A stretch of DNA of 63,573 bases, the filler included, from Trichomonas gallinae (Eukaryota): assembly GCA_008369845.1 (NCBI GenBank). It is 6 parts of 6 records of this genome, joined end to end, with 100 filler letters (N's around TTAATTAATTAA, not from the genome) between each part and the next. Parts side by side here need not be neighbours in the genome. Positions count along the whole stretch, not along the records: positions 48,105 to 55,415 come from MRSU01000300.1; positions 55,516 to 61,717 come from MRSU01000306.1; 4 more parts are not named here. One strand, 5' to 3'. Below, piece after piece: positions 1 through 63,573 of this stretch (within the stretch, counting starts at the first letter, position 1; every line of letters begins with the position of its first letter). Under the pieces are notes generated by a model. The model was not told the DNA's origin and did not search any database. It worked only from the letters and a program-made list of their open reading frames with translations. The translations under genes were made by a program, and so were the position numbers.

Positions 1-515
1 AACAATAATCCAAAAAAAAAAAAAAAAAAAAAAAAAATCGCAAAAATAACTCACTAGTGGAGTGTCATTTAAATAGCTAAAATTCATTTCAATAAATCTG
101 AAGATTAAAAGGGGTAGTAGGTAATTTATAGTATTAGTGAGTTATTACCTTTCCTGCATAACAATGATTAAAGCAATAAACAATAAATTGATGCACGTTA
201 AAATGAAATTATAAGTTTGTTAATATGCGATTAACAGATTGCGACATTTCAATAATAATTGAGAATTTATGTCAAAAAGTGAACTGAAATTGAATGCTAT
301 TTTTGACTTGATTAATTAAATATTGATACGAATTATTGACTAGAATAGTTTTATTTCAATAATTACAAAATCTTTCAATATGAAAAAACTAACTTAAAAT
401 TGATATATACTGATTTCAAATCATTCAACTTTTTATCGTAAATTATGAAGTTAACATTTTCCAATACGTTTAAGAAAAATGTTTGCCATCATTTTTATTA
501 ACGTGCCTCAGAAAT

Positions 516-1538
516 ATGAGCGGTGGACTAAATGTAAAATATAAGAAAGATGGAACACTTGATGGAAGATGTCAATATGCAAGATATCTTAAAGAAAATG
601 GAATGAATTATAACTCTTACCCAATTAATTCATCTTCATACTATCCCGAAACATTTACATCGTACTACGCGAAACCCGAAGAAAAAACTAATGAAGAATA
701 CATCAACGGACGTAGAGTTCTTTTCAGACAAGATGGTTACATTGATCAACGTTGTCAATTTGCCAGAGATTGCGAGTCCAGTGGACTGGATCCAGATGTT
801 GAATATGCAAGATACAAAGCAAACCCTTCAGGATACAAAGTTGATCCTGATGCATCTACAGCTAACTACGCCAAACCAGAAGAAGAAACTAATGAAGAAT
901 ACATCAACGGACGTAGTGTTAAGGAAGAAGAGGACGAAAATGAAGTTCCTTTCAGTGGTGTTTTACGAAAAATACCTGCTTCATTGTTCAATTTCGACTT
1001 GTTTTTCGACAAGCTAGGAAAGCTTCTAGAAAAAAGTGATGCAGCTTTTGTGTTGTTTCAACACAGAGTAGAAGCTAAATCAGTCACGAAAGGATCGAAT
1101 AACTCACTGATTGTGCACAACCAACAAACAAATCAATACTACAGAATATCGAAAGGAGATGATAATAGTGAATTTGTTGCAGTGAAAGAACTTACAAACA
1201 AAGAATATGAAGATGATAAGAAGATTGTTTTGGATGAAGACAAAATTTACGTCACAAACTACACAGGTAAGAGGCGACTTGCGATCTGTGAGTTCGATTT
1301 CGGTCTTAAACCAACATTCGAGATCAACATGAGACTTAATGGCAATATTTGTTTGAATTGTGAGACAGCCGGTATCTTGAAGATTCAGAAAGTCGACCTC
1401 AGTGGACTTAAACTTCACTGCGTTTTTGACTCATTTGGTTTTATGACACACGATTGTGCAATGTTCATTGCGTTGTCTCGATATCTACCTGGCAGCGAAT
1501 TTGTTAGTTTTTCAGATATGGATCGTCATTATAATTAA
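516..1538 (+). CDS. Hypothetical protein with two KxDGxxDxRCQ(Y/F)AR motifs and an internal duplication
   Basis: ORF track 483-1538 starts at TTG; the first ATG is at 516. Repeats are KKDGTLDGRCQYAR/RQDGYIDQRCQFAR and YAKPEE.TNEEYINGR twice. Confidence 0.7.
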   Translation: MSGGLNVKYKKDGTLDGRCQYARYLKENGMNYNSYPINSSSYYPETFTSYYAKPEEKTNEEYINGRRVLFRQDGYIDQRCQFARDCESSGLDPDVEYARYKANPSGYKVDPDASTANYAKPEEETNEEYINGRSVKEEEDENEVPFSGVLRKIPASLFNFDLFFDKLGKLLEKSDAAFVLFQHRVEAKSVTKGSNNSLIVHNQQTNQYYRISKGDDNSEFVAVKELTNKEYEDDKKIVLDEDKIYVTNYTGKRRLAICEFDFGLKPTFEINMRLNGNICLNCETAGILKIQKVDLSGLKLHCVFDSFGFMTHDCAMFIALSRYLPGSEFVSFSDMDRHYN

Positions 1539-2258
1539 ACATTGTAATTTCTTAAGTTAAATATGCTAAGTTGTTATTTGAAAATTAGAAATAATATTAT
1601 TTACATAGAATCTTATAATGACTATATTTAAGTGGTGTTCATGTATATAACCGATTGACAATATGGACATCGATTAAAATATCTAAGTTTTACAAAATTG
1701 AATTAATTCTATTCTTGCGCTAAAGCCAAAGATGTGGACTCTCAATTCCAACTTTTATCAAAAATTTACTAGGATAATAATTGTAGTCTATTAAAATAAG
1801 TGATTAGAACTGAATTTTCAATGTAAAGTAGCGCATCCTCTAAAGCCAGCGGCAATATATTCAAATAACGTAAATATACATAATCAAACATGGAAATGCA
1901 TCTGATTTTAATAATATCAAAAAATCAAAAAATATTTTTCGGAATTTAGACTAATTCTTATCAAATTATGAAATAGCATGATATAAACTATACAAATATC
2001 AACATAAAATTCCAAAATTATCGAAGGAAAAAAAAATCAAAAAATTTTTCCAAAATTTTTCGAAAAAAAATTCAAAATTGCTTGTGATTTCGAATATATA
2101 CGGGTCAAAGATAATAAATCTACTAAAGATTCATGGAATAAATCGAAGGAAATATTTCTTCACATATATAGGTCATTCTCAACATATAGATGCTAAATCA
2201 ATAAAAATTGTACCCAAATAAAAATTATTGCAAATTAACCTTATTAATCATATAAAAA

Positions 2259-2966
2259 ATGGAATTAGATCAAGAAGCTTTTTCTCGGCTCCAAAAACTA
2301 CAAAATGAGAATGCGGAGTTACAGGCGAGACTCGAACAGCTGAAAAAGATGCATTCCCCGCAAGATGATGAGCCAAAACAAGTTGATCCAGAAAATAATC
2401 CTAAACTCCTCGAGCAGCAATACGAGAAGGAAAGGGATGAAATAAAAAATCTCAAAGGTGAATTAGCGCGACTAGAATCAAGGAAAGCTTCACTTGAAAA
2501 AAATCTCGAAAAAGTATTAAAAGAATATCACGATAATCAAATAGTCGAAAAGGCTGAGGATGAAGCAACAAAGAAATTCTATGACAATCTTATTGATAAA
2601 TGCGCACAATATTGCGGAGATCATCTAGCTGAGCTTAAAGAAACAATTAGTAAATACACGAATACTAGGACCAAGGTCTTCAATGTCACTGAGGAGTATG
2701 AAAAGGTCCAACGTATGATCAATTTTATCAACATGCAAAAAGAGGATGTTAATACGATTGAATCAGCATCCAGAGGTATGGCTTCTTTGCTGCTTCCTCC
2801 AGAAGCGAGCGCGCAATATGAAAATTCTAATATTGGCCAACTACCTCCAATGCCAGGCGATCCAGCTTACGTGAATCACGTTAAGCAAACAAGAAGGAAT
2901 CCATTCGCTAGAGCGAGTGTTAATATTAATAGAAGATATTCATATTCTCCAGGAGCCATGGAATAA
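2259..2966 (+). CDS. Coiled-coil hypothetical protein
   Basis: 235-aa ORF rich in E/K/L/Q heptads; Inr-like TCATA just upstream of the ATG. Confidence 0.8.
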   Translation: MELDQEAFSRLQKLQNENAELQARLEQLKKMHSPQDDEPKQVDPENNPKLLEQQYEKERDEIKNLKGELARLESRKASLEKNLEKVLKEYHDNQIVEKAEDEATKKFYDNLIDKCAQYCGDHLAELKETISKYTNTRTKVFNVTEEYEKVQRMINFINMQKEDVNTIESASRGMASLLLPPEASAQYENSNIGQLPPMPGDPAYVNHVKQTRRNPFARASVNINRRYSYSPGAME

Positions 2967-3419
2967 TTGCATTGTTTTAAGAAATTAGTAAAATGTATAC
3001 GCCGTTGTTTAATTATTTACCATTAAATTTTACAATTAAGAAAAAAACATTTTTGGACTAATCGCCGCTTTCGATTTAATATCATAAGCTATTTCAATAA
3101 TTACAATAAAAAACGTGATTTGAACGAGTTATTTTCGAGATTAATATCATATTTGACAGTATTTTCGTACTCTCCTAGGGGTAAGGATGTCGAATATTCA
3201 AGAATCACCGCTCCGGAAGATTTTTTAGTGAAACCCGTGCTCCTTTTCGAACAAAATTAAATATTAATAATGTAATATATTCGATTTGCATTAATTTTGA
3301 AAATTAAACATAAATATCAATAAAACTGCTAAGTAATATCATAAAAGTATATTCTGAATCACCTCTATTTTAATTTTTAATCAAAAAATAATTTTATAAA
3401 AATATATACAAAAATTGCT

Positions 3420-4361
3420 CTATTTGATATCTGATATAGATGTATCAAGAGTATCAACAACTCTCTTGACCTTCTTTGTTGTTGTTTCTAAAGCTTCTAT
3501 AGCATCTTGATTATTTTTAAGCGCAGCTGCAAGAATTCTTAGTGTTTCCCTATCAACGGACATCTGTGAGTGCTGTTTCTGCTTGTCTTTCATCATTTGG
3601 CTTTTAACTCTGAGATTTGAAATCGCGCTATTGAACATTCCAGGGCGATTTAAGTCTAAATGCTGCTGCTCGAGCTTTGTAAGCATCTTCCTTTCTTCAT
3701 CGTTCAAATTATTGCCTTGGTTGCGTTCAACTTCTTCTTTTTCGACGACTTGTATCATCAATTGAGATATAATTGTTGTGTTTTGCTTGATACGCTCCAA
3801 AGTTCCGCAAAGTTCTGTGGCGTAGTAAGCTGTCATCTCGCGCAGCTTCGATTGTATTAAAGCCATTCTTTGAGATAATTCTTTTTCGATTGCTTTTTGA
3901 GCTTCGACTCTCTTATGGAGAGCTGCGAAGCCGTAGATTGCTGTAGGTACGAGGTGCTCTGGATCTGGGCAGTCCTCCATGATTTTTACCCATTCATTGA
4001 GCTCGATATTTGCTGGACATTTCGGCGGTTGATCATTTGTCTTTTTATTGTAAAATACGTAACAGAATTTATATCCTGTAGATTCTGGGTTGTAAGCAGA
4101 TCTAATATTCCAAAGTCTTTCAAAAATTGGATCCTTCTTAAGTTGGGCTGTATATTGTGGCGGCTTCGCTGCACCGAAACTGGATCCAAAATTACCAGTA
4201 CCAAAACCACCGGTGGTGGTTGATGTACCATTTCTAGCACCAGTTCCAAATCCAGATCCAGTTCCAAATGTAGATCCAGTAGAGCCAGTTCCAAATGTAG
4301 ATCCAGTAGTACTTGAACCAAATGTAGATCCAGTAGCTGTTTTGTTGGCTCCAAAGCTCAT
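3420..4361 (-). CDS. NUP54: FG nucleoporin, Nup54/Nup57-like
   Basis: N-terminal GSTFG/GFG repeats, then a Y.F.YVFYN...W......P.P..LVP....GF..L..R segment and coiled coil typical of Nup54. Confidence 0.75.
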   Translation of the reverse strand: MSFGANKTATGSTFGSSTTGSTFGTGSTGSTFGTGSGFGTGARNGTSTTTGGFGTGNFGSSFGAAKPPQYTAQLKKDPIFERLWNIRSAYNPESTGYKFCYVFYNKKTNDQPPKCPANIELNEWVKIMEDCPDPEHLVPTAIYGFAALHKRVEAQKAIEKELSQRMALIQSKLREMTAYYATELCGTLERIKQNTTIISQLMIQVVEKEEVERNQGNNLNDEERKMLTKLEQQHLDLNRPGMFNSAISNLRVKSQMMKDKQKQHSQMSVDRETLRILAAALKNNQDAIEALETTTKKVKRVVDTLDTSISDIK

Positions 4362-5261
4362 AATGTCACTTTTTAGATCTTTGACCTCTTTTTTTATCTT
4401 TCTTTTTGATGTTTTATGATACAGAAATATATATATTTCTCGATATAACTTTAATATTAAGTTTTATTTCAATAAATTCAAAAATTCTTTATGGTAAATA
4501 GTATTAAACTATTGTTGCAATTTATTACAATAGTTCTTTTAATACTATATTCTGGCTCCCATAAGATAATTCTAAATTATATTGAAATTCAATAATGATT
4601 CAAATATGAATATGTAATTTTCTTATCTTCAAATATAAGAATTGCTCATTTAATATTATATTCTGACTCCCATAAGACAATTATTAAATATATATTTAAA
4701 ATAAATATTGTGTCTAATATTGTTGTCCTTACTATGTAATTTTACAATAGATTCTCTCTGTATATTATATTACATAATGCATGAAAGCAAAAAATATGAT
4801 GATATTTTTGATTGATAATAAAAAACATATTTTGTTATATAATAAACAATATTTGTCATTAAATCGTTCAATTATATAAGGCTCTTAATGTATTTTTCAT
4901 ACGATAGAAATGTATTTTTTCTATTTTGAATTATAGATATTATCTTAATTAATCAAAGATATCATATTTTAATAACCAGTATATAACTAAAATAATAGTG
5001 AAAATGTATGAATTTTATTTAAAATTTTTGCAAAAAAAAAAATGTAAAGCAAATGTAAACTATTAAAAAAAATGAATAGTTTACAAATCAGGTATGTATG
5101 ATTTATAAATTGATTTTTCGATCCATTAAGCAATAAAATTCTCTTGAGAATTGTCAATTACTGGAGAAGCTGCATCTATATTTAAAATATCTCAGCTATT
5201 TGTAAAGAAGATAAATAAAACTGCTTCAGTTTTGTAAACATTTGTGAAAAAGTGACAATAG

Positions 5262-6665
5262 ATGCAGTCTCGGTCAACCAGTAAGGAACCGGACAGCAAA
5301 AACGCGAAATCATCACATAATGATGATAACAGGCCTGAAGTGTTGACAAAAAAAGCATCAGGTGGCTCAGTTTCGAGACATAAATTATCCGTTAATAAGA
5401 TATTGGAGTCTCAACAACAAATGAAAGCACTCGAAGAATCAAACGGCAAGCTTCACATCACAAATACAGGCGTTATAGAAATTGATAAAGTATTAGATGA
5501 TGATCAGCGCAAATTTTCGAATGCGACAAATCAAATTCAAAATTCACCATCGAACAAGTACAGATTCGGTAACAGCAAGTATTTGATGACGACAGATGAG
5601 GAATCACCCAGCCAAATAGAATTTTCAGTTCCTGAAGGTCAACACAAGCATCCAGAACCACCACAAAAGAAAAGCAATGACAGTAGAAATCTTGATGATC
5701 TAGATATTAGTACTCCAGAGCCAGAACCAAAGAAAACGAAATCAAAATTACCAAAACCACCTCCAGATTTCCATGCTCATGCCAACCAAAGATCAAGGCA
5801 GCTGAAATACGCATCTTCTATATCTACAGATACGATTACAACTTCTGATGAACAAAATCAAAAAAATCAAAACAAAACAAATTGGAATCAGCAAGCGGCT
5901 GAGAGCATTAGAAAGGAAAGCAATGCGAAGCAAAATGATTCTCCTGTTAATGTTGAAGAAAATAGACAATCAAATGTTTCAAATAAACCCTCGAAAGTTA
6001 TTACGAAGCCTAATGTACGGAAAAGAACTCTATCAAGAAATAACTCTGCGAATTTTTCTACGAATTCACCAAATAATGCTCCTGACAGAAAATCAACATT
6101 AATTTCAGCATCATCATCGAATCAAAGCATGTCATCGCTCACAAGTGAAGATGCTCCATTAAGAGAACCTACAAAGCCATTAAGAAACAGATCCAGAAGA
6201 TCTCCGATAAAATCTAAAAAATCTCCTTCGAAACTGCCTCAGCAAGAGTTGAATGATGATGAAAAGCCAGTTGTTGACGATAGTGACAGTGATGAACTTG
6301 AGAAAACTAAGTCTTCAACTAAACGAAATCTATATTTCTTTTCTGAGGCGAGTGACGAGAACAGACAACAACGGTTGAAATCAAACCGTCCAGCTCCACT
6401 AATGACTTCATTCCCATCAAGAAATAAAGCAACGAGAGATATCAATCAAGCTCTCGATGAAAGAAATGAAGCAATTGGCATTGAAAAGTTTGTTTTATCT
6501 AATGAAGACTGTCTTACAAAGAATGGCAAAGGAAAAGAATACATTCCTCCAAATTGGGATATTAAGTGCGTTAAAATCCCAGCGCCAAACGATGCTAAGT
6601 ATATTCATGTGAAGCAATCTACGTATTCAATGTCATCAATCATGAATGGCGTCAAACGTACTTAG
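5262..6665 (+). CDS. Low-complexity S/N/K-rich hypothetical protein
   Basis: 467-aa ORF; AAAGTGAC motif at 5249-5256 directly upstream of the ATG. Confidence 0.8.
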   Translation: MQSRSTSKEPDSKNAKSSHNDDNRPEVLTKKASGGSVSRHKLSVNKILESQQQMKALEESNGKLHITNTGVIEIDKVLDDDQRKFSNATNQIQNSPSNKYRFGNSKYLMTTDEESPSQIEFSVPEGQHKHPEPPQKKSNDSRNLDDLDISTPEPEPKKTKSKLPKPPPDFHAHANQRSRQLKYASSISTDTITTSDEQNQKNQNKTNWNQQAAESIRKESNAKQNDSPVNVEENRQSNVSNKPSKVITKPNVRKRTLSRNNSANFSTNSPNNAPDRKSTLISASSSNQSMSSLTSEDAPLREPTKPLRNRSRRSPIKSKKSPSKLPQQELNDDEKPVVDDSDSDELEKTKSSTKRNLYFFSEASDENRQQRLKSNRPAPLMTSFPSRNKATRDINQALDERNEAIGIEKFVLSNEDCLTKNGKGKEYIPPNWDIKCVKIPAPNDAKYIHVKQSTYSMSSIMNGVKRT

Positions 6666-6855
6666 AAATATTTTGTTTTTTATTATTTGTTTTATATTTT
6701 ATGTGTGTATTTAATAAATTTCTTCTATTCCGTGAATATTTTATTATTTTATTTTAACAAGTCTATAAATTCAAATATTAATCGCATTTGGGAAATCAAA
6801 ATCAATGCTTTTTTTAGCCGACTAGAAGTGATGAATCACTATCTCTTGATATTCT

Positions 6856-7893
6856 ATGATAAGCTGCATGATAGCATATCATAAGATATCAAGATACTGT
6901 GATTCATTTCAAGAATTGATAGTTAGTTATATAAATATTTTATATCACAGTTGGGAAGAGTTTTATGGTACATCAGAAGTTGATTATATCAAAAGAACAA
7001 ATGAAACTAAAGCAACTAGAATAACTGCAATAAATGAAAGTTACTATGTATCATTTTGCAATTTTATAAGAATTAAATCAACTGCTATAAAACAATATAC
7101 AGAATCAGATGACACAAAATTACTTGTTGAAGACAGCTCATATACATCATTTTTGGACGGATCAATAAGATTCGGCGGAGATGGATATGGCATCCAAAAC
7201 AGAGTTTGTAGTCTTAAATCTCAGGCCAAAAAATGGGGTGTGTTTGGGTCTTTTGGCGGCTTTTATGTCGATATTAAATTAATTGGTTCATCATTATCAT
7301 GCTCTGGTGCAAATACAGGCATAGGAGAAGGAAATTTTGCTTTTTCAAATGGTCGATATAACATTTCTTCAACAAACATATCACACGCATTCATTAATCA
7401 GTATTGCATAATTGTGAATCGTTTTACGCACTTTTCTTCAAATGCTTCATTTTGTACTTTTGCAAATAATAAACAAAAAGATGATGCAACCCCATGCACA
7501 TTACTTGCATATAGTTATGATGGTTTTCTCATCAATTCTTGTAGTTTTATCAATAATACAGGAGGAGATTTTTTAATTTTTGCAGATGATAAAGTTCCTA
7601 TATCAATCAAAATTTGCAATTTTGAAAACAACGTTAATAAAAATAATACAATATACCAATTTTCAGGAAGATACAAAACTACATGTGATAATTGCTACTT
7701 TGGTCTAAATCAAGATGTATCAGGAAATGTGACAACGAAAAATAATGCTTTAAATAAAAATGATCTCGACTTTTATCATTTTATTACTTATCAATGCATA
7801 TATGATCCTACATTTACAGATGAAATTGACCAGATGCATATCAACGATTTTATGATTCTTTCGTTTTTTGTAAATGTAGTTTATAATAAATAA
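6856..7893 (+). CDS. Trichomonad multi-copy family protein (Cys/Asn-rich, beta-helix-like, hydrophobic C-terminus); start uncertain
   Basis: 345-aa ORF with SWEEFYG and repeated CxFxNN motifs; hydrophobic tail. Confidence 0.6.
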   Translation: MISCMIAYHKISRYCDSFQELIVSYINILYHSWEEFYGTSEVDYIKRTNETKATRITAINESYYVSFCNFIRIKSTAIKQYTESDDTKLLVEDSSYTSFLDGSIRFGGDGYGIQNRVCSLKSQAKKWGVFGSFGGFYVDIKLIGSSLSCSGANTGIGEGNFAFSNGRYNISSTNISHAFINQYCIIVNRFTHFSSNASFCTFANNKQKDDATPCTLLAYSYDGFLINSCSFINNTGGDFLIFADDKVPISIKICNFENNVNKNNTIYQFSGRYKTTCDNCYFGLNQDVSGNVTTKNNALNKNDLDFYHFITYQCIYDPTFTDEIDQMHINDFMILSFFVNVVYNK

Positions 7894-8174
7894 ACAATTG
7901 ATGTTTAAATTCACACCAGTATATTTCTATAATTGCATATTGGAACAATTGAAAACACCTGATTATTTATCATTTTGATTTTCATGTGCAGGAATTGAAC
8001 GCATCAATCATGATATAGAGTCAGGTAGGTATAAATTTTGAAAGTTTAGATTAATAGGATTAAAATTACAAATGTGTTCTACAAGTAAAAGAAAAACAAT
8101 TACAAAAATAATTTTGACATGTAAACTAAAAACTGTAATGTAAATTTACAAAAGTGCGGTTTTGACAAAATTTA

Positions 8175-8882
8175 ATGAGTAGATTTGCTGCTTTGAAGTC
8201 TTCAGGCAGCGAAGACGATGAAGCAGACAACCCCCTGCAAATGCTAAGCCCCCGATATTCCATACAAGAGATATTAAACACATATAAACCTTCATCAATT
8301 TCACAAGCACCAACAGAACTAATGTCACACGAAAACGTCTACATAAAAGATATTCAGAGCCCAGAGTGTAACACATTTAAGCCGCCAAATAGTGAAATAA
8401 ATGTTCCAGCGAGTGTTCTAAATGCAAAATCTTCACCACGCCAAGTTCAAACAACACAGACAAAGCGACAGATTCGCGCTTCTCCGAAAGGTAAAAAACT
8501 TGATGCAACAAAACCTTTCTCAGAAGAAGAATTAGCAAATTCATGGTTTTACAAAGACCCAACAGGTCTTATTCTCGGCCCATATTTACCACATCAGATG
8601 CGCACATGGCTTGACAAAAAGTATATATCAGCATCTTTGGCTGTTTGCCAAGGATCAGCGAACGGACCTTTTAAACCAATTTCTACGATATTCTCAGACC
8701 AAAATCTCGCGTTTCAAGAAAGGAAATACGGTTCAACACAAGTTGAAATTCAAAAACCTGTATATTTAGAGCCGCGTCGCCAAGATAAAAAGTTATCTAC
8801 GTTATATTCCTTTACTATCGATGAAAAGGAAGATGATTTGCTTGAATGTTGGGAGAAAACGGATAATTTGAATTTTAAGTGA
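8175..8882 (+). CDS. GYF-domain protein
   Basis: WFYKDPTGLILGPY...MRTWLDKKYI matches the GYF signature W.Y.D..G..QGPF....M..W...GYF. Confidence 0.8.
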   Translation: MSRFAALKSSGSEDDEADNPLQMLSPRYSIQEILNTYKPSSISQAPTELMSHENVYIKDIQSPECNTFKPPNSEINVPASVLNAKSSPRQVQTTQTKRQIRASPKGKKLDATKPFSEEELANSWFYKDPTGLILGPYLPHQMRTWLDKKYISASLAVCQGSANGPFKPISTIFSDQNLAFQERKYGSTQVEIQKPVYLEPRRQDKKLSTLYSFTIDEKEDDLLECWEKTDNLNFK

Positions 8883-9399
8883 TTCTATCTTTCGATTTGT
8901 AATATTTTTGTTATCTTTATTGCCTAAATATTTGTGAATTATTATAATCAGCATGCTGATAATCATCAGTACGCGAAATTGACTACGAATATTCTTAGTC
9001 AAATTTCTTATTTTTATTTTTTTGATTTCATATCCAAAAAATCATACCAACTCTGAATAGCAGATAATTAACAACATCAAGCATATGTTAATAATAACAA
9101 CAAATTTAAAATATGACAAAAAAATAAAATTGGTCAAATCCAAAAATTCGATTAAATCACAAAACACAGCAATATTAAATATTTTTGGATATTTTATGAA
9201 TACTATCACACATATTTTTGATCAATTTCAAATTTTAAGAAAAATTTTAAAAATTTTTGTGATTTGCAACAGTGTATTACAAATATTTTTATAATTTATA
9301 AACTGAAAGATAAATATTTGATATTCGCCATGTTACATCGAAATATCAAAAAATAATATAAAAATGAAAATATTAACAAACTAATATTATTCACAGACC

Positions 9400-11052
9400 T
9401 TAGTAGTATCCTCTTCCGTATCCGCCACCGTATCCACCTCCATAGCCAGAGCTGGATCTTGTCATACTTCCACCGCCATATCCGGATCTTCCGCCACCAC
9501 CGCTGCTGCTTTTGCCGACTGGTACTCTTCTCAGAGCTCCACTCTGCTCGTATTCTTCCAAGCCTTCTGGGATCGGAAGATTCTTGGAATGAAGATGAGC
9601 AACGAGTTGAGCGAGGAAAGCGTTGTTGGACTCGTTGAAGAAAGATGTTGCGAGACCACGTTTGCCTGCTCTGCCTGTTCTGCCGATTCTGTGTGTATAT
9701 GTATCGAGATCTGTTGGAAGGTCAAGATTAATGACGTGTGCGACGTTGCTGATATCGAGACCACGGGAAGCGACATCTGTAGCGACCATAATGTTTGCCT
9801 GTCCGGTCGTAAACTGATGTAAAGCAGCCAATCTTTGATTCATTTGGCGTTCACCGTGAATTGCGACGACTGCTGTCTGTTCTTCGTAAAGGAATTGCTC
9901 AATACGGTCGACTGATACCTTACGTTCTGCGAAAACAAGCGTTGGTCCATCAACTTCTCTTATAATTCCTAATAACTCTGAGAATTTATCAACCTCTGAG
10001 CAGTAAATGAATCTCTGTTCAATGGACTTTGGCGCATCCTGCATACCAACTGAAATGCGCGAAACATCATGTCTCATGAAATCTCTCGCGAGATTCTTGA
10101 CGCCTTCTGGGAATGTCGCTGAGAATAGCATTGTCTGGCGCTCCTCAGGTGGCGGCATATCCCAGCCGTTGATAACTTCCTGCATTTGAGGCTCGAAACC
10201 CATATCCAACATTCTATCTGCTTCATCGAGGATTAAGAAGCGAACCTCGTGTAATGTAATGCAGCGCTGTTTGAGAATATCTATGAGACGACCTGGTGTT
10301 GCTATGACGATATCTATTCCGCGATTTAAATTTTTAATTTGATCCATAATTGGAGCACCACCGAAGACGCATGTTGTCTTAAGATCTGTTCCTTTGCAGA
10401 ATTTCCTTGTTTCTTCGAAGATTTGAATTGCAAGTTCGCGAGTTGGGCACAAACAAACGCAAGAAGGATTCCTTGAGTTGCAGGTGCCAACGAGCTGTGT
10501 AATGACAGGGAGCATGAAGGCAGCTGTTTTGCCTGAACCTGTTTGTGAAGTAACAATTAAATCTTCTCCTTCTAAAATATAAGGAATTGAATAGCGTTGT
10601 ACTGGTGTTGGTATTTTATATCCGTTGCGTGCGACGTTTTTGAGGACTTCATTTTTAATGCCGCATCCTGGGAAATCAGAAATCGGGTCAATCCTGATTC
10701 CTGATTCAACCCTGACATCGGCACCTTCGTAGACTGAAATATCTGGTCCGTCTGTGCTTTGTTTATTTCTGTTGAACATTTCGATAATTTCTTCGTCTGT
10801 TACGTTTTGTATTGGCGCAGGCATGGATCTGCTTCGCGATATTTGATTGTCATTTCCACCCTGTGGGCCTCTACGAACAGGATGCTGATATGGAACATCA
10901 TAGCGATTGTAGCGCTGATTATCGCGCCTATAGCCACCGTTGTCATTATATGGACGGTAGTCCTGCCTTGGCGCCTGCTGGGGCGCTGGCTGTGGTGCCG
11001 GTTGTGGCGCTCTGTTTCTTAAGTGAGGGGGAACATATGCTCCAGAACTCAT
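9400..11052 (-). CDS. DDX3: DEAD-box RNA helicase, DDX3/Ded1 subfamily
   Basis: YVPPHLR N-terminal motif, Q motif, QTGSGKT, PTRELA, TPGRL, DEAD, SAT, HRIGRTGRAG and a Gly/Tyr/Arg-rich tail. The ATG is at 11052 (the track start at 11061 is TTG). Confidence 0.92.
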   Translation of the reverse strand: MSSGAYVPPHLRNRAPQPAPQPAPQQAPRQDYRPYNDNGGYRRDNQRYNRYDVPYQHPVRRGPQGGNDNQISRSRSMPAPIQNVTDEEIIEMFNRNKQSTDGPDISVYEGADVRVESGIRIDPISDFPGCGIKNEVLKNVARNGYKIPTPVQRYSIPYILEGEDLIVTSQTGSGKTAAFMLPVITQLVGTCNSRNPSCVCLCPTRELAIQIFEETRKFCKGTDLKTTCVFGGAPIMDQIKNLNRGIDIVIATPGRLIDILKQRCITLHEVRFLILDEADRMLDMGFEPQMQEVINGWDMPPPEERQTMLFSATFPEGVKNLARDFMRHDVSRISVGMQDAPKSIEQRFIYCSEVDKFSELLGIIREVDGPTLVFAERKVSVDRIEQFLYEEQTAVVAIHGERQMNQRLAALHQFTTGQANIMVATDVASRGLDISNVAHVINLDLPTDLDTYTHRIGRTGRAGKRGLATSFFNESNNAFLAQLVAHLHSKNLPIPEGLEEYEQSGALRRVPVGKSSSGGGGRSGYGGGSMTRSSSGYGGGYGGGYGRGYY

Positions 11053-11811
11053 TTGGACCAACGATTATTTCGCCTTCAAATTTAAAAATTTTGATTTGTC
11101 AGTTTTCTTTTTTCCAAGTTTTTCATTAAAATTACAACTACTACATATCATATATTTCAAATATATTTTTTAATTTATTATATTGATTTTTATGATGTTG
11201 TTCTATCTTATATAACATACAAACACTAAATATGAAATATAAATTTTTTGATCAGAAATAAAATTTTGTTTGAAGACAAAAATGTCACGTTTTTAAATTT
11301 GGTGTCAAATTTGATTTTTTCTAATATACCGAATAATTTTTGGTACATAATGGAGTGTGGATCATGATATTAAGGACCAGTGGAGTGAATAGGCAAGGTT
11401 AAACGCAAAAAGTCAAAAAATTTGAAAAAATTAAGAATTATACGATAAATTTGTATAAGAAATGAAAATAGCATATTACAATCTAGTCCTTATCAACCAT
11501 ATTTTTGATTGCAAATATCCATTCTTAATTGTTTACTACTAAATTTTTCTTTCAATTGAAATTTACGTCTTACCATATTAGAAATGAAAAATGCACATAA
11601 TATTATAATCTTTACAATCTAATCTTTTGGTTGCAAATATCCATTCTTAATATTTTATTACCAAAATTTTCTTTCAATTGAAATTCACATCTTATCGTAA
11701 AAGTGAACAATGAAAAGATGATCAATTTTATAATTAAATAGTATAGAAGTGATATATCATAATCATAATAAATAGATATATTGATGAAATTATGAAAAAA
11801 AGAAAAAGTAA

Positions 11812-11882
11812 TGCACCGCCCGGGAATCGAACCCGGACCCCCACCTTGGCAAGGTGAAATTCTACCATTAGACCAGCGGTGC
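11812..11882 (-). tRNA. tRNA-Gly (GCC)
   Basis: Reverse complement GCACCGCTGGTCTAATGGTAGAATTTCACCTTGCCAAGGTGGGGGTCCGGGTTCGATTCCCGGGCGGTGCA folds into a cloverleaf with anticodon loop TTGCCAA; T-run downstream. Confidence 0.95.
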
Positions 11883-12054
11883 TTCACATTTCCTATTTAA
11901 ATTATTAACATATAATAAACAAAATTTCATATTTGTTTTAAAAATTAATTTTTGAACAAAATTAGCATGAAATTTGTGATATAAACCATTAATTGCATCT
12001 AAATTTAAAGTTTTATCAAATTTGGCTCAACACATAATATATAAAAGTGACAAA

Positions 12055-12528
12055 ATGCTTGCACTCATTCTTACTTTTTCATCATCAAAGTTATATAACA
12101 TAGTTGGTGTCGGTAAAAATGATGAGCGTGTTACATTTGCACAATTCAATCTCGAACCTATCTCAAAACATATTAAACTAGAAAATATCAACGAACAAGA
12201 ATTTGAACCTGGATATTTTGATCATTTCGAGTTGGAACGCCCAGATGGCACAGTATTAACAACATCAGCTCCAAAACATGTCAAAACAATCAGTTTCAAA
12301 ATTTCAACAACAAAAAATAGAGACCCAATTGCTTTTGAAGTCACAAAATCTTCATCAAGAAAGTCCAACAAGCCTGTCACAGCTACACTTAATGCAGCGA
12401 AAGAACTTCCAGCACCACATTACGTTCCTCCACCACCTCAAGAAGGCGGTTTCAGTATATTTCATATAGCTATATTTATGATAGGACTCATGTTTTGCTG
12501 CAGATTGATGGGAAGAGGTGCTGCATAA
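12055..12528 (+). CDS. Small type I membrane protein (signal peptide plus C-terminal TM helix)
   Basis: ATG at 12055 follows AAAGTGAC; MLALILTFSSS signal-like start; C-terminal FSIFHIAIFMIGLMFCC TM segment. Confidence 0.7.
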   Translation: MLALILTFSSSKLYNIVGVGKNDERVTFAQFNLEPISKHIKLENINEQEFEPGYFDHFELERPDGTVLTTSAPKHVKTISFKISTTKNRDPIAFEVTKSSSRKSNKPVTATLNAAKELPAPHYVPPPPQEGGFSIFHIAIFMIGLMFCCRLMGRGAA

Positions 12529-13059
12529 ATGTTTCATTATTTCTTTATAAAGTATCCTTTTTTACAGAAATACAGAGCATAATTCATATTTCTCCTATAC
12601 AACTCTATATGACCTAAAAATAATACAAAGTGAAATTATCTTGAAGTTTTGCTAGTTTATAGTAATACTAGACAGAATTTTTCATAAAATATAGATGCAT
12701 TTGTGTTATAGACTTGATATCAATTGATATTTTTTCGATATTTACTGATATTAAATTAGAGTGATTTTGTAACTGATATATGATAGTACTAACTCTCAAA
12801 TATTGATTCAGTTATATAAAAATGCTCAAATATAACAATATTTTCCTTTCAAATTTTCAAATTTAAAGTAAAGCAATTTTATTATAATAAAATGATAGAA
12901 ATACTTGAGATGTATAGATATATGCACTTTAAATCATGATTTTCCATAAATTAATCAAAAAAATTAAGGACAAGAAGAATTTTTTTGATAAATTTAAGAT
13001 ATTTATTGTATTTCGATATCAAATAATACAAAAACAAAAAAATTAAAAAATTAAAAATT

Positions 13060-13660
13060 ATGTTGGATCAAAACGAACCATTTCAAGCTTTAGGCAGCGA
13101 ATCCGAAGCTGCACTTCTTAACGAAACCGTCTGGGAGACATTAGTATATTTTATTTTCTAACCAACAGAATCGAGACTTAAAAGAAATTAGATCCAAAAT
13201 TATGATTGTTTTAAATCCGAAATCAACAAGCGATAATGCCTTCAAGGATTGGGATTTGTGGGGACCAATGTTTTTCACCCTTTTCCTTTCAGTCATTCTT
13301 GCTTTAACTGGCGAATCTTCTGAAACATCAATTTTATTCACCGGTATATTCACAATATGCTCGTTTGGCGGCGCTGTTATTACTATTAATTTCATTCTCT
13401 TAGGCGGAACAATGGGATTTTTCCCAACTTTATGCGCGCTTGGTTATTGCCTGTTTCCGTCATGCATCAGCTCCCTAGTTTGTGCTATACTCAACTTTAC
13501 AATTGTTAAGCTAATAATTTGTGGTTTAGCCTTATATTGGTCGATAATTTCGATTCAAAAGTTCTTTAAATCACAAATTCCAGAAAATAGAGTTTTCCTC
13601 GGCTTATATCCATGCATATTATTCTACGCAATCATTTCATGGATTATTTTCATCCATTAA
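13060..13660 (+). CDS. Yip1-family Golgi membrane protein (YIPF6-like), two exons 13060-13143 and 13169-13660
   Basis: Spliced product MLDQNEPF...LNETVWETL|NRDLKEIRSKIMIVLNP...WDLWGP restores the conserved Yip1 L.E.V..T..RDL motif; LGYCLFP also present. Confidence 0.88.
13144..13168 (+). other. 25-nt spliceosomal intron
   Basis: GTATATTTTATTTTCTAACCAACAG: GT...AG with a fused branch/3' splice site (CTAAC-CAACAG). Removing it joins an 84-nt ATG exon in frame to the Yip1 ORF. Confidence 0.88.
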
Positions 13661-14364
13661 ATTTATATAAGCGAAAATAGAACGTTACCAATTTGAAAAT
13701 GTTTGATACTTCTTGAATTTAAATCCGAATGATATTAATACTATTCTTTAAATTGTAAATTAGATATTTTTATTTATTACCAATAGAATCCATCCATATT
13801 TCACACTTCCAATACAATAAGCAAATGGATTGGAATTCAATCAATAAGATGCATCATATATTTGTTATTTAATAAAAAAATATCAAAATTATTAAAGTCA
13901 AAAACGAATTATGACCTTAACACAAACAAATTTTTAATATGTATAAGTTTCTTATTTAATTAACACATAAAATAGCCAGATTAATGCATGGTAAGTGTAA
14001 TTTCTATTTTTGATCTTATCATTATTAATACACAGCATTAATAACATATCTATTAAATATTTTTACATTTCCAAATATCAATTTTTCATTAACTCATATA
14101 ATAATCAAAATACCAAAATACAAATCGAATTAAAATTGTTTTCTGATGTTATATTATTTAAATATTAGCAATATAGAAATTTTTATATTGATTAATAGAT
14201 GAGCTTTGTTCTAAATTTTAATATTTATGGAAATAATATTAAATAAAACTCAAATAAGTTGATTTCCAGCTGATTTTTTGGTCAAAAACATACTGTTATG
14301 TGATAAGGAATATGTATCTGAATTGAAAAATGTGATGAAAATCATGGCGGTTTTTTCAAAAAAA

Positions 14365-14958
14365 ATGCCGAATCACTTTCCTAAATTTGCTCATACGCAG
14401 AACCCGAACTTGCATGTCGGCCAAGAGATTTTCATCATAGATGAGAACAAATATGACATATATCGCGCTGAAATTGTCGCAATAAAAGATGGTGTGTATA
14501 CAATATTTTACCCTGACTACGAAACAACAGAAGAAATCAACGGAATCGACAGAATCTTGCTGAAAAACAATGTGAATAAGAAAATATTCAAAGAGCAAGA
14601 ATTAATTCGATCGAAAATTGAAGCTGATACTGCTCAGGTCAAATCTGAGTCGGATGGAGAATCTGATGAAGATGAAGAAAAGAAACCTGTGTACAGACCG
14701 CCAAAAACTATCAACAGAGTGAAAATCCCGCAAGATGATACGATTCTACAGCCACCACCAGAATCTGAGCCGCCAAAACCGGCTCCTGATCAGTCTAAGT
14801 CCGTGGAGGTGACACCAAATATAACAATCCCTGTTACATTTTCAACAGAGGATTCAAAAGTTTTGTTTAATACTCCGCAAAACATCGAAATCTCGACAAG
14901 CAAGTCAAGCGATACAAATGAAGTTACGTTCTCGTTCAAAATTACTTTCAAGAAATAA
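14365..14958 (+). CDS. Tudor-knot/chromo-barrel domain protein
   Basis: VGQEIFIID...IYRAEIVAIKDGVYTIFYPDY...E....DRIL resembles the MRG15/Eaf3 chromo-barrel. Likely ATG at 14365 after an A-run; upstream ATGs also exist. Confidence 0.65.
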   Translation: MPNHFPKFAHTQNPNLHVGQEIFIIDENKYDIYRAEIVAIKDGVYTIFYPDYETTEEINGIDRILLKNNVNKKIFKEQELIRSKIEADTAQVKSESDGESDEDEEKKPVYRPPKTINRVKIPQDDTILQPPPESEPPKPAPDQSKSVEVTPNITIPVTFSTEDSKVLFNTPQNIEISTSKSSDTNEVTFSFKITFKK

Positions 14959-15253
14959 GCGTTTTTTTTATATTTATATTTTTCTTTCTAAATTTTTAGT
15001 ATTATGATTCTTTGTATACCAGCAATAAATTTTTTGCGCGCCCTAGTTGATATTTACAAATATATATTTTAATCGCCATAAGATAATCGATTTACATTCA
15101 AAAAATTCGGGATTTTAGAAGAACTACACATGGGTAGTACATATTATTTGCTAGAATTGATGCAATATAAGGTTAAATTTTTGAGAGTAGATTGAGAATT
15201 TGACATATGAATTTTAAAACAAATTTTGGTAAGTAAATTAAAAGTGACAAAAA

Positions 15254-15440
15254 ATCTTTGCACTCAGGGCGATTCGCTCTGAATAAGTGTAGTATCTGTT
15301 CTGAATCGCTTGACAGCGGTTCGCCTGGTATGTGCCAGGCTACCCTGTTCATACTAATTTATTATTTCGCTGGCTAGCATGTCTAGTTCGCGGGCTTTGC
15401 TCCCTGTCTTCACTCCCTCAGGGTTGCGAAGCCACCAATC
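15254..15440 (+). ncRNA. U2: U2 spliceosomal snRNA
   Basis: Invariant AAGTGTAGTATCTGTTCT (15285-15302); 5' stem TCAGGGCG/CGCTCTGA; hairpin GCCTGGTA/TGCCAGGC; T-rich Sm-like site near 15356; 3' loop TTGCGAAG like stem-loop IV. Ends approximate. Confidence 0.9.
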
Positions 15441-15733
15441 TTTTATTCTTAGAGTTGTGTGTGATATAAGCATTAAATATTATATATATAAAACAAGCAT
15501 TTAAGCAAATATTTTTACATGATCATATTTAGATGACATTTGAATGCTTAACATGTCAGGTCATCTCACTTTTTGTCAAATCGCATTTTCTAGACGCGTC
15601 AAAAGTCACCAACATTGTTCGCAAAAAGTGAATCTAATACAATGTTTAAGAAAGTGCGCACATGTCGAAATGTAATCATTATATATATAGATAAATAGTA
15701 ATGAATAACCCACTTGAATAAGTGAATATATTT

Positions 15734-15893
15734 ACAGCTTTGATTTTTGCTTCTTTACATGTCCATACTGAAGTTGGCAAACTCCTTCTCACAGATCCTG
15801 GAATAGATGTTCACATAAAAGACTGGAAAAACCAGAGAGCTTTGAATACGCTTCATTAAATGGGCATTATGGAATCGTAAAAATGTTGAACAT
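15734..15893 (+). pseudogene. Degenerate ankyrin-repeat fragment
   Basis: Translates as TALIFASLHVHTEVGKLLLTDPGIDVHIKDWKNQRAL, then after a frameshift YASLNGHYGIVKML; no intact ORF. Confidence 0.7.
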
Positions 15894-16155
15894 GAAGCAA
15901 TTTATTCAATTTATAGATTTTAAGTTTCCACCGCACAGATGGCATCTAATAATTATATATGTGTTATTGCGTGAGAAAATAATTTTTGAGATTAATAATT
16001 TGCATGAAAGAATGTGATTAAATATTAGCATCTCATGCAAATATATCTCACTGTTGGAAAGAATAATGAGATGGAGCATATATTTTGATAGTGAATGATA
16101 TTTGTTTTGCATTCATATTTAGGTAATAATTTCAGAGCTCTTGCAAGCATTTTCT

Positions 16156-16255
16156 NNNNNNNNNNNNNNNNNNNNNNNNNNNNNNNNNNNNNNNNNNNNT
16201 TAATTAATTAANNNNNNNNNNNNNNNNNNNNNNNNNNNNNNNNNNNNNNNNNNNN
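16156..16255. other. Artificial contig linker
   Basis: N44-TTAATTAATTAA-N44 with stops in all six frames; same linker at 41214-41313, 48005-48104, 55416-55515 and 61718-61817. Confidence 0.97.
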
Positions 16256-16433
16256 CCTGCCACTTTGGGTCCCAAGAAATTGAATACGTATCGAAAAAGC
16301 TGTCTGACATCAGAAAAACGGGGGACAGTATCAAATTTGATTTTCCAAAAATGCTGAAATAATTTAAAAATCAAGATTAATATATAATGCTCAATCTAAA
16401 TATGCAACAAAAATCGAGCTGATTTGGAATTGA

Positions 16434-16452
16434 AACGGTTTGGTCGGCCTTT
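16434..16452 (+). promoter_or_regulatory. Trichomonad M3 + M5 core promoter
   Basis: AACGGTTT (M3-like) followed by CCTTT (M5) ending 9 nt before the ribosomal-protein ATG. Confidence 0.6.
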
Positions 16453-16460
16453 CGTGAAAA

Positions 16461-16775
16461 ATGGTTCACCATCCAAAGACTAAGAAATTCTTCTGCAAGT
16501 TCTGCAAGAAGCACACAATGTGCAAGGTTTCTCAGGCCTCTCGTGGTGAAGAGCGCCACTGCGCTCTCGGCCGTCGCCGCTATGATCGTAAGCAGAAAGG
16601 TTTCGGTGGCCGTGTTAAGCCAATTCTTCGTCGTTCAAAGAAGACATCCAAGAAGATTTCCCTCCGTTTTACATGCCAGTCATGCAAGAAGGCTACAATG
16701 TATTGCCTTGGCCGTCTCCGTAAGTTCGAATGGACAGTCGAGAAGAAGAAGAAACACGCCGAACCAACATGGTAA
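16461..16775 (+). CDS. RPL36A: 60S ribosomal protein eL42 (L36a/L44)
   Basis: MVHHPKTKKFFCKFCKKHTMCKV...GRRRYDRKQKGFGG...KKISLRFTCQSC zinc-ribbon pattern. Confidence 0.93.
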   Translation: MVHHPKTKKFFCKFCKKHTMCKVSQASRGEERHCALGRRRYDRKQKGFGGRVKPILRRSKKTSKKISLRFTCQSCKKATMYCLGRLRKFEWTVEKKKKHAEPTW

Positions 16776-17499
16776 AGCAACGATTCTTTATTTTTAATAT
16801 ATGCACTTTAATTTTAAGAATAACAAATTTTTTTTCTCATTCTTTACAAATCGAATTTATTTTATTTCCAAACTGCTTCTATTACTTTAAATTACAGTAT
16901 AGTTCTTTGACAAACACTTCAAAAAAATGAGATTTGATATGAATTCATATGTATACTTTTTTGGCTGTATATAGAAATTAGCTTGGGCAATAGTAATTGG
17001 TCAATCATTTAAATTTTCGTGTTTCGCATGTATTACATTTCAAAATATAATATTTATTGATATTTTGCATTTTATTGCTTTTTATCAGAACGAATGCGTG
17101 AATGGTAACATTGCTATCATATATTCAATATGTTATAAAGCGATTATAAAATTTCAATTTTTTTTTCATGCAAAGTAATACACCTAAGCTTTGATTTATC
17201 AATTTAATGGAAATTTAAGTTAATCATCAATCTGATCAAAGTTAATTCTTGACGAACAAAAATAAAGTATTGAATTTGATTGCATTTAGGGATAATTGCT
17301 CAGATTAAGACATTGAGCAATCAGTGCATGCATCTTTAATCTCATGATGTCTAGTTATAAATTTCTTCAACAATATCAGGTAATTATATGCATTCTATAA
17401 ATATTTGATCAGTATAGCATAATCCGAATCGAATTTTGAACATTTATGAGTGATATGGAAGATAATAGCTTACTCTTATTTCCAACCATTTTTCATTCA

Positions 17500-18240
17500 A
17501 GTTCTCAAAATGTTTTGAGCAAAATTTGGATATAGAATCAATTACAGAACAAATCCATGCATTATTCATAAAATTTCACCAAATTTAAGGTTTAAGATCC
17601 ATTTTGACTGAGAAAGTCTTGGTTTAAGCTTTTCTTCGCATTTAACGAATTAGTATTGAATGTGAGCCAGTTAGTGAATATGACTGCGTATTTAGAGGTG
17701 ACATTGAACCTTTTGAAAGACGAGGTGATGAGAATTTTCTGAGATTTCCCCATCTATCATTTAAAGACTGCACCATACTAAATGGAAGTTTTTATCGATG
17801 TGACAATTTAACATAATTATCATTTGAAGAAGGACTAACTACTATTGATAATTCTACATTTAAAGAATGCAAAAGTTTGGAAGAAGTCAAATTTCCAACA
17901 AGCTTAAGATATATTTCTAGAAGCATTCAATTTGTGTGAGAAATTGAAGAATATTATCCTCCCTGAAAACGTGCATACGATTAAAGCGCGTGCCTTTTAA
18001 TCTTGTCATTCTATAACTGAATTAGTATACTAGAAAACTAGTATTAATAGAAATATTTGCTTTTATATTTTGCATCAATTTTAGAAAGGTTACAATATTA
18101 TGCGAGGATTCATTAATAGCAGTTGGTATTTTTCTTTATTGTGAATCCCTCGTTCATATTACTCTACTAATAAAATATGATTTGAATAGTCCAGTATTTT
18201 GTGCATATTGCAAAAAGTTAACAATGAAAGTTTGAGCTGA
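17500..18240 (+). pseudogene. BspA-like (TpLRR) leucine-rich repeat pseudogene
   Basis: Around 17815-18025 reads FEEGLTTIDNSTFKECKSLEEVKFPTSLRYI, frameshift, EAFNLCEKLKNIILPENVHTIKARAF*SCHSITEL. Boundaries approximate. Confidence 0.75.
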
Positions 18241-18599
18241 TTCTAGAATCCCTTATTAACCATATATATTCATCTCTTGCATCCCTTCTATACTACAAGT
18301 AAAAACATTTTATTCTTTCGTTTATAAAGGCAATTTAAATGATATATATTTATAAAAAAATCAATATCATTGATAACATGATATTTGAAGCTCCAAAAGC
18401 TGCACATCAATATAGTAACTCATAATGCTCATAATATATATATATCGGAGACTTGCTATATTATTTTGATTTAATAATTTGGATATAAATAGGGGTTATA
18501 TCCAATAGAATTTCCATTTTAGGGTCTAATGAAGGGTTATATCCTTTTTAGATTAAAATAAGGTCTAATGAGGGGATTCTCTTAAAAAATTGACATACT

Positions 18600-20177
18600 A
18601 TGGAAAAGAAAGAAGCTCTTTTTAGTAATTTTAGAGTTCCCGAGAAAATGGTTTCTGTTGTCACTCTACAAGACTACCTCAACAAATTGAAACAAACAAA
18701 CATCGACGAATTAGTGAATTTTATATCGAAAAGTTTCATTTCTGCACAATACGAAGAAGTCATTCTCAACATCATCCACTTTGCCGAAATACGTTCGAAA
18801 TTCGTCCAAATATATGCCATGTTGTGTAACATGTTAATCAAAATTTTGGATGAAACATTCAAAAAAATCCTTTATAGGATGTCAAAAGGCATATTTTTGC
18901 GATATTTATACATAGAAAACGTGTTTACGATCGAAGAGATTCAAGAAAAATGCAACCACGACTTCACACAATATTTTTATTTCGCTCCTGAGCTAGACAT
19001 TCCAAAACAATGCGAGGAGAGCAGATCTTTCGGCCCAATATACACGAGGCTGTATGAATTAAGACGTGATAACTGGCTGTTGTACAAAGATCTTCTTGAA
19101 CTCGGTTTTGATCGCGGAACTCTTCGATTTGCGCTTAAATTCGACGATATAGAGCTTCTCAAGACATTATCGAGTGATCCAACGTTTACATTGTCTAAAA
19201 AAGTCTTTCCTTCTCCATTTGAAAATTCATATCCGATGTCTATGCTTGCTTTTTCAGCGCGCTACGGCTCTGAGCATTGCTTTACTTGGCTTCTCGAAAA
19301 AGGTCATCCTTTCGACTCAGAAGTCCCAGAAAATATCATAATTGGCGGAAATATGAAATTATTTAAGATTCTTACAGAAAAGAAGACAGTTTTCAAGAGA
19401 GAACTTCTTACTGCAGCTAAATACCACAGAATGGAGATCGCAGACTGGTTATTAGTCAATTCAGATAATTCGGACGTTTTTATTGATGGTTTAATCGAAA
19501 CTGGCAACTACAGGATAATACTATACTTCGTGACACCAGCAGACATGACTGGGCCGCAAATTGGAACTTGGACTCCAATTTCACGCGCAGCATCGAAAGG
19601 ATTATTATCTCTATGCATATACTTCATGTACTTGGGTGCCCAGATCAATCCACGCCGTAGAGACAGTCATACTGCTCTCCATGCCGCAGCATCTGGCGGA
19701 TTTCTTGAAGTTTGCCGTTTAATGGTCCAAAATGGTGCAATAATAGATGTAAGAGATGACTCTGGAAACACACCTCTATATTTGGCCTCTCAAAAGAACT
19801 GTTTGGAAGTTGTCAAATATCTTCTCTCAAACAGAGCCAGTGTAAACGCTCAGAACGAAGACCACCGCACTGCACTTATTGCAGCTGCTGACTCGGGAGC
19901 TAACGAAGTCCTGAAATTTTTGCTTGATTCAGGTGCAAATCCAAATATAACAGATGACAGCAAGAGAACAGCAGTGCATTATGCAGTAGAGAACAAAAAC
20001 GCTGAAGCCACTCTACAACTCGTGAGACACGGAGCGGACACGTCTTTAAGAGATGATGAAGGCGTAGATGCTTGGGATTTGTGCGATTCTAGGCAAGTTA
20101 GACAGGCTTTGAATGGACAGGAGCCTACACCTGGAGGAGGCTGGTTCGGATTTTTAGGTTATTGCCGTATTTTTTAA
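18600..20177 (+). CDS. Ankyrin-repeat protein (trichomonad DUF3447-associated type) with C-terminal CaaX-like CRIF
   Basis: Several TALHAAA/TPLYLAS/TALIAAA ankyrin repeats; upstream FSARYGSEHCF...IIGGN segment. Confidence 0.88.
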   Translation: MEKKEALFSNFRVPEKMVSVVTLQDYLNKLKQTNIDELVNFISKSFISAQYEEVILNIIHFAEIRSKFVQIYAMLCNMLIKILDETFKKILYRMSKGIFLRYLYIENVFTIEEIQEKCNHDFTQYFYFAPELDIPKQCEESRSFGPIYTRLYELRRDNWLLYKDLLELGFDRGTLRFALKFDDIELLKTLSSDPTFTLSKKVFPSPFENSYPMSMLAFSARYGSEHCFTWLLEKGHPFDSEVPENIIIGGNMKLFKILTEKKTVFKRELLTAAKYHRMEIADWLLVNSDNSDVFIDGLIETGNYRIILYFVTPADMTGPQIGTWTPISRAASKGLLSLCIYFMYLGAQINPRRRDSHTALHAAASGGFLEVCRLMVQNGAIIDVRDDSGNTPLYLASQKNCLEVVKYLLSNRASVNAQNEDHRTALIAAADSGANEVLKFLLDSGANPNITDDSKRTAVHYAVENKNAEATLQLVRHGADTSLRDDEGVDAWDLCDSRQVRQALNGQEPTPGGGWFGFLGYCRIF

Positions 20178-20364
20178 TGTTTGTAAAGAATAAAATAATA
20201 TTTTCTTTGTTAGAATAGAATTTTGATTAAATGATTTCATTTTTCATTAAATATCTTTATCGAGAAATATATTGTTGGCTTTTGGTATCTGGATTCTTTG
20301 CTCACACGTTTAGAATCGTTAGTGATGATTTTGAAAGATGATTAAGAGCGAATTAAATGTTATT

Positions 20365-21360
20365 TTATTCGGATTCGAGGTAAACGAAGACGAATAGATA
20401 TGAATATATATTATGTGATAAATAAAATAATTGTCTGCATGTCGGGAGATAGTGATAGATACTTATGCGACATGCTCCATGACCTTCATTACCATGCATA
20501 GGATCAGATGATAGATATGATGGCATCGGAGAACTGCCACTTATCATTCTTCCCAATGAAAAAAGAGACGAAATAAACCCACTTCCACCCCCACCTGAGC
20601 CACCAATGCTTCCCCAATAGCCTGCTCCTGCGCCACCACCTCCACCTCCATAATATCCACCACCCCCACCACCACCTGTCGATGGCCCGTACATTGGTGT
20701 GTTTGACAGTGTATTATCAGGTGGGTTATCATAAAGATCTCCTCCATGGCCTCCAATTCCAAATGTTCCGTTCATTCCATCAAGTCCTTTCTGATATTGT
20801 TTACCGCTAATGTCATGTGGAGTAGTTCCGTGGCCTGGTGAGCTTCCTTCAATTCCAAAACCACCCGAGCCAGCAGGAAAAGTGCCAACTCTATTCAAAA
20901 AATCACTCGGATTCATTGGATTTCCTGGACCTCCATTTTTACCTTTTTGCTTTAAGTATCTACAAGTGGGAGGTCCACCGAATCCGCCTCCTCCGCCTGC
21001 AACGATGATTCTGGATAGCAATGACTCGGTTGAGTTCCATTCGCCGTCTATCGTTCTGATATCTGTAGCACCTCCGCCGTGGCCTGAGTTGCCACCAAGA
21101 TGACAGTATGAGCCATTTCCTGGCTTTCCACCGCCGTTGTAGCCTTTAGATGAGCCAATAAAGATGTAAAACTCGCTGTTGTTATAAATCGTGATAAATC
21201 CTCGAGAATAACCTCCTGGGCCTCCTTTTTCAATAACAGTAGAGTTTTCATCTATATATGATTCTCCTTGTGCACCCCAAACTTCAAATAGATAAGAGCC
21301 ACGCTTAAGTTTAATCTTAATTCTTGTATAATTTGGATCATTTTCTGGATATTGGAACAA
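20365..21360 (-). CDS. Glycine-rich domain protein (ALK/LTK Gly-rich-like trichomonad family); 5' end appears disrupted
   Basis: EVWGAQG...GGYSRG...GGGATDIR...SRIIVAGGGGG...GGGGGGYYGG...GGGGSGFI motifs. Track start is TTG, with an in-frame TAG shortly upstream and no ATG. Confidence 0.75.
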   Translation of the reverse strand: MFQYPENDPNYTRIKIKLKRGSYLFEVWGAQGESYIDENSTVIEKGGPGGYSRGFITIYNNSEFYIFIGSSKGYNGGGKPGNGSYCHLGGNSGHGGGATDIRTIDGEWNSTESLLSRIIVAGGGGGFGGPPTCRYLKQKGKNGGPGNPMNPSDFLNRVGTFPAGSGGFGIEGSSPGHGTTPHDISGKQYQKGLDGMNGTFGIGGHGGDLYDNPPDNTLSNTPMYGPSTGGGGGGGYYGGGGGGAGAGYWGSIGGSGGGGSGFISSLFSLGRMISGSSPMPSYLSSDPMHGNEGHGACRISIYHYLPTCRQLFYLSHNIYSYLFVFVYLESE

Positions 21361-21758
21361 TATGCCATCATTGGTTAATACGAAGCTATTATCTTCATCA
21401 AACTTTATCTATGGAGCCTCTACAACACAACTCGGCCTTTCTTCACAAAAAATATTCAATGTTATTCAATATTTTTCAATCCAACTGTCCGGATTTTTAC
21501 ATTTTTCAATTATCATTCAAAATTCTATAGTTTATTTTTTACACCAGGGAGTTTAGTTATCATAATAAGTTGATTTATTAATTTAAAAATCAGAACCTTA
21601 GTTTTTATAAACTACATCAATCATTGTATGATGAAACTATAATCATGAATTTTCTTCAAATATTCAAATATCAACATCACTATTTCGCTATTGCAACAAA
21701 ACAAAAATATGCAAAATATTGGTAATCATGTTTAAAAATTAAGAATAAATCAAATGAT

Positions 21759-24407
21759 TTAGATGCCTTTTCGACTGACTTTCTTTCCTTTTGCTTTCTT
21801 CAAGAGCTTAGATTTGTGCTTTGGTGGTGCGTTCTTCTTTGCTTCTCTCTTTGCCTTCTTTGCTTTCTCGTCGTCGTCATCGCTGAGTTCGATTTCTTCA
21901 TCATCGGACTCAGAGTTTTCGTCGTCTTCATCCATTTCGACTTCTTCTGAGCTGTCATCATCGAGCTGAGGCAACTCATCCTCGCTGCTGTCACTTGCAA
22001 CGAATGCCTCGTCTTCAGAATTAGGCTCGTCATCATCAACAACAAATTTCTTCCTTCCTCTTCCTGCACCTTTCTTTGGCTTATCTTCTTCATCATTCTT
22101 TGCCTTTCTTCCTCTCTTCTTTGGCTTTTCATCATCATCAGCTGCCTTTTCTTCTTTAGTCTTTCTTCCTCTTTTCTTCGGCTGCTCATCTTTCGCTTTC
22201 TTAGGCTGCCTGCCTCTCTTCTTTGGCTTTTCATCTTCTTCGTCATCATCATCGTCATTCTTTGATTTCTTGGATTTCTTCTCTGTCCATTCTTTGTCTT
22301 CTTCTTCATCTTCACTTGCAGAGTTGAACTCAAGGCCTTCGTCATCATTGGGAGCTCCTCCTTTAGGAGTTACAACTCTCCTTCTCGCTGGTTTCATCGA
22401 GTTCTTGTTCTTTGCAGCAGCCCAGATATCTTCATCTCCAGAAGACTCTGTTTCGCTTTCCTGGTACTTATCATCATCGTCGACCATTTCTTCGCTATCC
22501 TTGTTGACTCTGCTCGTTCTGACTCTATTTGACGGCCTCCTTGTTTGCTTCTTGACCTTCGTGACAGAGAATTTTGGTCTTTCGCTGATCATGTAGTCTT
22601 CCTTGACTTGTCTGTCCTTTCCGACAAGTCCCGACGCGTCTGTGTGTCTTTGCCTGTAGCCTCTCGTGACAGCACCTTTGACTGCTGGTGTTCCAGGCAA
22701 TGATTTGCTCGCTTGTGCCGGAGGTCCGTAAGAGAACAACTCGCCAAGATGCTCGTAGTCATCTAAAGTCATCTCGAACTCGTCTAGCATGTCGAGGAAG
22801 CCATCAACGTCCGGTTTTCTGCCTGAGAGCTTCTCTTTGGCTCTCTCGAGAAGGAGAGGAACAGTTGTGTCGTTGATTTCGCCAGTTGGTGTAACAATGT
22901 TTCTGTTGATTCTTCTGCCCATTTCGCTGATCCATCTTTGCAGTTTCTTCTGTCTAGAGTTCTTCCCGAAGAACATAGGGAACTTGGAGATGTTCCACTC
23001 TTTGCCGGGACTCAACATAGAAGGAGCAACAGAAGAGAAGAAGCCGTGAGCAGGAAGCAAACTGAATTCTTGGCCACCAAAAATGTTGTTTCCGACAACA
23101 TCTCCTAATGCAATTGCTTCCATAGCATCTGCATATCCATCTGTGACTGGTAAATTCTCGTGTACATATAAAGGAACCATTCCGTAATCAACGAAGAAGC
23201 AGTCAAAGCGTTTTTCGAATTCTGTCGTTGGCTTAAAAATTGTTGATGTCGCGTCAACTGCGTCGATGATAGGAATCACTTTCGCGCTCGTTGTCGCGCT
23301 GGATTCGTTGAAAGATGTAGGAGTCCAGAACTGCAGTGTGTTTATTGCATGTCTGAAGTCACCATGCGAGTTTTCAGCGATTTTTAGGAGAACTTCGTCA
23401 CTTACGTCCATTTTTTCTTGCTCGCAGACGTATTTGAGTCTTGATGCGACTTCTGAGTCAGTTGGGACAGCGAACTTGATATCGACAGCCCTCTTGGCGA
23501 GTGTCTCAAGCTTCCTGTTGCCTCTATCATTGCAGATGCAGATGACAGGATTCACAGCGTTGTCGACAAACTTCGTGAGTTCTTGGAGGCCGCCGCGATC
23601 GCCAGCGGACATGCCGTCGACTTCATCGAAAATGAGGCAGATGGGGTCGCTTTTCTCCTTGAGATCTAAAGCTTTGTTGTCAAAGATGTCTGCAAAATCC
23701 TCTGTAAGAGATTTCTTTGATCGAGTATCTGACGCGTTGAGTTCTAATGGCTTGTAACCACAGTATAAAGCGACAAGTGTTGCAGCAGTCGATTTACCGA
23801 CGCCTGGCTGGCCGCTGAGAATGGCGCATTTTGGATTTGTCGATGGATCGTATTTTTCGAGAAAATCAACGAGATGCTTTATTGGTCCGTAGTTTGCAAC
23901 AACGTCTGATAGCTGTCTTGGTCTGTATTTCTCTGTTAAAATCGAAGATTTGGGGAACATTGATTCTGGAAGCTCTGGACCACCTTTTATCCTTGGTGGT
24001 GGCGGTGGGACGTAGTTTGGATTGCTAGATTGAAGATATTCGAATAAACTTGGTTCATCAATTATCGGTAAGTGTCTATCTTTCGCTTGTTGTAGCTTAC
24101 TTGGTCCTACTTCAATGCAACCACGAATAACAAAGTCTGTTTTTCCTGATATTGATGTAGTCAATCTTCCACCATATGTTTCTATAATATCTTTGAGTTG
24201 TTCTCTAGTAATAGATGGCATAGTTCCTGTCGCTGTGAACGTAACACCTTCTAAACATCCTGGCTTTCCAACAGGAATTGGAACTTGACCCAAATTCGGT
24301 GGATTGTCTGACATTCCGAAGCGAAAACCTTGATTAAACGTAAATGATGATTCTGCTAGTTTTATTTTTGGCAATGGGGGCCTCTCTACTTGCTTCCTTG
24401 GAGGCAT
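21759..24407 (-). CDS. RFC1: Replication factor C large subunit
   Basis: BRCT domain (CLEGVTFTATG...YGGRLTTSISGKTDFVIRG), EKYRP, GQPGVGKS, ELNASD, DEVDGMSAGDRGG, RFC1 C-terminal domain and an acidic/basic tail. Confidence 0.93.
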   Translation of the reverse strand: MPPRKQVERPPLPKIKLAESSFTFNQGFRFGMSDNPPNLGQVPIPVGKPGCLEGVTFTATGTMPSITREQLKDIIETYGGRLTTSISGKTDFVIRGCIEVGPSKLQQAKDRHLPIIDEPSLFEYLQSSNPNYVPPPPPRIKGGPELPESMFPKSSILTEKYRPRQLSDVVANYGPIKHLVDFLEKYDPSTNPKCAILSGQPGVGKSTAATLVALYCGYKPLELNASDTRSKKSLTEDFADIFDNKALDLKEKSDPICLIFDEVDGMSAGDRGGLQELTKFVDNAVNPVICICNDRGNRKLETLAKRAVDIKFAVPTDSEVASRLKYVCEQEKMDVSDEVLLKIAENSHGDFRHAINTLQFWTPTSFNESSATTSAKVIPIIDAVDATSTIFKPTTEFEKRFDCFFVDYGMVPLYVHENLPVTDGYADAMEAIALGDVVGNNIFGGQEFSLLPAHGFFSSVAPSMLSPGKEWNISKFPMFFGKNSRQKKLQRWISEMGRRINRNIVTPTGEINDTTVPLLLERAKEKLSGRKPDVDGFLDMLDEFEMTLDDYEHLGELFSYGPPAQASKSLPGTPAVKGAVTRGYRQRHTDASGLVGKDRQVKEDYMISERPKFSVTKVKKQTRRPSNRVRTSRVNKDSEEMVDDDDKYQESETESSGDEDIWAAAKNKNSMKPARRRVVTPKGGAPNDDEGLEFNSASEDEEEDKEWTEKKSKKSKNDDDDDEEDEKPKKRGRQPKKAKDEQPKKRGRKTKEEKAADDDEKPKKRGRKAKNDEEDKPKKGAGRGRKKFVVDDDEPNSEDEAFVASDSSEDELPQLDDDSSEEVEMDEDDENSESDDEEIELSDDDDEKAKKAKREAKKNAPPKHKSKLLKKAKGKKVSRKGI

Positions 24408-24709
24408 ATGAAGTCACCAACTAAAAAGTTGACGTTTACAAAACAAATTGTCAAAATTCTTTTCAAAATCAGCGTACGTTTAAAATTTATTTGTCAAAAA
24501 AATATAAAAATCCATAAAATCGATCATTTTTAGCGAAAATCATATTGCAAAACGCTATAACAACATGTATCTGATCCATTCATCGAAATTATGGCTTTAT
24601 TTCGATAATCTTTTCGTAAATAACATGATTTTAACGATTATTCGAAATGTATTATGCAAAAGCAGCTCAAATATAACAATTTTGTGACATTTTCGAGTCA
24701 TTTTTACTA

Positions 24710-25519
24710 ATGGAAAATGTTGATATCTATTTTATCCAAACTTTACTCAGAGAAATAAGAACATCATGTGTAGAGTTATGGATAAACCTTATCAACAAAC
24801 AAGAGTCGATGAATGGAATTCAAGAAATCGTTGATTCCATTGATGGTTTGGTTATGCGAAATCGCAAAGATACGAAATATGAAATATTACTACTTGAGAA
24901 CGAGTTTGTTACGGAAGTACTCCCTAAAATCAAACAATTGTTCCCACGAAGTGACGAAATCATTCAAAAATTAAAAGAACAACTAATTTCATTGCTAAAC
25001 AGTATATTCGATCAACTGAAACAGTCTGAACAGTTTGCAAAATCCAAGGAATTAAGAGGTAAATACAAGCATCTCATAAAAAGACTTGAACAGAAAAGAT
25101 ATTTCAGTATTTTCACCGACATACAAGCACTATTTGCACTTCTAGCGAAAGTATATAAGAAAGATATTAAAACTCCCGATTTTATTGCAATAATTGCACG
25201 AGAACTCGACTCATATTTCACATTAAACAGAAACACCGAAATAATTACAAACCATGTCGAAAAAATGCTTTCATATGCCATAGGTGACATGATGTTGAAG
25301 CATTACTCGAATAAAGTCGATAATTCAAATTCTTCACAACAAAAACAAGATTTAGAGTTCGATGAATTAGATATAGCAATACAGAAGGCCAATATAAAGA
25401 GAAAAGTAGCCTTCAACAAAGCTAAATCGATTACAGAAAATTACAATTTCATATTATTAATTTTTCTCATTGTTTTCTTTGTTTGTATATGTAGTATTGG
25501 TAAAATATCATTGATGTAA
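24710..25519 (+). CDS. Helical hypothetical protein with C-terminal membrane anchor
   Basis: 269-aa ORF; TCATTTT Inr upstream; C-terminal FILLIFLIVFFVCICSIG. Confidence 0.75.
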   Translation: MENVDIYFIQTLLREIRTSCVELWINLINKQESMNGIQEIVDSIDGLVMRNRKDTKYEILLLENEFVTEVLPKIKQLFPRSDEIIQKLKEQLISLLNSIFDQLKQSEQFAKSKELRGKYKHLIKRLEQKRYFSIFTDIQALFALLAKVYKKDIKTPDFIAIIARELDSYFTLNRNTEIITNHVEKMLSYAIGDMMLKHYSNKVDNSNSSQQKQDLEFDELDIAIQKANIKRKVAFNKAKSITENYNFILLIFLIVFFVCICSIGKISLM

Positions 25520-25735
25520 TTATTTAAAATCGTCGATTTTTTAATATTTTACTGTGAAAAATGTAGTTTTTACAAAATATTTTTAATTTTTTGTCAAAAT
25601 CTATAAATGTTTTGGTGATTTTGTGATTATTTGATGAAAATGGGCTATTTATAGAGAATGAAATCGATATATCGGTAAATTTAGGCTAAAATCTCCGCAA
25701 GAGAGGTGATATGAAAAAACCGATTTTCATTAATT

Positions 25736-26065
25736 ATGTCTGCAGCAGAACAGAAGAAGCAGGCTGAGGAGAAGCAGAAGCAAATCGAGGCACAGCGCGC
25801 AGCCCTCCTCGACAAGATTCTCTCAACAGAAGCCAAGGAAAGACTTGGCAGAATCGCATTAGTTAAGCCAGAGAAGGCCAGAATGGTCGAAGATTTGTTA
25901 ATTCAGATGTCTCAGCAGCGCAACCTTGGTGGCCCAGTTCAGGATGCTGAACTCCTCGATATTCTTAACAAAGTTTCTGCAACAGAGCAGGCTCACAGCA
26001 CTGTCCAGATTAAGCATCGTGGAAAGTTCGATGACAAGTGGGACGATGATGATGAGGGCTGGTAA
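25736..26065 (+). CDS. PDCD5: PDCD5 / double-stranded DNA-binding family protein
   Basis: IL..EAKERLGRIALVKPEKARMVE.LLIQM signature; acidic tail. Confidence 0.9.
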   Translation: MSAAEQKKQAEEKQKQIEAQRAALLDKILSTEAKERLGRIALVKPEKARMVEDLLIQMSQQRNLGGPVQDAELLDILNKVSATEQAHSTVQIKHRGKFDDKWDDDDEGW

Positions 26066-26746
26066 GTTTTGGTATTTTATTAACAAACGATCAACTAACT
26101 TATTATGTACTTAAACCAATATTGTAATAATTTTCTCGCCCCGGCATATCATAATTACCTTATTTCAACCTTCAGTTCTTTGATTTTACTTTACTTTTGC
26201 TTATTTTTCCTTTGGAATGCTTTTATCATTTCATTTTGCTACTACATACTTTCAATACTAAGTAACTACAACACAAATTCGAATTCATTTATTTAATTTT
26301 GATTTATTTTTTAATTTGCTTAGTTTGTGTTTGTCAGTTTACATTTTATTCGCAGACGGGCAATGATTTGTTATATTTTTGTCCTTTGAATGCACATTAA
26401 TTTTAATGAAAAAACAAAATTATCAATTTTATAAAAAATACTCTTGTAGAATGATAGAGATCGTAGAAATATTTTTGTTTACTAAGGAAAAAGATCTAGT
26501 TGATGATAATAAATGTTTAAATAATTAATGATAAAATAAACAAATTAATAGATTAAATAATGTTTTGAGTGTCTAATAATATGCCAAAGTAATTGGCCGC
26601 AAAATCCAATTTTTCGAATTTAGCCATTGAAAAATCAACGAATTTTGCCAAAAATACTACGAAAAATAGAGATTATATGCGATAACTAAGCTAAATAAAT
26701 AATAAAAGTCATTTCAAGGGTAAAACACTGTCACTTTTAGAAAAAA

Positions 26747-28081
26747 ATGTTGGCTTCTCTCTTCTTTTCTTTAGCGCAGAGTGCCGCGGATATCCGCAAC
26801 ACTAAAGTCGATCGCCAGTACAAAATCAACGAGGGATTCATTACTGTTTCTCTCGAAATCAAATTCACCAATTATGGCGATAAACCAGCCAGTGAGTACG
26901 CACTCGCATTCGAACCACGCGAGGCCGCCCACATGAACACAGTCGTCGCGACAATGAACAGAAAGCATATCCACAACACAGACAAATCTTTACCAATCAG
27001 AAGCGAAAATGGAAAGAAATATATCACGTTGCTCCAGGCAGTTGAACCAGGCGCTTCTCAAACAATATTCGTCGGATACTCTCTCGGCACATATCTTCTT
27101 TTCACAACAAACGGTGTTACGCTCAAGAATTTAAGAATTGACTGCTACTTCAACACTACATTCTCCTTTGTCTCACCATACAAGACAGAAGAGTGGAGCC
27201 TTGAAGTTAACGGCATTTCCAAGAATTCAATCACATCTTTGGTAAATCATCCAGATATCAATCAACAGTCAATGAAGATTGTTATCAATTCCCTTAAGAC
27301 AGCTCCAAAGAACAATGAATTCTTCGTCGAGTATTACATGTACAAGCCACTCCCATACGTCACAACAATCAACACATCTACATATCTCTCACATTGGGGC
27401 ATTTCTAAGCAGCAGTCATTCATGGAGGTCCACAACGATGGTCCAGAATTCGTTGGTGAGTTCAATCGTATTGATTTCCGTGAATCATCAAACTGCTACT
27501 TCGCCACAGTTCCAGTTCGTCCACCAGTTGACTCATACAACTTCTGGGCTCACGATGAATCCGGCCAACTTCAGCGCCACATTAATTTAGTTAACAAAGA
27601 TTTAGATATTCCACTCCGTGGCCCAGTATTGCCATCATGGAAGGTTACATATACAACAGGCTGGACAGTCGCTACAAAGATCTTCGTTTCTAAGGAAAGC
27701 GACACATATGTTTTCTCAGCCCCATTATTCCCGAAGCCATACGCTGACAGAGGTGTTGCCGTCTCCAAGATCCACTCCGAGTTCGTCTTCCCAGAAGGCG
27801 CTCAGATCAAGAAGATCACATATCCATCTGTTATTAATGGCAAGCACTTCTTCTCAGAAGAAGTTTGCAACCTCGATTTCAATGGTAGATCTGTCGTCAC
27901 AATCGAGGCTGAGAAGCTCTCATCAATGGATGACATCACAGTTAAGATCGAGTATACAATTGAGGCCAAATATGCCTGGTACAAGATTGTTTACCTTACA
28001 ACAGGCTTCGGCATTATCTTCCTTGCTATTGTTGTTCTTAGAAGAGTTGATTTATCTATTGCTCACGACAAGAAGGAATAA
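26747..28081 (+). CDS. RPN1: Oligosaccharyltransferase subunit ribophorin I (Ost1)
   Basis: Signal peptide, SPYKT, SHWG, HNDGPEFVGEFNRIDF, P..PSWK..YT.GW, LDFNGR and a C-terminal TM helix. Confidence 0.85.
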   Translation: MLASLFFSLAQSAADIRNTKVDRQYKINEGFITVSLEIKFTNYGDKPASEYALAFEPREAAHMNTVVATMNRKHIHNTDKSLPIRSENGKKYITLLQAVEPGASQTIFVGYSLGTYLLFTTNGVTLKNLRIDCYFNTTFSFVSPYKTEEWSLEVNGISKNSITSLVNHPDINQQSMKIVINSLKTAPKNNEFFVEYYMYKPLPYVTTINTSTYLSHWGISKQQSFMEVHNDGPEFVGEFNRIDFRESSNCYFATVPVRPPVDSYNFWAHDESGQLQRHINLVNKDLDIPLRGPVLPSWKVTYTTGWTVATKIFVSKESDTYVFSAPLFPKPYADRGVAVSKIHSEFVFPEGAQIKKITYPSVINGKHFFSEEVCNLDFNGRSVVTIEAEKLSSMDDITVKIEYTIEAKYAWYKIVYLTTGFGIIFLAIVVLRRVDLSIAHDKKE

Positions 28082-28481
28082 GCTGATTTTAATTTACATT
28101 TTTAAACACAAAATATTTAATACATGAAATGATTTTTCTTTAATCCATCAATTGATCACAAACTCTTATTGATTTTCGAAAAATTCTAAAAATTTCAATA
28201 ATTAGCAATATCTAATCATGATCATTTAAATTTAGTGAATATTGTTAAATCTAAATGATATGTTAACAACTAAAACAGTCTATACAGTAACAAAATTTGA
28301 TTAGAATTTACAACGCATTTAATACCATAAATATTTGATATTAATGCATTGTTTAATACAAAACTAATAAAACTCCATATATAAGTATTCTTGAATGTTT
28401 CAATTTTTGATCTCAAATTCTATAAAATTTTAATAAATAACTAAAACAACTATTAAGTAAAATAGTATAATTTTATACAGT

Positions 28482-29735
28482 TTAATAAACAATTAGCGAA
28501 CCTTCTTCATCCCATTTTGCAGAGACTTCAATTTTGTAATCTGATTTGTCGCAGGAGATTGTTTTGTTTTCTGGGTCGATTTCGATCTTGCATGCAACTG
28601 GACCTCCAAGAGTTCCATACTTTGTGAATCTGATATCTGTTGGAAGGCAAAGGCCAAAATTGCCCCATTGGTCAGGAATTGTTATTGTGCTCAATGGATT
28701 GGCCATAACTGTGGTGAACATAGCGTGGTAACTGTAGTCTAACTGCTTATCTACGAAGAAGAAACGCATTTCTGGTCCGAAATTAGTCTGTAGTTTGTTG
28801 AATACTTTCCTATCGGCAGCATTGCTTAATCCACCAAGAGCCAACATGAAACTTTTCCACCAAGAATATGGATAATACTTGCATTTGAATAAGAAGCCAT
28901 TTGAATTGATTTTAGCATAAAAATCATCAACTTCTTTCAGATAGTAGTCATGTGATGCGAAGAAATGTGTACCAAGGAATAATGGATAATTTTCCTTAGT
29001 GAAACCGAAGCCAATAACAGCTCTCTTAGAAACAACAGATTCAGCAACAACTCTCAACAAGTTTGATCCAAGTGGGAGAGACAATAAAATCCTTGCTTCG
29101 CGGCAAATTGATAATTTCTTGTTCCAAAGAGGAATAGCTGAACAAAGCTGCTGTGGTGTGAGCTTGACATCTGTGTTCTTAGCAAATATGTATCCATAAT
29201 CGCTTCCTGTCTTTGTTTCAGAATAAATTGGGCGATAAATGTCAGTAAATGCTGGGAGTTTCGGCTTTTTGAGATGATCTATGAACTTCTTTTCTGTATA
29301 AATGGCGCCGCATCCGACCTTTTCAGCACTTTCAAGAAATTCCTCTGGAGTCTGCAAACCTGGGCCTGAAGCAATGACTGGAGTGCCATTGACCAAACAG
29401 GAGAGGTAAATGACGAATGATTCTTTTGTCGTTTCGGCATAAATACCGAGAGGATTTGATTGATTGAAATTGCTAAGAACTGGCTTCAATTCTTTAATTA
29501 TTGAATAAACTTTCTCATATGTTGTATATTTGAGATTGTTATTCTGGTCTATTTCAGCAAAAAATGGAAGGTTTTTCTCAAATTGCCAATTTTCCATGAA
29601 TAGCTCTTCGAAATCGCGATATGACTCCGTCTCATAATTTTCTGGGTCGCTCCTGATGTTCTTGTTTTCAGGATCAACGACTGAATACTGATAACCACGT
29701 GGAGGCTGGGAATAACCTGCGCCCATTTCTGACAT
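28482..29735 (-). CDS. Divergent, shortened long-chain acyl-CoA synthetase (ANL)-like protein
   Basis: N-terminal ...YTTYEKV... segment, LSLPLG, ADRKVFNKLQTNFGPEMRFF and GTLGGP resemble ACSL; no TSGTTG P-loop and no C-terminal domain. Confidence 0.5.
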   Translation of the reverse strand: MSEMGAGYSQPPRGYQYSVVDPENKNIRSDPENYETESYRDFEELFMENWQFEKNLPFFAEIDQNNNLKYTTYEKVYSIIKELKPVLSNFNQSNPLGIYAETTKESFVIYLSCLVNGTPVIASGPGLQTPEEFLESAEKVGCGAIYTEKKFIDHLKKPKLPAFTDIYRPIYSETKTGSDYGYIFAKNTDVKLTPQQLCSAIPLWNKKLSICREARILLSLPLGSNLLRVVAESVVSKRAVIGFGFTKENYPLFLGTHFFASHDYYLKEVDDFYAKINSNGFLFKCKYYPYSWWKSFMLALGGLSNAADRKVFNKLQTNFGPEMRFFFVDKQLDYSYHAMFTTVMANPLSTITIPDQWGNFGLCLPTDIRFTKYGTLGGPVACKIEIDPENKTISCDKSDYKIEVSAKWDEEGSLIVY

Positions 29736-30228
29736 GTCACTTTTTAGAATTTTGACATTTTACTTGTCAAATATCAAATAAATTGACAAGGTAAATTTTT
29801 TAACATTTAATTTTTACAGGCGTGAAAGCAAATCATATAACATAGGAAATTGTTTAACATCAGCATTAGTTTCTATTCTAGGATCAAGAAGATAGGAGCC
29901 AAATACCAACTTATTCTACATCTTGTTGAGTCTCTCTGAATGAATATCAAATTTCTCAACTCAAGTTGTGATATACTTATATATTCGAATTTTTCATACA
30001 AGTTGTACAGAAAGCTTTTATTTTTTGTGTCTATAAATAGTGTTTGTTTTCTAATTTGCATTGAATTTTTGATAATAGAATAGATGGATAGAATACATAT
30101 TGCTAATAAAATTTACTTATTTAAAAATCGAAAATATTGTAAATTTGATGAAATAAATTAAATTTTTGTAAAATTTTCAAAAAATATTTTTCAAAAATTT
30201 AAAACGGCAGATTCCATAACTTATCAAA

Positions 30229-32184
30229 ATGCGGAAACCAAAAACAGATCAAATGCGACAAGAACTATGGAAAACCATGCTAAAACTCATGGCGATCACG
30301 AGTGATCCTGAAATGGATGAAATTGATGGCGCCGTGCAGGAAATATTCAAAGATGATCCTCCTGTTTGGCTGAATAATCACATTGTTTTTGGTTCTCTCG
30401 TCACAGCATTTGACACAGACATAGAATATCAAATCTCGAAAATGAAATCTCTACAAACTCGAATAGAACATCAAATCAAAATTAAAAATGCCAACGAATT
30501 ACGAAAACAGAGCATAATTGAAGAAATACAACGAATAGAAAGTGATATAGCAACAGATAGTACTGGTCAAAGCACCGCAACGTATGATACAAATTATGAT
30601 TTACAAATCGAAGAATATGATCGAATATGCAGGGAGAAAAGAGGCGATTTACATGCTCTAGAAGAGGAATGTGATCAATTGGAGAAATATTACGATGAAG
30701 TGGAACAAGAATTAACAAAACAGAAAAATGTTCGTGATATCTACCAGCAGCACCTCGTAGATTGCTCAAAGGTTATCAGAGACTTCAGAAAACAGAATGA
30801 AAAGATTAGATTATTCCTTAAAACAATAATAAATCACAGAAACTCATTACATCAGACGCAGAAAGATTTGATCATTACAGGGGATAAACTCTTAAAAGCA
30901 CGCGCAGACAATGAGCAGATGATTAAAAGACTAGAAGATAAATACGGTGAACACCAGACATTAATGCAGAAACTCGAAGAAACAGAGATAAAAATTAAAC
31001 AAGCTGAGCAGCAACAAGAAATGACTTTGACAAAAATGATAGAAGCTGTGAAAATGTCTGAGCAAGCCAGAGCAGAGGTTTCAAAGCAGAGCGCACTCAA
31101 CTTGAACTTATCAAACGAGATTGCTCGATTAAGAGAACTGACTAGAGAAGAGTCGCAAAGATTGACTCAGGCATTGGACGAACATGTCAGGGGAATTGAA
31201 CGCGGCTACAACAACGTATTAAATGAGATGACGGCGAGGATAAAGGAAGTTGAAACAGAGAATAAGGAGACAGTGCAAGATAGAGCAGTAGTCCAAAGAA
31301 GAGTAGAACTGGCGATGGTTGAAAACGCAAAATTGGTTGATCAAAAAGGTGACAATGGATTCCAGATGTTTATATCCGAAATGAGAAGATTGAAAGACAC
31401 AAGTGAAGAAGTTATCCTGAAGATAGATGAGATGAAGGTTAGCTCTATAAAATACGCTGATGGAATCGGATCGACAAAGACTAAAATCGTGCAAGTTTCT
31501 CGCGAATGCCGCGACGAGCTTCAAAGTCTCGAAGAAAGAGCGAAAAACTTAGAAGAAGAAGTTAAGACGGCAATTGAGCAACGCGACGAAGTTATCACTA
31601 CAAATGAGAGGATTGTTGCTGAAAATAAAGAACTGAGAAGAGCAATTGTCAACGCTCATTCATCGTCAAAATCAGATATGGAGAAAGCGATGAATGATAA
31701 ACAAGAAGAAATCGACGAGATGAACGAGCAAATAGAAAGGGCAGTAGCAGAATCAGCACGTGCAGTAGAAAATATAACAGCAGCTGCCACAGGATATAAA
31801 CAACACGCAGATAAATGGAAGTGTCAGCTTGATATAATCAATGCTGAAGCGAGTGAAGTGAAATCAAATATCTCTGCGAGCAAACGCAATAAAACAGACG
31901 AGTCGAAGTCATTGAGACAGCGTGTAGCAGATTTAGCACGTAGAGCTGAAGAGATAAGATTCGAAATTGCGGAAACAGACAGAGAAATTGCTTTGCTAAA
32001 ATCAGAAGTCGCAGAGAAAAATGCAGCAAGAAGAAAGGCAGAGAGGCGGGTTAGAAATATAGAGCAGATAAGGTTGGACTTCCAATCTAATAGAGAAGAG
32101 TTGGAAAGAATCTCGAAGATGCTTGATAAGAAGATTCAGAAATACGGTTCTGAGATTTACCTTTTACAAGCTGAAAATCATTAA
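30229..32184 (+). CDS. Long coiled-coil protein
   Basis: 651-aa ORF of continuous E/K/R/Q heptads. Confidence 0.85.
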   Translation: MRKPKTDQMRQELWKTMLKLMAITSDPEMDEIDGAVQEIFKDDPPVWLNNHIVFGSLVTAFDTDIEYQISKMKSLQTRIEHQIKIKNANELRKQSIIEEIQRIESDIATDSTGQSTATYDTNYDLQIEEYDRICREKRGDLHALEEECDQLEKYYDEVEQELTKQKNVRDIYQQHLVDCSKVIRDFRKQNEKIRLFLKTIINHRNSLHQTQKDLIITGDKLLKARADNEQMIKRLEDKYGEHQTLMQKLEETEIKIKQAEQQQEMTLTKMIEAVKMSEQARAEVSKQSALNLNLSNEIARLRELTREESQRLTQALDEHVRGIERGYNNVLNEMTARIKEVETENKETVQDRAVVQRRVELAMVENAKLVDQKGDNGFQMFISEMRRLKDTSEEVILKIDEMKVSSIKYADGIGSTKTKIVQVSRECRDELQSLEERAKNLEEEVKTAIEQRDEVITTNERIVAENKELRRAIVNAHSSSKSDMEKAMNDKQEEIDEMNEQIERAVAESARAVENITAAATGYKQHADKWKCQLDIINAEASEVKSNISASKRNKTDESKSLRQRVADLARRAEEIRFEIAETDREIALLKSEVAEKNAARRKAERRVRNIEQIRLDFQSNREELERISKMLDKKIQKYGSEIYLLQAENH

Positions 32185-32319
32185 ATGTTTTGTTATTTAT
32201 TTGTTTTATCAACCGAGAAATCTTTATTTAGTATATTTTTAATTTGGACATCTTAACCTTAATCTTCAAAAACTGCATGATTATTATATTATAGAGCATA
32301 AGAAATAATTTTGTGGAAA

Positions 32320-32393
32320 TCCTCCCTAACTCAGTTGGTTAGAGTGTCAGACTGTTAATCTGGAAGTCGTGTGTTCGATCCACACGGGAGGAG
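32320..32393 (+). tRNA. tRNA-Asn (GTT)
   Basis: TCCTCCC/GGGAGGA acceptor stem, TCAGA-CTGTTAA-TCTGG anticodon arm, GTGTG-TTCGATC-CACAC T arm; T-run terminator follows. Confidence 0.95.
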
Positions 32394-33140
32394 TTTTTTC
32401 TTTTTCAAAATTCCTTCATTTTTCACATTGCACCTGTATTTTTAATTTTTGGCTATCAACTACATCTACTTCACATCCGAAACATTTTATAGAACAACAT
32501 ATCCCAATTAATTCAAACTCAGACAGACTTTTGAAATGATGCCGAAATTAAACCTACAATCCAATACGCATAACCAATCAAAATGTTATTAATATAAGGT
32601 ATTGATGCTCTTGATCAGTTGCCGATCTGTTTCGATAGTAGATCAATTGTCCGAACTGATGTTTCAGTGTGGTTCACTTTCTGAACCAATTTACTTGTGT
32701 ATTTTTATTAATAATTATATTTTATAGTTGTTCCTTGATATATTTTAATGTTATGAGCAAATGAAAATCTTGAAATTCAAAATTTAGCTTCAGGATGAAT
32801 TCCATGGCATATACTAAAGTTAAATAATGTGGTGGTACATGAACCCAACGAAGAAAAGTTATATTAAACATTGATTTGTTTTTTGTTATAAACATGATAA
32901 TAGATTATATGGTAGGTCCATTTAACATCTATCAATTCATTTTCATATAATTTTGATCGCAAATTACCTGCTTTGCCTAATTGAACTGATATATGTAATC
33001 ATATCCTTTATATCTAATCAAAATATGGATAACATATCCGAATACAAGTAGATTTATGCAATGTAATGACGCTCATATAGAAAAAATCCTTTTAGATATC
33101 GATAATATGTAATTTTAAAACACACAAACACAAATATATC

Positions 33141-33581
33141 TTAATCACTGTCATCATGCTGGTGTCGATGGTATTTCCGTTTATGGGGTTCACCATCATT
33201 TGTTTTTGTTTTTTCGCGTTTTTTGTACTTTCTCTTTTGCTGTTGGAATGTTTCGGAGTCATCCGTAGCGTCCGAATCACTTAGATCAAGATTTGAAAAG
33301 CTTTTAGTTTTCTTTTTCATTGGTGGTGGATCAATAATCTCTTCTGTTTTCGTAACTAGCTTTTTCTTTTTCTGGATATGGGTAGCTGATTTACTTACTC
33401 CTGCTTTTTCCCAGTATATTGATTTATACGAGGGAAGAAGCATTGACCATTCAGCAGCAATTCTTCTTGAAATTTCGATAAACGTAAGTCCTTCAATTGC
33501 ATCGCGATGCATGTTCCGCCACTCCGCTGTAAACACAGAGAAGGCGGTAAGGTTTTTTGTCTGTGGAGAAGTAACTGTCGT
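33141..33581 (-). CDS. HMG-box protein (no ATG at the expected start; ACG instead)
   Basis: KNLTAFSVFTAEWR......LTFIEISRRIAAEWSML...K..Y..KA is an HMG box; the frame opens at AAA-ACG right after a TAA. Confidence 0.75.
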   Translation of the reverse strand, partial: TTVTSPQTKNLTAFSVFTAEWRNMHRDAIEGLTFIEISRRIAAEWSMLLPSYKSIYWEKAGVSKSATHIQKKKKLVTKTEEIIDPPPMKKKTKSFSNLDLSDSDATDDSETFQQQKRKYKKREKTKTNDGEPHKRKYHRHQHDDSD

Positions 33582-34725
33582 TTTTTAAAAATGATGTATT
33601 CAATTTTTTTTATTTGTGAGGAATATAATCGTAATTTTGAACAAAAAATAAAAGTTATTCCTTTCTTTAAAGTGAACAAAATTTATCAAAATTTATAAAA
33701 CTTGCATTTTTATTTGTTTTGAAAATATCAAAAATGCAATCACTGTACTACAAAAATTCCGAATTTCGCAGCAAAATAATCGAAATTGCCAATATTCGAA
33801 TTCCACAATTGCATTTTATCGAAACTTTGATTCGAAAATATCAAAATACACTAGAGATAATTATTTTCTGACTGGATCTAACAGGAAATTGAATAATTGA
33901 TGTTTTTTTAATTGAGGAAAAATTTATTGATTTATTTATCCTTTATCTATATGATAATCTATCTCCATACAATTAACTCAAAAGTAATTAATATTTAATT
34001 TGGTTCAAATCCAAATGATATGAATCACAAGATATATATTTGCTCTTTAAATACCATATTACGTGTCAATTAATGATGTTGAGTCTTTAATTGATATGAA
34101 ATAACATGATTTGATCCCTGAAAAGTCAATTTATTTCGAATGAATAAAATTTTCAAAATATACTAGGGAATTGATACAAAAATTCTCCAAAAATTATCTG
34201 TTTTCACAAACAGGTATATCAGTTACATTGACTACAGTTTCAAAATAGAAGTTTAAGATATATTTAATCATTGAATACTGGATAAACTTCCGAAATATTC
34301 ATATTGGTTATCATGACTTACATTATATTCAGACAGAGATTTCAGATCAAATAAATATTCATGCCTAACATATTAAAATACTATAATTTATTGACAATTT
34401 TGAAATAGTTAAATACATGATAACATTTACAGATAGAATACTATTTCTTACTGATAAGGAACTATCTGACAGAAAGAAAAATGTATATATAGCATCAGAT
34501 CATATTTTGACGATTTCATCTTACAGTAAATTCGCATAATCATCCGCTAAAACTCTAACAAAGATACTACCCAATTCAAAGCAAACATTAAAAATGTAGA
34601 TTGTTATTCATTCATTTCATTCTCATAATTAGATCCATTATGATCAAGATGCTCGAGAATTTATTATAATGTGGTAGTAAAAAGTAGTTTGGGATGGTTT
34701 TTGGAAAGAAATAACAATAATAATA

Positions 34726-36210
34726 TTATTCTTTTTCTATTATTTCATACAATCGTGTTATATTTTCTGTTTCATCTTCTTCATCGAGGATGTCTAAAAC
34801 ATCCTGTGTTATGCTGTTGAGTTCGGCTTCAATACTTGTATCATATAAAGTTTTTGATTTAATGAGAGTGAAGAACCTAAGTAAACATCTGACATAAAGA
34901 TCCAATGACTCTGGGTCATGACATGTTTCCATTTGATTAGGAATTAAGTCAATTATTGAAACTAAATCAATATTCGCGAGAGATTCAATGGTTCCATCCA
35001 ACATGTATGCGAGGATATACTCGAAAAACTTATGTTTAGTGTCGAAATTCGTTTCATGGAAACTTCCAACGAAATTCTGAATTGCATCAAAATGATTACA
35101 AGTTTTAATTGTATCTGGAAATGTGGAAATCAATGCATGAAGTGAAGAAAACGCGCCCATTTGCACATCGTTGTCTGGTGGATGATTCATTAAAATATAT
35201 AAAATTGAATTTACAACATCACCAGGACCAAACTTACTATCAGGATCAAACAAACTACTACTAAAAAATTCTGGCACCTTTTTAGCTAATATGGTCATAA
35301 CTTTCATGTAAATGATCGGACTTTCATCATATGCCGCATCTTTCCATTTTAAAAAAAATTTAGTATTAATTGATGAGAAATCGTCATAATTTCGTTTGAG
35401 AAGTTGATACATTATGTTTCCTATGTAATATGTTGAGTATCCAAGTCTATAATGTATCCACATTTTTAATGCAATTTTAATTTCATTAATAATGTCAGGT
35501 GTAACTTCATTGCTCTTCAAATAGTGTGCAATAAAGATAGAGAGCGTACTTACGTATCTACTATTCGTTTCTTCGTTGGAAATTTGATAATGTCTGTTAA
35601 TTATTTTTAATGCAACGTCCGGACTAAAAATCGGAGCATATTTAGGGCGCATGATGATATTTATATATGTTAATAGTATTGCTATTTCTGCATTCGATTT
35701 AGAAATGTTATCTGAATTTTGATGAGAAGCACGAAGCGAAAAATTATGGGTATATGTATTTGTGAGGAAATATAGCGATAGTTCTAAGTAATTTTCTGCT
35801 AATAAATCATCAATATATATTGGATCTCCGCGTGTTAAATCATTTATCACTGAAAATATTGCAAATCTGAAATTTCCATCGCCAATGCGTTTTTCTTTGA
35901 GTATATTTAGTAATGCGAGTAGTTTTTCTGGTAAATGGAAGTCTCTACATATATCTATATTTGGAAAAGGATGCTCTGCGATTAAATTGTGCAAATTCAT
36001 TAAGTAGTCCTTAATTGATTGATAAAAATCAGGATTATTAAAGTCAGATTGATCTAATCCTTCAATATAAGGAATAATTGCCGAAATAAACTCTACATCT
36101 TCCCAACACGGATCCATTTCATTCTCTCCTGGCAGTTTGATGTAGTTTTTGTCCAAAATTCGTTCATTGAATTGTTGAACATATTCATTCTCCTTATATG
36201 GATCTATCAT
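34726..36210 (-). CDS. Hypothetical alpha-helical (ARM/HEAT-like) protein
   Basis: 494-aa ORF with helical L/I-rich periodicity; no diagnostic motif. Confidence 0.75.
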   Translation of the reverse strand: MIDPYKENEYVQQFNERILDKNYIKLPGENEMDPCWEDVEFISAIIPYIEGLDQSDFNNPDFYQSIKDYLMNLHNLIAEHPFPNIDICRDFHLPEKLLALLNILKEKRIGDGNFRFAIFSVINDLTRGDPIYIDDLLAENYLELSLYFLTNTYTHNFSLRASHQNSDNISKSNAEIAILLTYINIIMRPKYAPIFSPDVALKIINRHYQISNEETNSRYVSTLSIFIAHYLKSNEVTPDIINEIKIALKMWIHYRLGYSTYYIGNIMYQLLKRNYDDFSSINTKFFLKWKDAAYDESPIIYMKVMTILAKKVPEFFSSSLFDPDSKFGPGDVVNSILYILMNHPPDNDVQMGAFSSLHALISTFPDTIKTCNHFDAIQNFVGSFHETNFDTKHKFFEYILAYMLDGTIESLANIDLVSIIDLIPNQMETCHDPESLDLYVRCLLRFFTLIKSKTLYDTSIEAELNSITQDVLDILDEEDETENITRLYEIIEKE

Positions 36211-36580
36211 TTAAAATTTTAGCCAAATTTACACGTCAAAAATTTAATTAATGAGGCAAAATTAATTTTACATGTCAAAATTATATCCTTACACATCAAA
36301 TTTCAAAAATTTACATGTCATAATCAAAATATTTACACGTCAAACTTTCTACAAGTGAAGTGAGGCAAAAGTCCAATTTTACATGTCAAAACACATAATC
36401 AAAAAAAGTTCATGAAATATAATATAGATATAAGATATCATGATTTTAAAAAGACCAAACAATAACACTTCACATATGGAACAATCATGTATGCAATTAT
36501 AATTCGTTTTAATGATAAATACTCTAAAAATAAGAAAAACAGAGATAGAAATTTGCCATGTAAAGTAGATTATTTGTCAA

Positions 36581-38371
36581 ATGCATCTTCTGGGTTTTTT
36601 TGCGCTTTTCTTACCATTTTGCACAACATGGTTTGGATTTGAAATCATTTTCTTTGTTTGCAAAGGTAAGTTGAATCTCCTAGAAATGGCTGGTATGGCT
36701 TTTCCTATTGGTTTTTCGCTTTGCAGCATTTTAGGATTAGTTTTTAACGTAATATTCGGCTGCACATTCGTCCATTACATTTTACACATAGCATTCTTCG
36801 GTGTTCTTGCATCAGCTTTGCGCCATGTCAACAAAAAGAGAAAAATTCGATTTAACAGAACAAAACTATTAACAAAGATCATATTAATCGCCATTATTCC
36901 ATTATCATACTACATTTCTTCGTATATTTTCCCAGATAAAGGCTACGTTTTGAAAGCCTGCGAAGATCAAATTTATTTCGAGATTACTATGGTTTCTTCG
37001 TTCTCAAAAGGTGAAAATAAATGGAGAGGATTCATCAGAGGTATCATAAATCCGTTTTATTCCGGAAAAATCCTTTGGTCAGATTATATTTCTCCATTTT
37101 ACTGCGGGTTGTTGAAAAGTGCGGGCATGGCTGTTACAAAAACAATAACATTTACCACAGCATTATTTTTCATATCATTATTCTATCTACAGTATTCATT
37201 CACATATAAATATACAAATTCTGAATTTGCATCATGTTTGGCTGTCCCTGCACTTCTTTTTGCAGGTGGATTCTATTTCACTAACCTAATTCCAAATTGG
37301 AACAATGCAAATCGCGGATTTGATTATATTTATAAAATTGATGGATCTTCGCTTGTTAATTGGGGCAATGGATTTTTACATGCCTTTCTTTCATCAAGAA
37401 CTGCTTTATTATCATGTACACTAGCAATTTCATCATATTTATTGGCTTTAGCAAATTTTGAGACAGTTGGTGGATTATTAGTTGCATTTATTGCATTGAC
37501 CAGACCACAAAATGGATTATTTGCATCAATTATCTTCACTTTCATTAAATTTAAGAAAATCGAGAAAAGATTTGCTTTTCTTGCAGTGAATTCTTTCTTG
37601 TTCTTATTAGAGAATGGAAAATTTACATTCTGTGATCCATTGTGGTCAAATGGAATCACGAAAGACTCAGCAATTCCAGTAATTTCATTTTTCATTGCAA
37701 TTCTCGGAGTTTTCAACTTCGGAATAGTTCTTTCTCTTTTCGATAATAGATCATTTGAGATACTGGTTAGTTTATGCGCAATGGTTTTGCTTTGCTGCAC
37801 GAATATGCAGAGTGAACATAGAATTAATTTCGCTGTTGGTGTTTCAGTCGTATATCCTTTCATTATAGCATTATCATATACAGGCTTCATGAAATTAGCA
37901 AGAATGTTCAAAGATAATCAAATAGAAGGAATCTTATTCGGATTAATTATAGTAACGACAGCAATTGGCTGCTTATCTTCATTCTGTGGCATCTTCCACA
38001 ACTACTCATTGATGACCTGCGTGTGGGAAGATGATGAAACTGAAGTTGAAGAGTGGTTTATTGCCAATTCTTCAAGAAGTGATCATATTCTCTTCGAGCC
38101 AACTATATTCTGGAACCCAGCACTGACGCGCGCAGGGAGATCAGCATACTATGTTCCACTACAATACTTCCAGTTCCGGGAATTCAATATAACAGACAGG
38201 AAACAAGATATCGATGATTTCCTCAAGACGAAAGTCTGGCCTGAAGATGTCAGATATGTTATATACAAGAGTGGTGACACGTGGGAAAGACAGCTATCTA
38301 CAAACTTTAATGAATACTTCAATTTAGTGTTCAGCAATGAAAAATATAATATCATAGAGGCGAGATCATGA
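36581..38371 (+). CDS. Polytopic membrane protein, possible GT-C-fold glycosyltransferase
   Basis: About 12 hydrophobic segments, an acidic first loop (EDQIYFE) and a C-terminal soluble domain W..ANS...HIL......NPA...AGR. Confidence 0.6.
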   Translation: MHLLGFFALFLPFCTTWFGFEIIFFVCKGKLNLLEMAGMAFPIGFSLCSILGLVFNVIFGCTFVHYILHIAFFGVLASALRHVNKKRKIRFNRTKLLTKIILIAIIPLSYYISSYIFPDKGYVLKACEDQIYFEITMVSSFSKGENKWRGFIRGIINPFYSGKILWSDYISPFYCGLLKSAGMAVTKTITFTTALFFISLFYLQYSFTYKYTNSEFASCLAVPALLFAGGFYFTNLIPNWNNANRGFDYIYKIDGSSLVNWGNGFLHAFLSSRTALLSCTLAISSYLLALANFETVGGLLVAFIALTRPQNGLFASIIFTFIKFKKIEKRFAFLAVNSFLFLLENGKFTFCDPLWSNGITKDSAIPVISFFIAILGVFNFGIVLSLFDNRSFEILVSLCAMVLLCCTNMQSEHRINFAVGVSVVYPFIIALSYTGFMKLARMFKDNQIEGILFGLIIVTTAIGCLSSFCGIFHNYSLMTCVWEDDETEVEEWFIANSSRSDHILFEPTIFWNPALTRAGRSAYYVPLQYFQFREFNITDRKQDIDDFLKTKVWPEDVRYVIYKSGDTWERQLSTNFNEYFNLVFSNEKYNIIEARS

Positions 38372-38945
38372 TTTTCTAACTTTTTTTATGCTTTTATTTG
38401 TATATCTTATTAAAAATGTTTTATATGAATCATATCTTTACTTGCTAATATAAAATCCAGCATACTATTTGCATCAGAGAAATTAGAAGAAATAGCAATT
38501 ATAATAATGATTTTCTTCTCACTATTTCTGAAATGCAAGTGCAAAAGTTAATTTTAAATATACGGATTTGATTCTTGCTTCATATAATGGACATCATGAA
38601 TAGATGTCATTGTACTAATTTAAATGCAATAATAACTTGAGTTTATTCATCTGTGGTCTTTCTTTAAGTTATTGGATTTGATGTCATGAACTAGTTTAAA
38701 AAATGGGTCTTGTCAAACACTCAAGAATAAACTGAAGTCATTATAAAGGGTTTCTTATATAATAATCTAAAGATAGAAACTTCTTTGATAAAAATCTGAA
38801 TAAATGAAAATAAAATCAAATTTTACATGACAAAAATTATTTTACATGACAAAAAGAATATAAATCGAAAATTTACTGAAATAATAACTAGATATGATGC
38901 GTATATTCATATTCTTGATTTTTGATATCAAAATATTTTTCAAAA

Positions 38946-40703
38946 ATGGATATAACAGTCGGAACGTTGATAACTTTTATGGGCAAGAAGGGCGAAGTCA
39001 AGTACGTTGGCCCTTTTGCTGACAGGGAAGGCACATATGTTGGAATAGAGCTTGAAGTTCCCAAAGGAAAAAATAGTGGAATTATTAAAGGCATAAAAAT
39101 GTTCGATTGCAAGGAAAATCACGGCATATTCGCACGAATAGAGGATATACGAAAGACCTGCAAGATTATTGGTCCTCATATGAGACATTCAGTTTCATTT
39201 GATGCAACACCAAAGCTAGACAGATCGTCAACACCAGTCAAACAATCACCAACTGAAAGTGCTTCACCATTAACTTATGGTTTAATGAGATCGCGAACGG
39301 CATCATCAGAATTCCTTGTCGAATCTAAAGAAGAACTAGAAAATAAGCTTAAAAAGTACAAAGATTTTATCGTTACATCAAAAGAAAAGATAAATGACGT
39401 GATTGAAAAAACTAAATTAATGTTAGACGCGATTGTCAAGAAAGAAAGCGATCAAAAAGAGGAATTTAATGGGGTTAAGCAAGAATTTGCAAAGATTATT
39501 TTCCAAAAACAAATCAAAATCGAACAAGAATTAATTCAGAAGGAAGAAGAATGCATTCAGTCTGCTAGGAGGGTCAGAATCCTTGCTGAAACAGCAGATG
39601 GACGTGTATCCAATGAAAAAATCATGCTTTTACAAAAAATTAATAATGCCCATATCGAATATCAGCAATTAATACAACAGCTTCTCGACGCACAAAGAAT
39701 TAACCTGAATACAGTAAACAGATCCATTCAGACACTGAAAAAACGCGTGCCAAGGACAGAAAAAGACTTAAATAGATATCAAAGAGTTTTAGAAGACCTT
39801 AAAAACGAAATAGAGAAGTACGAAGAGGAAGGAATGCCTGATTGGAGCAAAGTTGCTGATCTGAAGGAAAAAGTCGATGAAATGACGGCAAAAAACAAGA
39901 GATTAGAATTGGAAGATAAAATGTCTAAGATCGACGTTGATATTACATCTCAATGCATATCAGATCTTGTTCAGAAAGACAATCCATTGATTTTCCTTGC
40001 ATTGAAAGTTAATATTTTGCATGCTAAAGTCAAAGCATATTCTGATTTCGTAAATGGAAAGAAACAAGCTTTAGCTTACTATCTGTTATATCTCTTAGAG
40101 TTCGTACAGATTATATTAACTGGATATCATTCAAAAATCTCTGGTTTTCAAGAAATTTTTGATGAATTAGATTCAATATCCAATTCTATTGATAATGGCA
40201 AGCTCGTTCTCAATACAAACAAGCTAGTGGGTCTAATCAAAGGAATTACTTACATTCAGCTCGAAAATTGCTTAACTCCAAGTTTATTAAAGTATATAGC
40301 GTTTCTTTCAACAAATCCAGAGAACAAAGCAATTCTAACAGACATTGCCAATGAGATCGATATATCTCTTCATACAGAATTCGTTTCCCAAGAAGATGCA
40401 AAAATATTATCAAAAATTATAAGCGAGATTAAGGCTTCACAAAATGGAGGAATATTTGGCTCTATAGACGACCTTCTTAATCTGTACGAAAAATATGAAA
40501 AACGCGAATTTGATTTAGTGAAAATTTTCCAGCTGAGAGAAGATGAGGATAAAAAGGCACAAGAAAAACTACAACTCCTTGCAGAACAAGAAAAAGACAA
40601 ATTTGAAGATCAAGTGAAAAAGATGGAAGAAGAAAGAGATCAATTAAATAGCCAGCGACTTCAATTGTTGGAGCAAATCAAAGCAGTCAAAGATAAGCAA
40701 TAA
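38946..40703 (+). CDS. CAP-Gly domain coiled-coil protein (dynactin p150-like architecture)
   Basis: GEVKYVG......YVGIELEVPKGKNSG.IKG...FDC..NHGIF; ATG at 38946. Confidence 0.85.
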   Translation: MDITVGTLITFMGKKGEVKYVGPFADREGTYVGIELEVPKGKNSGIIKGIKMFDCKENHGIFARIEDIRKTCKIIGPHMRHSVSFDATPKLDRSSTPVKQSPTESASPLTYGLMRSRTASSEFLVESKEELENKLKKYKDFIVTSKEKINDVIEKTKLMLDAIVKKESDQKEEFNGVKQEFAKIIFQKQIKIEQELIQKEEECIQSARRVRILAETADGRVSNEKIMLLQKINNAHIEYQQLIQQLLDAQRINLNTVNRSIQTLKKRVPRTEKDLNRYQRVLEDLKNEIEKYEEEGMPDWSKVADLKEKVDEMTAKNKRLELEDKMSKIDVDITSQCISDLVQKDNPLIFLALKVNILHAKVKAYSDFVNGKKQALAYYLLYLLEFVQIILTGYHSKISGFQEIFDELDSISNSIDNGKLVLNTNKLVGLIKGITYIQLENCLTPSLLKYIAFLSTNPENKAILTDIANEIDISLHTEFVSQEDAKILSKIISEIKASQNGGIFGSIDDLLNLYEKYEKREFDLVKIFQLREDEDKKAQEKLQLLAEQEKDKFEDQVKKMEEERDQLNSQRLQLLEQIKAVKDKQ

Positions 40704-41153
40704 TGTTTATTAGTGAGTGCTTTATTCAGTCACTTGATGATTATTATTTAATTTGATTTACAGCAGACTTAGTGTTCTATAATGATTCTCTGAACATTAT
40801 TTCTTGCAGTCAGTTTAGAATTCCTGATGGAGTTTTGAAAATATGATATATTACATGGATTTTCATCATTACAATCTATTTAAGAAAGCTAGGAAATATA
40901 AGTATGAAGTGTTATTGTTTCTTATTTGATATATTACTAAAATGTGTTTTTATTATGAAGTATTTTAAGTGTTTTTACGATTGATTAATATCTATCTCTA
41001 GACAATAAAAAGTACTTAATGTTTATCAAGTGTGTTATCATTGATCTATTTATAAATTGCTTTGAATAATATGTTTATTTGTCAAAAAATTTATCACTTT
41101 GACATATAAACACAAGTAGCATTATATATAACATTAGAATTAAATAAATGTAA

Positions 41154-41213
41154 GGGCCTTTAGCTCACCTGGGAGAGCGTGCGACTGAAGATCGCAAGGT
41201 ACGTGGTTCAAGT
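41154..41213 (+). tRNA. tRNA-Phe (GAA), 3' end cut by the contig boundary
   Basis: GGGCCTT-TA-GCTC..GAGC-G-TGCGA-CTGAAGA-TCGCA-AGGTA-CGTGG-TTCAAGT, then Ns. Confidence 0.9.
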
Positions 41214-41313
41214 NNNNNNNNNNNNNNNNNNNNNNNNNNNNNNNNNNNNNNNNNNNNTTAATTAATTAANNNNNNNNNNNNNNNNNNNNNNNNNNNNNNN
41301 NNNNNNNNNNNNN

Positions 41314-41447
41314 TCCTTCTCGATGGCAGCAAGCTTACGCTTGTCGAGACCGCCGCACTTGTAGATGAGGTGGCCTGTTGTTGTGGACTTGCCTGCATCG
41401 ACGTGTCCGATAACGACAATATTGATATGCTCTTTCTCCTTACCCAT
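41314..41447 (-). CDS. EEF1A: Elongation factor 1-alpha, 5' fragment (rest lies in the gap)
   Basis: [45 protein letters not shown]. Confidence 0.95.
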
Positions 41448-43347
41448 GAGAAACTAAAGTGAAGGACCACGCTTTATCGCTCTTCTCAATTATTCTTAAG
41501 TTTACACAATTTTGATAAGGACACTTTTTTATGAAACATTCATTTACACATGTTATAGATCAATTTTTATTTCCATGAAAGTTTTTTAAAAAAATATTAA
41601 TTATATGAAATGATAATTTTTTTATATTTTAAAAGGTTTTAATTTTAAAGCAAATCAACGAAACGTTTCTAATTTAGTTGATTGACACATTTTGCGACTT
41701 TGGGCAAAATTTGAATCATTTTATGGAATTTCATCAAATAATGATATTCTAAATATCGAAGAGATATGCAATGCTAACATGCTAGAGACGCATAGTGTCA
41801 ATATATTGATAATTTGATGAAAACTCATTCAATAAACTCTTAAATATATTTACTAAAACAGTTAATATTATATCTCATATCAAAATAATCTCAAGGCATT
41901 ATTCTTATGAGAGGGTAATTTAAACAACTTTTTATTCTTTAAAGATAATCATGGAATTGTATCATATGCAAAACATTGATGATGCAATCAAGTCATATTG
42001 TAATTTCGATCGTGTTTTGAAGGGAATATCATGAATTGAAATATTTCATGATATCCTTTCATATTGGCTATGTTCGACTGAATTCTAATATTACTGATGG
42101 TTTACACGAACTGCATCCAATATTATCTAGTTTTTTCCAGATTTTGTACATAAGCTTTCTTTTTTTTTTCAGTGTTCAACAGTAAACATTTTCAGCACGA
42201 TAAAATAACGTCATTTTATAAATACGAACGCTTTTTTTATTGGCTTGATTACAATTATTTTTTTTTCTTAACAGTAATGCTCCTGGTTACTATTTCTGAT
42301 GAGGTTAAGAATCTTTACGATATTTGAATTCCAAACGAACCTCCTTTCAAATTAAATCATTTTAAAATGCAAAAATTTTAACGGAAGGACAATGCACACA
42401 ATTAAAATGAAACGTATATCAACTTCTCAATTTGATTCTTAGGAAAACCGCAAGATTGACTGGGGGAGGATTAAAGCTTTGAGAGGATTAATTTAATTTT
42501 TGGGTGTTTTGAGATCATTTCAGGAACATTTTCCATATTGTATCTAAGCGTAAGCTGTAAAAGCATTCATGGCATAAATTAAGCGCATTACAAGGTGTCA
42601 TCTAATAGTCATTGTGCACAATTTTTTTTTCTCAGAACAACCTAGGAAAATTGGTTTAGGACCATACCTTATCTTTCAAAAATATCCTTATTCGTTAATA
42701 TCATTCAATCAAGCAATTGCACTCATGAAAATTTAATTCTACAAAAAATTATTTTAATTCTGATGAGTTTCCAGAGAATAGATTGAGTCATTCATTTGCA
42801 TGAGGATATAATTATTATAATAATTATCAGATTTCATGCAAATATAGTTAACCAAACAAATTTTATCACACATTAGAGCTCTTTTCAAAAATCAATGTAT
42901 TAATTTAATTCATAATATCAGATGCTTTCATAAGAACATGCCCGAATTTCATTTCCGACATTCATTAATTTTTTTTAAATTAGGTTATCCAATTGATATC
43001 ATTCAATCATTTATATTAATAGCTGATAACCATTGTTATTTCAATGTTGTTCATTATTGATTGCATTTTTTTTGAAAAAAAACCTGATCTTGAACTTTTT
43101 TGAAAAGGCTGCTCGACACATCTCCAATGCATCACAACAAGATCGAATTTTGAAAACCAATTTATGTTTTATTTTTTTTCTGAATATTTTTTTAATTAAC
43201 ATATTTTGCATAAAAATATTCGCATAATTGGAATTTTGACAGACTGAATTTTGTAATAATTATTGAAAAGTCTTCTTTGAAATACTCTGAAATTTACTTT
43301 TTTCCATTAAACAATTTATTCTCACATACACCTTTTAATTACAATAT

Positions 43348-44217
43348 TCATATTTTTTGGGCTGACAGACGATATTCTGAAAATGTTAACTTTTCAATTT
43401 TTGAAAGAGGTTTCTGATTGGTCCAAGAATTGGTCGTTTCGTCATAAAATACTTTCCCTTCACTTTTTAAAACAATCAAGCAAGCACGTATTCGTCTATC
43501 CAGGGCTAAACTTGCAAATATCCCCTTTTTATGTCGATATTCAAACAATGACCTTAGTATTTCATCAATTGTGACTGATCTGTCTAAAGTACGCATATAG
43601 TCTTCTACACATCTTTCAAAGGTATTCTCTTTCATCGTATAGTTTTGGTTTATTTCGATTTCACTTGGCTTTACAGATATCTGAGTTTCTTCAACGTCTG
43701 TATCGTCAAAATCGGAGTAATCACCTCCATATGGTCTTTTGAATAGAATTCTCTTGAGTGGAACCTTGCGAGGGTTCGAATTTAATTTCCACATTTCGCT
43801 GTTTTTAGGATCTTTGAGAAACAAATGTCGAGCTTTTTTTCGAACAGCAAGGTTTAAACGTATGATCCTGATTGATGGCTCCATTGAAAACCCACGTGAT
43901 GAATACTTTTCGATTGTTTGCCATCTTTGAGTGATATATTCTAATAATTGTTCTTCTGAAGCTGCTCCATTGTTTTCTTTAATGCAAGAAATCATTGCTT
44001 TTTGTATGGGTGATGATTTTTTCCCACAGTTTTTCCCTGTTTCCTCGAAGGGATGTAAAGTGTTCATAAATTCTTCTTCTCCAGAATAGAGTTTCTGTCG
44101 TTCAGCAAAATACAATGACGCAATTCTGCTTTGTTCTTTCCTCTTGGATAAAACAGCAGAAGATAAAGGGTGGGGCTTCCGACCCCTCTTCATTCGTAAG
44201 TATTTGAAATTTCTCAT
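43348..44217 (-). CDS. Hypothetical basic nuclear protein, possibly two winged-helix-like domains
   Basis: 289-aa ORF with KRGRKP; two segments end in helix-strand-W patterns (IIRLNL...FLKDP...W; IRACL.VLK.EG.V.YD....W). Confidence 0.65.
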   Translation of the reverse strand: MRNFKYLRMKRGRKPHPLSSAVLSKRKEQSRIASLYFAERQKLYSGEEEFMNTLHPFEETGKNCGKKSSPIQKAMISCIKENNGAASEEQLLEYITQRWQTIEKYSSRGFSMEPSIRIIRLNLAVRKKARHLFLKDPKNSEMWKLNSNPRKVPLKRILFKRPYGGDYSDFDDTDVEETQISVKPSEIEINQNYTMKENTFERCVEDYMRTLDRSVTIDEILRSLFEYRHKKGIFASLALDRRIRACLIVLKSEGKVFYDETTNSWTNQKPLSKIEKLTFSEYRLSAQKI

Positions 44218-44444
44218 TCAATTTTGTGACGTTTGCCACAACTTCCGATAATTATGCTTAACACGCATCATGCAACACATTTCTCTGGCAAAGTTTGTTA
44301 GGATTTTTTTTGAGGAGAAAATAATCGTATGACTATTTATGTTCTGTCAAATAATTATTGAATTTTTTATTAAAAAAGAACGAGTTATATAGTTCAATAT
44401 AGTATAAAAATCAAACAGTTTTATAATAACAAATCACAAAAATA

Positions 44445-46265
44445 TCATTCATAGGCAACGATTCTTCTAGGTTTTGCCATGCTCTCGCGGCAAAACGGAC
44501 ATGTCGTCGCGTTATTGAAGTAATTCGTGGCACACTCATTACAGATTGTATGACCACACGGAAGAATGATGGAGTTCGCTATATTGGTGAAGCAGACACC
44601 ACAGGTTTCTGCGCTCTCTCCGACTGGCGATTGTTGGATGGGTTTCACAGCCTTGTCGACAGCCATCAAACAAAGCGGACACTCCTTCACGCCCGATTTC
44701 TCTATACAGCTCTGGCAGAATAAGGAATGTCCACAATTTGCAAAGAAGACTGCATCATCCTTTCCGCAGAGCATGCATTTTGGCGAAACGACGGACGATT
44801 TAATCTGGGCCCTGGGGACGCCTTCGTTGAGTGAGACCTGAAGCTGCCCCACTCCAACAATGAAACCACCAGTGATATGGAATTCTCTCTTAGTGTCGGC
44901 AATGTACACTTTCTCTTGGTGCAGTTCATCGCCGCGTCTGCTGATATCGATGCGGCCAATTATCGTGTTGACATCGTCCGATGAACTAATTGTGCTTTGA
45001 TCGAAGAGAGGTGAATTTAAGTGAGTGGTGCCACCATGGTGCGTGAAAACTGATGACACTGAAAGGCCAACGAATGTCGTGTCTTTCGAAATCAGGGTTC
45101 CACCAGTGAATACATCAATGCCGTACTTTCCTGGTCCAATTAAATATGAGTTTTCCAGCGCCACAATGCTGTGGTTATAGCAACCCACGCAAGCAAAGTG
45201 GCATCCTACAAAAAGGGACGTGTCTATAGTAACAGATTCGCAGTCTGAAACAGCAACTCCAAAATGAGCAATATTTTCAATATTGCAGTTTTTGATTGTT
45301 GCACAGCTGTTTGTTCGAACGATGATACCACTCATTTCACTCCCGCTGATGTTGCACTTCTTAACCATTCCTATGGAGCTTTGGCAGATTGCAATTGGTG
45401 GGAATGTTGTATTTTTAAACGATGATGATGAAATTATCGCCGTAGTAACACACGATGCATTGATTCCATTACCATTGCAGTTGAGAAAGGCTGACTTTTT
45501 AACAACAAGTTTTGATTTTTCGAAATATAAAGCTGTATGTTGAATATCGGAAAATTGTGAGTTGAGAACCAAAATTTGTTCACAGCCTATAACGTATAAA
45601 GCTCCTTGATTGATATTTTTGAAAACTGAATTTTCGATAGCTAAGCTTTTGACAGTATATCCAGTAAAAGCTCTATTTTTGCTTTCACTGATCTTTGTAG
45701 ATCTAATTGTTATGCGGCAGTTCTGCTCTGTGTATATTGCATCTCTTCCAATGTCTGAGATAAGGCATGATTCGCAGGAAAGTAGCGAGTTTGATGTTAC
45801 ACAAATACCAGCATACTTGATATCTTTGATCTGGCAGCCATCTAAGACCATTGCTGAGGATTCATCGCACGATATTCCGAATTTTGTAGAGTTTGTAAAG
45901 AAGCATTTTGATGCATGGAGACCAGCAAGGTTAGAAATGCTAATAATATAATCTGTATCGGCCGTTATATCATGAATTGCTGACAGATTAAGTCGCAATA
46001 TTCCTCTTTCAACGACAATTGATCCTCGAAGATTTAATCCGTGGATCTCTACAGAGCAACCGATGATTTTGATCTTCTTGCATGTAATTTCGTTTCGAAA
46101 ATCGAACGCTAAATTCATATCTTCTGTAATTACAATCTCGTCTTCGATTTTTGAGCTGTGTTCGCTAGAAAATAGGATATCTTTGCCTTTGTAGTCGCTT
46201 GAATGAAGTGCGACGTCGGGAAATTGGTCAATCGTTATAAGTAAAGGCGTTTTATCATTGCTCAT
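44445..46265 (-). CDS. Right-handed beta-helix protein with two C-terminal C3HC4 RING fingers (putative E3 ligase)
   Basis: Repeated xCxIxxxxxxGIxV beta-helix units; CMLC..CGH..CQSC..CPLC and CGVC..CGH.ICNEC..CPFCR. Confidence 0.85.
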   Translation of the reverse strand: MSNDKTPLLITIDQFPDVALHSSDYKGKDILFSSEHSSKIEDEIVITEDMNLAFDFRNEITCKKIKIIGCSVEIHGLNLRGSIVVERGILRLNLSAIHDITADTDYIISISNLAGLHASKCFFTNSTKFGISCDESSAMVLDGCQIKDIKYAGICVTSNSLLSCESCLISDIGRDAIYTEQNCRITIRSTKISESKNRAFTGYTVKSLAIENSVFKNINQGALYVIGCEQILVLNSQFSDIQHTALYFEKSKLVVKKSAFLNCNGNGINASCVTTAIISSSSFKNTTFPPIAICQSSIGMVKKCNISGSEMSGIIVRTNSCATIKNCNIENIAHFGVAVSDCESVTIDTSLFVGCHFACVGCYNHSIVALENSYLIGPGKYGIDVFTGGTLISKDTTFVGLSVSSVFTHHGGTTHLNSPLFDQSTISSSDDVNTIIGRIDISRRGDELHQEKVYIADTKREFHITGGFIVGVGQLQVSLNEGVPRAQIKSSVVSPKCMLCGKDDAVFFANCGHSLFCQSCIEKSGVKECPLCLMAVDKAVKPIQQSPVGESAETCGVCFTNIANSIILPCGHTICNECATNYFNNATTCPFCRESMAKPRRIVAYE

Positions 46266-46898
46266 TTTTTTACTAAAATTTTACTCGTTTTTTTTATGTT
46301 TGAATGGATGCGTCGATTCGGACTTAGAGAGATGCGATTTTCACGTTGGCACCACAACTTATTGATAACAAGGAGATACTGGATTGATCCTACCATGCGA
46401 AAGATACATATGATAGCTAATTTACAATTTTCGATTATTTTAAGTCAATTGATATAAATAATGATGCATTTGGATACCCATACTATTTCACGAATATTTC
46501 GTTATACGTGTAACCAATAAAAACTACTTGCATTACTTGAGGAATTTAATTGATCAATTCCAACCAATGCTTATGAAATATTTAGTTACAGTTGTTAATG
46601 TAATTCTCTCAACAATCATCACAAATTGAGATGAGCTTTACTCAATATTTCCCAATTTTTTTGCAGTTATCTTTTCATAGTTGTATATAATTTAATTCAT
46701 AATAATACCATTTTATATGAGCATTGGAGCTAAGCTCTAAAAATATTAATTTAATCTTATATTATCAGGGCTTTGATATCATTTTCGTCAAACTCACTAA
46801 AACTAACAATAACTAGTTTTATTATGCCAATCGAAATATGCTATTACATAATTAATAATTTATTTAAACAAACAAATAATAAAAAAAAGTAATAAAAA

Positions 46899-48004
46899 TC
46901 ACTCGAAAAGACCCAAGGCTTTGTTAATTAGCTGATTGCTTTGTTGCCATCGTCTTTGTGCTTTTAAGATTGTAGAATCATCACATTTCACAAACTTCAA
47001 AATGATCGGAATGAGTTGCTCACGTGTATTACCTTCTTGCAAGAAAAACTGAAGAAGCATCTTACGCATATATTCGAATATCAGTGTTTGAGCTTCCTCG
47101 GATTTGGATTTCATGTGTTCAATATTCTTCACGTTTTCATTTTTCAACAATGATATTTGTCCTTTGCAAATATCTGCTTCTTTTCTCGAATCGTTTATCA
47201 TCAAGCGCATTTCCGAGTTTTCCTTTTCCGTTATTTTCATTGATGATTCAAGTTTGCTGATGTGCGCTAAGTATAAATCGTGCTGATGAATGAGTGCTGA
47301 TTTTAATCGTGTAATTTCAGTGTCATCTAATGAAAGCTTGTGAATCAATGACTGCATTAAAGCAGAGTGCGTGTTGCGAAGGCTGGTAATTTTTAACTTT
47401 AATGAGTTATAATAGTTAATAACTGTCTCGTATTGACTTGAAACTGCCTGCAATTCATGCTCCATTCTATTGCATTTAACCTGAAATGAATCTTTGAAGG
47501 CTGAAATGGAATTAATCTGGGCCTTGTAGAATGAATCCTGTTCTGAAATCTTTGAGTTAAGATGAGAAATCTGAAGAGAATATGAATCAAGTGCTTCGAG
47601 CGCTTGATTATATTGTATATAATTATTAATTTCTTGAGATTGCGAAAATACAGTAGTAGAAGAAAAATTATACCTTGATGAATGATCAGTTTTGTTGGGA
47701 AGGATGGAAACACATCTGAAATTGGTGAATGATAAAGTTGGAACAGAGACATTAATTGAGCATATCGATTTTGTAGCAAGAGATAGTGGATTGTTATAGA
47801 ATGGAAACTGTTGAACGTAGGATGAAGAAATTGTAAGAGGAAGATATGGTTTGTACATGTTATGAATGATATTGTTAAGTTGAGTATTAGATAAAATGAG
47901 GGTTTCTTTTTCTTGCGTGAGATTATCAACGAGTTTGGCAAATTCTGAATTTGAGTTATTGAGAGTTTCTTTGTCGCGTGTTAAGTCATTAACATGTTTA
48001 GTTA
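46899..48004 (-). CDS. GRIP-domain golgin, 5'-truncated by the contig end
   Basis: The frame stays open from the gap (TKHVNDLTRDKETL...LTQEKETL...) into the track ORF; C-terminal FEYMRKMLLQFF....REQLIPIILKFV is a GRIP domain. Confidence 0.8.
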
Positions 48005-48104
48005 NNNNNNNNNNNNNNNNNNNNNNNNNNNNNNNNNNNNNNNNNNNNTTAATTAATTAANNNNNNNNNNNNNNNNNNNNNNNNNNNNNNNNNNNNNNNN
48101 NNNN

Positions 48105-50234
48105 ATGAGCTGTTGCATTTCTTGACGCATTAGCTGTTTCATTTCTTGACGCATTAGCTGTTTCATTAATTGTTGTATCAGGAGGTGGCGTAGGAACTGG
48201 TGTAGCTGTTATATTTACTGCTCCATTTGGCTTTTTTCTAAATAATCCTCTTGCCCACTGGTATCCAGAATTGAAATATTGTCTGTATCCTCCTGGTGTA
48301 GAGATAGGTGTAGAAATAGGTATAGGCATAGGTGTAGGCGTAGGTGCTGGTGCTATTGGCACATGAGCTGTGGCATTTCTTGACTGTAAGCTTGGATGCT
48401 CAGGCTCATCAGCTGGGTGTCTCCATCCAGAACTCAATAATCTCTTGGTTGTGTTAACTGTTGCATTGACTGCGCTGCTTGTTATATTGACAAAAGGTTT
48501 GGCAACTGTATGAATATCTTTTAAGACAGGATGGTCATTATACCACCCCTCACCAATTGCTTTTTCTTCCTCTTGCTTTTGTTTCCTTTCAAGTTTCTTT
48601 TCCTTTTGTTTATCTTTCCCTTCTTGCGCTTTATTTTTAGATTCTTGCATTTGTAGCTTTAATTCTTTAGATTTATTTTGGGCTTCTATAACATGTGCCT
48701 TTAATTGTATAGATTTATTTAGAGCTTCTTGCATAGCAACGTCTCTCTCAGCTCGTTGTAATTCCAGCTGGTGTTCAGCCTCCTGTTGTCTTCTTCTTTC
48801 TCGTTCCAGATTAGCATTATTAAGTTCTCGATATACCTGATTATACCAATTCATAAATTCCTGTAGATAAAGCTGCTCTTGATTTCTACCAGGACCTCCT
48901 CCAGGAGCTGGCTGTTCAATATGTGGGGCTCTACCTATACCTCCACCTGGAGGTGATGCTGGTCTTGATGCTGGTCTTGACACGTGAGCAGATGTGGGTG
49001 CTGTCGTATGAGCTGATGTTTGAGCTGATGTGTGTGCTGTCGTATGAGTTGATGTATGAACTGACTGTGTAGGAGTTGATGTAGGTGTTGATGTAGACGT
49101 TGATGTAGACGTTGATGTGGGAGCAGTCGTGGGAACTACAGTACGGGCTACAGTAGGGGCTGTATACGTTGGAGCTACAGTAGTGGCTACAGTACGGGCT
49201 ACAGTAGGGTCTGTATACGTGGGAGCTACAATAGGAGTTGGTGTGGGTGATGGTGTAGGAGCTGGTGTGGGTGATGGTGTAGGAGCTGGTGTAGGGGTAG
49301 TCGTAGGAGTAGTCGTAGGAGTAGTCGTAGGGGCTGCAGTACGCCTCAATCTTTCAGGACTTGCGTGTTCCATAGCTGGTGAATTATTATTTACAAAATC
49401 AGATTCTTGTCGTCGTGTTTCATGAGTGTTTGATTGTCCTGATGGAATTAGATTACGTGTAATTCCTGATTCTCGTGTATGGGAAGGATTAGCGTTTTGA
49501 TTTACTGATGGTGCTAGAGTAGAAGTTGGCGTAGGAGTTGGTGTCGATTTTCGAGCTTTATCACGTTCCTTAAGTTCATTTTTTAAATCTTCATATTTTA
49601 AATCATTTAGCCCAAATCTACCATCCTCCCATTCAGTTTCTTTATGCACATCGACATCTGCTGGAATATCTAAAATTGGTTCCATAATACCTCGTTTGAA
49701 GAAATTTTCTTTCAATCTCTTTTTTGCTTCTTTCCATCCTAAACCCTCTTTTTTATATTTTTCAAGTTTTCTAACTGCACTATCGTACCACATAGCTCTA
49801 TATCTATCTGTCCAAGGCATATGAAGATAGGCATTAAACCACTCTGAGGATATATCCTGTCCAGATTTAAAATATTCATTAAGGACGTCTGCACTTGGTT
49901 CGTCTTTACCAAGTATTTCATATACTCTATCAGCATTATATTTATTAACACGATTCCCCAAAAGTCCTTTTTCTTCAAGCCATTTATAACCTTTTTCATA
50001 TTTCAGGGCTTTTTTGATGAGTTTATCTTTGTCTTTCCATGTTCCATCATCCTTTTTCAAATTATATCTAAAATTCCAGTATGGATTATCCCCAATATCA
50101 GTATTGGCTTTCAAAACATATGCAACCTCTGGTCCCAATATCTTTTTTGCTTTGATATATATTCGTCTATTTTCAGTATCCATCCAGTCATTCATTCGTT
50201 TAAACAACTTTCTTTTTCTCTCTTCATTGTTCAT
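48105..50234 (-). CDS. Long Pro/Thr-rich element protein with coiled coil; 3' end lost in the gap
   Basis: Basic/aromatic N-terminal domain, PT/TS tandem repeats, coiled coil and NETANASR repeats. ATG at 50234 (or 50246). The track stop at 48057 lies in the linker. Confidence 0.75.
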
Positions 50235-50258
50235 TTTAAAACACATTAAAAAATATAT

Positions 50259-50699
50259 TTAGAATCGAGCCATATGATTAGTAATAGCGCTTATCCACGG
50301 CGAGTCATCTAGAACCCTGATTCTCTTTAAATATAAATTAGCTTTCGCCATGAAATTAGTGCCACCAGCATTTGGATTATATAAGCTTTGGTCAAGTTTT
50401 TCGCCGTCCTTTGGCTCATCTTTGATAGTATTGCCGCGTAATGTTTCTGTGAAATTATTTATTTGTTTAGTCAATTCACTGTCTTTTCCTAAGAAATACT
50501 CAGAACCTTTCCCTGCTAATGAACCTAATGAGGTCAATGCAGCATGCACACCAGGTACAGCTATGCCGACAATATTGGAAATATGCCCTATTGCTTCACC
50601 TGGATTCTTCTTACCGAATTTCCAAGCGTTCTTTGCTAAATTGACGCCACCATTGATATGTGATGATATTGAAGAGCGGAAATTGTTTAGAAATCCCAT
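50259..50699 (-). CDS. Small Gly-rich virion-like protein with amphipathic N-terminus
   Basis: MGFLNNFRSSISSHINGGVNLAKNAWKFG...; 9-bp and short spacers to its neighbours. Confidence 0.65.
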   Translation of the reverse strand: MGFLNNFRSSISSHINGGVNLAKNAWKFGKKNPGEAIGHISNIVGIAVPGVHAALTSLGSLAGKGSEYFLGKDSELTKQINNFTETLRGNTIKDEPKDGEKLDQSLYNPNAGGTNFMAKANLYLKRIRVLDDSPWISAITNHMARF

Positions 50700-50708
50700 T
50701 TATACATT

Positions 50709-51608
50709 TTAAAATAATGTCTTCTTACCCTGTTTTACTTCTTTAAACTCTACAATACCTGCGACTATATGAATTTCCATATAGGACCTAGGTGATGGGA
50801 GATTCTTATATTGTTCCCATAACTCTTGCCAGTCTTGTGTAGCTCCTGATTGCTCAATCATTGTCTCTAAATCACGCATGGAATAGCCTTGGAAGATTAC
50901 GAAGTCAGTGCATAATCTCTTAATGTTCAAAGCAATGTGTCGCCATGTTTGGCACATAATGACTACAGTATAGTTGTAATGCCTGACTTTAGTAATGAAA
51001 TTCGCTAATGGGGAATCAGTTTTGTTTAATAATGAATGACCACCATAGTCGTCTAGAACTAATATAGTATTACTGGGGTATTTAGTGAATGGATATTTAT
51101 TGAGCTTTCGAATAATGTATGCCGCTAATTTCTTAATATCATAATCACCATTGTCTTTTCGCAATTTATGCTTAACAATAATATGTTCCATTTCTTCTGA
51201 TACCTTTTCGAGTTTAGATTCTACGAATTCCACTATAGCATAATATTTACTTTTCATTTTCACGTTCTTATTGAGGTAATCCATTAATTCTTTATCATTG
51301 ACTTTCGTAATTGGTGCCTTGCATTCTTTCATAAATGTTTTCGCTGTCTTATCCATAGTTCCAGAAGTAGCTGAAACCACTATTGAGTCATAATAAGGAG
51401 TCTTAGCGAATCTATCAGTTATCATAATATGGCGAATGACTCCATAAGTCTTACCTGAACCCATCTTTCCGCAAAAGAAATACACTCCATTAGTGCAGAA
51501 AGGGTAGTCTTCACTAAATGGGAGAATTAATGCATTGTTCAGCTGCTTACCATTTTCTCTGGCTCCCTTATTTAATATTTTTTCTACTTCCTTAATCACT
51601 GATTGCAT
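50709..51608 (-). CDS. A32-like (FtsK-HerA superfamily) viral DNA packaging ATPase
   Basis: Walker A YFFCGKMGSGKT, Walker B TILVLDD, A32-type motif VRHYNYTVVIMCQ...I...IK; 299 aa. Confidence 0.9.
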   Translation of the reverse strand: MQSVIKEVEKILNKGARENGKQLNNALILPFSEDYPFCTNGVYFFCGKMGSGKTYGVIRHIMITDRFAKTPYYDSIVVSATSGTMDKTAKTFMKECKAPITKVNDKELMDYLNKNVKMKSKYYAIVEFVESKLEKVSEEMEHIIVKHKLRKDNGDYDIKKLAAYIIRKLNKYPFTKYPSNTILVLDDYGGHSLLNKTDSPLANFITKVRHYNYTVVIMCQTWRHIALNIKRLCTDFVIFQGYSMRDLETMIEQSGATQDWQELWEQYKNLPSPRSYMEIHIVAGIVEFKEVKQGKKTLF

Positions 51609-51627
51609 GATTTTATTATTTATTAAA

Positions 51628-52692
51628 ATGTATACTCAACACGGTTTATACTTCGAACACGTCATGACTGAAGGAGAGCCTAAGGGTAATACAATAGCAT
51701 TTAAGCTACCTAGAGACTTTATCGAATTTGCAGGTAAGCATAAATCAATCGAACTAAGACGAATAATGATTGAATACCCAGATTATTTCTTGAGATTGCC
51801 TAGTCTTACTTATACATCCCAAAATTTCTGGCAAGATACTTATGATATATCTAAGGACTATACCAAAAAGCCAAAGGCAATGGTTCTAAAAGAAAAACTA
51901 GCTGATAAAACAACAGGATTCGCATATGATTATGATACTGGGTCGGATAATTATTCCTTCTTAATAAATTCATTAAATAAACAAATAAATTCGGATGAAC
52001 TTGTTCTAAGATATATTAAAAATAAAAATGAAATAATTCTAGAAATGTATAGACTATCGATTACTGATTTACGTCAAGAAAGTTCATATGATTATGGCAT
52101 TCGACATACAATAATTTTTCCGACAATAAATGAGAATAATGATTATTTATACAAACCAATTTATGGTGATAATGTGAAGCAATTATGGATTGATATAAAT
52201 GATACTCAAACGAATGTAGTGGAAGATGAAGAAAGTTTATCTCAGCGTGATAATGACTATTATCATAGACAAGAACATACCCAGTTCGATAAAAAATTAG
52301 AAAAATACGGATATATAAATGCCGAATATCTGCGTAAAGAAGTCAGAGCAGACAATCATCGTGTTTTCCTAACTTATTTCTACAAAATAACACTCACGTG
52401 TAATAATGTGGAATATCAATTTCATGCTTATGCGAGAAGATATCATCTCTATAAAATTATATTTCATGATATAGCACCTCGAAATCAATTACTGATTATG
52501 AGTAGCTTAGCTCATGATAATAAACAGTTCATTGGATACACGAATGAAAGCTACAATCCTCCAAAGCACTATGACATTACTGGCTACAAAGATGAACTTG
52601 TTTTAGAGTTCTACGAACGTGATGGTATTACTCCTGTAAAAATGAACAAAAATAATCATATCCAATTAGAAACTATATTAGTAGCTAATTAG
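51628..52692 (+). CDS. Putative minor capsid (penton, single jelly-roll) protein
   Basis: ATG at 51628. N-terminal FKLP.......SIELRRI and C-terminal LEFYERDG.TPV........LETIL strands flank an insertion, as in Polinton/PLV minor capsids; lies next to the ATPase. Confidence 0.55.
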   Translation: MYTQHGLYFEHVMTEGEPKGNTIAFKLPRDFIEFAGKHKSIELRRIMIEYPDYFLRLPSLTYTSQNFWQDTYDISKDYTKKPKAMVLKEKLADKTTGFAYDYDTGSDNYSFLINSLNKQINSDELVLRYIKNKNEIILEMYRLSITDLRQESSYDYGIRHTIIFPTINENNDYLYKPIYGDNVKQLWIDINDTQTNVVEDEESLSQRDNDYYHRQEHTQFDKKLEKYGYINAEYLRKEVRADNHRVFLTYFYKITLTCNNVEYQFHAYARRYHLYKIIFHDIAPRNQLLIMSSLAHDNKQFIGYTNESYNPPKHYDITGYKDELVLEFYERDGITPVKMNKNNHIQLETILVAN

Positions 52693-52906
52693 ATTTCTCC
52701 TTTGCTTCAGCTTCTTCACGGAGTTTCTTAGCTATCATACGAGGATTCTTGGCTCTTCCAGCAGCTAATGCAGCTAATTGCTTTTCGGATAATTTTCTCT
52801 TTGGCTTTGGCTCTTTTGGTTTATCTTCGTTCTTGCCTTTAAGTTCATTAAGTATCTCATCTCTGAGTTCTTTCTTGAGTGATTCACTGTCGAATGTCTC
52901 TGTCAT
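52685..52906 (-). CDS. Small basic helical protein (possible DNA-binding/core protein)
   Basis: KPKRKLSEKQLAALAAGRAK; 73 aa; shares the element's upstream motif. Confidence 0.65.
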   Translation of the reverse strand: MTETFDSESLKKELRDEILNELKGKNEDKPKEPKPKRKLSEKQLAALAAGRAKNPRMIAKKLREEAEAKEKSN

Positions 52907-52940
52907 TTCTTTATGATAAAAAATTTTTATTAAGTAGAAA

Positions 52941-53387
52941 ATGACTCAGAAACTTTCGCAGAGTGAAAAACAAAGTATCATCATGAATGAAGAGAAAGGT
53001 ATTTTGCATCCATTGTATTACGTATGTAAGATGAAGAATGGTGCAGTACAGATTCGTAAGAGAAAAATACCATTAAATGCTGCTCCTGCTCCACAAGTTG
53101 CTATTCCGCAAACTAAGGAAGAAGATAAGGAAGATATAATTACGAATAGAATGCTATTAGAGAAAATGGTTTCGATATTAGAAAAGAATTCCATCAGTAA
53201 TGATATGAACTTGAATCCTATAGAGAGGGAGAAAGAGACAAAAGAGAATAAGGAATACGTGGAATCAATTCAGGAGAAAAGAGTTGTATTCGATGAGGCT
53301 CCATTAAAGCCACCAGAGCAACCTGTACCTCAGATGCCTCAGCAACAAATACGAAGGAGACCACCTCCACGAGCTAGAATATTGTAA
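52941..53387 (+). CDS. Element hypothetical protein
   Basis: 148 aa; HPLYYVCKMKNGAVQIRKRK and an Arg/Pro C-terminus; 28 bp upstream of the capsid ORF. Confidence 0.7.
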   Translation: MTQKLSQSEKQSIIMNEEKGILHPLYYVCKMKNGAVQIRKRKIPLNAAPAPQVAIPQTKEEDKEDIITNRMLLEKMVSILEKNSISNDMNLNPIEREKETKENKEYVESIQEKRVVFDEAPLKPPEQPVPQMPQQQIRRRPPPRARIL

Positions 53388-53415
53388 TTAATTTATATTT
53401 TTTTACTCTTAAGAA

Positions 53416-55002
53416 ATGCTGAACGACAATCTTAATACTTACTCGATTGCAGATTCGATTCACCAGGTAAGATATTATTTCGACCAAATTGATAATGCAG
53501 TTCCGATTGGTGATACGAATCATAGATATGTTAATTCTAAAGTTCCTTCATCACCAGGTAGCTGTGTCGATAATGGATACACAACATTCAACATTTCTCC
53601 TCCAGGTGAGAACATGATTGATTTATATAATTCCTTCATTTATGGAACATTAAAGCTAAAGGTAAGACCAAACACTGCTATTAGTGCTGTAGAAGTACCA
53701 GACGGATGTCATGTACCAGCAATTTGGATTGGATATGTTGATTCCTATTATGCTGTAGCTTCATATCAATTGCTCGCTAATGGTAAAACAATCTATACTC
53801 AAGATAATGCAAGAGAAGAAGGATACTTGACTTCCACAGCTTCCACCACTGAAGCTATTAAGAAAGTTGATGTATTTAGTAAAGCTAGACATAAGGATAT
53901 ATGGAACAGAGTCGATACAATTAGAAGTGGTGCATTAATTGAACTTAATAAGGCTAGAAGCTTTTCTGAAGATATCGAACTCGATATACCAATTAAAATT
54001 GATTTACGAAGGTTCCTTATATTAAATAATATTAGATTCCTCCCAGCTTTCTGTGGAAACTTGCAGCTGAAGATTAAATTCAGCACCGAAGGATTAGTGA
54101 TGACACCATTATCCGTCGAAGATTGCATTTATAATAGGTCATTAAGGAGACTTATTACTAAATATCCAAAACTAACAAATAAATTCGTTCAAATTGGTGA
54201 GCCTGTTTATTTCATTGATAACGTAAAGGCAAACAAGGAAACAGGTACACAGACCATTACATCTATTGAACTTACAGCAGGTAGTACATTTTTCACTGCT
54301 AGGGGTTCTGTTTTCTCTGAATTAGCGACATATTGCTATGCATTCTCTCTGGACCCGAATGTTTATAGTGATTTGGTGGAAAGATATAGCGGCAGAACAT
54401 TAAACTTCCCTGTTAAAAGAATTGATTGCGTGGTTATGGATGGTAATGTTGCAGGAAATAATGAACAAACCACCTGCACTGCAGCATTTACCCCATTATT
54501 CGTGAATAGTGTTTATTTGTTATTCAAGAAGAAGCCTCATTATTACACTGTCTTTGAGAATCCATTATTCCAATCAATACAGCTCAACTGTGGCGCGTAT
54601 GGAAACATCCCGTGTGAAGGAGTACCATCAAACTCTGCTATCTTCTATGAAATGCTCGCAAATTGCACCAATAATAACAATGATGAAGTAGGATTTAATT
54701 ATGATGTGATGCGTTCCATTACTGCTACAGAAATCGAGGATACAGGATATGAATCGAATGATACCACCCATTTCATTTGTGGATTCCCGTGCGAAACTGA
54801 TTACACCTATCAACAGGGTCAATTATCTAACTCACCAATCACCTATACATTAACTATGAAAGGCTCTACAGAATCTGCTAAATATAAAGAGAAGCCAATC
54901 ATCTGCTTCCTCAGACATGCATGCTTATCAATTCAAGTCAAACAAGTTGGACCACCGATTGTATTACTAGATGATTATGATTTAAGTGCTCCTGCTACAT
55001 AA
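53416..55002 (+). CDS. Putative major capsid protein (double jelly-roll)
   Basis: 528 aa, beta-rich. TTFNI......IDLYNSFIYGTLKLKV, YQLLANGKTIY, IPIKIDL..F...RFLP....LQLKIKF, VNSVYLLF and FQSIQL..G follow the DJR capsid strand pattern; co-located with the A32 ATPase. Confidence 0.75.
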   Translation: MLNDNLNTYSIADSIHQVRYYFDQIDNAVPIGDTNHRYVNSKVPSSPGSCVDNGYTTFNISPPGENMIDLYNSFIYGTLKLKVRPNTAISAVEVPDGCHVPAIWIGYVDSYYAVASYQLLANGKTIYTQDNAREEGYLTSTASTTEAIKKVDVFSKARHKDIWNRVDTIRSGALIELNKARSFSEDIELDIPIKIDLRRFLILNNIRFLPAFCGNLQLKIKFSTEGLVMTPLSVEDCIYNRSLRRLITKYPKLTNKFVQIGEPVYFIDNVKANKETGTQTITSIELTAGSTFFTARGSVFSELATYCYAFSLDPNVYSDLVERYSGRTLNFPVKRIDCVVMDGNVAGNNEQTTCTAAFTPLFVNSVYLLFKKKPHYYTVFENPLFQSIQLNCGAYGNIPCEGVPSNSAIFYEMLANCTNNNNDEVGFNYDVMRSITATEIEDTGYESNDTTHFICGFPCETDYTYQQGQLSNSPITYTLTMKGSTESAKYKEKPIICFLRHACLSIQVKQVGPPIVLLDDYDLSAPAT

Positions 55003-55025
55003 ATTACTTTTTTATCAGAGGATAA

Positions 55026-55283
55026 ATGAATGAACTTGAAAAGCTATTTGAAGAAAAAGAGATTCCATACATTTTGATAGGTGATAAATACACTCTATTC
55101 AGTTGTAATGGATTTCCTGTTCTAAATATTGAAATCGATGAAGGATTTTTAATTAGACCAGTAAATTTGAATATTGATTCTCTCGATGAATATTATTTCG
55201 AAAGAGATTGTGGATGTTATAAGATATTTGATTTTGATAGATTATATGATATATATTTGTGGCGTGCTAGAGACTTTGAATAA
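55026..55283 (+). CDS. Small acidic/aromatic element protein
   Basis: 85-aa ORF 23 bp after the capsid stop, with the same upstream motif. Confidence 0.6.
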   Translation: MNELEKLFEEKEIPYILIGDKYTLFSCNGFPVLNIEIDEGFLIRPVNLNIDSLDEYYFERDCGCYKIFDFDRLYDIYLWRARDFE

Positions 55284-56096
55284 TAAAAATAAATTTGATT
55301 AGTCATAAGTAGTAATATAGTAATAATCTGCATCTGGTTCGATTCCAGAAATCTAATCTAATTTATTTTTTATTTAATATTTTTGCTGATATATGGGAGG
55401 GGACTCGTGGGCACTNNNNNNNNNNNNNNNNNNNNNNNNNNNNNNNNNNNNNNNNNNNNTTAATTAATTAANNNNNNNNNNNNNNNNNNNNNNNNNNNNN
55501 NNNNNNNNNNNNNNNTCCGATTTTAAGCCCCAAAAGTTGTTTGTGAGCATCTCATAGCATAAGACTTCGGAACCTCATTAGAAACATATATGTTAGGTTT
55601 TCGAATTTCGCCTCGAAAAAACGAGCCTGAGTTATAGCATATCCTCTTACATGCAATCACAGAACACTAGTTATAATTATTCAGAAGTTTTCAGAAAAAT
55701 TGTACAGTGAATTTTCGAGATCCGTTATCAAACTCTACAATGTTTCTTTCTTTATATATTTTCAAAATTATAACAATATTTCAAAAGTTTTGGATAAATA
55801 TGCTGTAACTCGTAACTATATGAGTAGATTAAAAATACAATTAATCATATTATTTCATTTCTAGTAATACTGTTTTTTTGATCAGAAAATGAAATTTTTA
55901 TAGAAAAAACAAATTTTTAAAATTTTATAATAAAAATGTGTGATTTTATATTCCTCTGTACATGAGCATCTCTAAGGCTGCATACCTTATATACGAAGTA
56001 TGGGGCAAAAATTCAGTTACTCAAAACTCCGAGGTACCTTTATTTACATGTCAAATATTTATTCAAAGTCAAGATGTTAAGTAATTTAATCATAAT

Positions 56097-56745
56097 TCAT
56101 CCATAGAAATATAAAAAAATTAAGAAATACTTCGAAATTTCGTTGAAATATGCACAATTTGATGAACATTTTTCGAATTTAAAATCTATGGAGTAGTAAC
56201 CATATAGTTCAAACCCGGAATGTCTAGCGTAAACTAAATCTTGTCTTTCATTCCGACTGAGATAAATATTCATCCTAAAATAGTTGAAAAACTGACGATT
56301 ATCAATATAATATCGCTTTGTAGCAGTCTCACCACATCTAAACGGGAACCTGTCTCCAGTATAATAAGGACAGAAGTCAGTAGTATTCTCTTTTGTATAT
56401 ACAACGCTATCAAGCAGTGTCCACGATGATTTATCGTTTGCTCCAAAAAAACTCCAATTAGTGGGCGGAGTTGTGCCCTTTAATATGGTGAACTCGTACG
56501 CAAATGGTAATATATTTAGTGGTCTAGGTATATGTCAAAATATTCCATGTGGGTGTCTTTTGGGTAGTATTTTGTTGCAGGATTTGTGATAATAAAAGAA
56601 ATATCGTCATCATTGGACAGTGCTGCCTTTATCGTGTTTCTTCTTGAATATGATGAAAATATTCCATCATACGGGAGTGAACTATTGAAGAGCCTCAAAA
56701 CATCAAAATCATATGACACTTTTCCAACACTCAACAATCATCATT
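56097..56745 (-). pseudogene. Frameshifted F5/8 type C (discoidin)-like family gene
   Basis: ...MEYFDIYLDH, frameshift near 56516, then NILPFAYEF...PTNWSFFGANDKSSWTLLD...FNYFRM...SGFELYGY...hydrophobic tail, TGA at 56097-56099. Confidence 0.65.
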
Positions 56746-56932
56746 TGCTCACATATTCCCAAAACCACAATTTTCCAATTCAATAGCCATATTTTGCAAT
56801 AATATTAATCATCTTGAATAAAATTATAGTAATTTCGACATTTATCTTTAAATATTTATATTATAATTTTATGTATTGATGATAGATAAATAGAATTAGG
56901 CTTGGTTATAAAAAAATAAAAATATCAGAAAT

Positions 56933-57769
56933 TTAATCACTCATGGCAACTGTGCAAATGTAATCACCTCCAAGTGGACAATCTGGGTGCTGTTCTAACA
57001 CGGCAATTGTGCCCTTCTTGCCAATTGATTCGATATACATCTGAACGTTAGCAATGACAATGCCGATATCGAAACAGCCTCCATTTGTTGTATACATGTC
57101 GTATAATGTAGTGTAAATGTGGATTTGTGGCTCGTCAAAAACAATTCTGTAAGCATGTGGCTTGCAAGCGCATGGAATCTTATTCAAAGCCATGCAGATG
57201 ACACTTCTATCGCCAACAGTTTCAGATGTGATGGCTTTTCCTGCCTTGAGGTCGTAGAATTTATCTTTGTATTCATTAGCACCTCTGAATGAGCCAAAGA
57301 ACTTGACAACATGTTCAACCCAGCGATCTTTATCATCTCCACCGAATGCTATAACTGCTGGAACTTGGCAATTGCCGCCACAGAATTGTTCTGCTTTTCC
57401 ACGGTTGTAGGTGCCGCCAATCCAGCATGTAGCGATGTCATTCTTTGTCATTTCCATAACGCAACGCTGAAGAAGGTATCCAATATCTATGAATTGGAGT
57501 CTTTGTTTGACCTTATCTTTTTCTTCTGTAATCTTTGGGAATAACCAGCCAGACTCATTGACAATGAATCCAAGCTTACCGAAACCATTCGGTGCAATCT
57601 TAATATCGATCTCAGAGTTGAAAATTCTTGGATGTTCATTAATCTTCTTGACTAATTCTGTAACAAAGTTCATCTTTTCCTCTGGAAAAGGTGCCTTTGA
57701 GAAGTTTCTTGTTGAGTGTCTCTTCTCGAATGCTTGGTGCATCGCTGTGTCAACCTTGGGTTCAGCCAT
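56933..57769 (-). CDS. Nitroreductase-family flavoprotein (TM1586-like two-module type)
   Basis: AFEKRHSTRNF FMN-binding start, DIGY..Q..V......IATCWIGG, and a second module ending DIGIVIAN. Confidence 0.85.
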   Translation of the reverse strand: MAEPKVDTAMHQAFEKRHSTRNFSKAPFPEEKMNFVTELVKKINEHPRIFNSEIDIKIAPNGFGKLGFIVNESGWLFPKITEEKDKVKQRLQFIDIGYLLQRCVMEMTKNDIATCWIGGTYNRGKAEQFCGGNCQVPAVIAFGGDDKDRWVEHVVKFFGSFRGANEYKDKFYDLKAGKAITSETVGDRSVICMALNKIPCACKPHAYRIVFDEPQIHIYTTLYDMYTTNGGCFDIGIVIANVQMYIESIGKKGTIAVLEQHPDCPLGGDYICTVAMSD

Positions 57770-58495
57770 TATTTATGAAGTGTCATTTTTTTATTCTTTA
57801 GGTTTACTTTGAATAGGTTATCAAATTTATAAAAATTTGTTCGTCATTCAATTTTTTGTAAAGTTACAGGCGTAAGTTCTTTCAAAAACTATATAAATAA
57901 ACTTAACTATAATAATAGGATAATATATCATAAAATTTATTAAAATTTTTAACGATAAGATTTGAATTCGAAATAATCGTTTGATGAACCTTATACGGGC
58001 GCGAAGGCACTTGTGAATTGTTGAAAAATTACTATTCAATATATGATTTCGACAATTTTCGATTATCAAAATTGCAAACCTTTTACGGGCGCTATAGCAG
58101 AGTAAAAATTTTGCAAAATTTTAATCGCTGCGATTTTTCGATTGATATATAATATGTATCCTTTATATTTCAATATTTCGACAGCGATTACCATTTCTAG
58201 TCACTTTTCACAAAAAAATATTAACAGATTTCTAAAATAAAGCAATTGACATATGTGCAACATTCTATTCAAATGATTGTGATATGTACTGTTTAAATTG
58301 TAACTATCTCGCAAGAATTACCTATTTTTAGTTTCAATGAAAAACATTTTAAAAACATCGCAAAACAAGGAAATAAGTATTAAAATAATCGATACTAAAG
58401 ACAGCTTGTTATCAGTAACCTTCTTTCTATCATGAAAATCAATGATGATCTTAAATGTCATGTAAATAAAAATTTTGACAAATAAAATCTTCAAA

Positions 58496-59614
58496 ATGAA
58501 TGATGAGATTTTGAGTGATGCGATTGCTTTAAGGCATGAGTTGCACTCAATTGCAGAGCTTTCTGGCAAAGAGACGAGAACGAAAAAGCGATTAATGGAG
58601 TTTTTAGCTCAAAAAACAAATTTAGAAGTTGTTGATCGTGGATTTTGGTTTTATGCTGTTTATAAATCAAAAAATCCCAAAGGATCTGTCGCATTTCGCG
58701 CAGATTTTGATGCTATTGGCGTGACAGAAAGAACAAAAATACCATATTGCTCCACAAATCCAGAAGCTGCCCATAAATGCGGTCATGATGGTCACAGCAG
58801 TACCCTTGCCGCATTTGCAAGAGTTATTTCACAAGACGTCTATGATAAAGATGTTTATTTTATATTCCAAAATGCAGAAGAAATTGGTGAAGGTGGAGAG
58901 CCAGCATCCAAGCTTCTTGAAGAGAAAAACATCCAAAATGTGTTTGCTGTCCACAATTGCCCTGGTGTTAAGTTTGGAAATTTGGGTTTGATCAATGGAA
59001 CAGTTAATTGTGCATCAAAGGGCCTCATAATCAAGTTCCATGGTATTCCTTCGCATGCCAGTGAACCAGAAAAAGGTAGAAATCCTTCTTGCGCAATAAG
59101 CAAAACCGTTTTGGAAGTTGACACATTTTTGCGAGAAAGAAAGTTCAAAGGAATTACTTTAGCTACTGTTATCCAGATAAAAGTTGGTGAGCGAACATTT
59201 GGAGTTTCTGCCTTTGAAGGAGAGCTTCTTTACACATTGAGAGGCGAACACGAATCAGAATATGATGAACTCGAGAGAAAAGTGAAAGAATTTGCAGAAA
59301 AGAATGCAAAAGATTATCAGCTTCGCATAGAATACGAATACAGTGAGCCTTTCCCTGCAACAGTCAATCACGATGAAAGCGTTGATTTCTTAAGGAAACT
59401 CGCAAAAGAAGAAAACTTTGAAGTTTACGAAATGCCAGAACCAATCAAAGCAAGTGAAGACTTCGGATACTACTTAAGGAAAGCCAAGGGCGCTCTTATA
59501 TGGATAGGAGCAGGAGAGAATCATCCACCTCTTCACAGTGCTGATTTCGATTTCAATGACAATCTGATTCCTGTTGTTGTCAGATTATTCAAATCAATAG
59601 TTGAAAGATTATGA
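58496..59614 (+). CDS. M20D family amidohydrolase
   Basis: RHELHSIAELSG.E, RADFDA, HKCGHDGH, FQNAEEIGEG, HASEPEKG, SEDF, LHSADFDFND; ATG at 58496. Confidence 0.92.
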   Translation: MNDEILSDAIALRHELHSIAELSGKETRTKKRLMEFLAQKTNLEVVDRGFWFYAVYKSKNPKGSVAFRADFDAIGVTERTKIPYCSTNPEAAHKCGHDGHSSTLAAFARVISQDVYDKDVYFIFQNAEEIGEGGEPASKLLEEKNIQNVFAVHNCPGVKFGNLGLINGTVNCASKGLIIKFHGIPSHASEPEKGRNPSCAISKTVLEVDTFLRERKFKGITLATVIQIKVGERTFGVSAFEGELLYTLRGEHESEYDELERKVKEFAEKNAKDYQLRIEYEYSEPFPATVNHDESVDFLRKLAKEENFEVYEMPEPIKASEDFGYYLRKAKGALIWIGAGENHPPLHSADFDFNDNLIPVVVRLFKSIVERL

Positions 59615-59739
59615 ATGGATATAAAACTGACTAGTTTACACTGCTACAGTAAAAAGTGACGATGCCTGAAAATTATATAAAATTATAACTTAAGCTAAAC
59701 GAATGATTGCGAGCTCAAAAAGCACAAAAAACGAGAGAC

Positions 59740-59990
59740 TTTTCCATCTCAAATATATGATGTCATTAAGTTTGATGGTTTTTCTGGATATTCAGGTGGA
59801 ACAATTTATTGTTCCAATTCAAGACATTCGTTGGTTGTAAATACATGCTATATTCTAAACTGTAGATGTTCTGATCGTGGAGGTGGCATATTGGCAAAAG
59901 GTTGTTATGCAAAAATTATAAAATCATGTTTTTATGACAAATATAGCCCTACGGATTCTGATTATATGATTTGGGATCAAACATCAAATA
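59740..59990 (+). pseudogene. Fragment of a GGxI-repeat (Pmp-like beta-helix) family gene
   Basis: Reads FSGYSGGTIYCSN...VNTCYILNCRCSDRGGGILAK...IKSCFY, with stops upstream and an A-rich run downstream. Confidence 0.5.
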
Positions 59991-60466
59991 GCAAAATAGA
60001 AAAAAGAGAGGAAAAGAAGGAAAAAGAAAAAAAAATGGACATATGCGATAGAGATGTTCCCCGCTGGAGGCGATGACACAGCGTCCGCACCGTAGGCGCA
60101 GCGGAGCTATCATCGCCGGAGGCCCGATTTTATTTTTCAAAAATGCCCATTGAGCGGTCATTTTTTTATTTTGCACAAGCTTACTATAATGTAAGGATTA
60201 TATATCCAAAATATTAGTTCATACTTCCGATATTTTATTTTTTTCATATTTAAAAAATCTGAACCATACTATTTCCTTTTAACCATATTCTAATTACAAT
60301 AAAATATGTTATTTAACACATATCAATTTATATTAAAATGAGTTTGATAAAATATTTTCATTCGACCGCCGTCAATAGTCATATTTTGTTGTGCGAAATG
60401 GCTTTATTATGATATAACTAGAAGATTGGCATCAAAATATAAATCGACTTCACAAGTTATTAAAAA

Positions 60467-61483
60467 ATGTCTACACACACAACAACAAGGAGATTGTCGA
60501 ATATTTTAAGCGAAGGTATGGACATTGACCCAAATGCTAAGCCAGAAGACATCTTTGAGATTGTCAAAGAGATCGGAAAAGGTGGATTTGGTGCCGTATA
60601 TTTAATGAAACACATTCAATCCGGAATGCTGCTTGCAGGCAAAGCTATTAACGCAGAAGTCTTTACTGGACCAGCAAGAGAATCAATTATCAAAGAAACA
60701 GATTTACTTCGAAAAATTTCTACACCATATACAATCCAATATTTCGGAAATATAACATACAAAGACTCACCGATGATTTTAATGGAGTATTGTGACCGTG
60801 GATCCCTCAGGGACATAATGGATTATAATACTCAGCAATTAACTGAACCACAAGCTGCACTTGTCGTACGCGATTTGTTGAATGGAGTCAATGTGCTTCA
60901 CAATAAGTTCAAAATTTTGCACAGAGACATTAAAGCTGCGAATATTTTAGTCACATCGAACGGCGAAATTAAAATTACAGATTTTGGTGTTAGCAGAGAA
61001 TTCTCTAATGACAAATTTAGTACGTCTACACCTATCGGCACACCTTATTGGATGGCTCCTGAGGTAATTTGTGGTTTGCAATACAGTTTTCCAGCTGATG
61101 TCTGGTCTATTGGTGCCACTGCTGTAGAATTGATTGAAGGAGCACCACCGTACTGCGAACTTGAGCCAAATAAAGCTATGTTGAAAATATCAAGAAATGG
61201 ATTTCCAGGATTTCGTTCTCCAAAAACAATTTCGAGAGAATTTAAAGATTTTATTGCACATACAATGTCTCGTGATCCTCTAAAACGCTGCACAATTCAT
61301 CAATTATTGCACCATCCATGGATTCAGCAATGCGAGTCATTAAACAGAGACGAAGTCCTCAAGCCAATCATTGAAACGCGAGTTGACATGAATGTTATAT
61401 TTGATAAAATCGGCTCTAAAGAAGCCACGACGCCACAAGAGCAGTGGATTAATACGGCAAGAAATACTCTCAGAAAGTATTAA
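60467..61483 (+). CDS. STE20-family Ser/Thr protein kinase
   Basis: GKGGFG, AGK, MEYCDRGS, HRDIKAANIL, DFG, GTPYWMAPE. Confidence 0.93.
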   Translation: MSTHTTTRRLSNILSEGMDIDPNAKPEDIFEIVKEIGKGGFGAVYLMKHIQSGMLLAGKAINAEVFTGPARESIIKETDLLRKISTPYTIQYFGNITYKDSPMILMEYCDRGSLRDIMDYNTQQLTEPQAALVVRDLLNGVNVLHNKFKILHRDIKAANILVTSNGEIKITDFGVSREFSNDKFSTSTPIGTPYWMAPEVICGLQYSFPADVWSIGATAVELIEGAPPYCELEPNKAMLKISRNGFPGFRSPKTISREFKDFIAHTMSRDPLKRCTIHQLLHHPWIQQCESLNRDEVLKPIIETRVDMNVIFDKIGSKEATTPQEQWINTARNTLRKY

Positions 61484-61864
61484 TTTGTTTTGTATGTTGA
61501 ATCATTTAACTTAAATCATATGCGATGAAAAATTAATTTTGAATTTTTAATATATTTTATACATATGTCAACTAGAAATTTAACTAGTTTTTAGTTTTAA
61601 ACGTAATATATATTTCATTAAGGCTCGACCGACATAATTAGTGAGGGGGTGACACCAAAATGGATTTTTCATTCATGGGTAGGGGGTCATGCATGCTGTT
61701 ACGTGTGTTTTGACCAANNNNNNNNNNNNNNNNNNNNNNNNNNNNNNNNNNNNNNNNNNNNTTAATTAATTAANNNNNNNNNNNNNNNNNNNNNNNNNNN
61801 NNNNNNNNNNNNNNNNNAAGATTATATTTCATACATTAAATATGACTTCTGATGAAAAAAAATA

Positions 61865-62072
61865 ATTAATTCAAATTATCTCCAAAACAGACGTACGTCG
61901 AGGAAAGTCGCCGTTACAGATCATATTCCCCTATGCCATATGTATCCAACAGGCATGGTTTCGAGTCGATCTGAAAAGGCGGAGGGGGTTCCCCCCCTTT
62001 TATTTACATGTCAGATATATTTCTTTATGCCGAATTGTTATGATTTTTTAAAATGCGACTAATACAATTAAT
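61865..62072 (+). ncRNA. RNase MRP (or RNase P) RNA candidate
   Basis: CR-I-like GAGGAAAGTCGC (61900-61911) pairs with GCGACT (62055-62060) as P4; P1 ATTAATT/AATTAAT; P2 AAATTAT/ATGATTT; P3 CTC..GAC-GTAC-GTC-GAG. Confidence 0.6.
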
Positions 62073-63573
62073 GTTTATGAAATCAAAAGCGTAGGTTTAA
62101 AATCATATGAAATCAATGATTTCGCCCTATTGTTCTTTTTTTTTTCGAGCAAGAGGAGCACATTAGCGGCTCAGAAATATTTCTGATATTTACATACGTA
62201 AATATTACAAAAAAAAAGTATCTATTATTCTTCTTAATATGGATTGCTTTATTTAAAAACATACAAAAGTGTTTTTTAGAAAAATGAATATTTTTAAAAT
62301 TTAATGTTATAAAATTATAATATAACATATTTAAAGTTAAATTTACTACTTATTTGAATTTTTACTTGAGTATTAGGAAATGCAGGGAATGTTTATATAC
62401 GTAAAATGCTTTTTTAATTTTGGAATAATGCAGCTCATATCAATATATATATCAACCTAAATCTAATGATTTTTTTAGAGATATTCTGAAATTGATTTTA
62501 TTTAGAATGCGGATCGTTGCTGCACAATAGTTAATACTGCACATATGTTTTTGATAAATTCGTTATGATTCAATAAATCAATGATTTTCTATACAAAATG
62601 ATAGAAATATCGATTTGCAGAAAGTAAATCAATATTTCTGTTAATTATTGAGTCATGTGTTAACATAATACTATAATTATTTGCCGGAATACCAATAATA
62701 AGTTATTTGCTACAAATTTATATTTCATTCCTGAATTTAATGGATTTGAATGAATAAAAATATAGTCAATGTATAATACAGATGGCTCTTATATGAATAT
62801 AAGTATTATTTATGCATAGATTCAATAGCATGATTGAGGAGAAGAGCAAATAAAAATTGACAAATGAAAAATCAAAAAATTGAGGTCGTATAGAAATGAA
62901 CATAGTCTTTTGAATCTATATCATGTAAAAGACTTACCAATTGAACTAAAATAGCAGAGATTATTTGTCAAAATATTTTAGGTATTTAATGGGATTAGCT
63001 GGACTGAGATTTTTTGGATTGTTTATTCAGCATCAATCCTATAGTAGTAATATGTAAATTGTTAATAAACAATTTCATTTCTATCATTATTTTTATCATT
63101 TACCATTTAAATTGTCGAGAAATTCGAAAAATTCGATTTTAAAAAGTTTTTTTTGGAAGACTTTACAAACGGTTTTTATAAATTTTTATTGATGGGCACA
63201 TTTCGAAAATTTCTACTCCAGATCATTAAAAACTGGGATTGAATCCACCTCTCAGACAGAAAGCTAAAAATATGCACCGAATGCAAAAAAGAAACCAAAT
63301 TTTTTGGCAAAAACGTGACAGGCATTACTTTTCTTCCTTCCAAATAAGAAGAACATAATGAAAATTCGTATAAAATGAATGGAACGGATCAAGATCAATT
63401 TTTTAAATTATTGAAAATTTTCGATGAAAAATTCTATGAAAATCAGAAGTGTTTCAACTCGCTTTCTGGCTTTGTGATAGGATTTGAGATCTTAAAGTTC
63501 TAAAGTATCATTTTTATGTCCATCTGATTAATATATGTAAATTTCAGCTTAATTTGGAGAAATAAATTAATAA

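What the first reader, a model, noticed from the sequence alone, without database searches (positions are those of the whole stretch)
48105..55415. Polinton-like virus structural module filling an entire contig
Seen: eight ORFs packed with -8 to 34 bp spacers, against 0.2-2 kb between most host genes. They include a 299-aa ATPase with Walker A GKMGSGKT, Walker B ILVLDD and RHYNYTVVIMCQ, a 528-aa beta-rich protein and a 354-aa beta-rich protein. Established: an A32-type ATPase plus double jelly-roll major capsid and single jelly-roll penton form the morphogenesis core of Polintons/Mavericks, Polinton-like viruses and virophages, and trichomonad genomes are known to hold such elements. Inference: this is an endogenous or co-sequenced PLV-type virus whose ORFs show no internal stops. 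No pPolB, integrase/recombinase or protease is in the 7.3 kb, so it is either truncated or helper-dependent, and may be a distinct lineage.
Basis: partly seen in the sequence, partly recalled or inferred. Interest (0 to 1): 0.9.

Follow-up and report, generated by a model that had tools for sequence, protein, structure and literature searches.

The report
Trichomonas Polinton arm with pox-like promoters
This contig is the capsid-and-packaging arm of a Polinton-type virus of a trichomonad parasite, likely cut short by the assembly, and its capsid gene is already published; the new part is a fixed upstream motif shared by its genes but not by nearby host genes, which resembles a poxvirus late promoter and may mean the element borrows a large virus's transcription machinery.

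Summary
Observation confirmed: a whole 7,311-bp contig with eight intact, tightly packed ORFs. The 528-aa protein folds as a double jelly-roll capsid, the 299-aa protein is an A32 ATPase, and the 354-aa protein is probably the penton (weak fold support). It is not a new lineage. Bellas et al. 2023 (Table S3) list this capsid at the same contig coordinates, labelled Trichomonas gallinae, in their Metamonada group. Capsid and ATPase trees both make it sister to a low-copy T. vaginalis family. The missing polymerase and integrase are most likely an assembly cut: ORF1 runs off the left end inside a tandem repeat, a second data set continues it, and relatives carry pPolB and integrase. New here: a T-tract, 8-10 nt, then AAA(T)G precedes 8 of 8 element genes, 109 of 160 ORFs in relatives and 0 of 24 host genes, and works back-to-back in head-to-head pairs. 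It resembles the vaccinia late promoter. Egoviruses, poxvirus relatives, are linked to these hosts, so these Polintons may be virophage-like (about 30%, untested). Known element; testable side finding.

The parts
48105..50234 (-). ORF1, 709+ aa (713+ from the ATG at 50246), open at the contig end; about 230-aa N-terminal domain, Pro/Thr repeats, charged helical stretch, more repeats; function unknown, variable between copies
   Evidence: No Pfam hit; the search of 1.84 billion representatives gave 42 hits, on or next to the PT repeats except one unrelated repeat protein; only the second ATG has the shared upstream motif
48108..48167 (.). 24-nt tandem repeat (2.5 copies) at which the assembly breaks
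   Evidence: a contig of run X1 at depth 281 carries further repeat units beyond 48105 (table 5c)
50259..50699 (-). ORF2, 146 aa, DUF4107-like small protein following the ATPase
   Evidence: Pfam DUF4107 E 3.7e-5, below its cut-off; weak match to the gene after the ATPase in L040; DUF4107 is a TvMav1/2 gene
50709..51608 (-). A32-type genome-packaging ATPase, 299 aa
   Evidence: Pox_A32 E 3.6e-10; 78% identical to T. vaginalis P0126; sister to it with support 0.992
51609..51627 (.). 19-bp head-to-head spacer: TTTTA-N8-TAAAA on both strands, one gene's AAA block being the other's T-tract; predicted bidirectional promoter
   Evidence: sequence
51628..52692 (+). Probable penton (minor capsid), 354 aa: single jelly-roll split by a large insertion
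   Evidence: Model confident only at about residues 11-50 and 290-354, mean pLDDT 44.9; Foldseek top hit mavirus penton, E 0.043; VIA top hit an EhV-201 capsid chain, Z 9.9, rmsd 4.4, 118 aligned; homologs lie two genes before the MCP in most loci inspected
52685..52906 (-). ORF5, 73 aa basic protein with the conserved EKQLAALAAGR motif; possibly a DNA-binding core protein (inference)
   Evidence: tblastn hits in 13 of 59 loci
52907..52940 (.). 34-bp head-to-head spacer with a central A6T5 giving each gene its own T-tract 11-12 nt before its ATG
52941..53387 (+). ORF6, 148 aa, conserved gene directly before the MCP
   Evidence: hits in 15 of 59 loci; identical protein in the collection as P0125
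53388..53415 (+). T7-N8-GAAATG motif before the MCP; predicted promoter
53416..55002 (+). Double jelly-roll major capsid protein, 528 aa; published
   Evidence: pLDDT 88.0, pTM 0.87; PBCV-1 capsid Z 19.5, rmsd 3.9, 337 aligned; mavirus MCP Z 16.6, rmsd 4.2, 388 aligned; PMC10120064 Table S3 row 43
55026..55283 (+). ORF8, 85 aa, unknown; part of a much more abundant repeat in run X1
   Evidence: no hit in loci; summed depth 5,743 against about 300 for the core, with loose ends at 55024 and 55226
55284..55415 (.). Non-coding right end: AT-rich hairpin (55285-55370) and a GC-rich last 21 nt; possibly the start of a terminal inverted repeat
   Evidence: hairpin z -2.99, 1 of 200 shuffles as good; by-eye likeness to the reverse complement of the Maverick_3 terminal hairpin; no partner repeat in the contig

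Best explanation
The contig is the virion-building arm (major capsid, probable penton, A32 packaging ATPase, small accessory genes) of a Metamonada-group Polinton of a bird trichomonad, likely multi-copy, likely integrated, and likely cut off by the assembly before its polymerase and integrase. Shown: capsid fold, ATPase family, identity with a published capsid, sister relation to a low-copy T. vaginalis family, the open left end, and a fixed T-tract/N8-10/AAA(T)G motif before every gene. Inferred: the full element is about 15-25 kb, copies itself with a protein-primed PolB and inserts with an rve integrase like its relatives; capsid trimers and pentons would form an icosahedral shell that the ATPase fills with the linear genome; the motif is the promoter, one per gene, used in both directions in head-to-head pairs. 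What reads it is untested: host Pol II with an unidentified factor (about 50%), the late machinery of a co-infecting pox-like virus (about 30%), or a non-promoter role (about 20%).
For: Fold. Published: 528 aa, + strand, contig positions 5312-6898, which are window 53416-55002 minus 48104; the 400 visible residues are identical by eye; cluster MMPC_12. Trees: sister to the T. vaginalis 562-aa capsid (support 1.0, 62 sequences) and 299-aa ATPase (0.992, 83 sequences). ATPase and penton homologs have consecutive accessions in T. vaginalis in 5 listed cases. Truncation: break in a tandem repeat, continued in X1. Relatives: pPolB in L022 (E 1.4e-23) and L047 (61% over 229 aa to it), rve in L040 (E 2.7e-8) and, below cut-off, L022 and L030. 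TvMav classes are 15-26 kb. Multi-copy hint: X1 core contigs at depth about 300 against 26-30 for host contigs. Motif.
Against: No junction with host DNA, target-site duplication or complete TIR pair was seen, so integration is not shown. Depth comes from one run in one study and the tool warns it is no copy number; X1 also holds a low-depth second signal (about 2x at 16921-20245), so the element's host strain there is uncertain. In L001, L025, L038 and L047 the polymerase, or by eye its N-terminal part, follows the ORF5 homolog; here the penton does. The integrase-bearing loci lie in the other half of the capsid tree. In T. vaginalis the listed 562-aa capsid copies lay 13-32 accessions from the nearest listed ATPase or penton copy, so their linkage there is not shown (lists are partial). 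Penton support is weak.
Confidence: 0.8

Rival explanations
1. Virophage-like element: the upstream motif is read by the intermediate/late RNA polymerase of a co-infecting pox-like giant virus (egovirus), so capsid genes would stay silent until such an infection. Compatible with the main reading; it changes who drives expression.
For: Fixed spacing: 76 of 106 T-runs end 11-12 nt before the ATG. Vaccinia late promoters have TAAAT overlapping the start codon and a conserved T ten nt upstream among other Ts (PMC11980589). Motif in 8 of 8 element genes, 0 of 24 host genes, and at all three GC levels. Both-way use in 11 of 15 head-to-head pairs. Parabasalid polintons took KilA from egoviruses, which are linked to these hosts (preprint). 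Promoter sharing with a helper is the known sign in PgVV, Sputnik and mavirus.
Against: Pox TAAA is strictly conserved (PMC12917281); exact TAAATG is in only 14 of 31 capsid genes and 2 of 8 window genes, GAAATG being common. AAATG is also at 11 of 24 host starts. No egovirus sequence was available, so its promoters were not compared. No transcript data. The pattern was fitted after looking at these sequences.
Confidence: 0.3
2. A naturally short, replication-less satellite of about 8-10 kb that supplies capsids but borrows polymerase and integrase from full-length Mavericks of the same genome.
For: No replication gene in 7.3 kb; polymerase absent from the slot it holds in the closest-arranged relatives; many close homologs sit on contigs of at most about 10 kb; deleted canonical Mavericks of 5.9 and 8.3 kb exist in T. 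vaginalis.
Against: The left end is an assembly break in an open gene that continues; short contigs are expected from short reads; all three TvMav classes carry pPolB and integrase in 74% or more of copies.
Confidence: 0.1
3. A free, co-sequenced virus or episome rather than an integrated element.
For: Fills its own contig, all ORFs intact; only 36 differences in 2,766 nt from X1 (1.3%) while host contigs differ by 4.5-6%, as expected if it moves between strains.
Against: The same pattern arises from recently multiplied integrated copies collapsed in assembly; the sister family has identical protein copies on T. vaginalis chromosomes.
Confidence: 0.1
4. The T-tract motif is not a promoter but a 3'-processing or translation signal of a compact AT-rich genome.
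For: It follows the upstream stop codon closely in tandem genes; TAAA is the trichomonad poly(A) signal; strict form weak before integrase (1 of 4) and fibre (0 of 7) genes.
Against: It occurs on both strands between head-to-head genes, where nothing terminates; shuffles that keep composition and the AAA context never reach the observed counts; host genes lack it.
Confidence: 0.2

Closest known systems
Metamonada-group endogenous viruses, MCP cluster MMPC_12 (Bellas et al. 2023, PMC10120064)
   Same: The same capsid gene, length, strand and contig coordinates, labelled T. gallinae; a close T. tenax capsid is the table's row 47.
   Different: The parts I saw catalogue the capsid only; main text has no 'promoter' or 'penton'. 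The group is still unplaced among PLVs (preprint 10.64898/2026.06.19.733378).
T. vaginalis Mavericks TvMav1-3 (Sullivan et al. 2025, PMC12289875)
   Same: Homologous capsid, A32 ATPase, DUF4107-like gene; closest is a low-copy family (clusters of 27, 35, 53 members) rather than the abundant one (261, 320 members; 48% and 59%).
   Different: Gene order differs from the published class schemes; which class the low-copy family is could not be fixed (supplement sequences cut at 400 letters); TvMav2 is a guess from the terminal hairpin.
Virophages and virophage-like PLVs (mavirus, Sputnik, PgVV, entomopoxvirus PLVs)
   Same: Double jelly-roll capsid, penton, packaging ATPase; possible use of a helper-type promoter.
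   Different: About 10% structural-alignment identity to mavirus and Sputnik capsids; no protease seen; no helper shown.
Vaccinia late promoter
   Same: T-rich element about 10 nt before an AAA block overlapping the start codon.
   Different: The T of TAAAT is conserved in only about half of the genes.

Membership tests
Metamonada-group Maverick/Polinton (Bellas 2023) | MCP in the T. vaginalis-seeded cluster | tested here: met
   Listed as a reference MCP of MMPC_12; 47-62% to full-length T. vaginalis capsids
Metamonada-group Maverick/Polinton (Bellas 2023) | Parabasalid or oxymonad host | tested here: met
   Published label T. gallinae; neighbouring contigs carry eukaryotic genes
Polinton/PLV morphogenesis module | Double jelly-roll major capsid protein | tested here: met
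Polinton/PLV morphogenesis module | A32-like packaging ATPase | tested here: met
Polinton/PLV morphogenesis module | Single jelly-roll minor capsid (penton) | tested here: inconclusive
   Jelly-roll core predicted; top hits are capsid or penton chains but weak (E 0.043; Z 9.9) and two thirds of the model has low confidence
Maverick/Polinton (classical definition) | Protein-primed PolB | tested here: inconclusive
   Absent from the 7.3 kb, but the contig is cut; present in L022 and L047
Maverick/Polinton (classical definition) | rve integrase | tested here: inconclusive
   Absent from the contig; present in L040, weakly L022 and L030
Maverick/Polinton (classical definition) | Terminal inverted repeats and target-site duplication | tested here: inconclusive
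   No TIR pair in the contig; right end only resembles a terminal hairpin; no genome held
Polintoviricetes (animal Mavericks, gosseviruses) | MCP and ATPase grouping with groups 1-3; usually a cysteine protease | not tested
   My trees hold no outgroups; the preprint leaves trichomonad elements ungrouped; no protease in the held part
Virophage lifestyle | Promoter shared with a helper giant virus | tested here: inconclusive
   Non-host, fixed-spacing motif shown; helper's promoters not available
Virophage lifestyle | Replication only on co-infection | not testable with these tools
   needs culture

The most novel reading that the evidence does not exclude
Metamonad Polintons, which fill about 40% of the T. 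vaginalis genome, are integrated virophages of egoviruses: their genes carry a pox-type late promoter (T-tract, 8-10 nt, AAATG; back-to-back in head-to-head pairs), are switched on by the invading virus's polymerase, and the intact lineage here still spreads between trichomonad strains as particles.
Probability: 0.3. Interest if true: 0.8.

Novelty: already known. Interest (0 to 1): 0.4.

Why it matters
The element itself adds little: its capsid is catalogued. The shared motif matters more. How trichomonad Mavericks are expressed, and whether they make particles or are mere transposons, is open. A conserved non-host promoter gives a direct test: compare it with egovirus late genes. A match would explain the reported egovirus-to-polinton gene transfer, point to a virophage-type defence in gut and mucosal parasites, and name a trigger for obtaining the first particles. 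The penton call and the low-copy lineage also help place a group that is still unclassified.

Tried and rejected
No whole genome held. PDB sequence search uninformative for capsid and ATPase. IMG/VR scans with capsid alignment, ATPase alignment, a KilA-like protein and a pPolB found no relative, so no egovirus or complete element was obtained. The GTDB scan gave one 2,080-bp contig. No RNA holder listed; two RNA runs of the same study laid 0 records, which is no evidence on expression. The ESM Atlas did not complete. Earlier findings: none. Pfam DUF4106 matched none of the 16 proteins scanned, although paper and NCBI use that label for capsid or ATPase; the Pfam 'Zot' hit is the shared ATPase fold, not a toxin call. 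Host initiator TCAY does not separate element (1 of 8) from host (9 of 24). The terminal motif was in 0 of 60 loci. The strict motif (T>=5) misses pentons (1 of 9), ATPases (0 of 2), ORF6 homologs (4 of 14) and 3 of 8 window genes; the relaxed form was defined afterwards. A recalled paper on bidirectional vaccinia promoters could not be retrieved and is not used as evidence. No complex prediction was run.
Full report
Observation. The window joins contigs with N-spacers; 48105-55415 is one whole contig of 7,311 bp. It holds eight ORFs without internal stops, gaps of -8 to 34 bp, 96.6% coding, GC 35.5% against 32-34% for four of the five other contigs. Neighbouring contigs carry ordinary eukaryotic genes.

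Proteins. The 528-aa protein has no Pfam or useful PDB sequence hit. With an alignment of 48 sequences (the query and 47 of the 49 hits; two partial ones left out) it folds at pLDDT 88.0 and matches double jelly-roll capsids: the top 15 VIA rows are all such capsid or scaffold proteins (PBCV-1 Z 19.5, rmsd 3.9, 337 aligned; mavirus Z 16.6), and unrelated folds start at Z 6.7. The 299-aa protein is a Pox_A32 ATPase. The 354-aa protein aligns with a family lying two genes before the capsid in most loci inspected. Its model is confident only at both ends, which form one jelly-roll around an unresolved insertion. Best matches are mavirus penton (E 0.043) and an EhV-201 capsid chain (Z 9.9); non-viral jelly-rolls reach Z 7.3. 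Penton is probable, not shown. ORF5 and ORF6 are conserved in 13 and 15 of 59 loci. ORF1 and ORF8 have no informative relative.

Already published. Bellas et al. 2023 (PMC10120064; I saw main-text passages and supplement passages, file 2 being cut when stored) found the missing T. vaginalis capsid and defined a Metamonada group. Table S3 row 43 is a 528-aa capsid at contig positions 5312-6898, labelled Trichomonas gallinae. These are the window's coordinates minus 48104, and the 400 residues shown are identical by eye; Table S5 uses it as a reference of cluster MMPC_12. Sullivan et al. 2025 (PMC12289875; passages, part 1 of supplement 1, searches of others) estimate 54 Mavericks in T. gallinae and describe three T. 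vaginalis classes of 15-26 kb. A 2026 preprint (passages) still cannot place trichomonad elements.

Place in the family. Nearest named relatives are a low-copy T. vaginalis family: capsid 62% (27 members), ATPase 78% (35), penton 30% (53); the abundant family is at 48% and 59%. FastTree, midpoint-rooted, no outgroups, makes the window sister to the low-copy family for capsid (1.0; 62 sequences) and ATPase (0.992; 83 sequences; P0200 and P0203 left out). ATPase and penton have consecutive accessions in five listed T. vaginalis cases, as here; the capsid copies listed lay 13-32 accessions away, so full synteny is not shown.

Cut or short? ORF1 has no stop and ends in a 24-nt tandem repeat. In run X1 (bird metagenome, one study) a contig at depth 281 carries further repeat units past that end. 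Relatives have pPolB (L022, L047) and rve integrase (L040; weakly L022, L030). Against: where L047 has its polymerase, the window has the penton, and integrase-bearing loci are distant in the tree. X1 core contigs have depth about 300 and 1.3% difference; host contigs 26-30 and 4.5-6%. That suggests about ten young copies, but summed contig depth is no copy number and X1 may hold more than one strain. The right end resembles, by eye only, the inner arm of the Maverick_3 terminal hairpin. No host junction was seen.

New side finding. Printing upstream regions showed a T-run at a fixed distance. Strict test (T>=5 ending 7-15 nt before ATG): 27 of 31 distinct capsid genes, 12 of 12 ORF5 homologs, 1 of 24 host genes, 115 of 10,691 other ATGs; shuffles mean 2.7, maximum 9; but 1 of 9 pentons, 0 of 2 ATPases, 4 of 14 ORF6 homologs, 5 of 8 window genes. 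76 of 106 runs end at 11-12 nt. A relaxed pattern (T>=3, 8-10 nt, AAA, up to 3 nt, ATG), fitted after inspection, marks 8 of 8 window genes (ORF1 at its second ATG), 109 of 160 locus ORFs, 0 of 24 host genes, and 1.6-2.4% of other ATGs. It holds in AT-rich and GC-rich loci (33 of 53, 14 of 22, 62 of 85) against shuffles that keep the AAA context (maxima 17, 9, 15), and 0 of 5,000 such shuffles reach 8 of 8. Many loci are close relatives, so counts are not independent. In 11 of 15 head-to-head pairs both genes have it; in 14-19-bp spacers one gene's AAA block is the other's T-tract, as in the window's ATPase/penton pair. That argues for a directional 5' element, not a terminator.

Who reads it? 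Known host core elements are Inr and motifs 2-5 (PMC4693282, passages). The vaccinia late promoter is TAAAT over the start codon with a T ten nt upstream (PMC11980589, passages), which matches the spacing. Egoviruses, the closest poxvirus relatives, are linked to parabasalids and gave their polintons KilA (preprint, passages and section 8; supplements closed). Sharing a helper's promoter marks virophages (preprint on PgVV, passages). Against: pox TAAA is strict (PMC12917281, passages), here exact TAAATG is in 14 of 31 capsid genes and 2 of 8 window genes; no egovirus sequence or transcript was available. I put host Pol II at about 50%, a pox-like helper at 30%, a non-promoter role at 20%. I found no report of this motif: searches, and 'promoter' occurs 0 times in the main texts checked (three unrelated uses). 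Subscription papers such as Pritham 2007 and closed or cut supplements were not seen and may describe it. Preprint 10.64898/2026.10.13.758929 and PMC11296320 were seen as passages only.

Verdict. A real, intact morphogenesis arm of a known Metamonada-group Polinton, already catalogued by its capsid, most likely cut by assembly (0.8). Novelty of the feature: already known. Interest 0.4, carried by the conserved pox-like upstream motif, which makes the egovirus-virophage idea checkable with public genomes.

Noticed in passing
L006:4245-4583: A second capsid-like gene follows the 522-aa MCP and a 560-aa coiled-coil gene; its start resembles by eye the Histomonas MCP in Table S3 row 37. Some elements may carry two or more MCP types; T. 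gallinae has hits in three clusters (5, 1, 4).
   Followed up: no
L022:7350-8204, 14318-15046, 15850-16761; L040:4555-5313, 6274-7149: Relatives seem to encode two or three penton-like paralogs per element; two were aligned with the window's penton.
   Followed up: partly
window:48105-55415 against 21241-36200: Element is 1.3% different from run X1 while host contigs differ by 4.5-6%; the penton has 2 changes in 354 aa. Fits recent spread between strains or a consensus effect.
   Followed up: partly
window:54937-55415: ORF8 and the right end are about 5-19 times deeper than the core in X1 and are joined to other upstream sequences there: a terminal module shared with more numerous elements.
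   Followed up: partly
window:49460-50170: ORF1's N-terminal part has depth 67 against 300 for the core in X1, with repeat-length variants: ORF1 is the variable gene.
   Followed up: partly
window:16921-20245: This host stretch, holding an ankyrin-repeat-like gene, is nearly absent from X1's main strain (depth 0-2.5 against about 28).
   Followed up: no
window:16256-16920 and 32216-32880: High-depth repeats in X1 (311 and 168), probably small mobile elements; no similarity to the Polinton contig.
   Followed up: no
window:3420-30229, upstream regions: Several host genes have AAAGTGAC or a close form shortly before the ATG; recalled as a T. vaginalis upstream motif, not checked.
   Followed up: no
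L060; protein P0151: This family's ATPase occurs in prokaryote-labelled genome bins (Clostridiaceae, Enterococcus), probably misbinned contigs.
   Followed up: no
window:56933-57769 and 58496-59614: Nitroreductase and M20 peptidase genes of bacterial type on the next host contig; possible lateral transfers.
   Followed up: no
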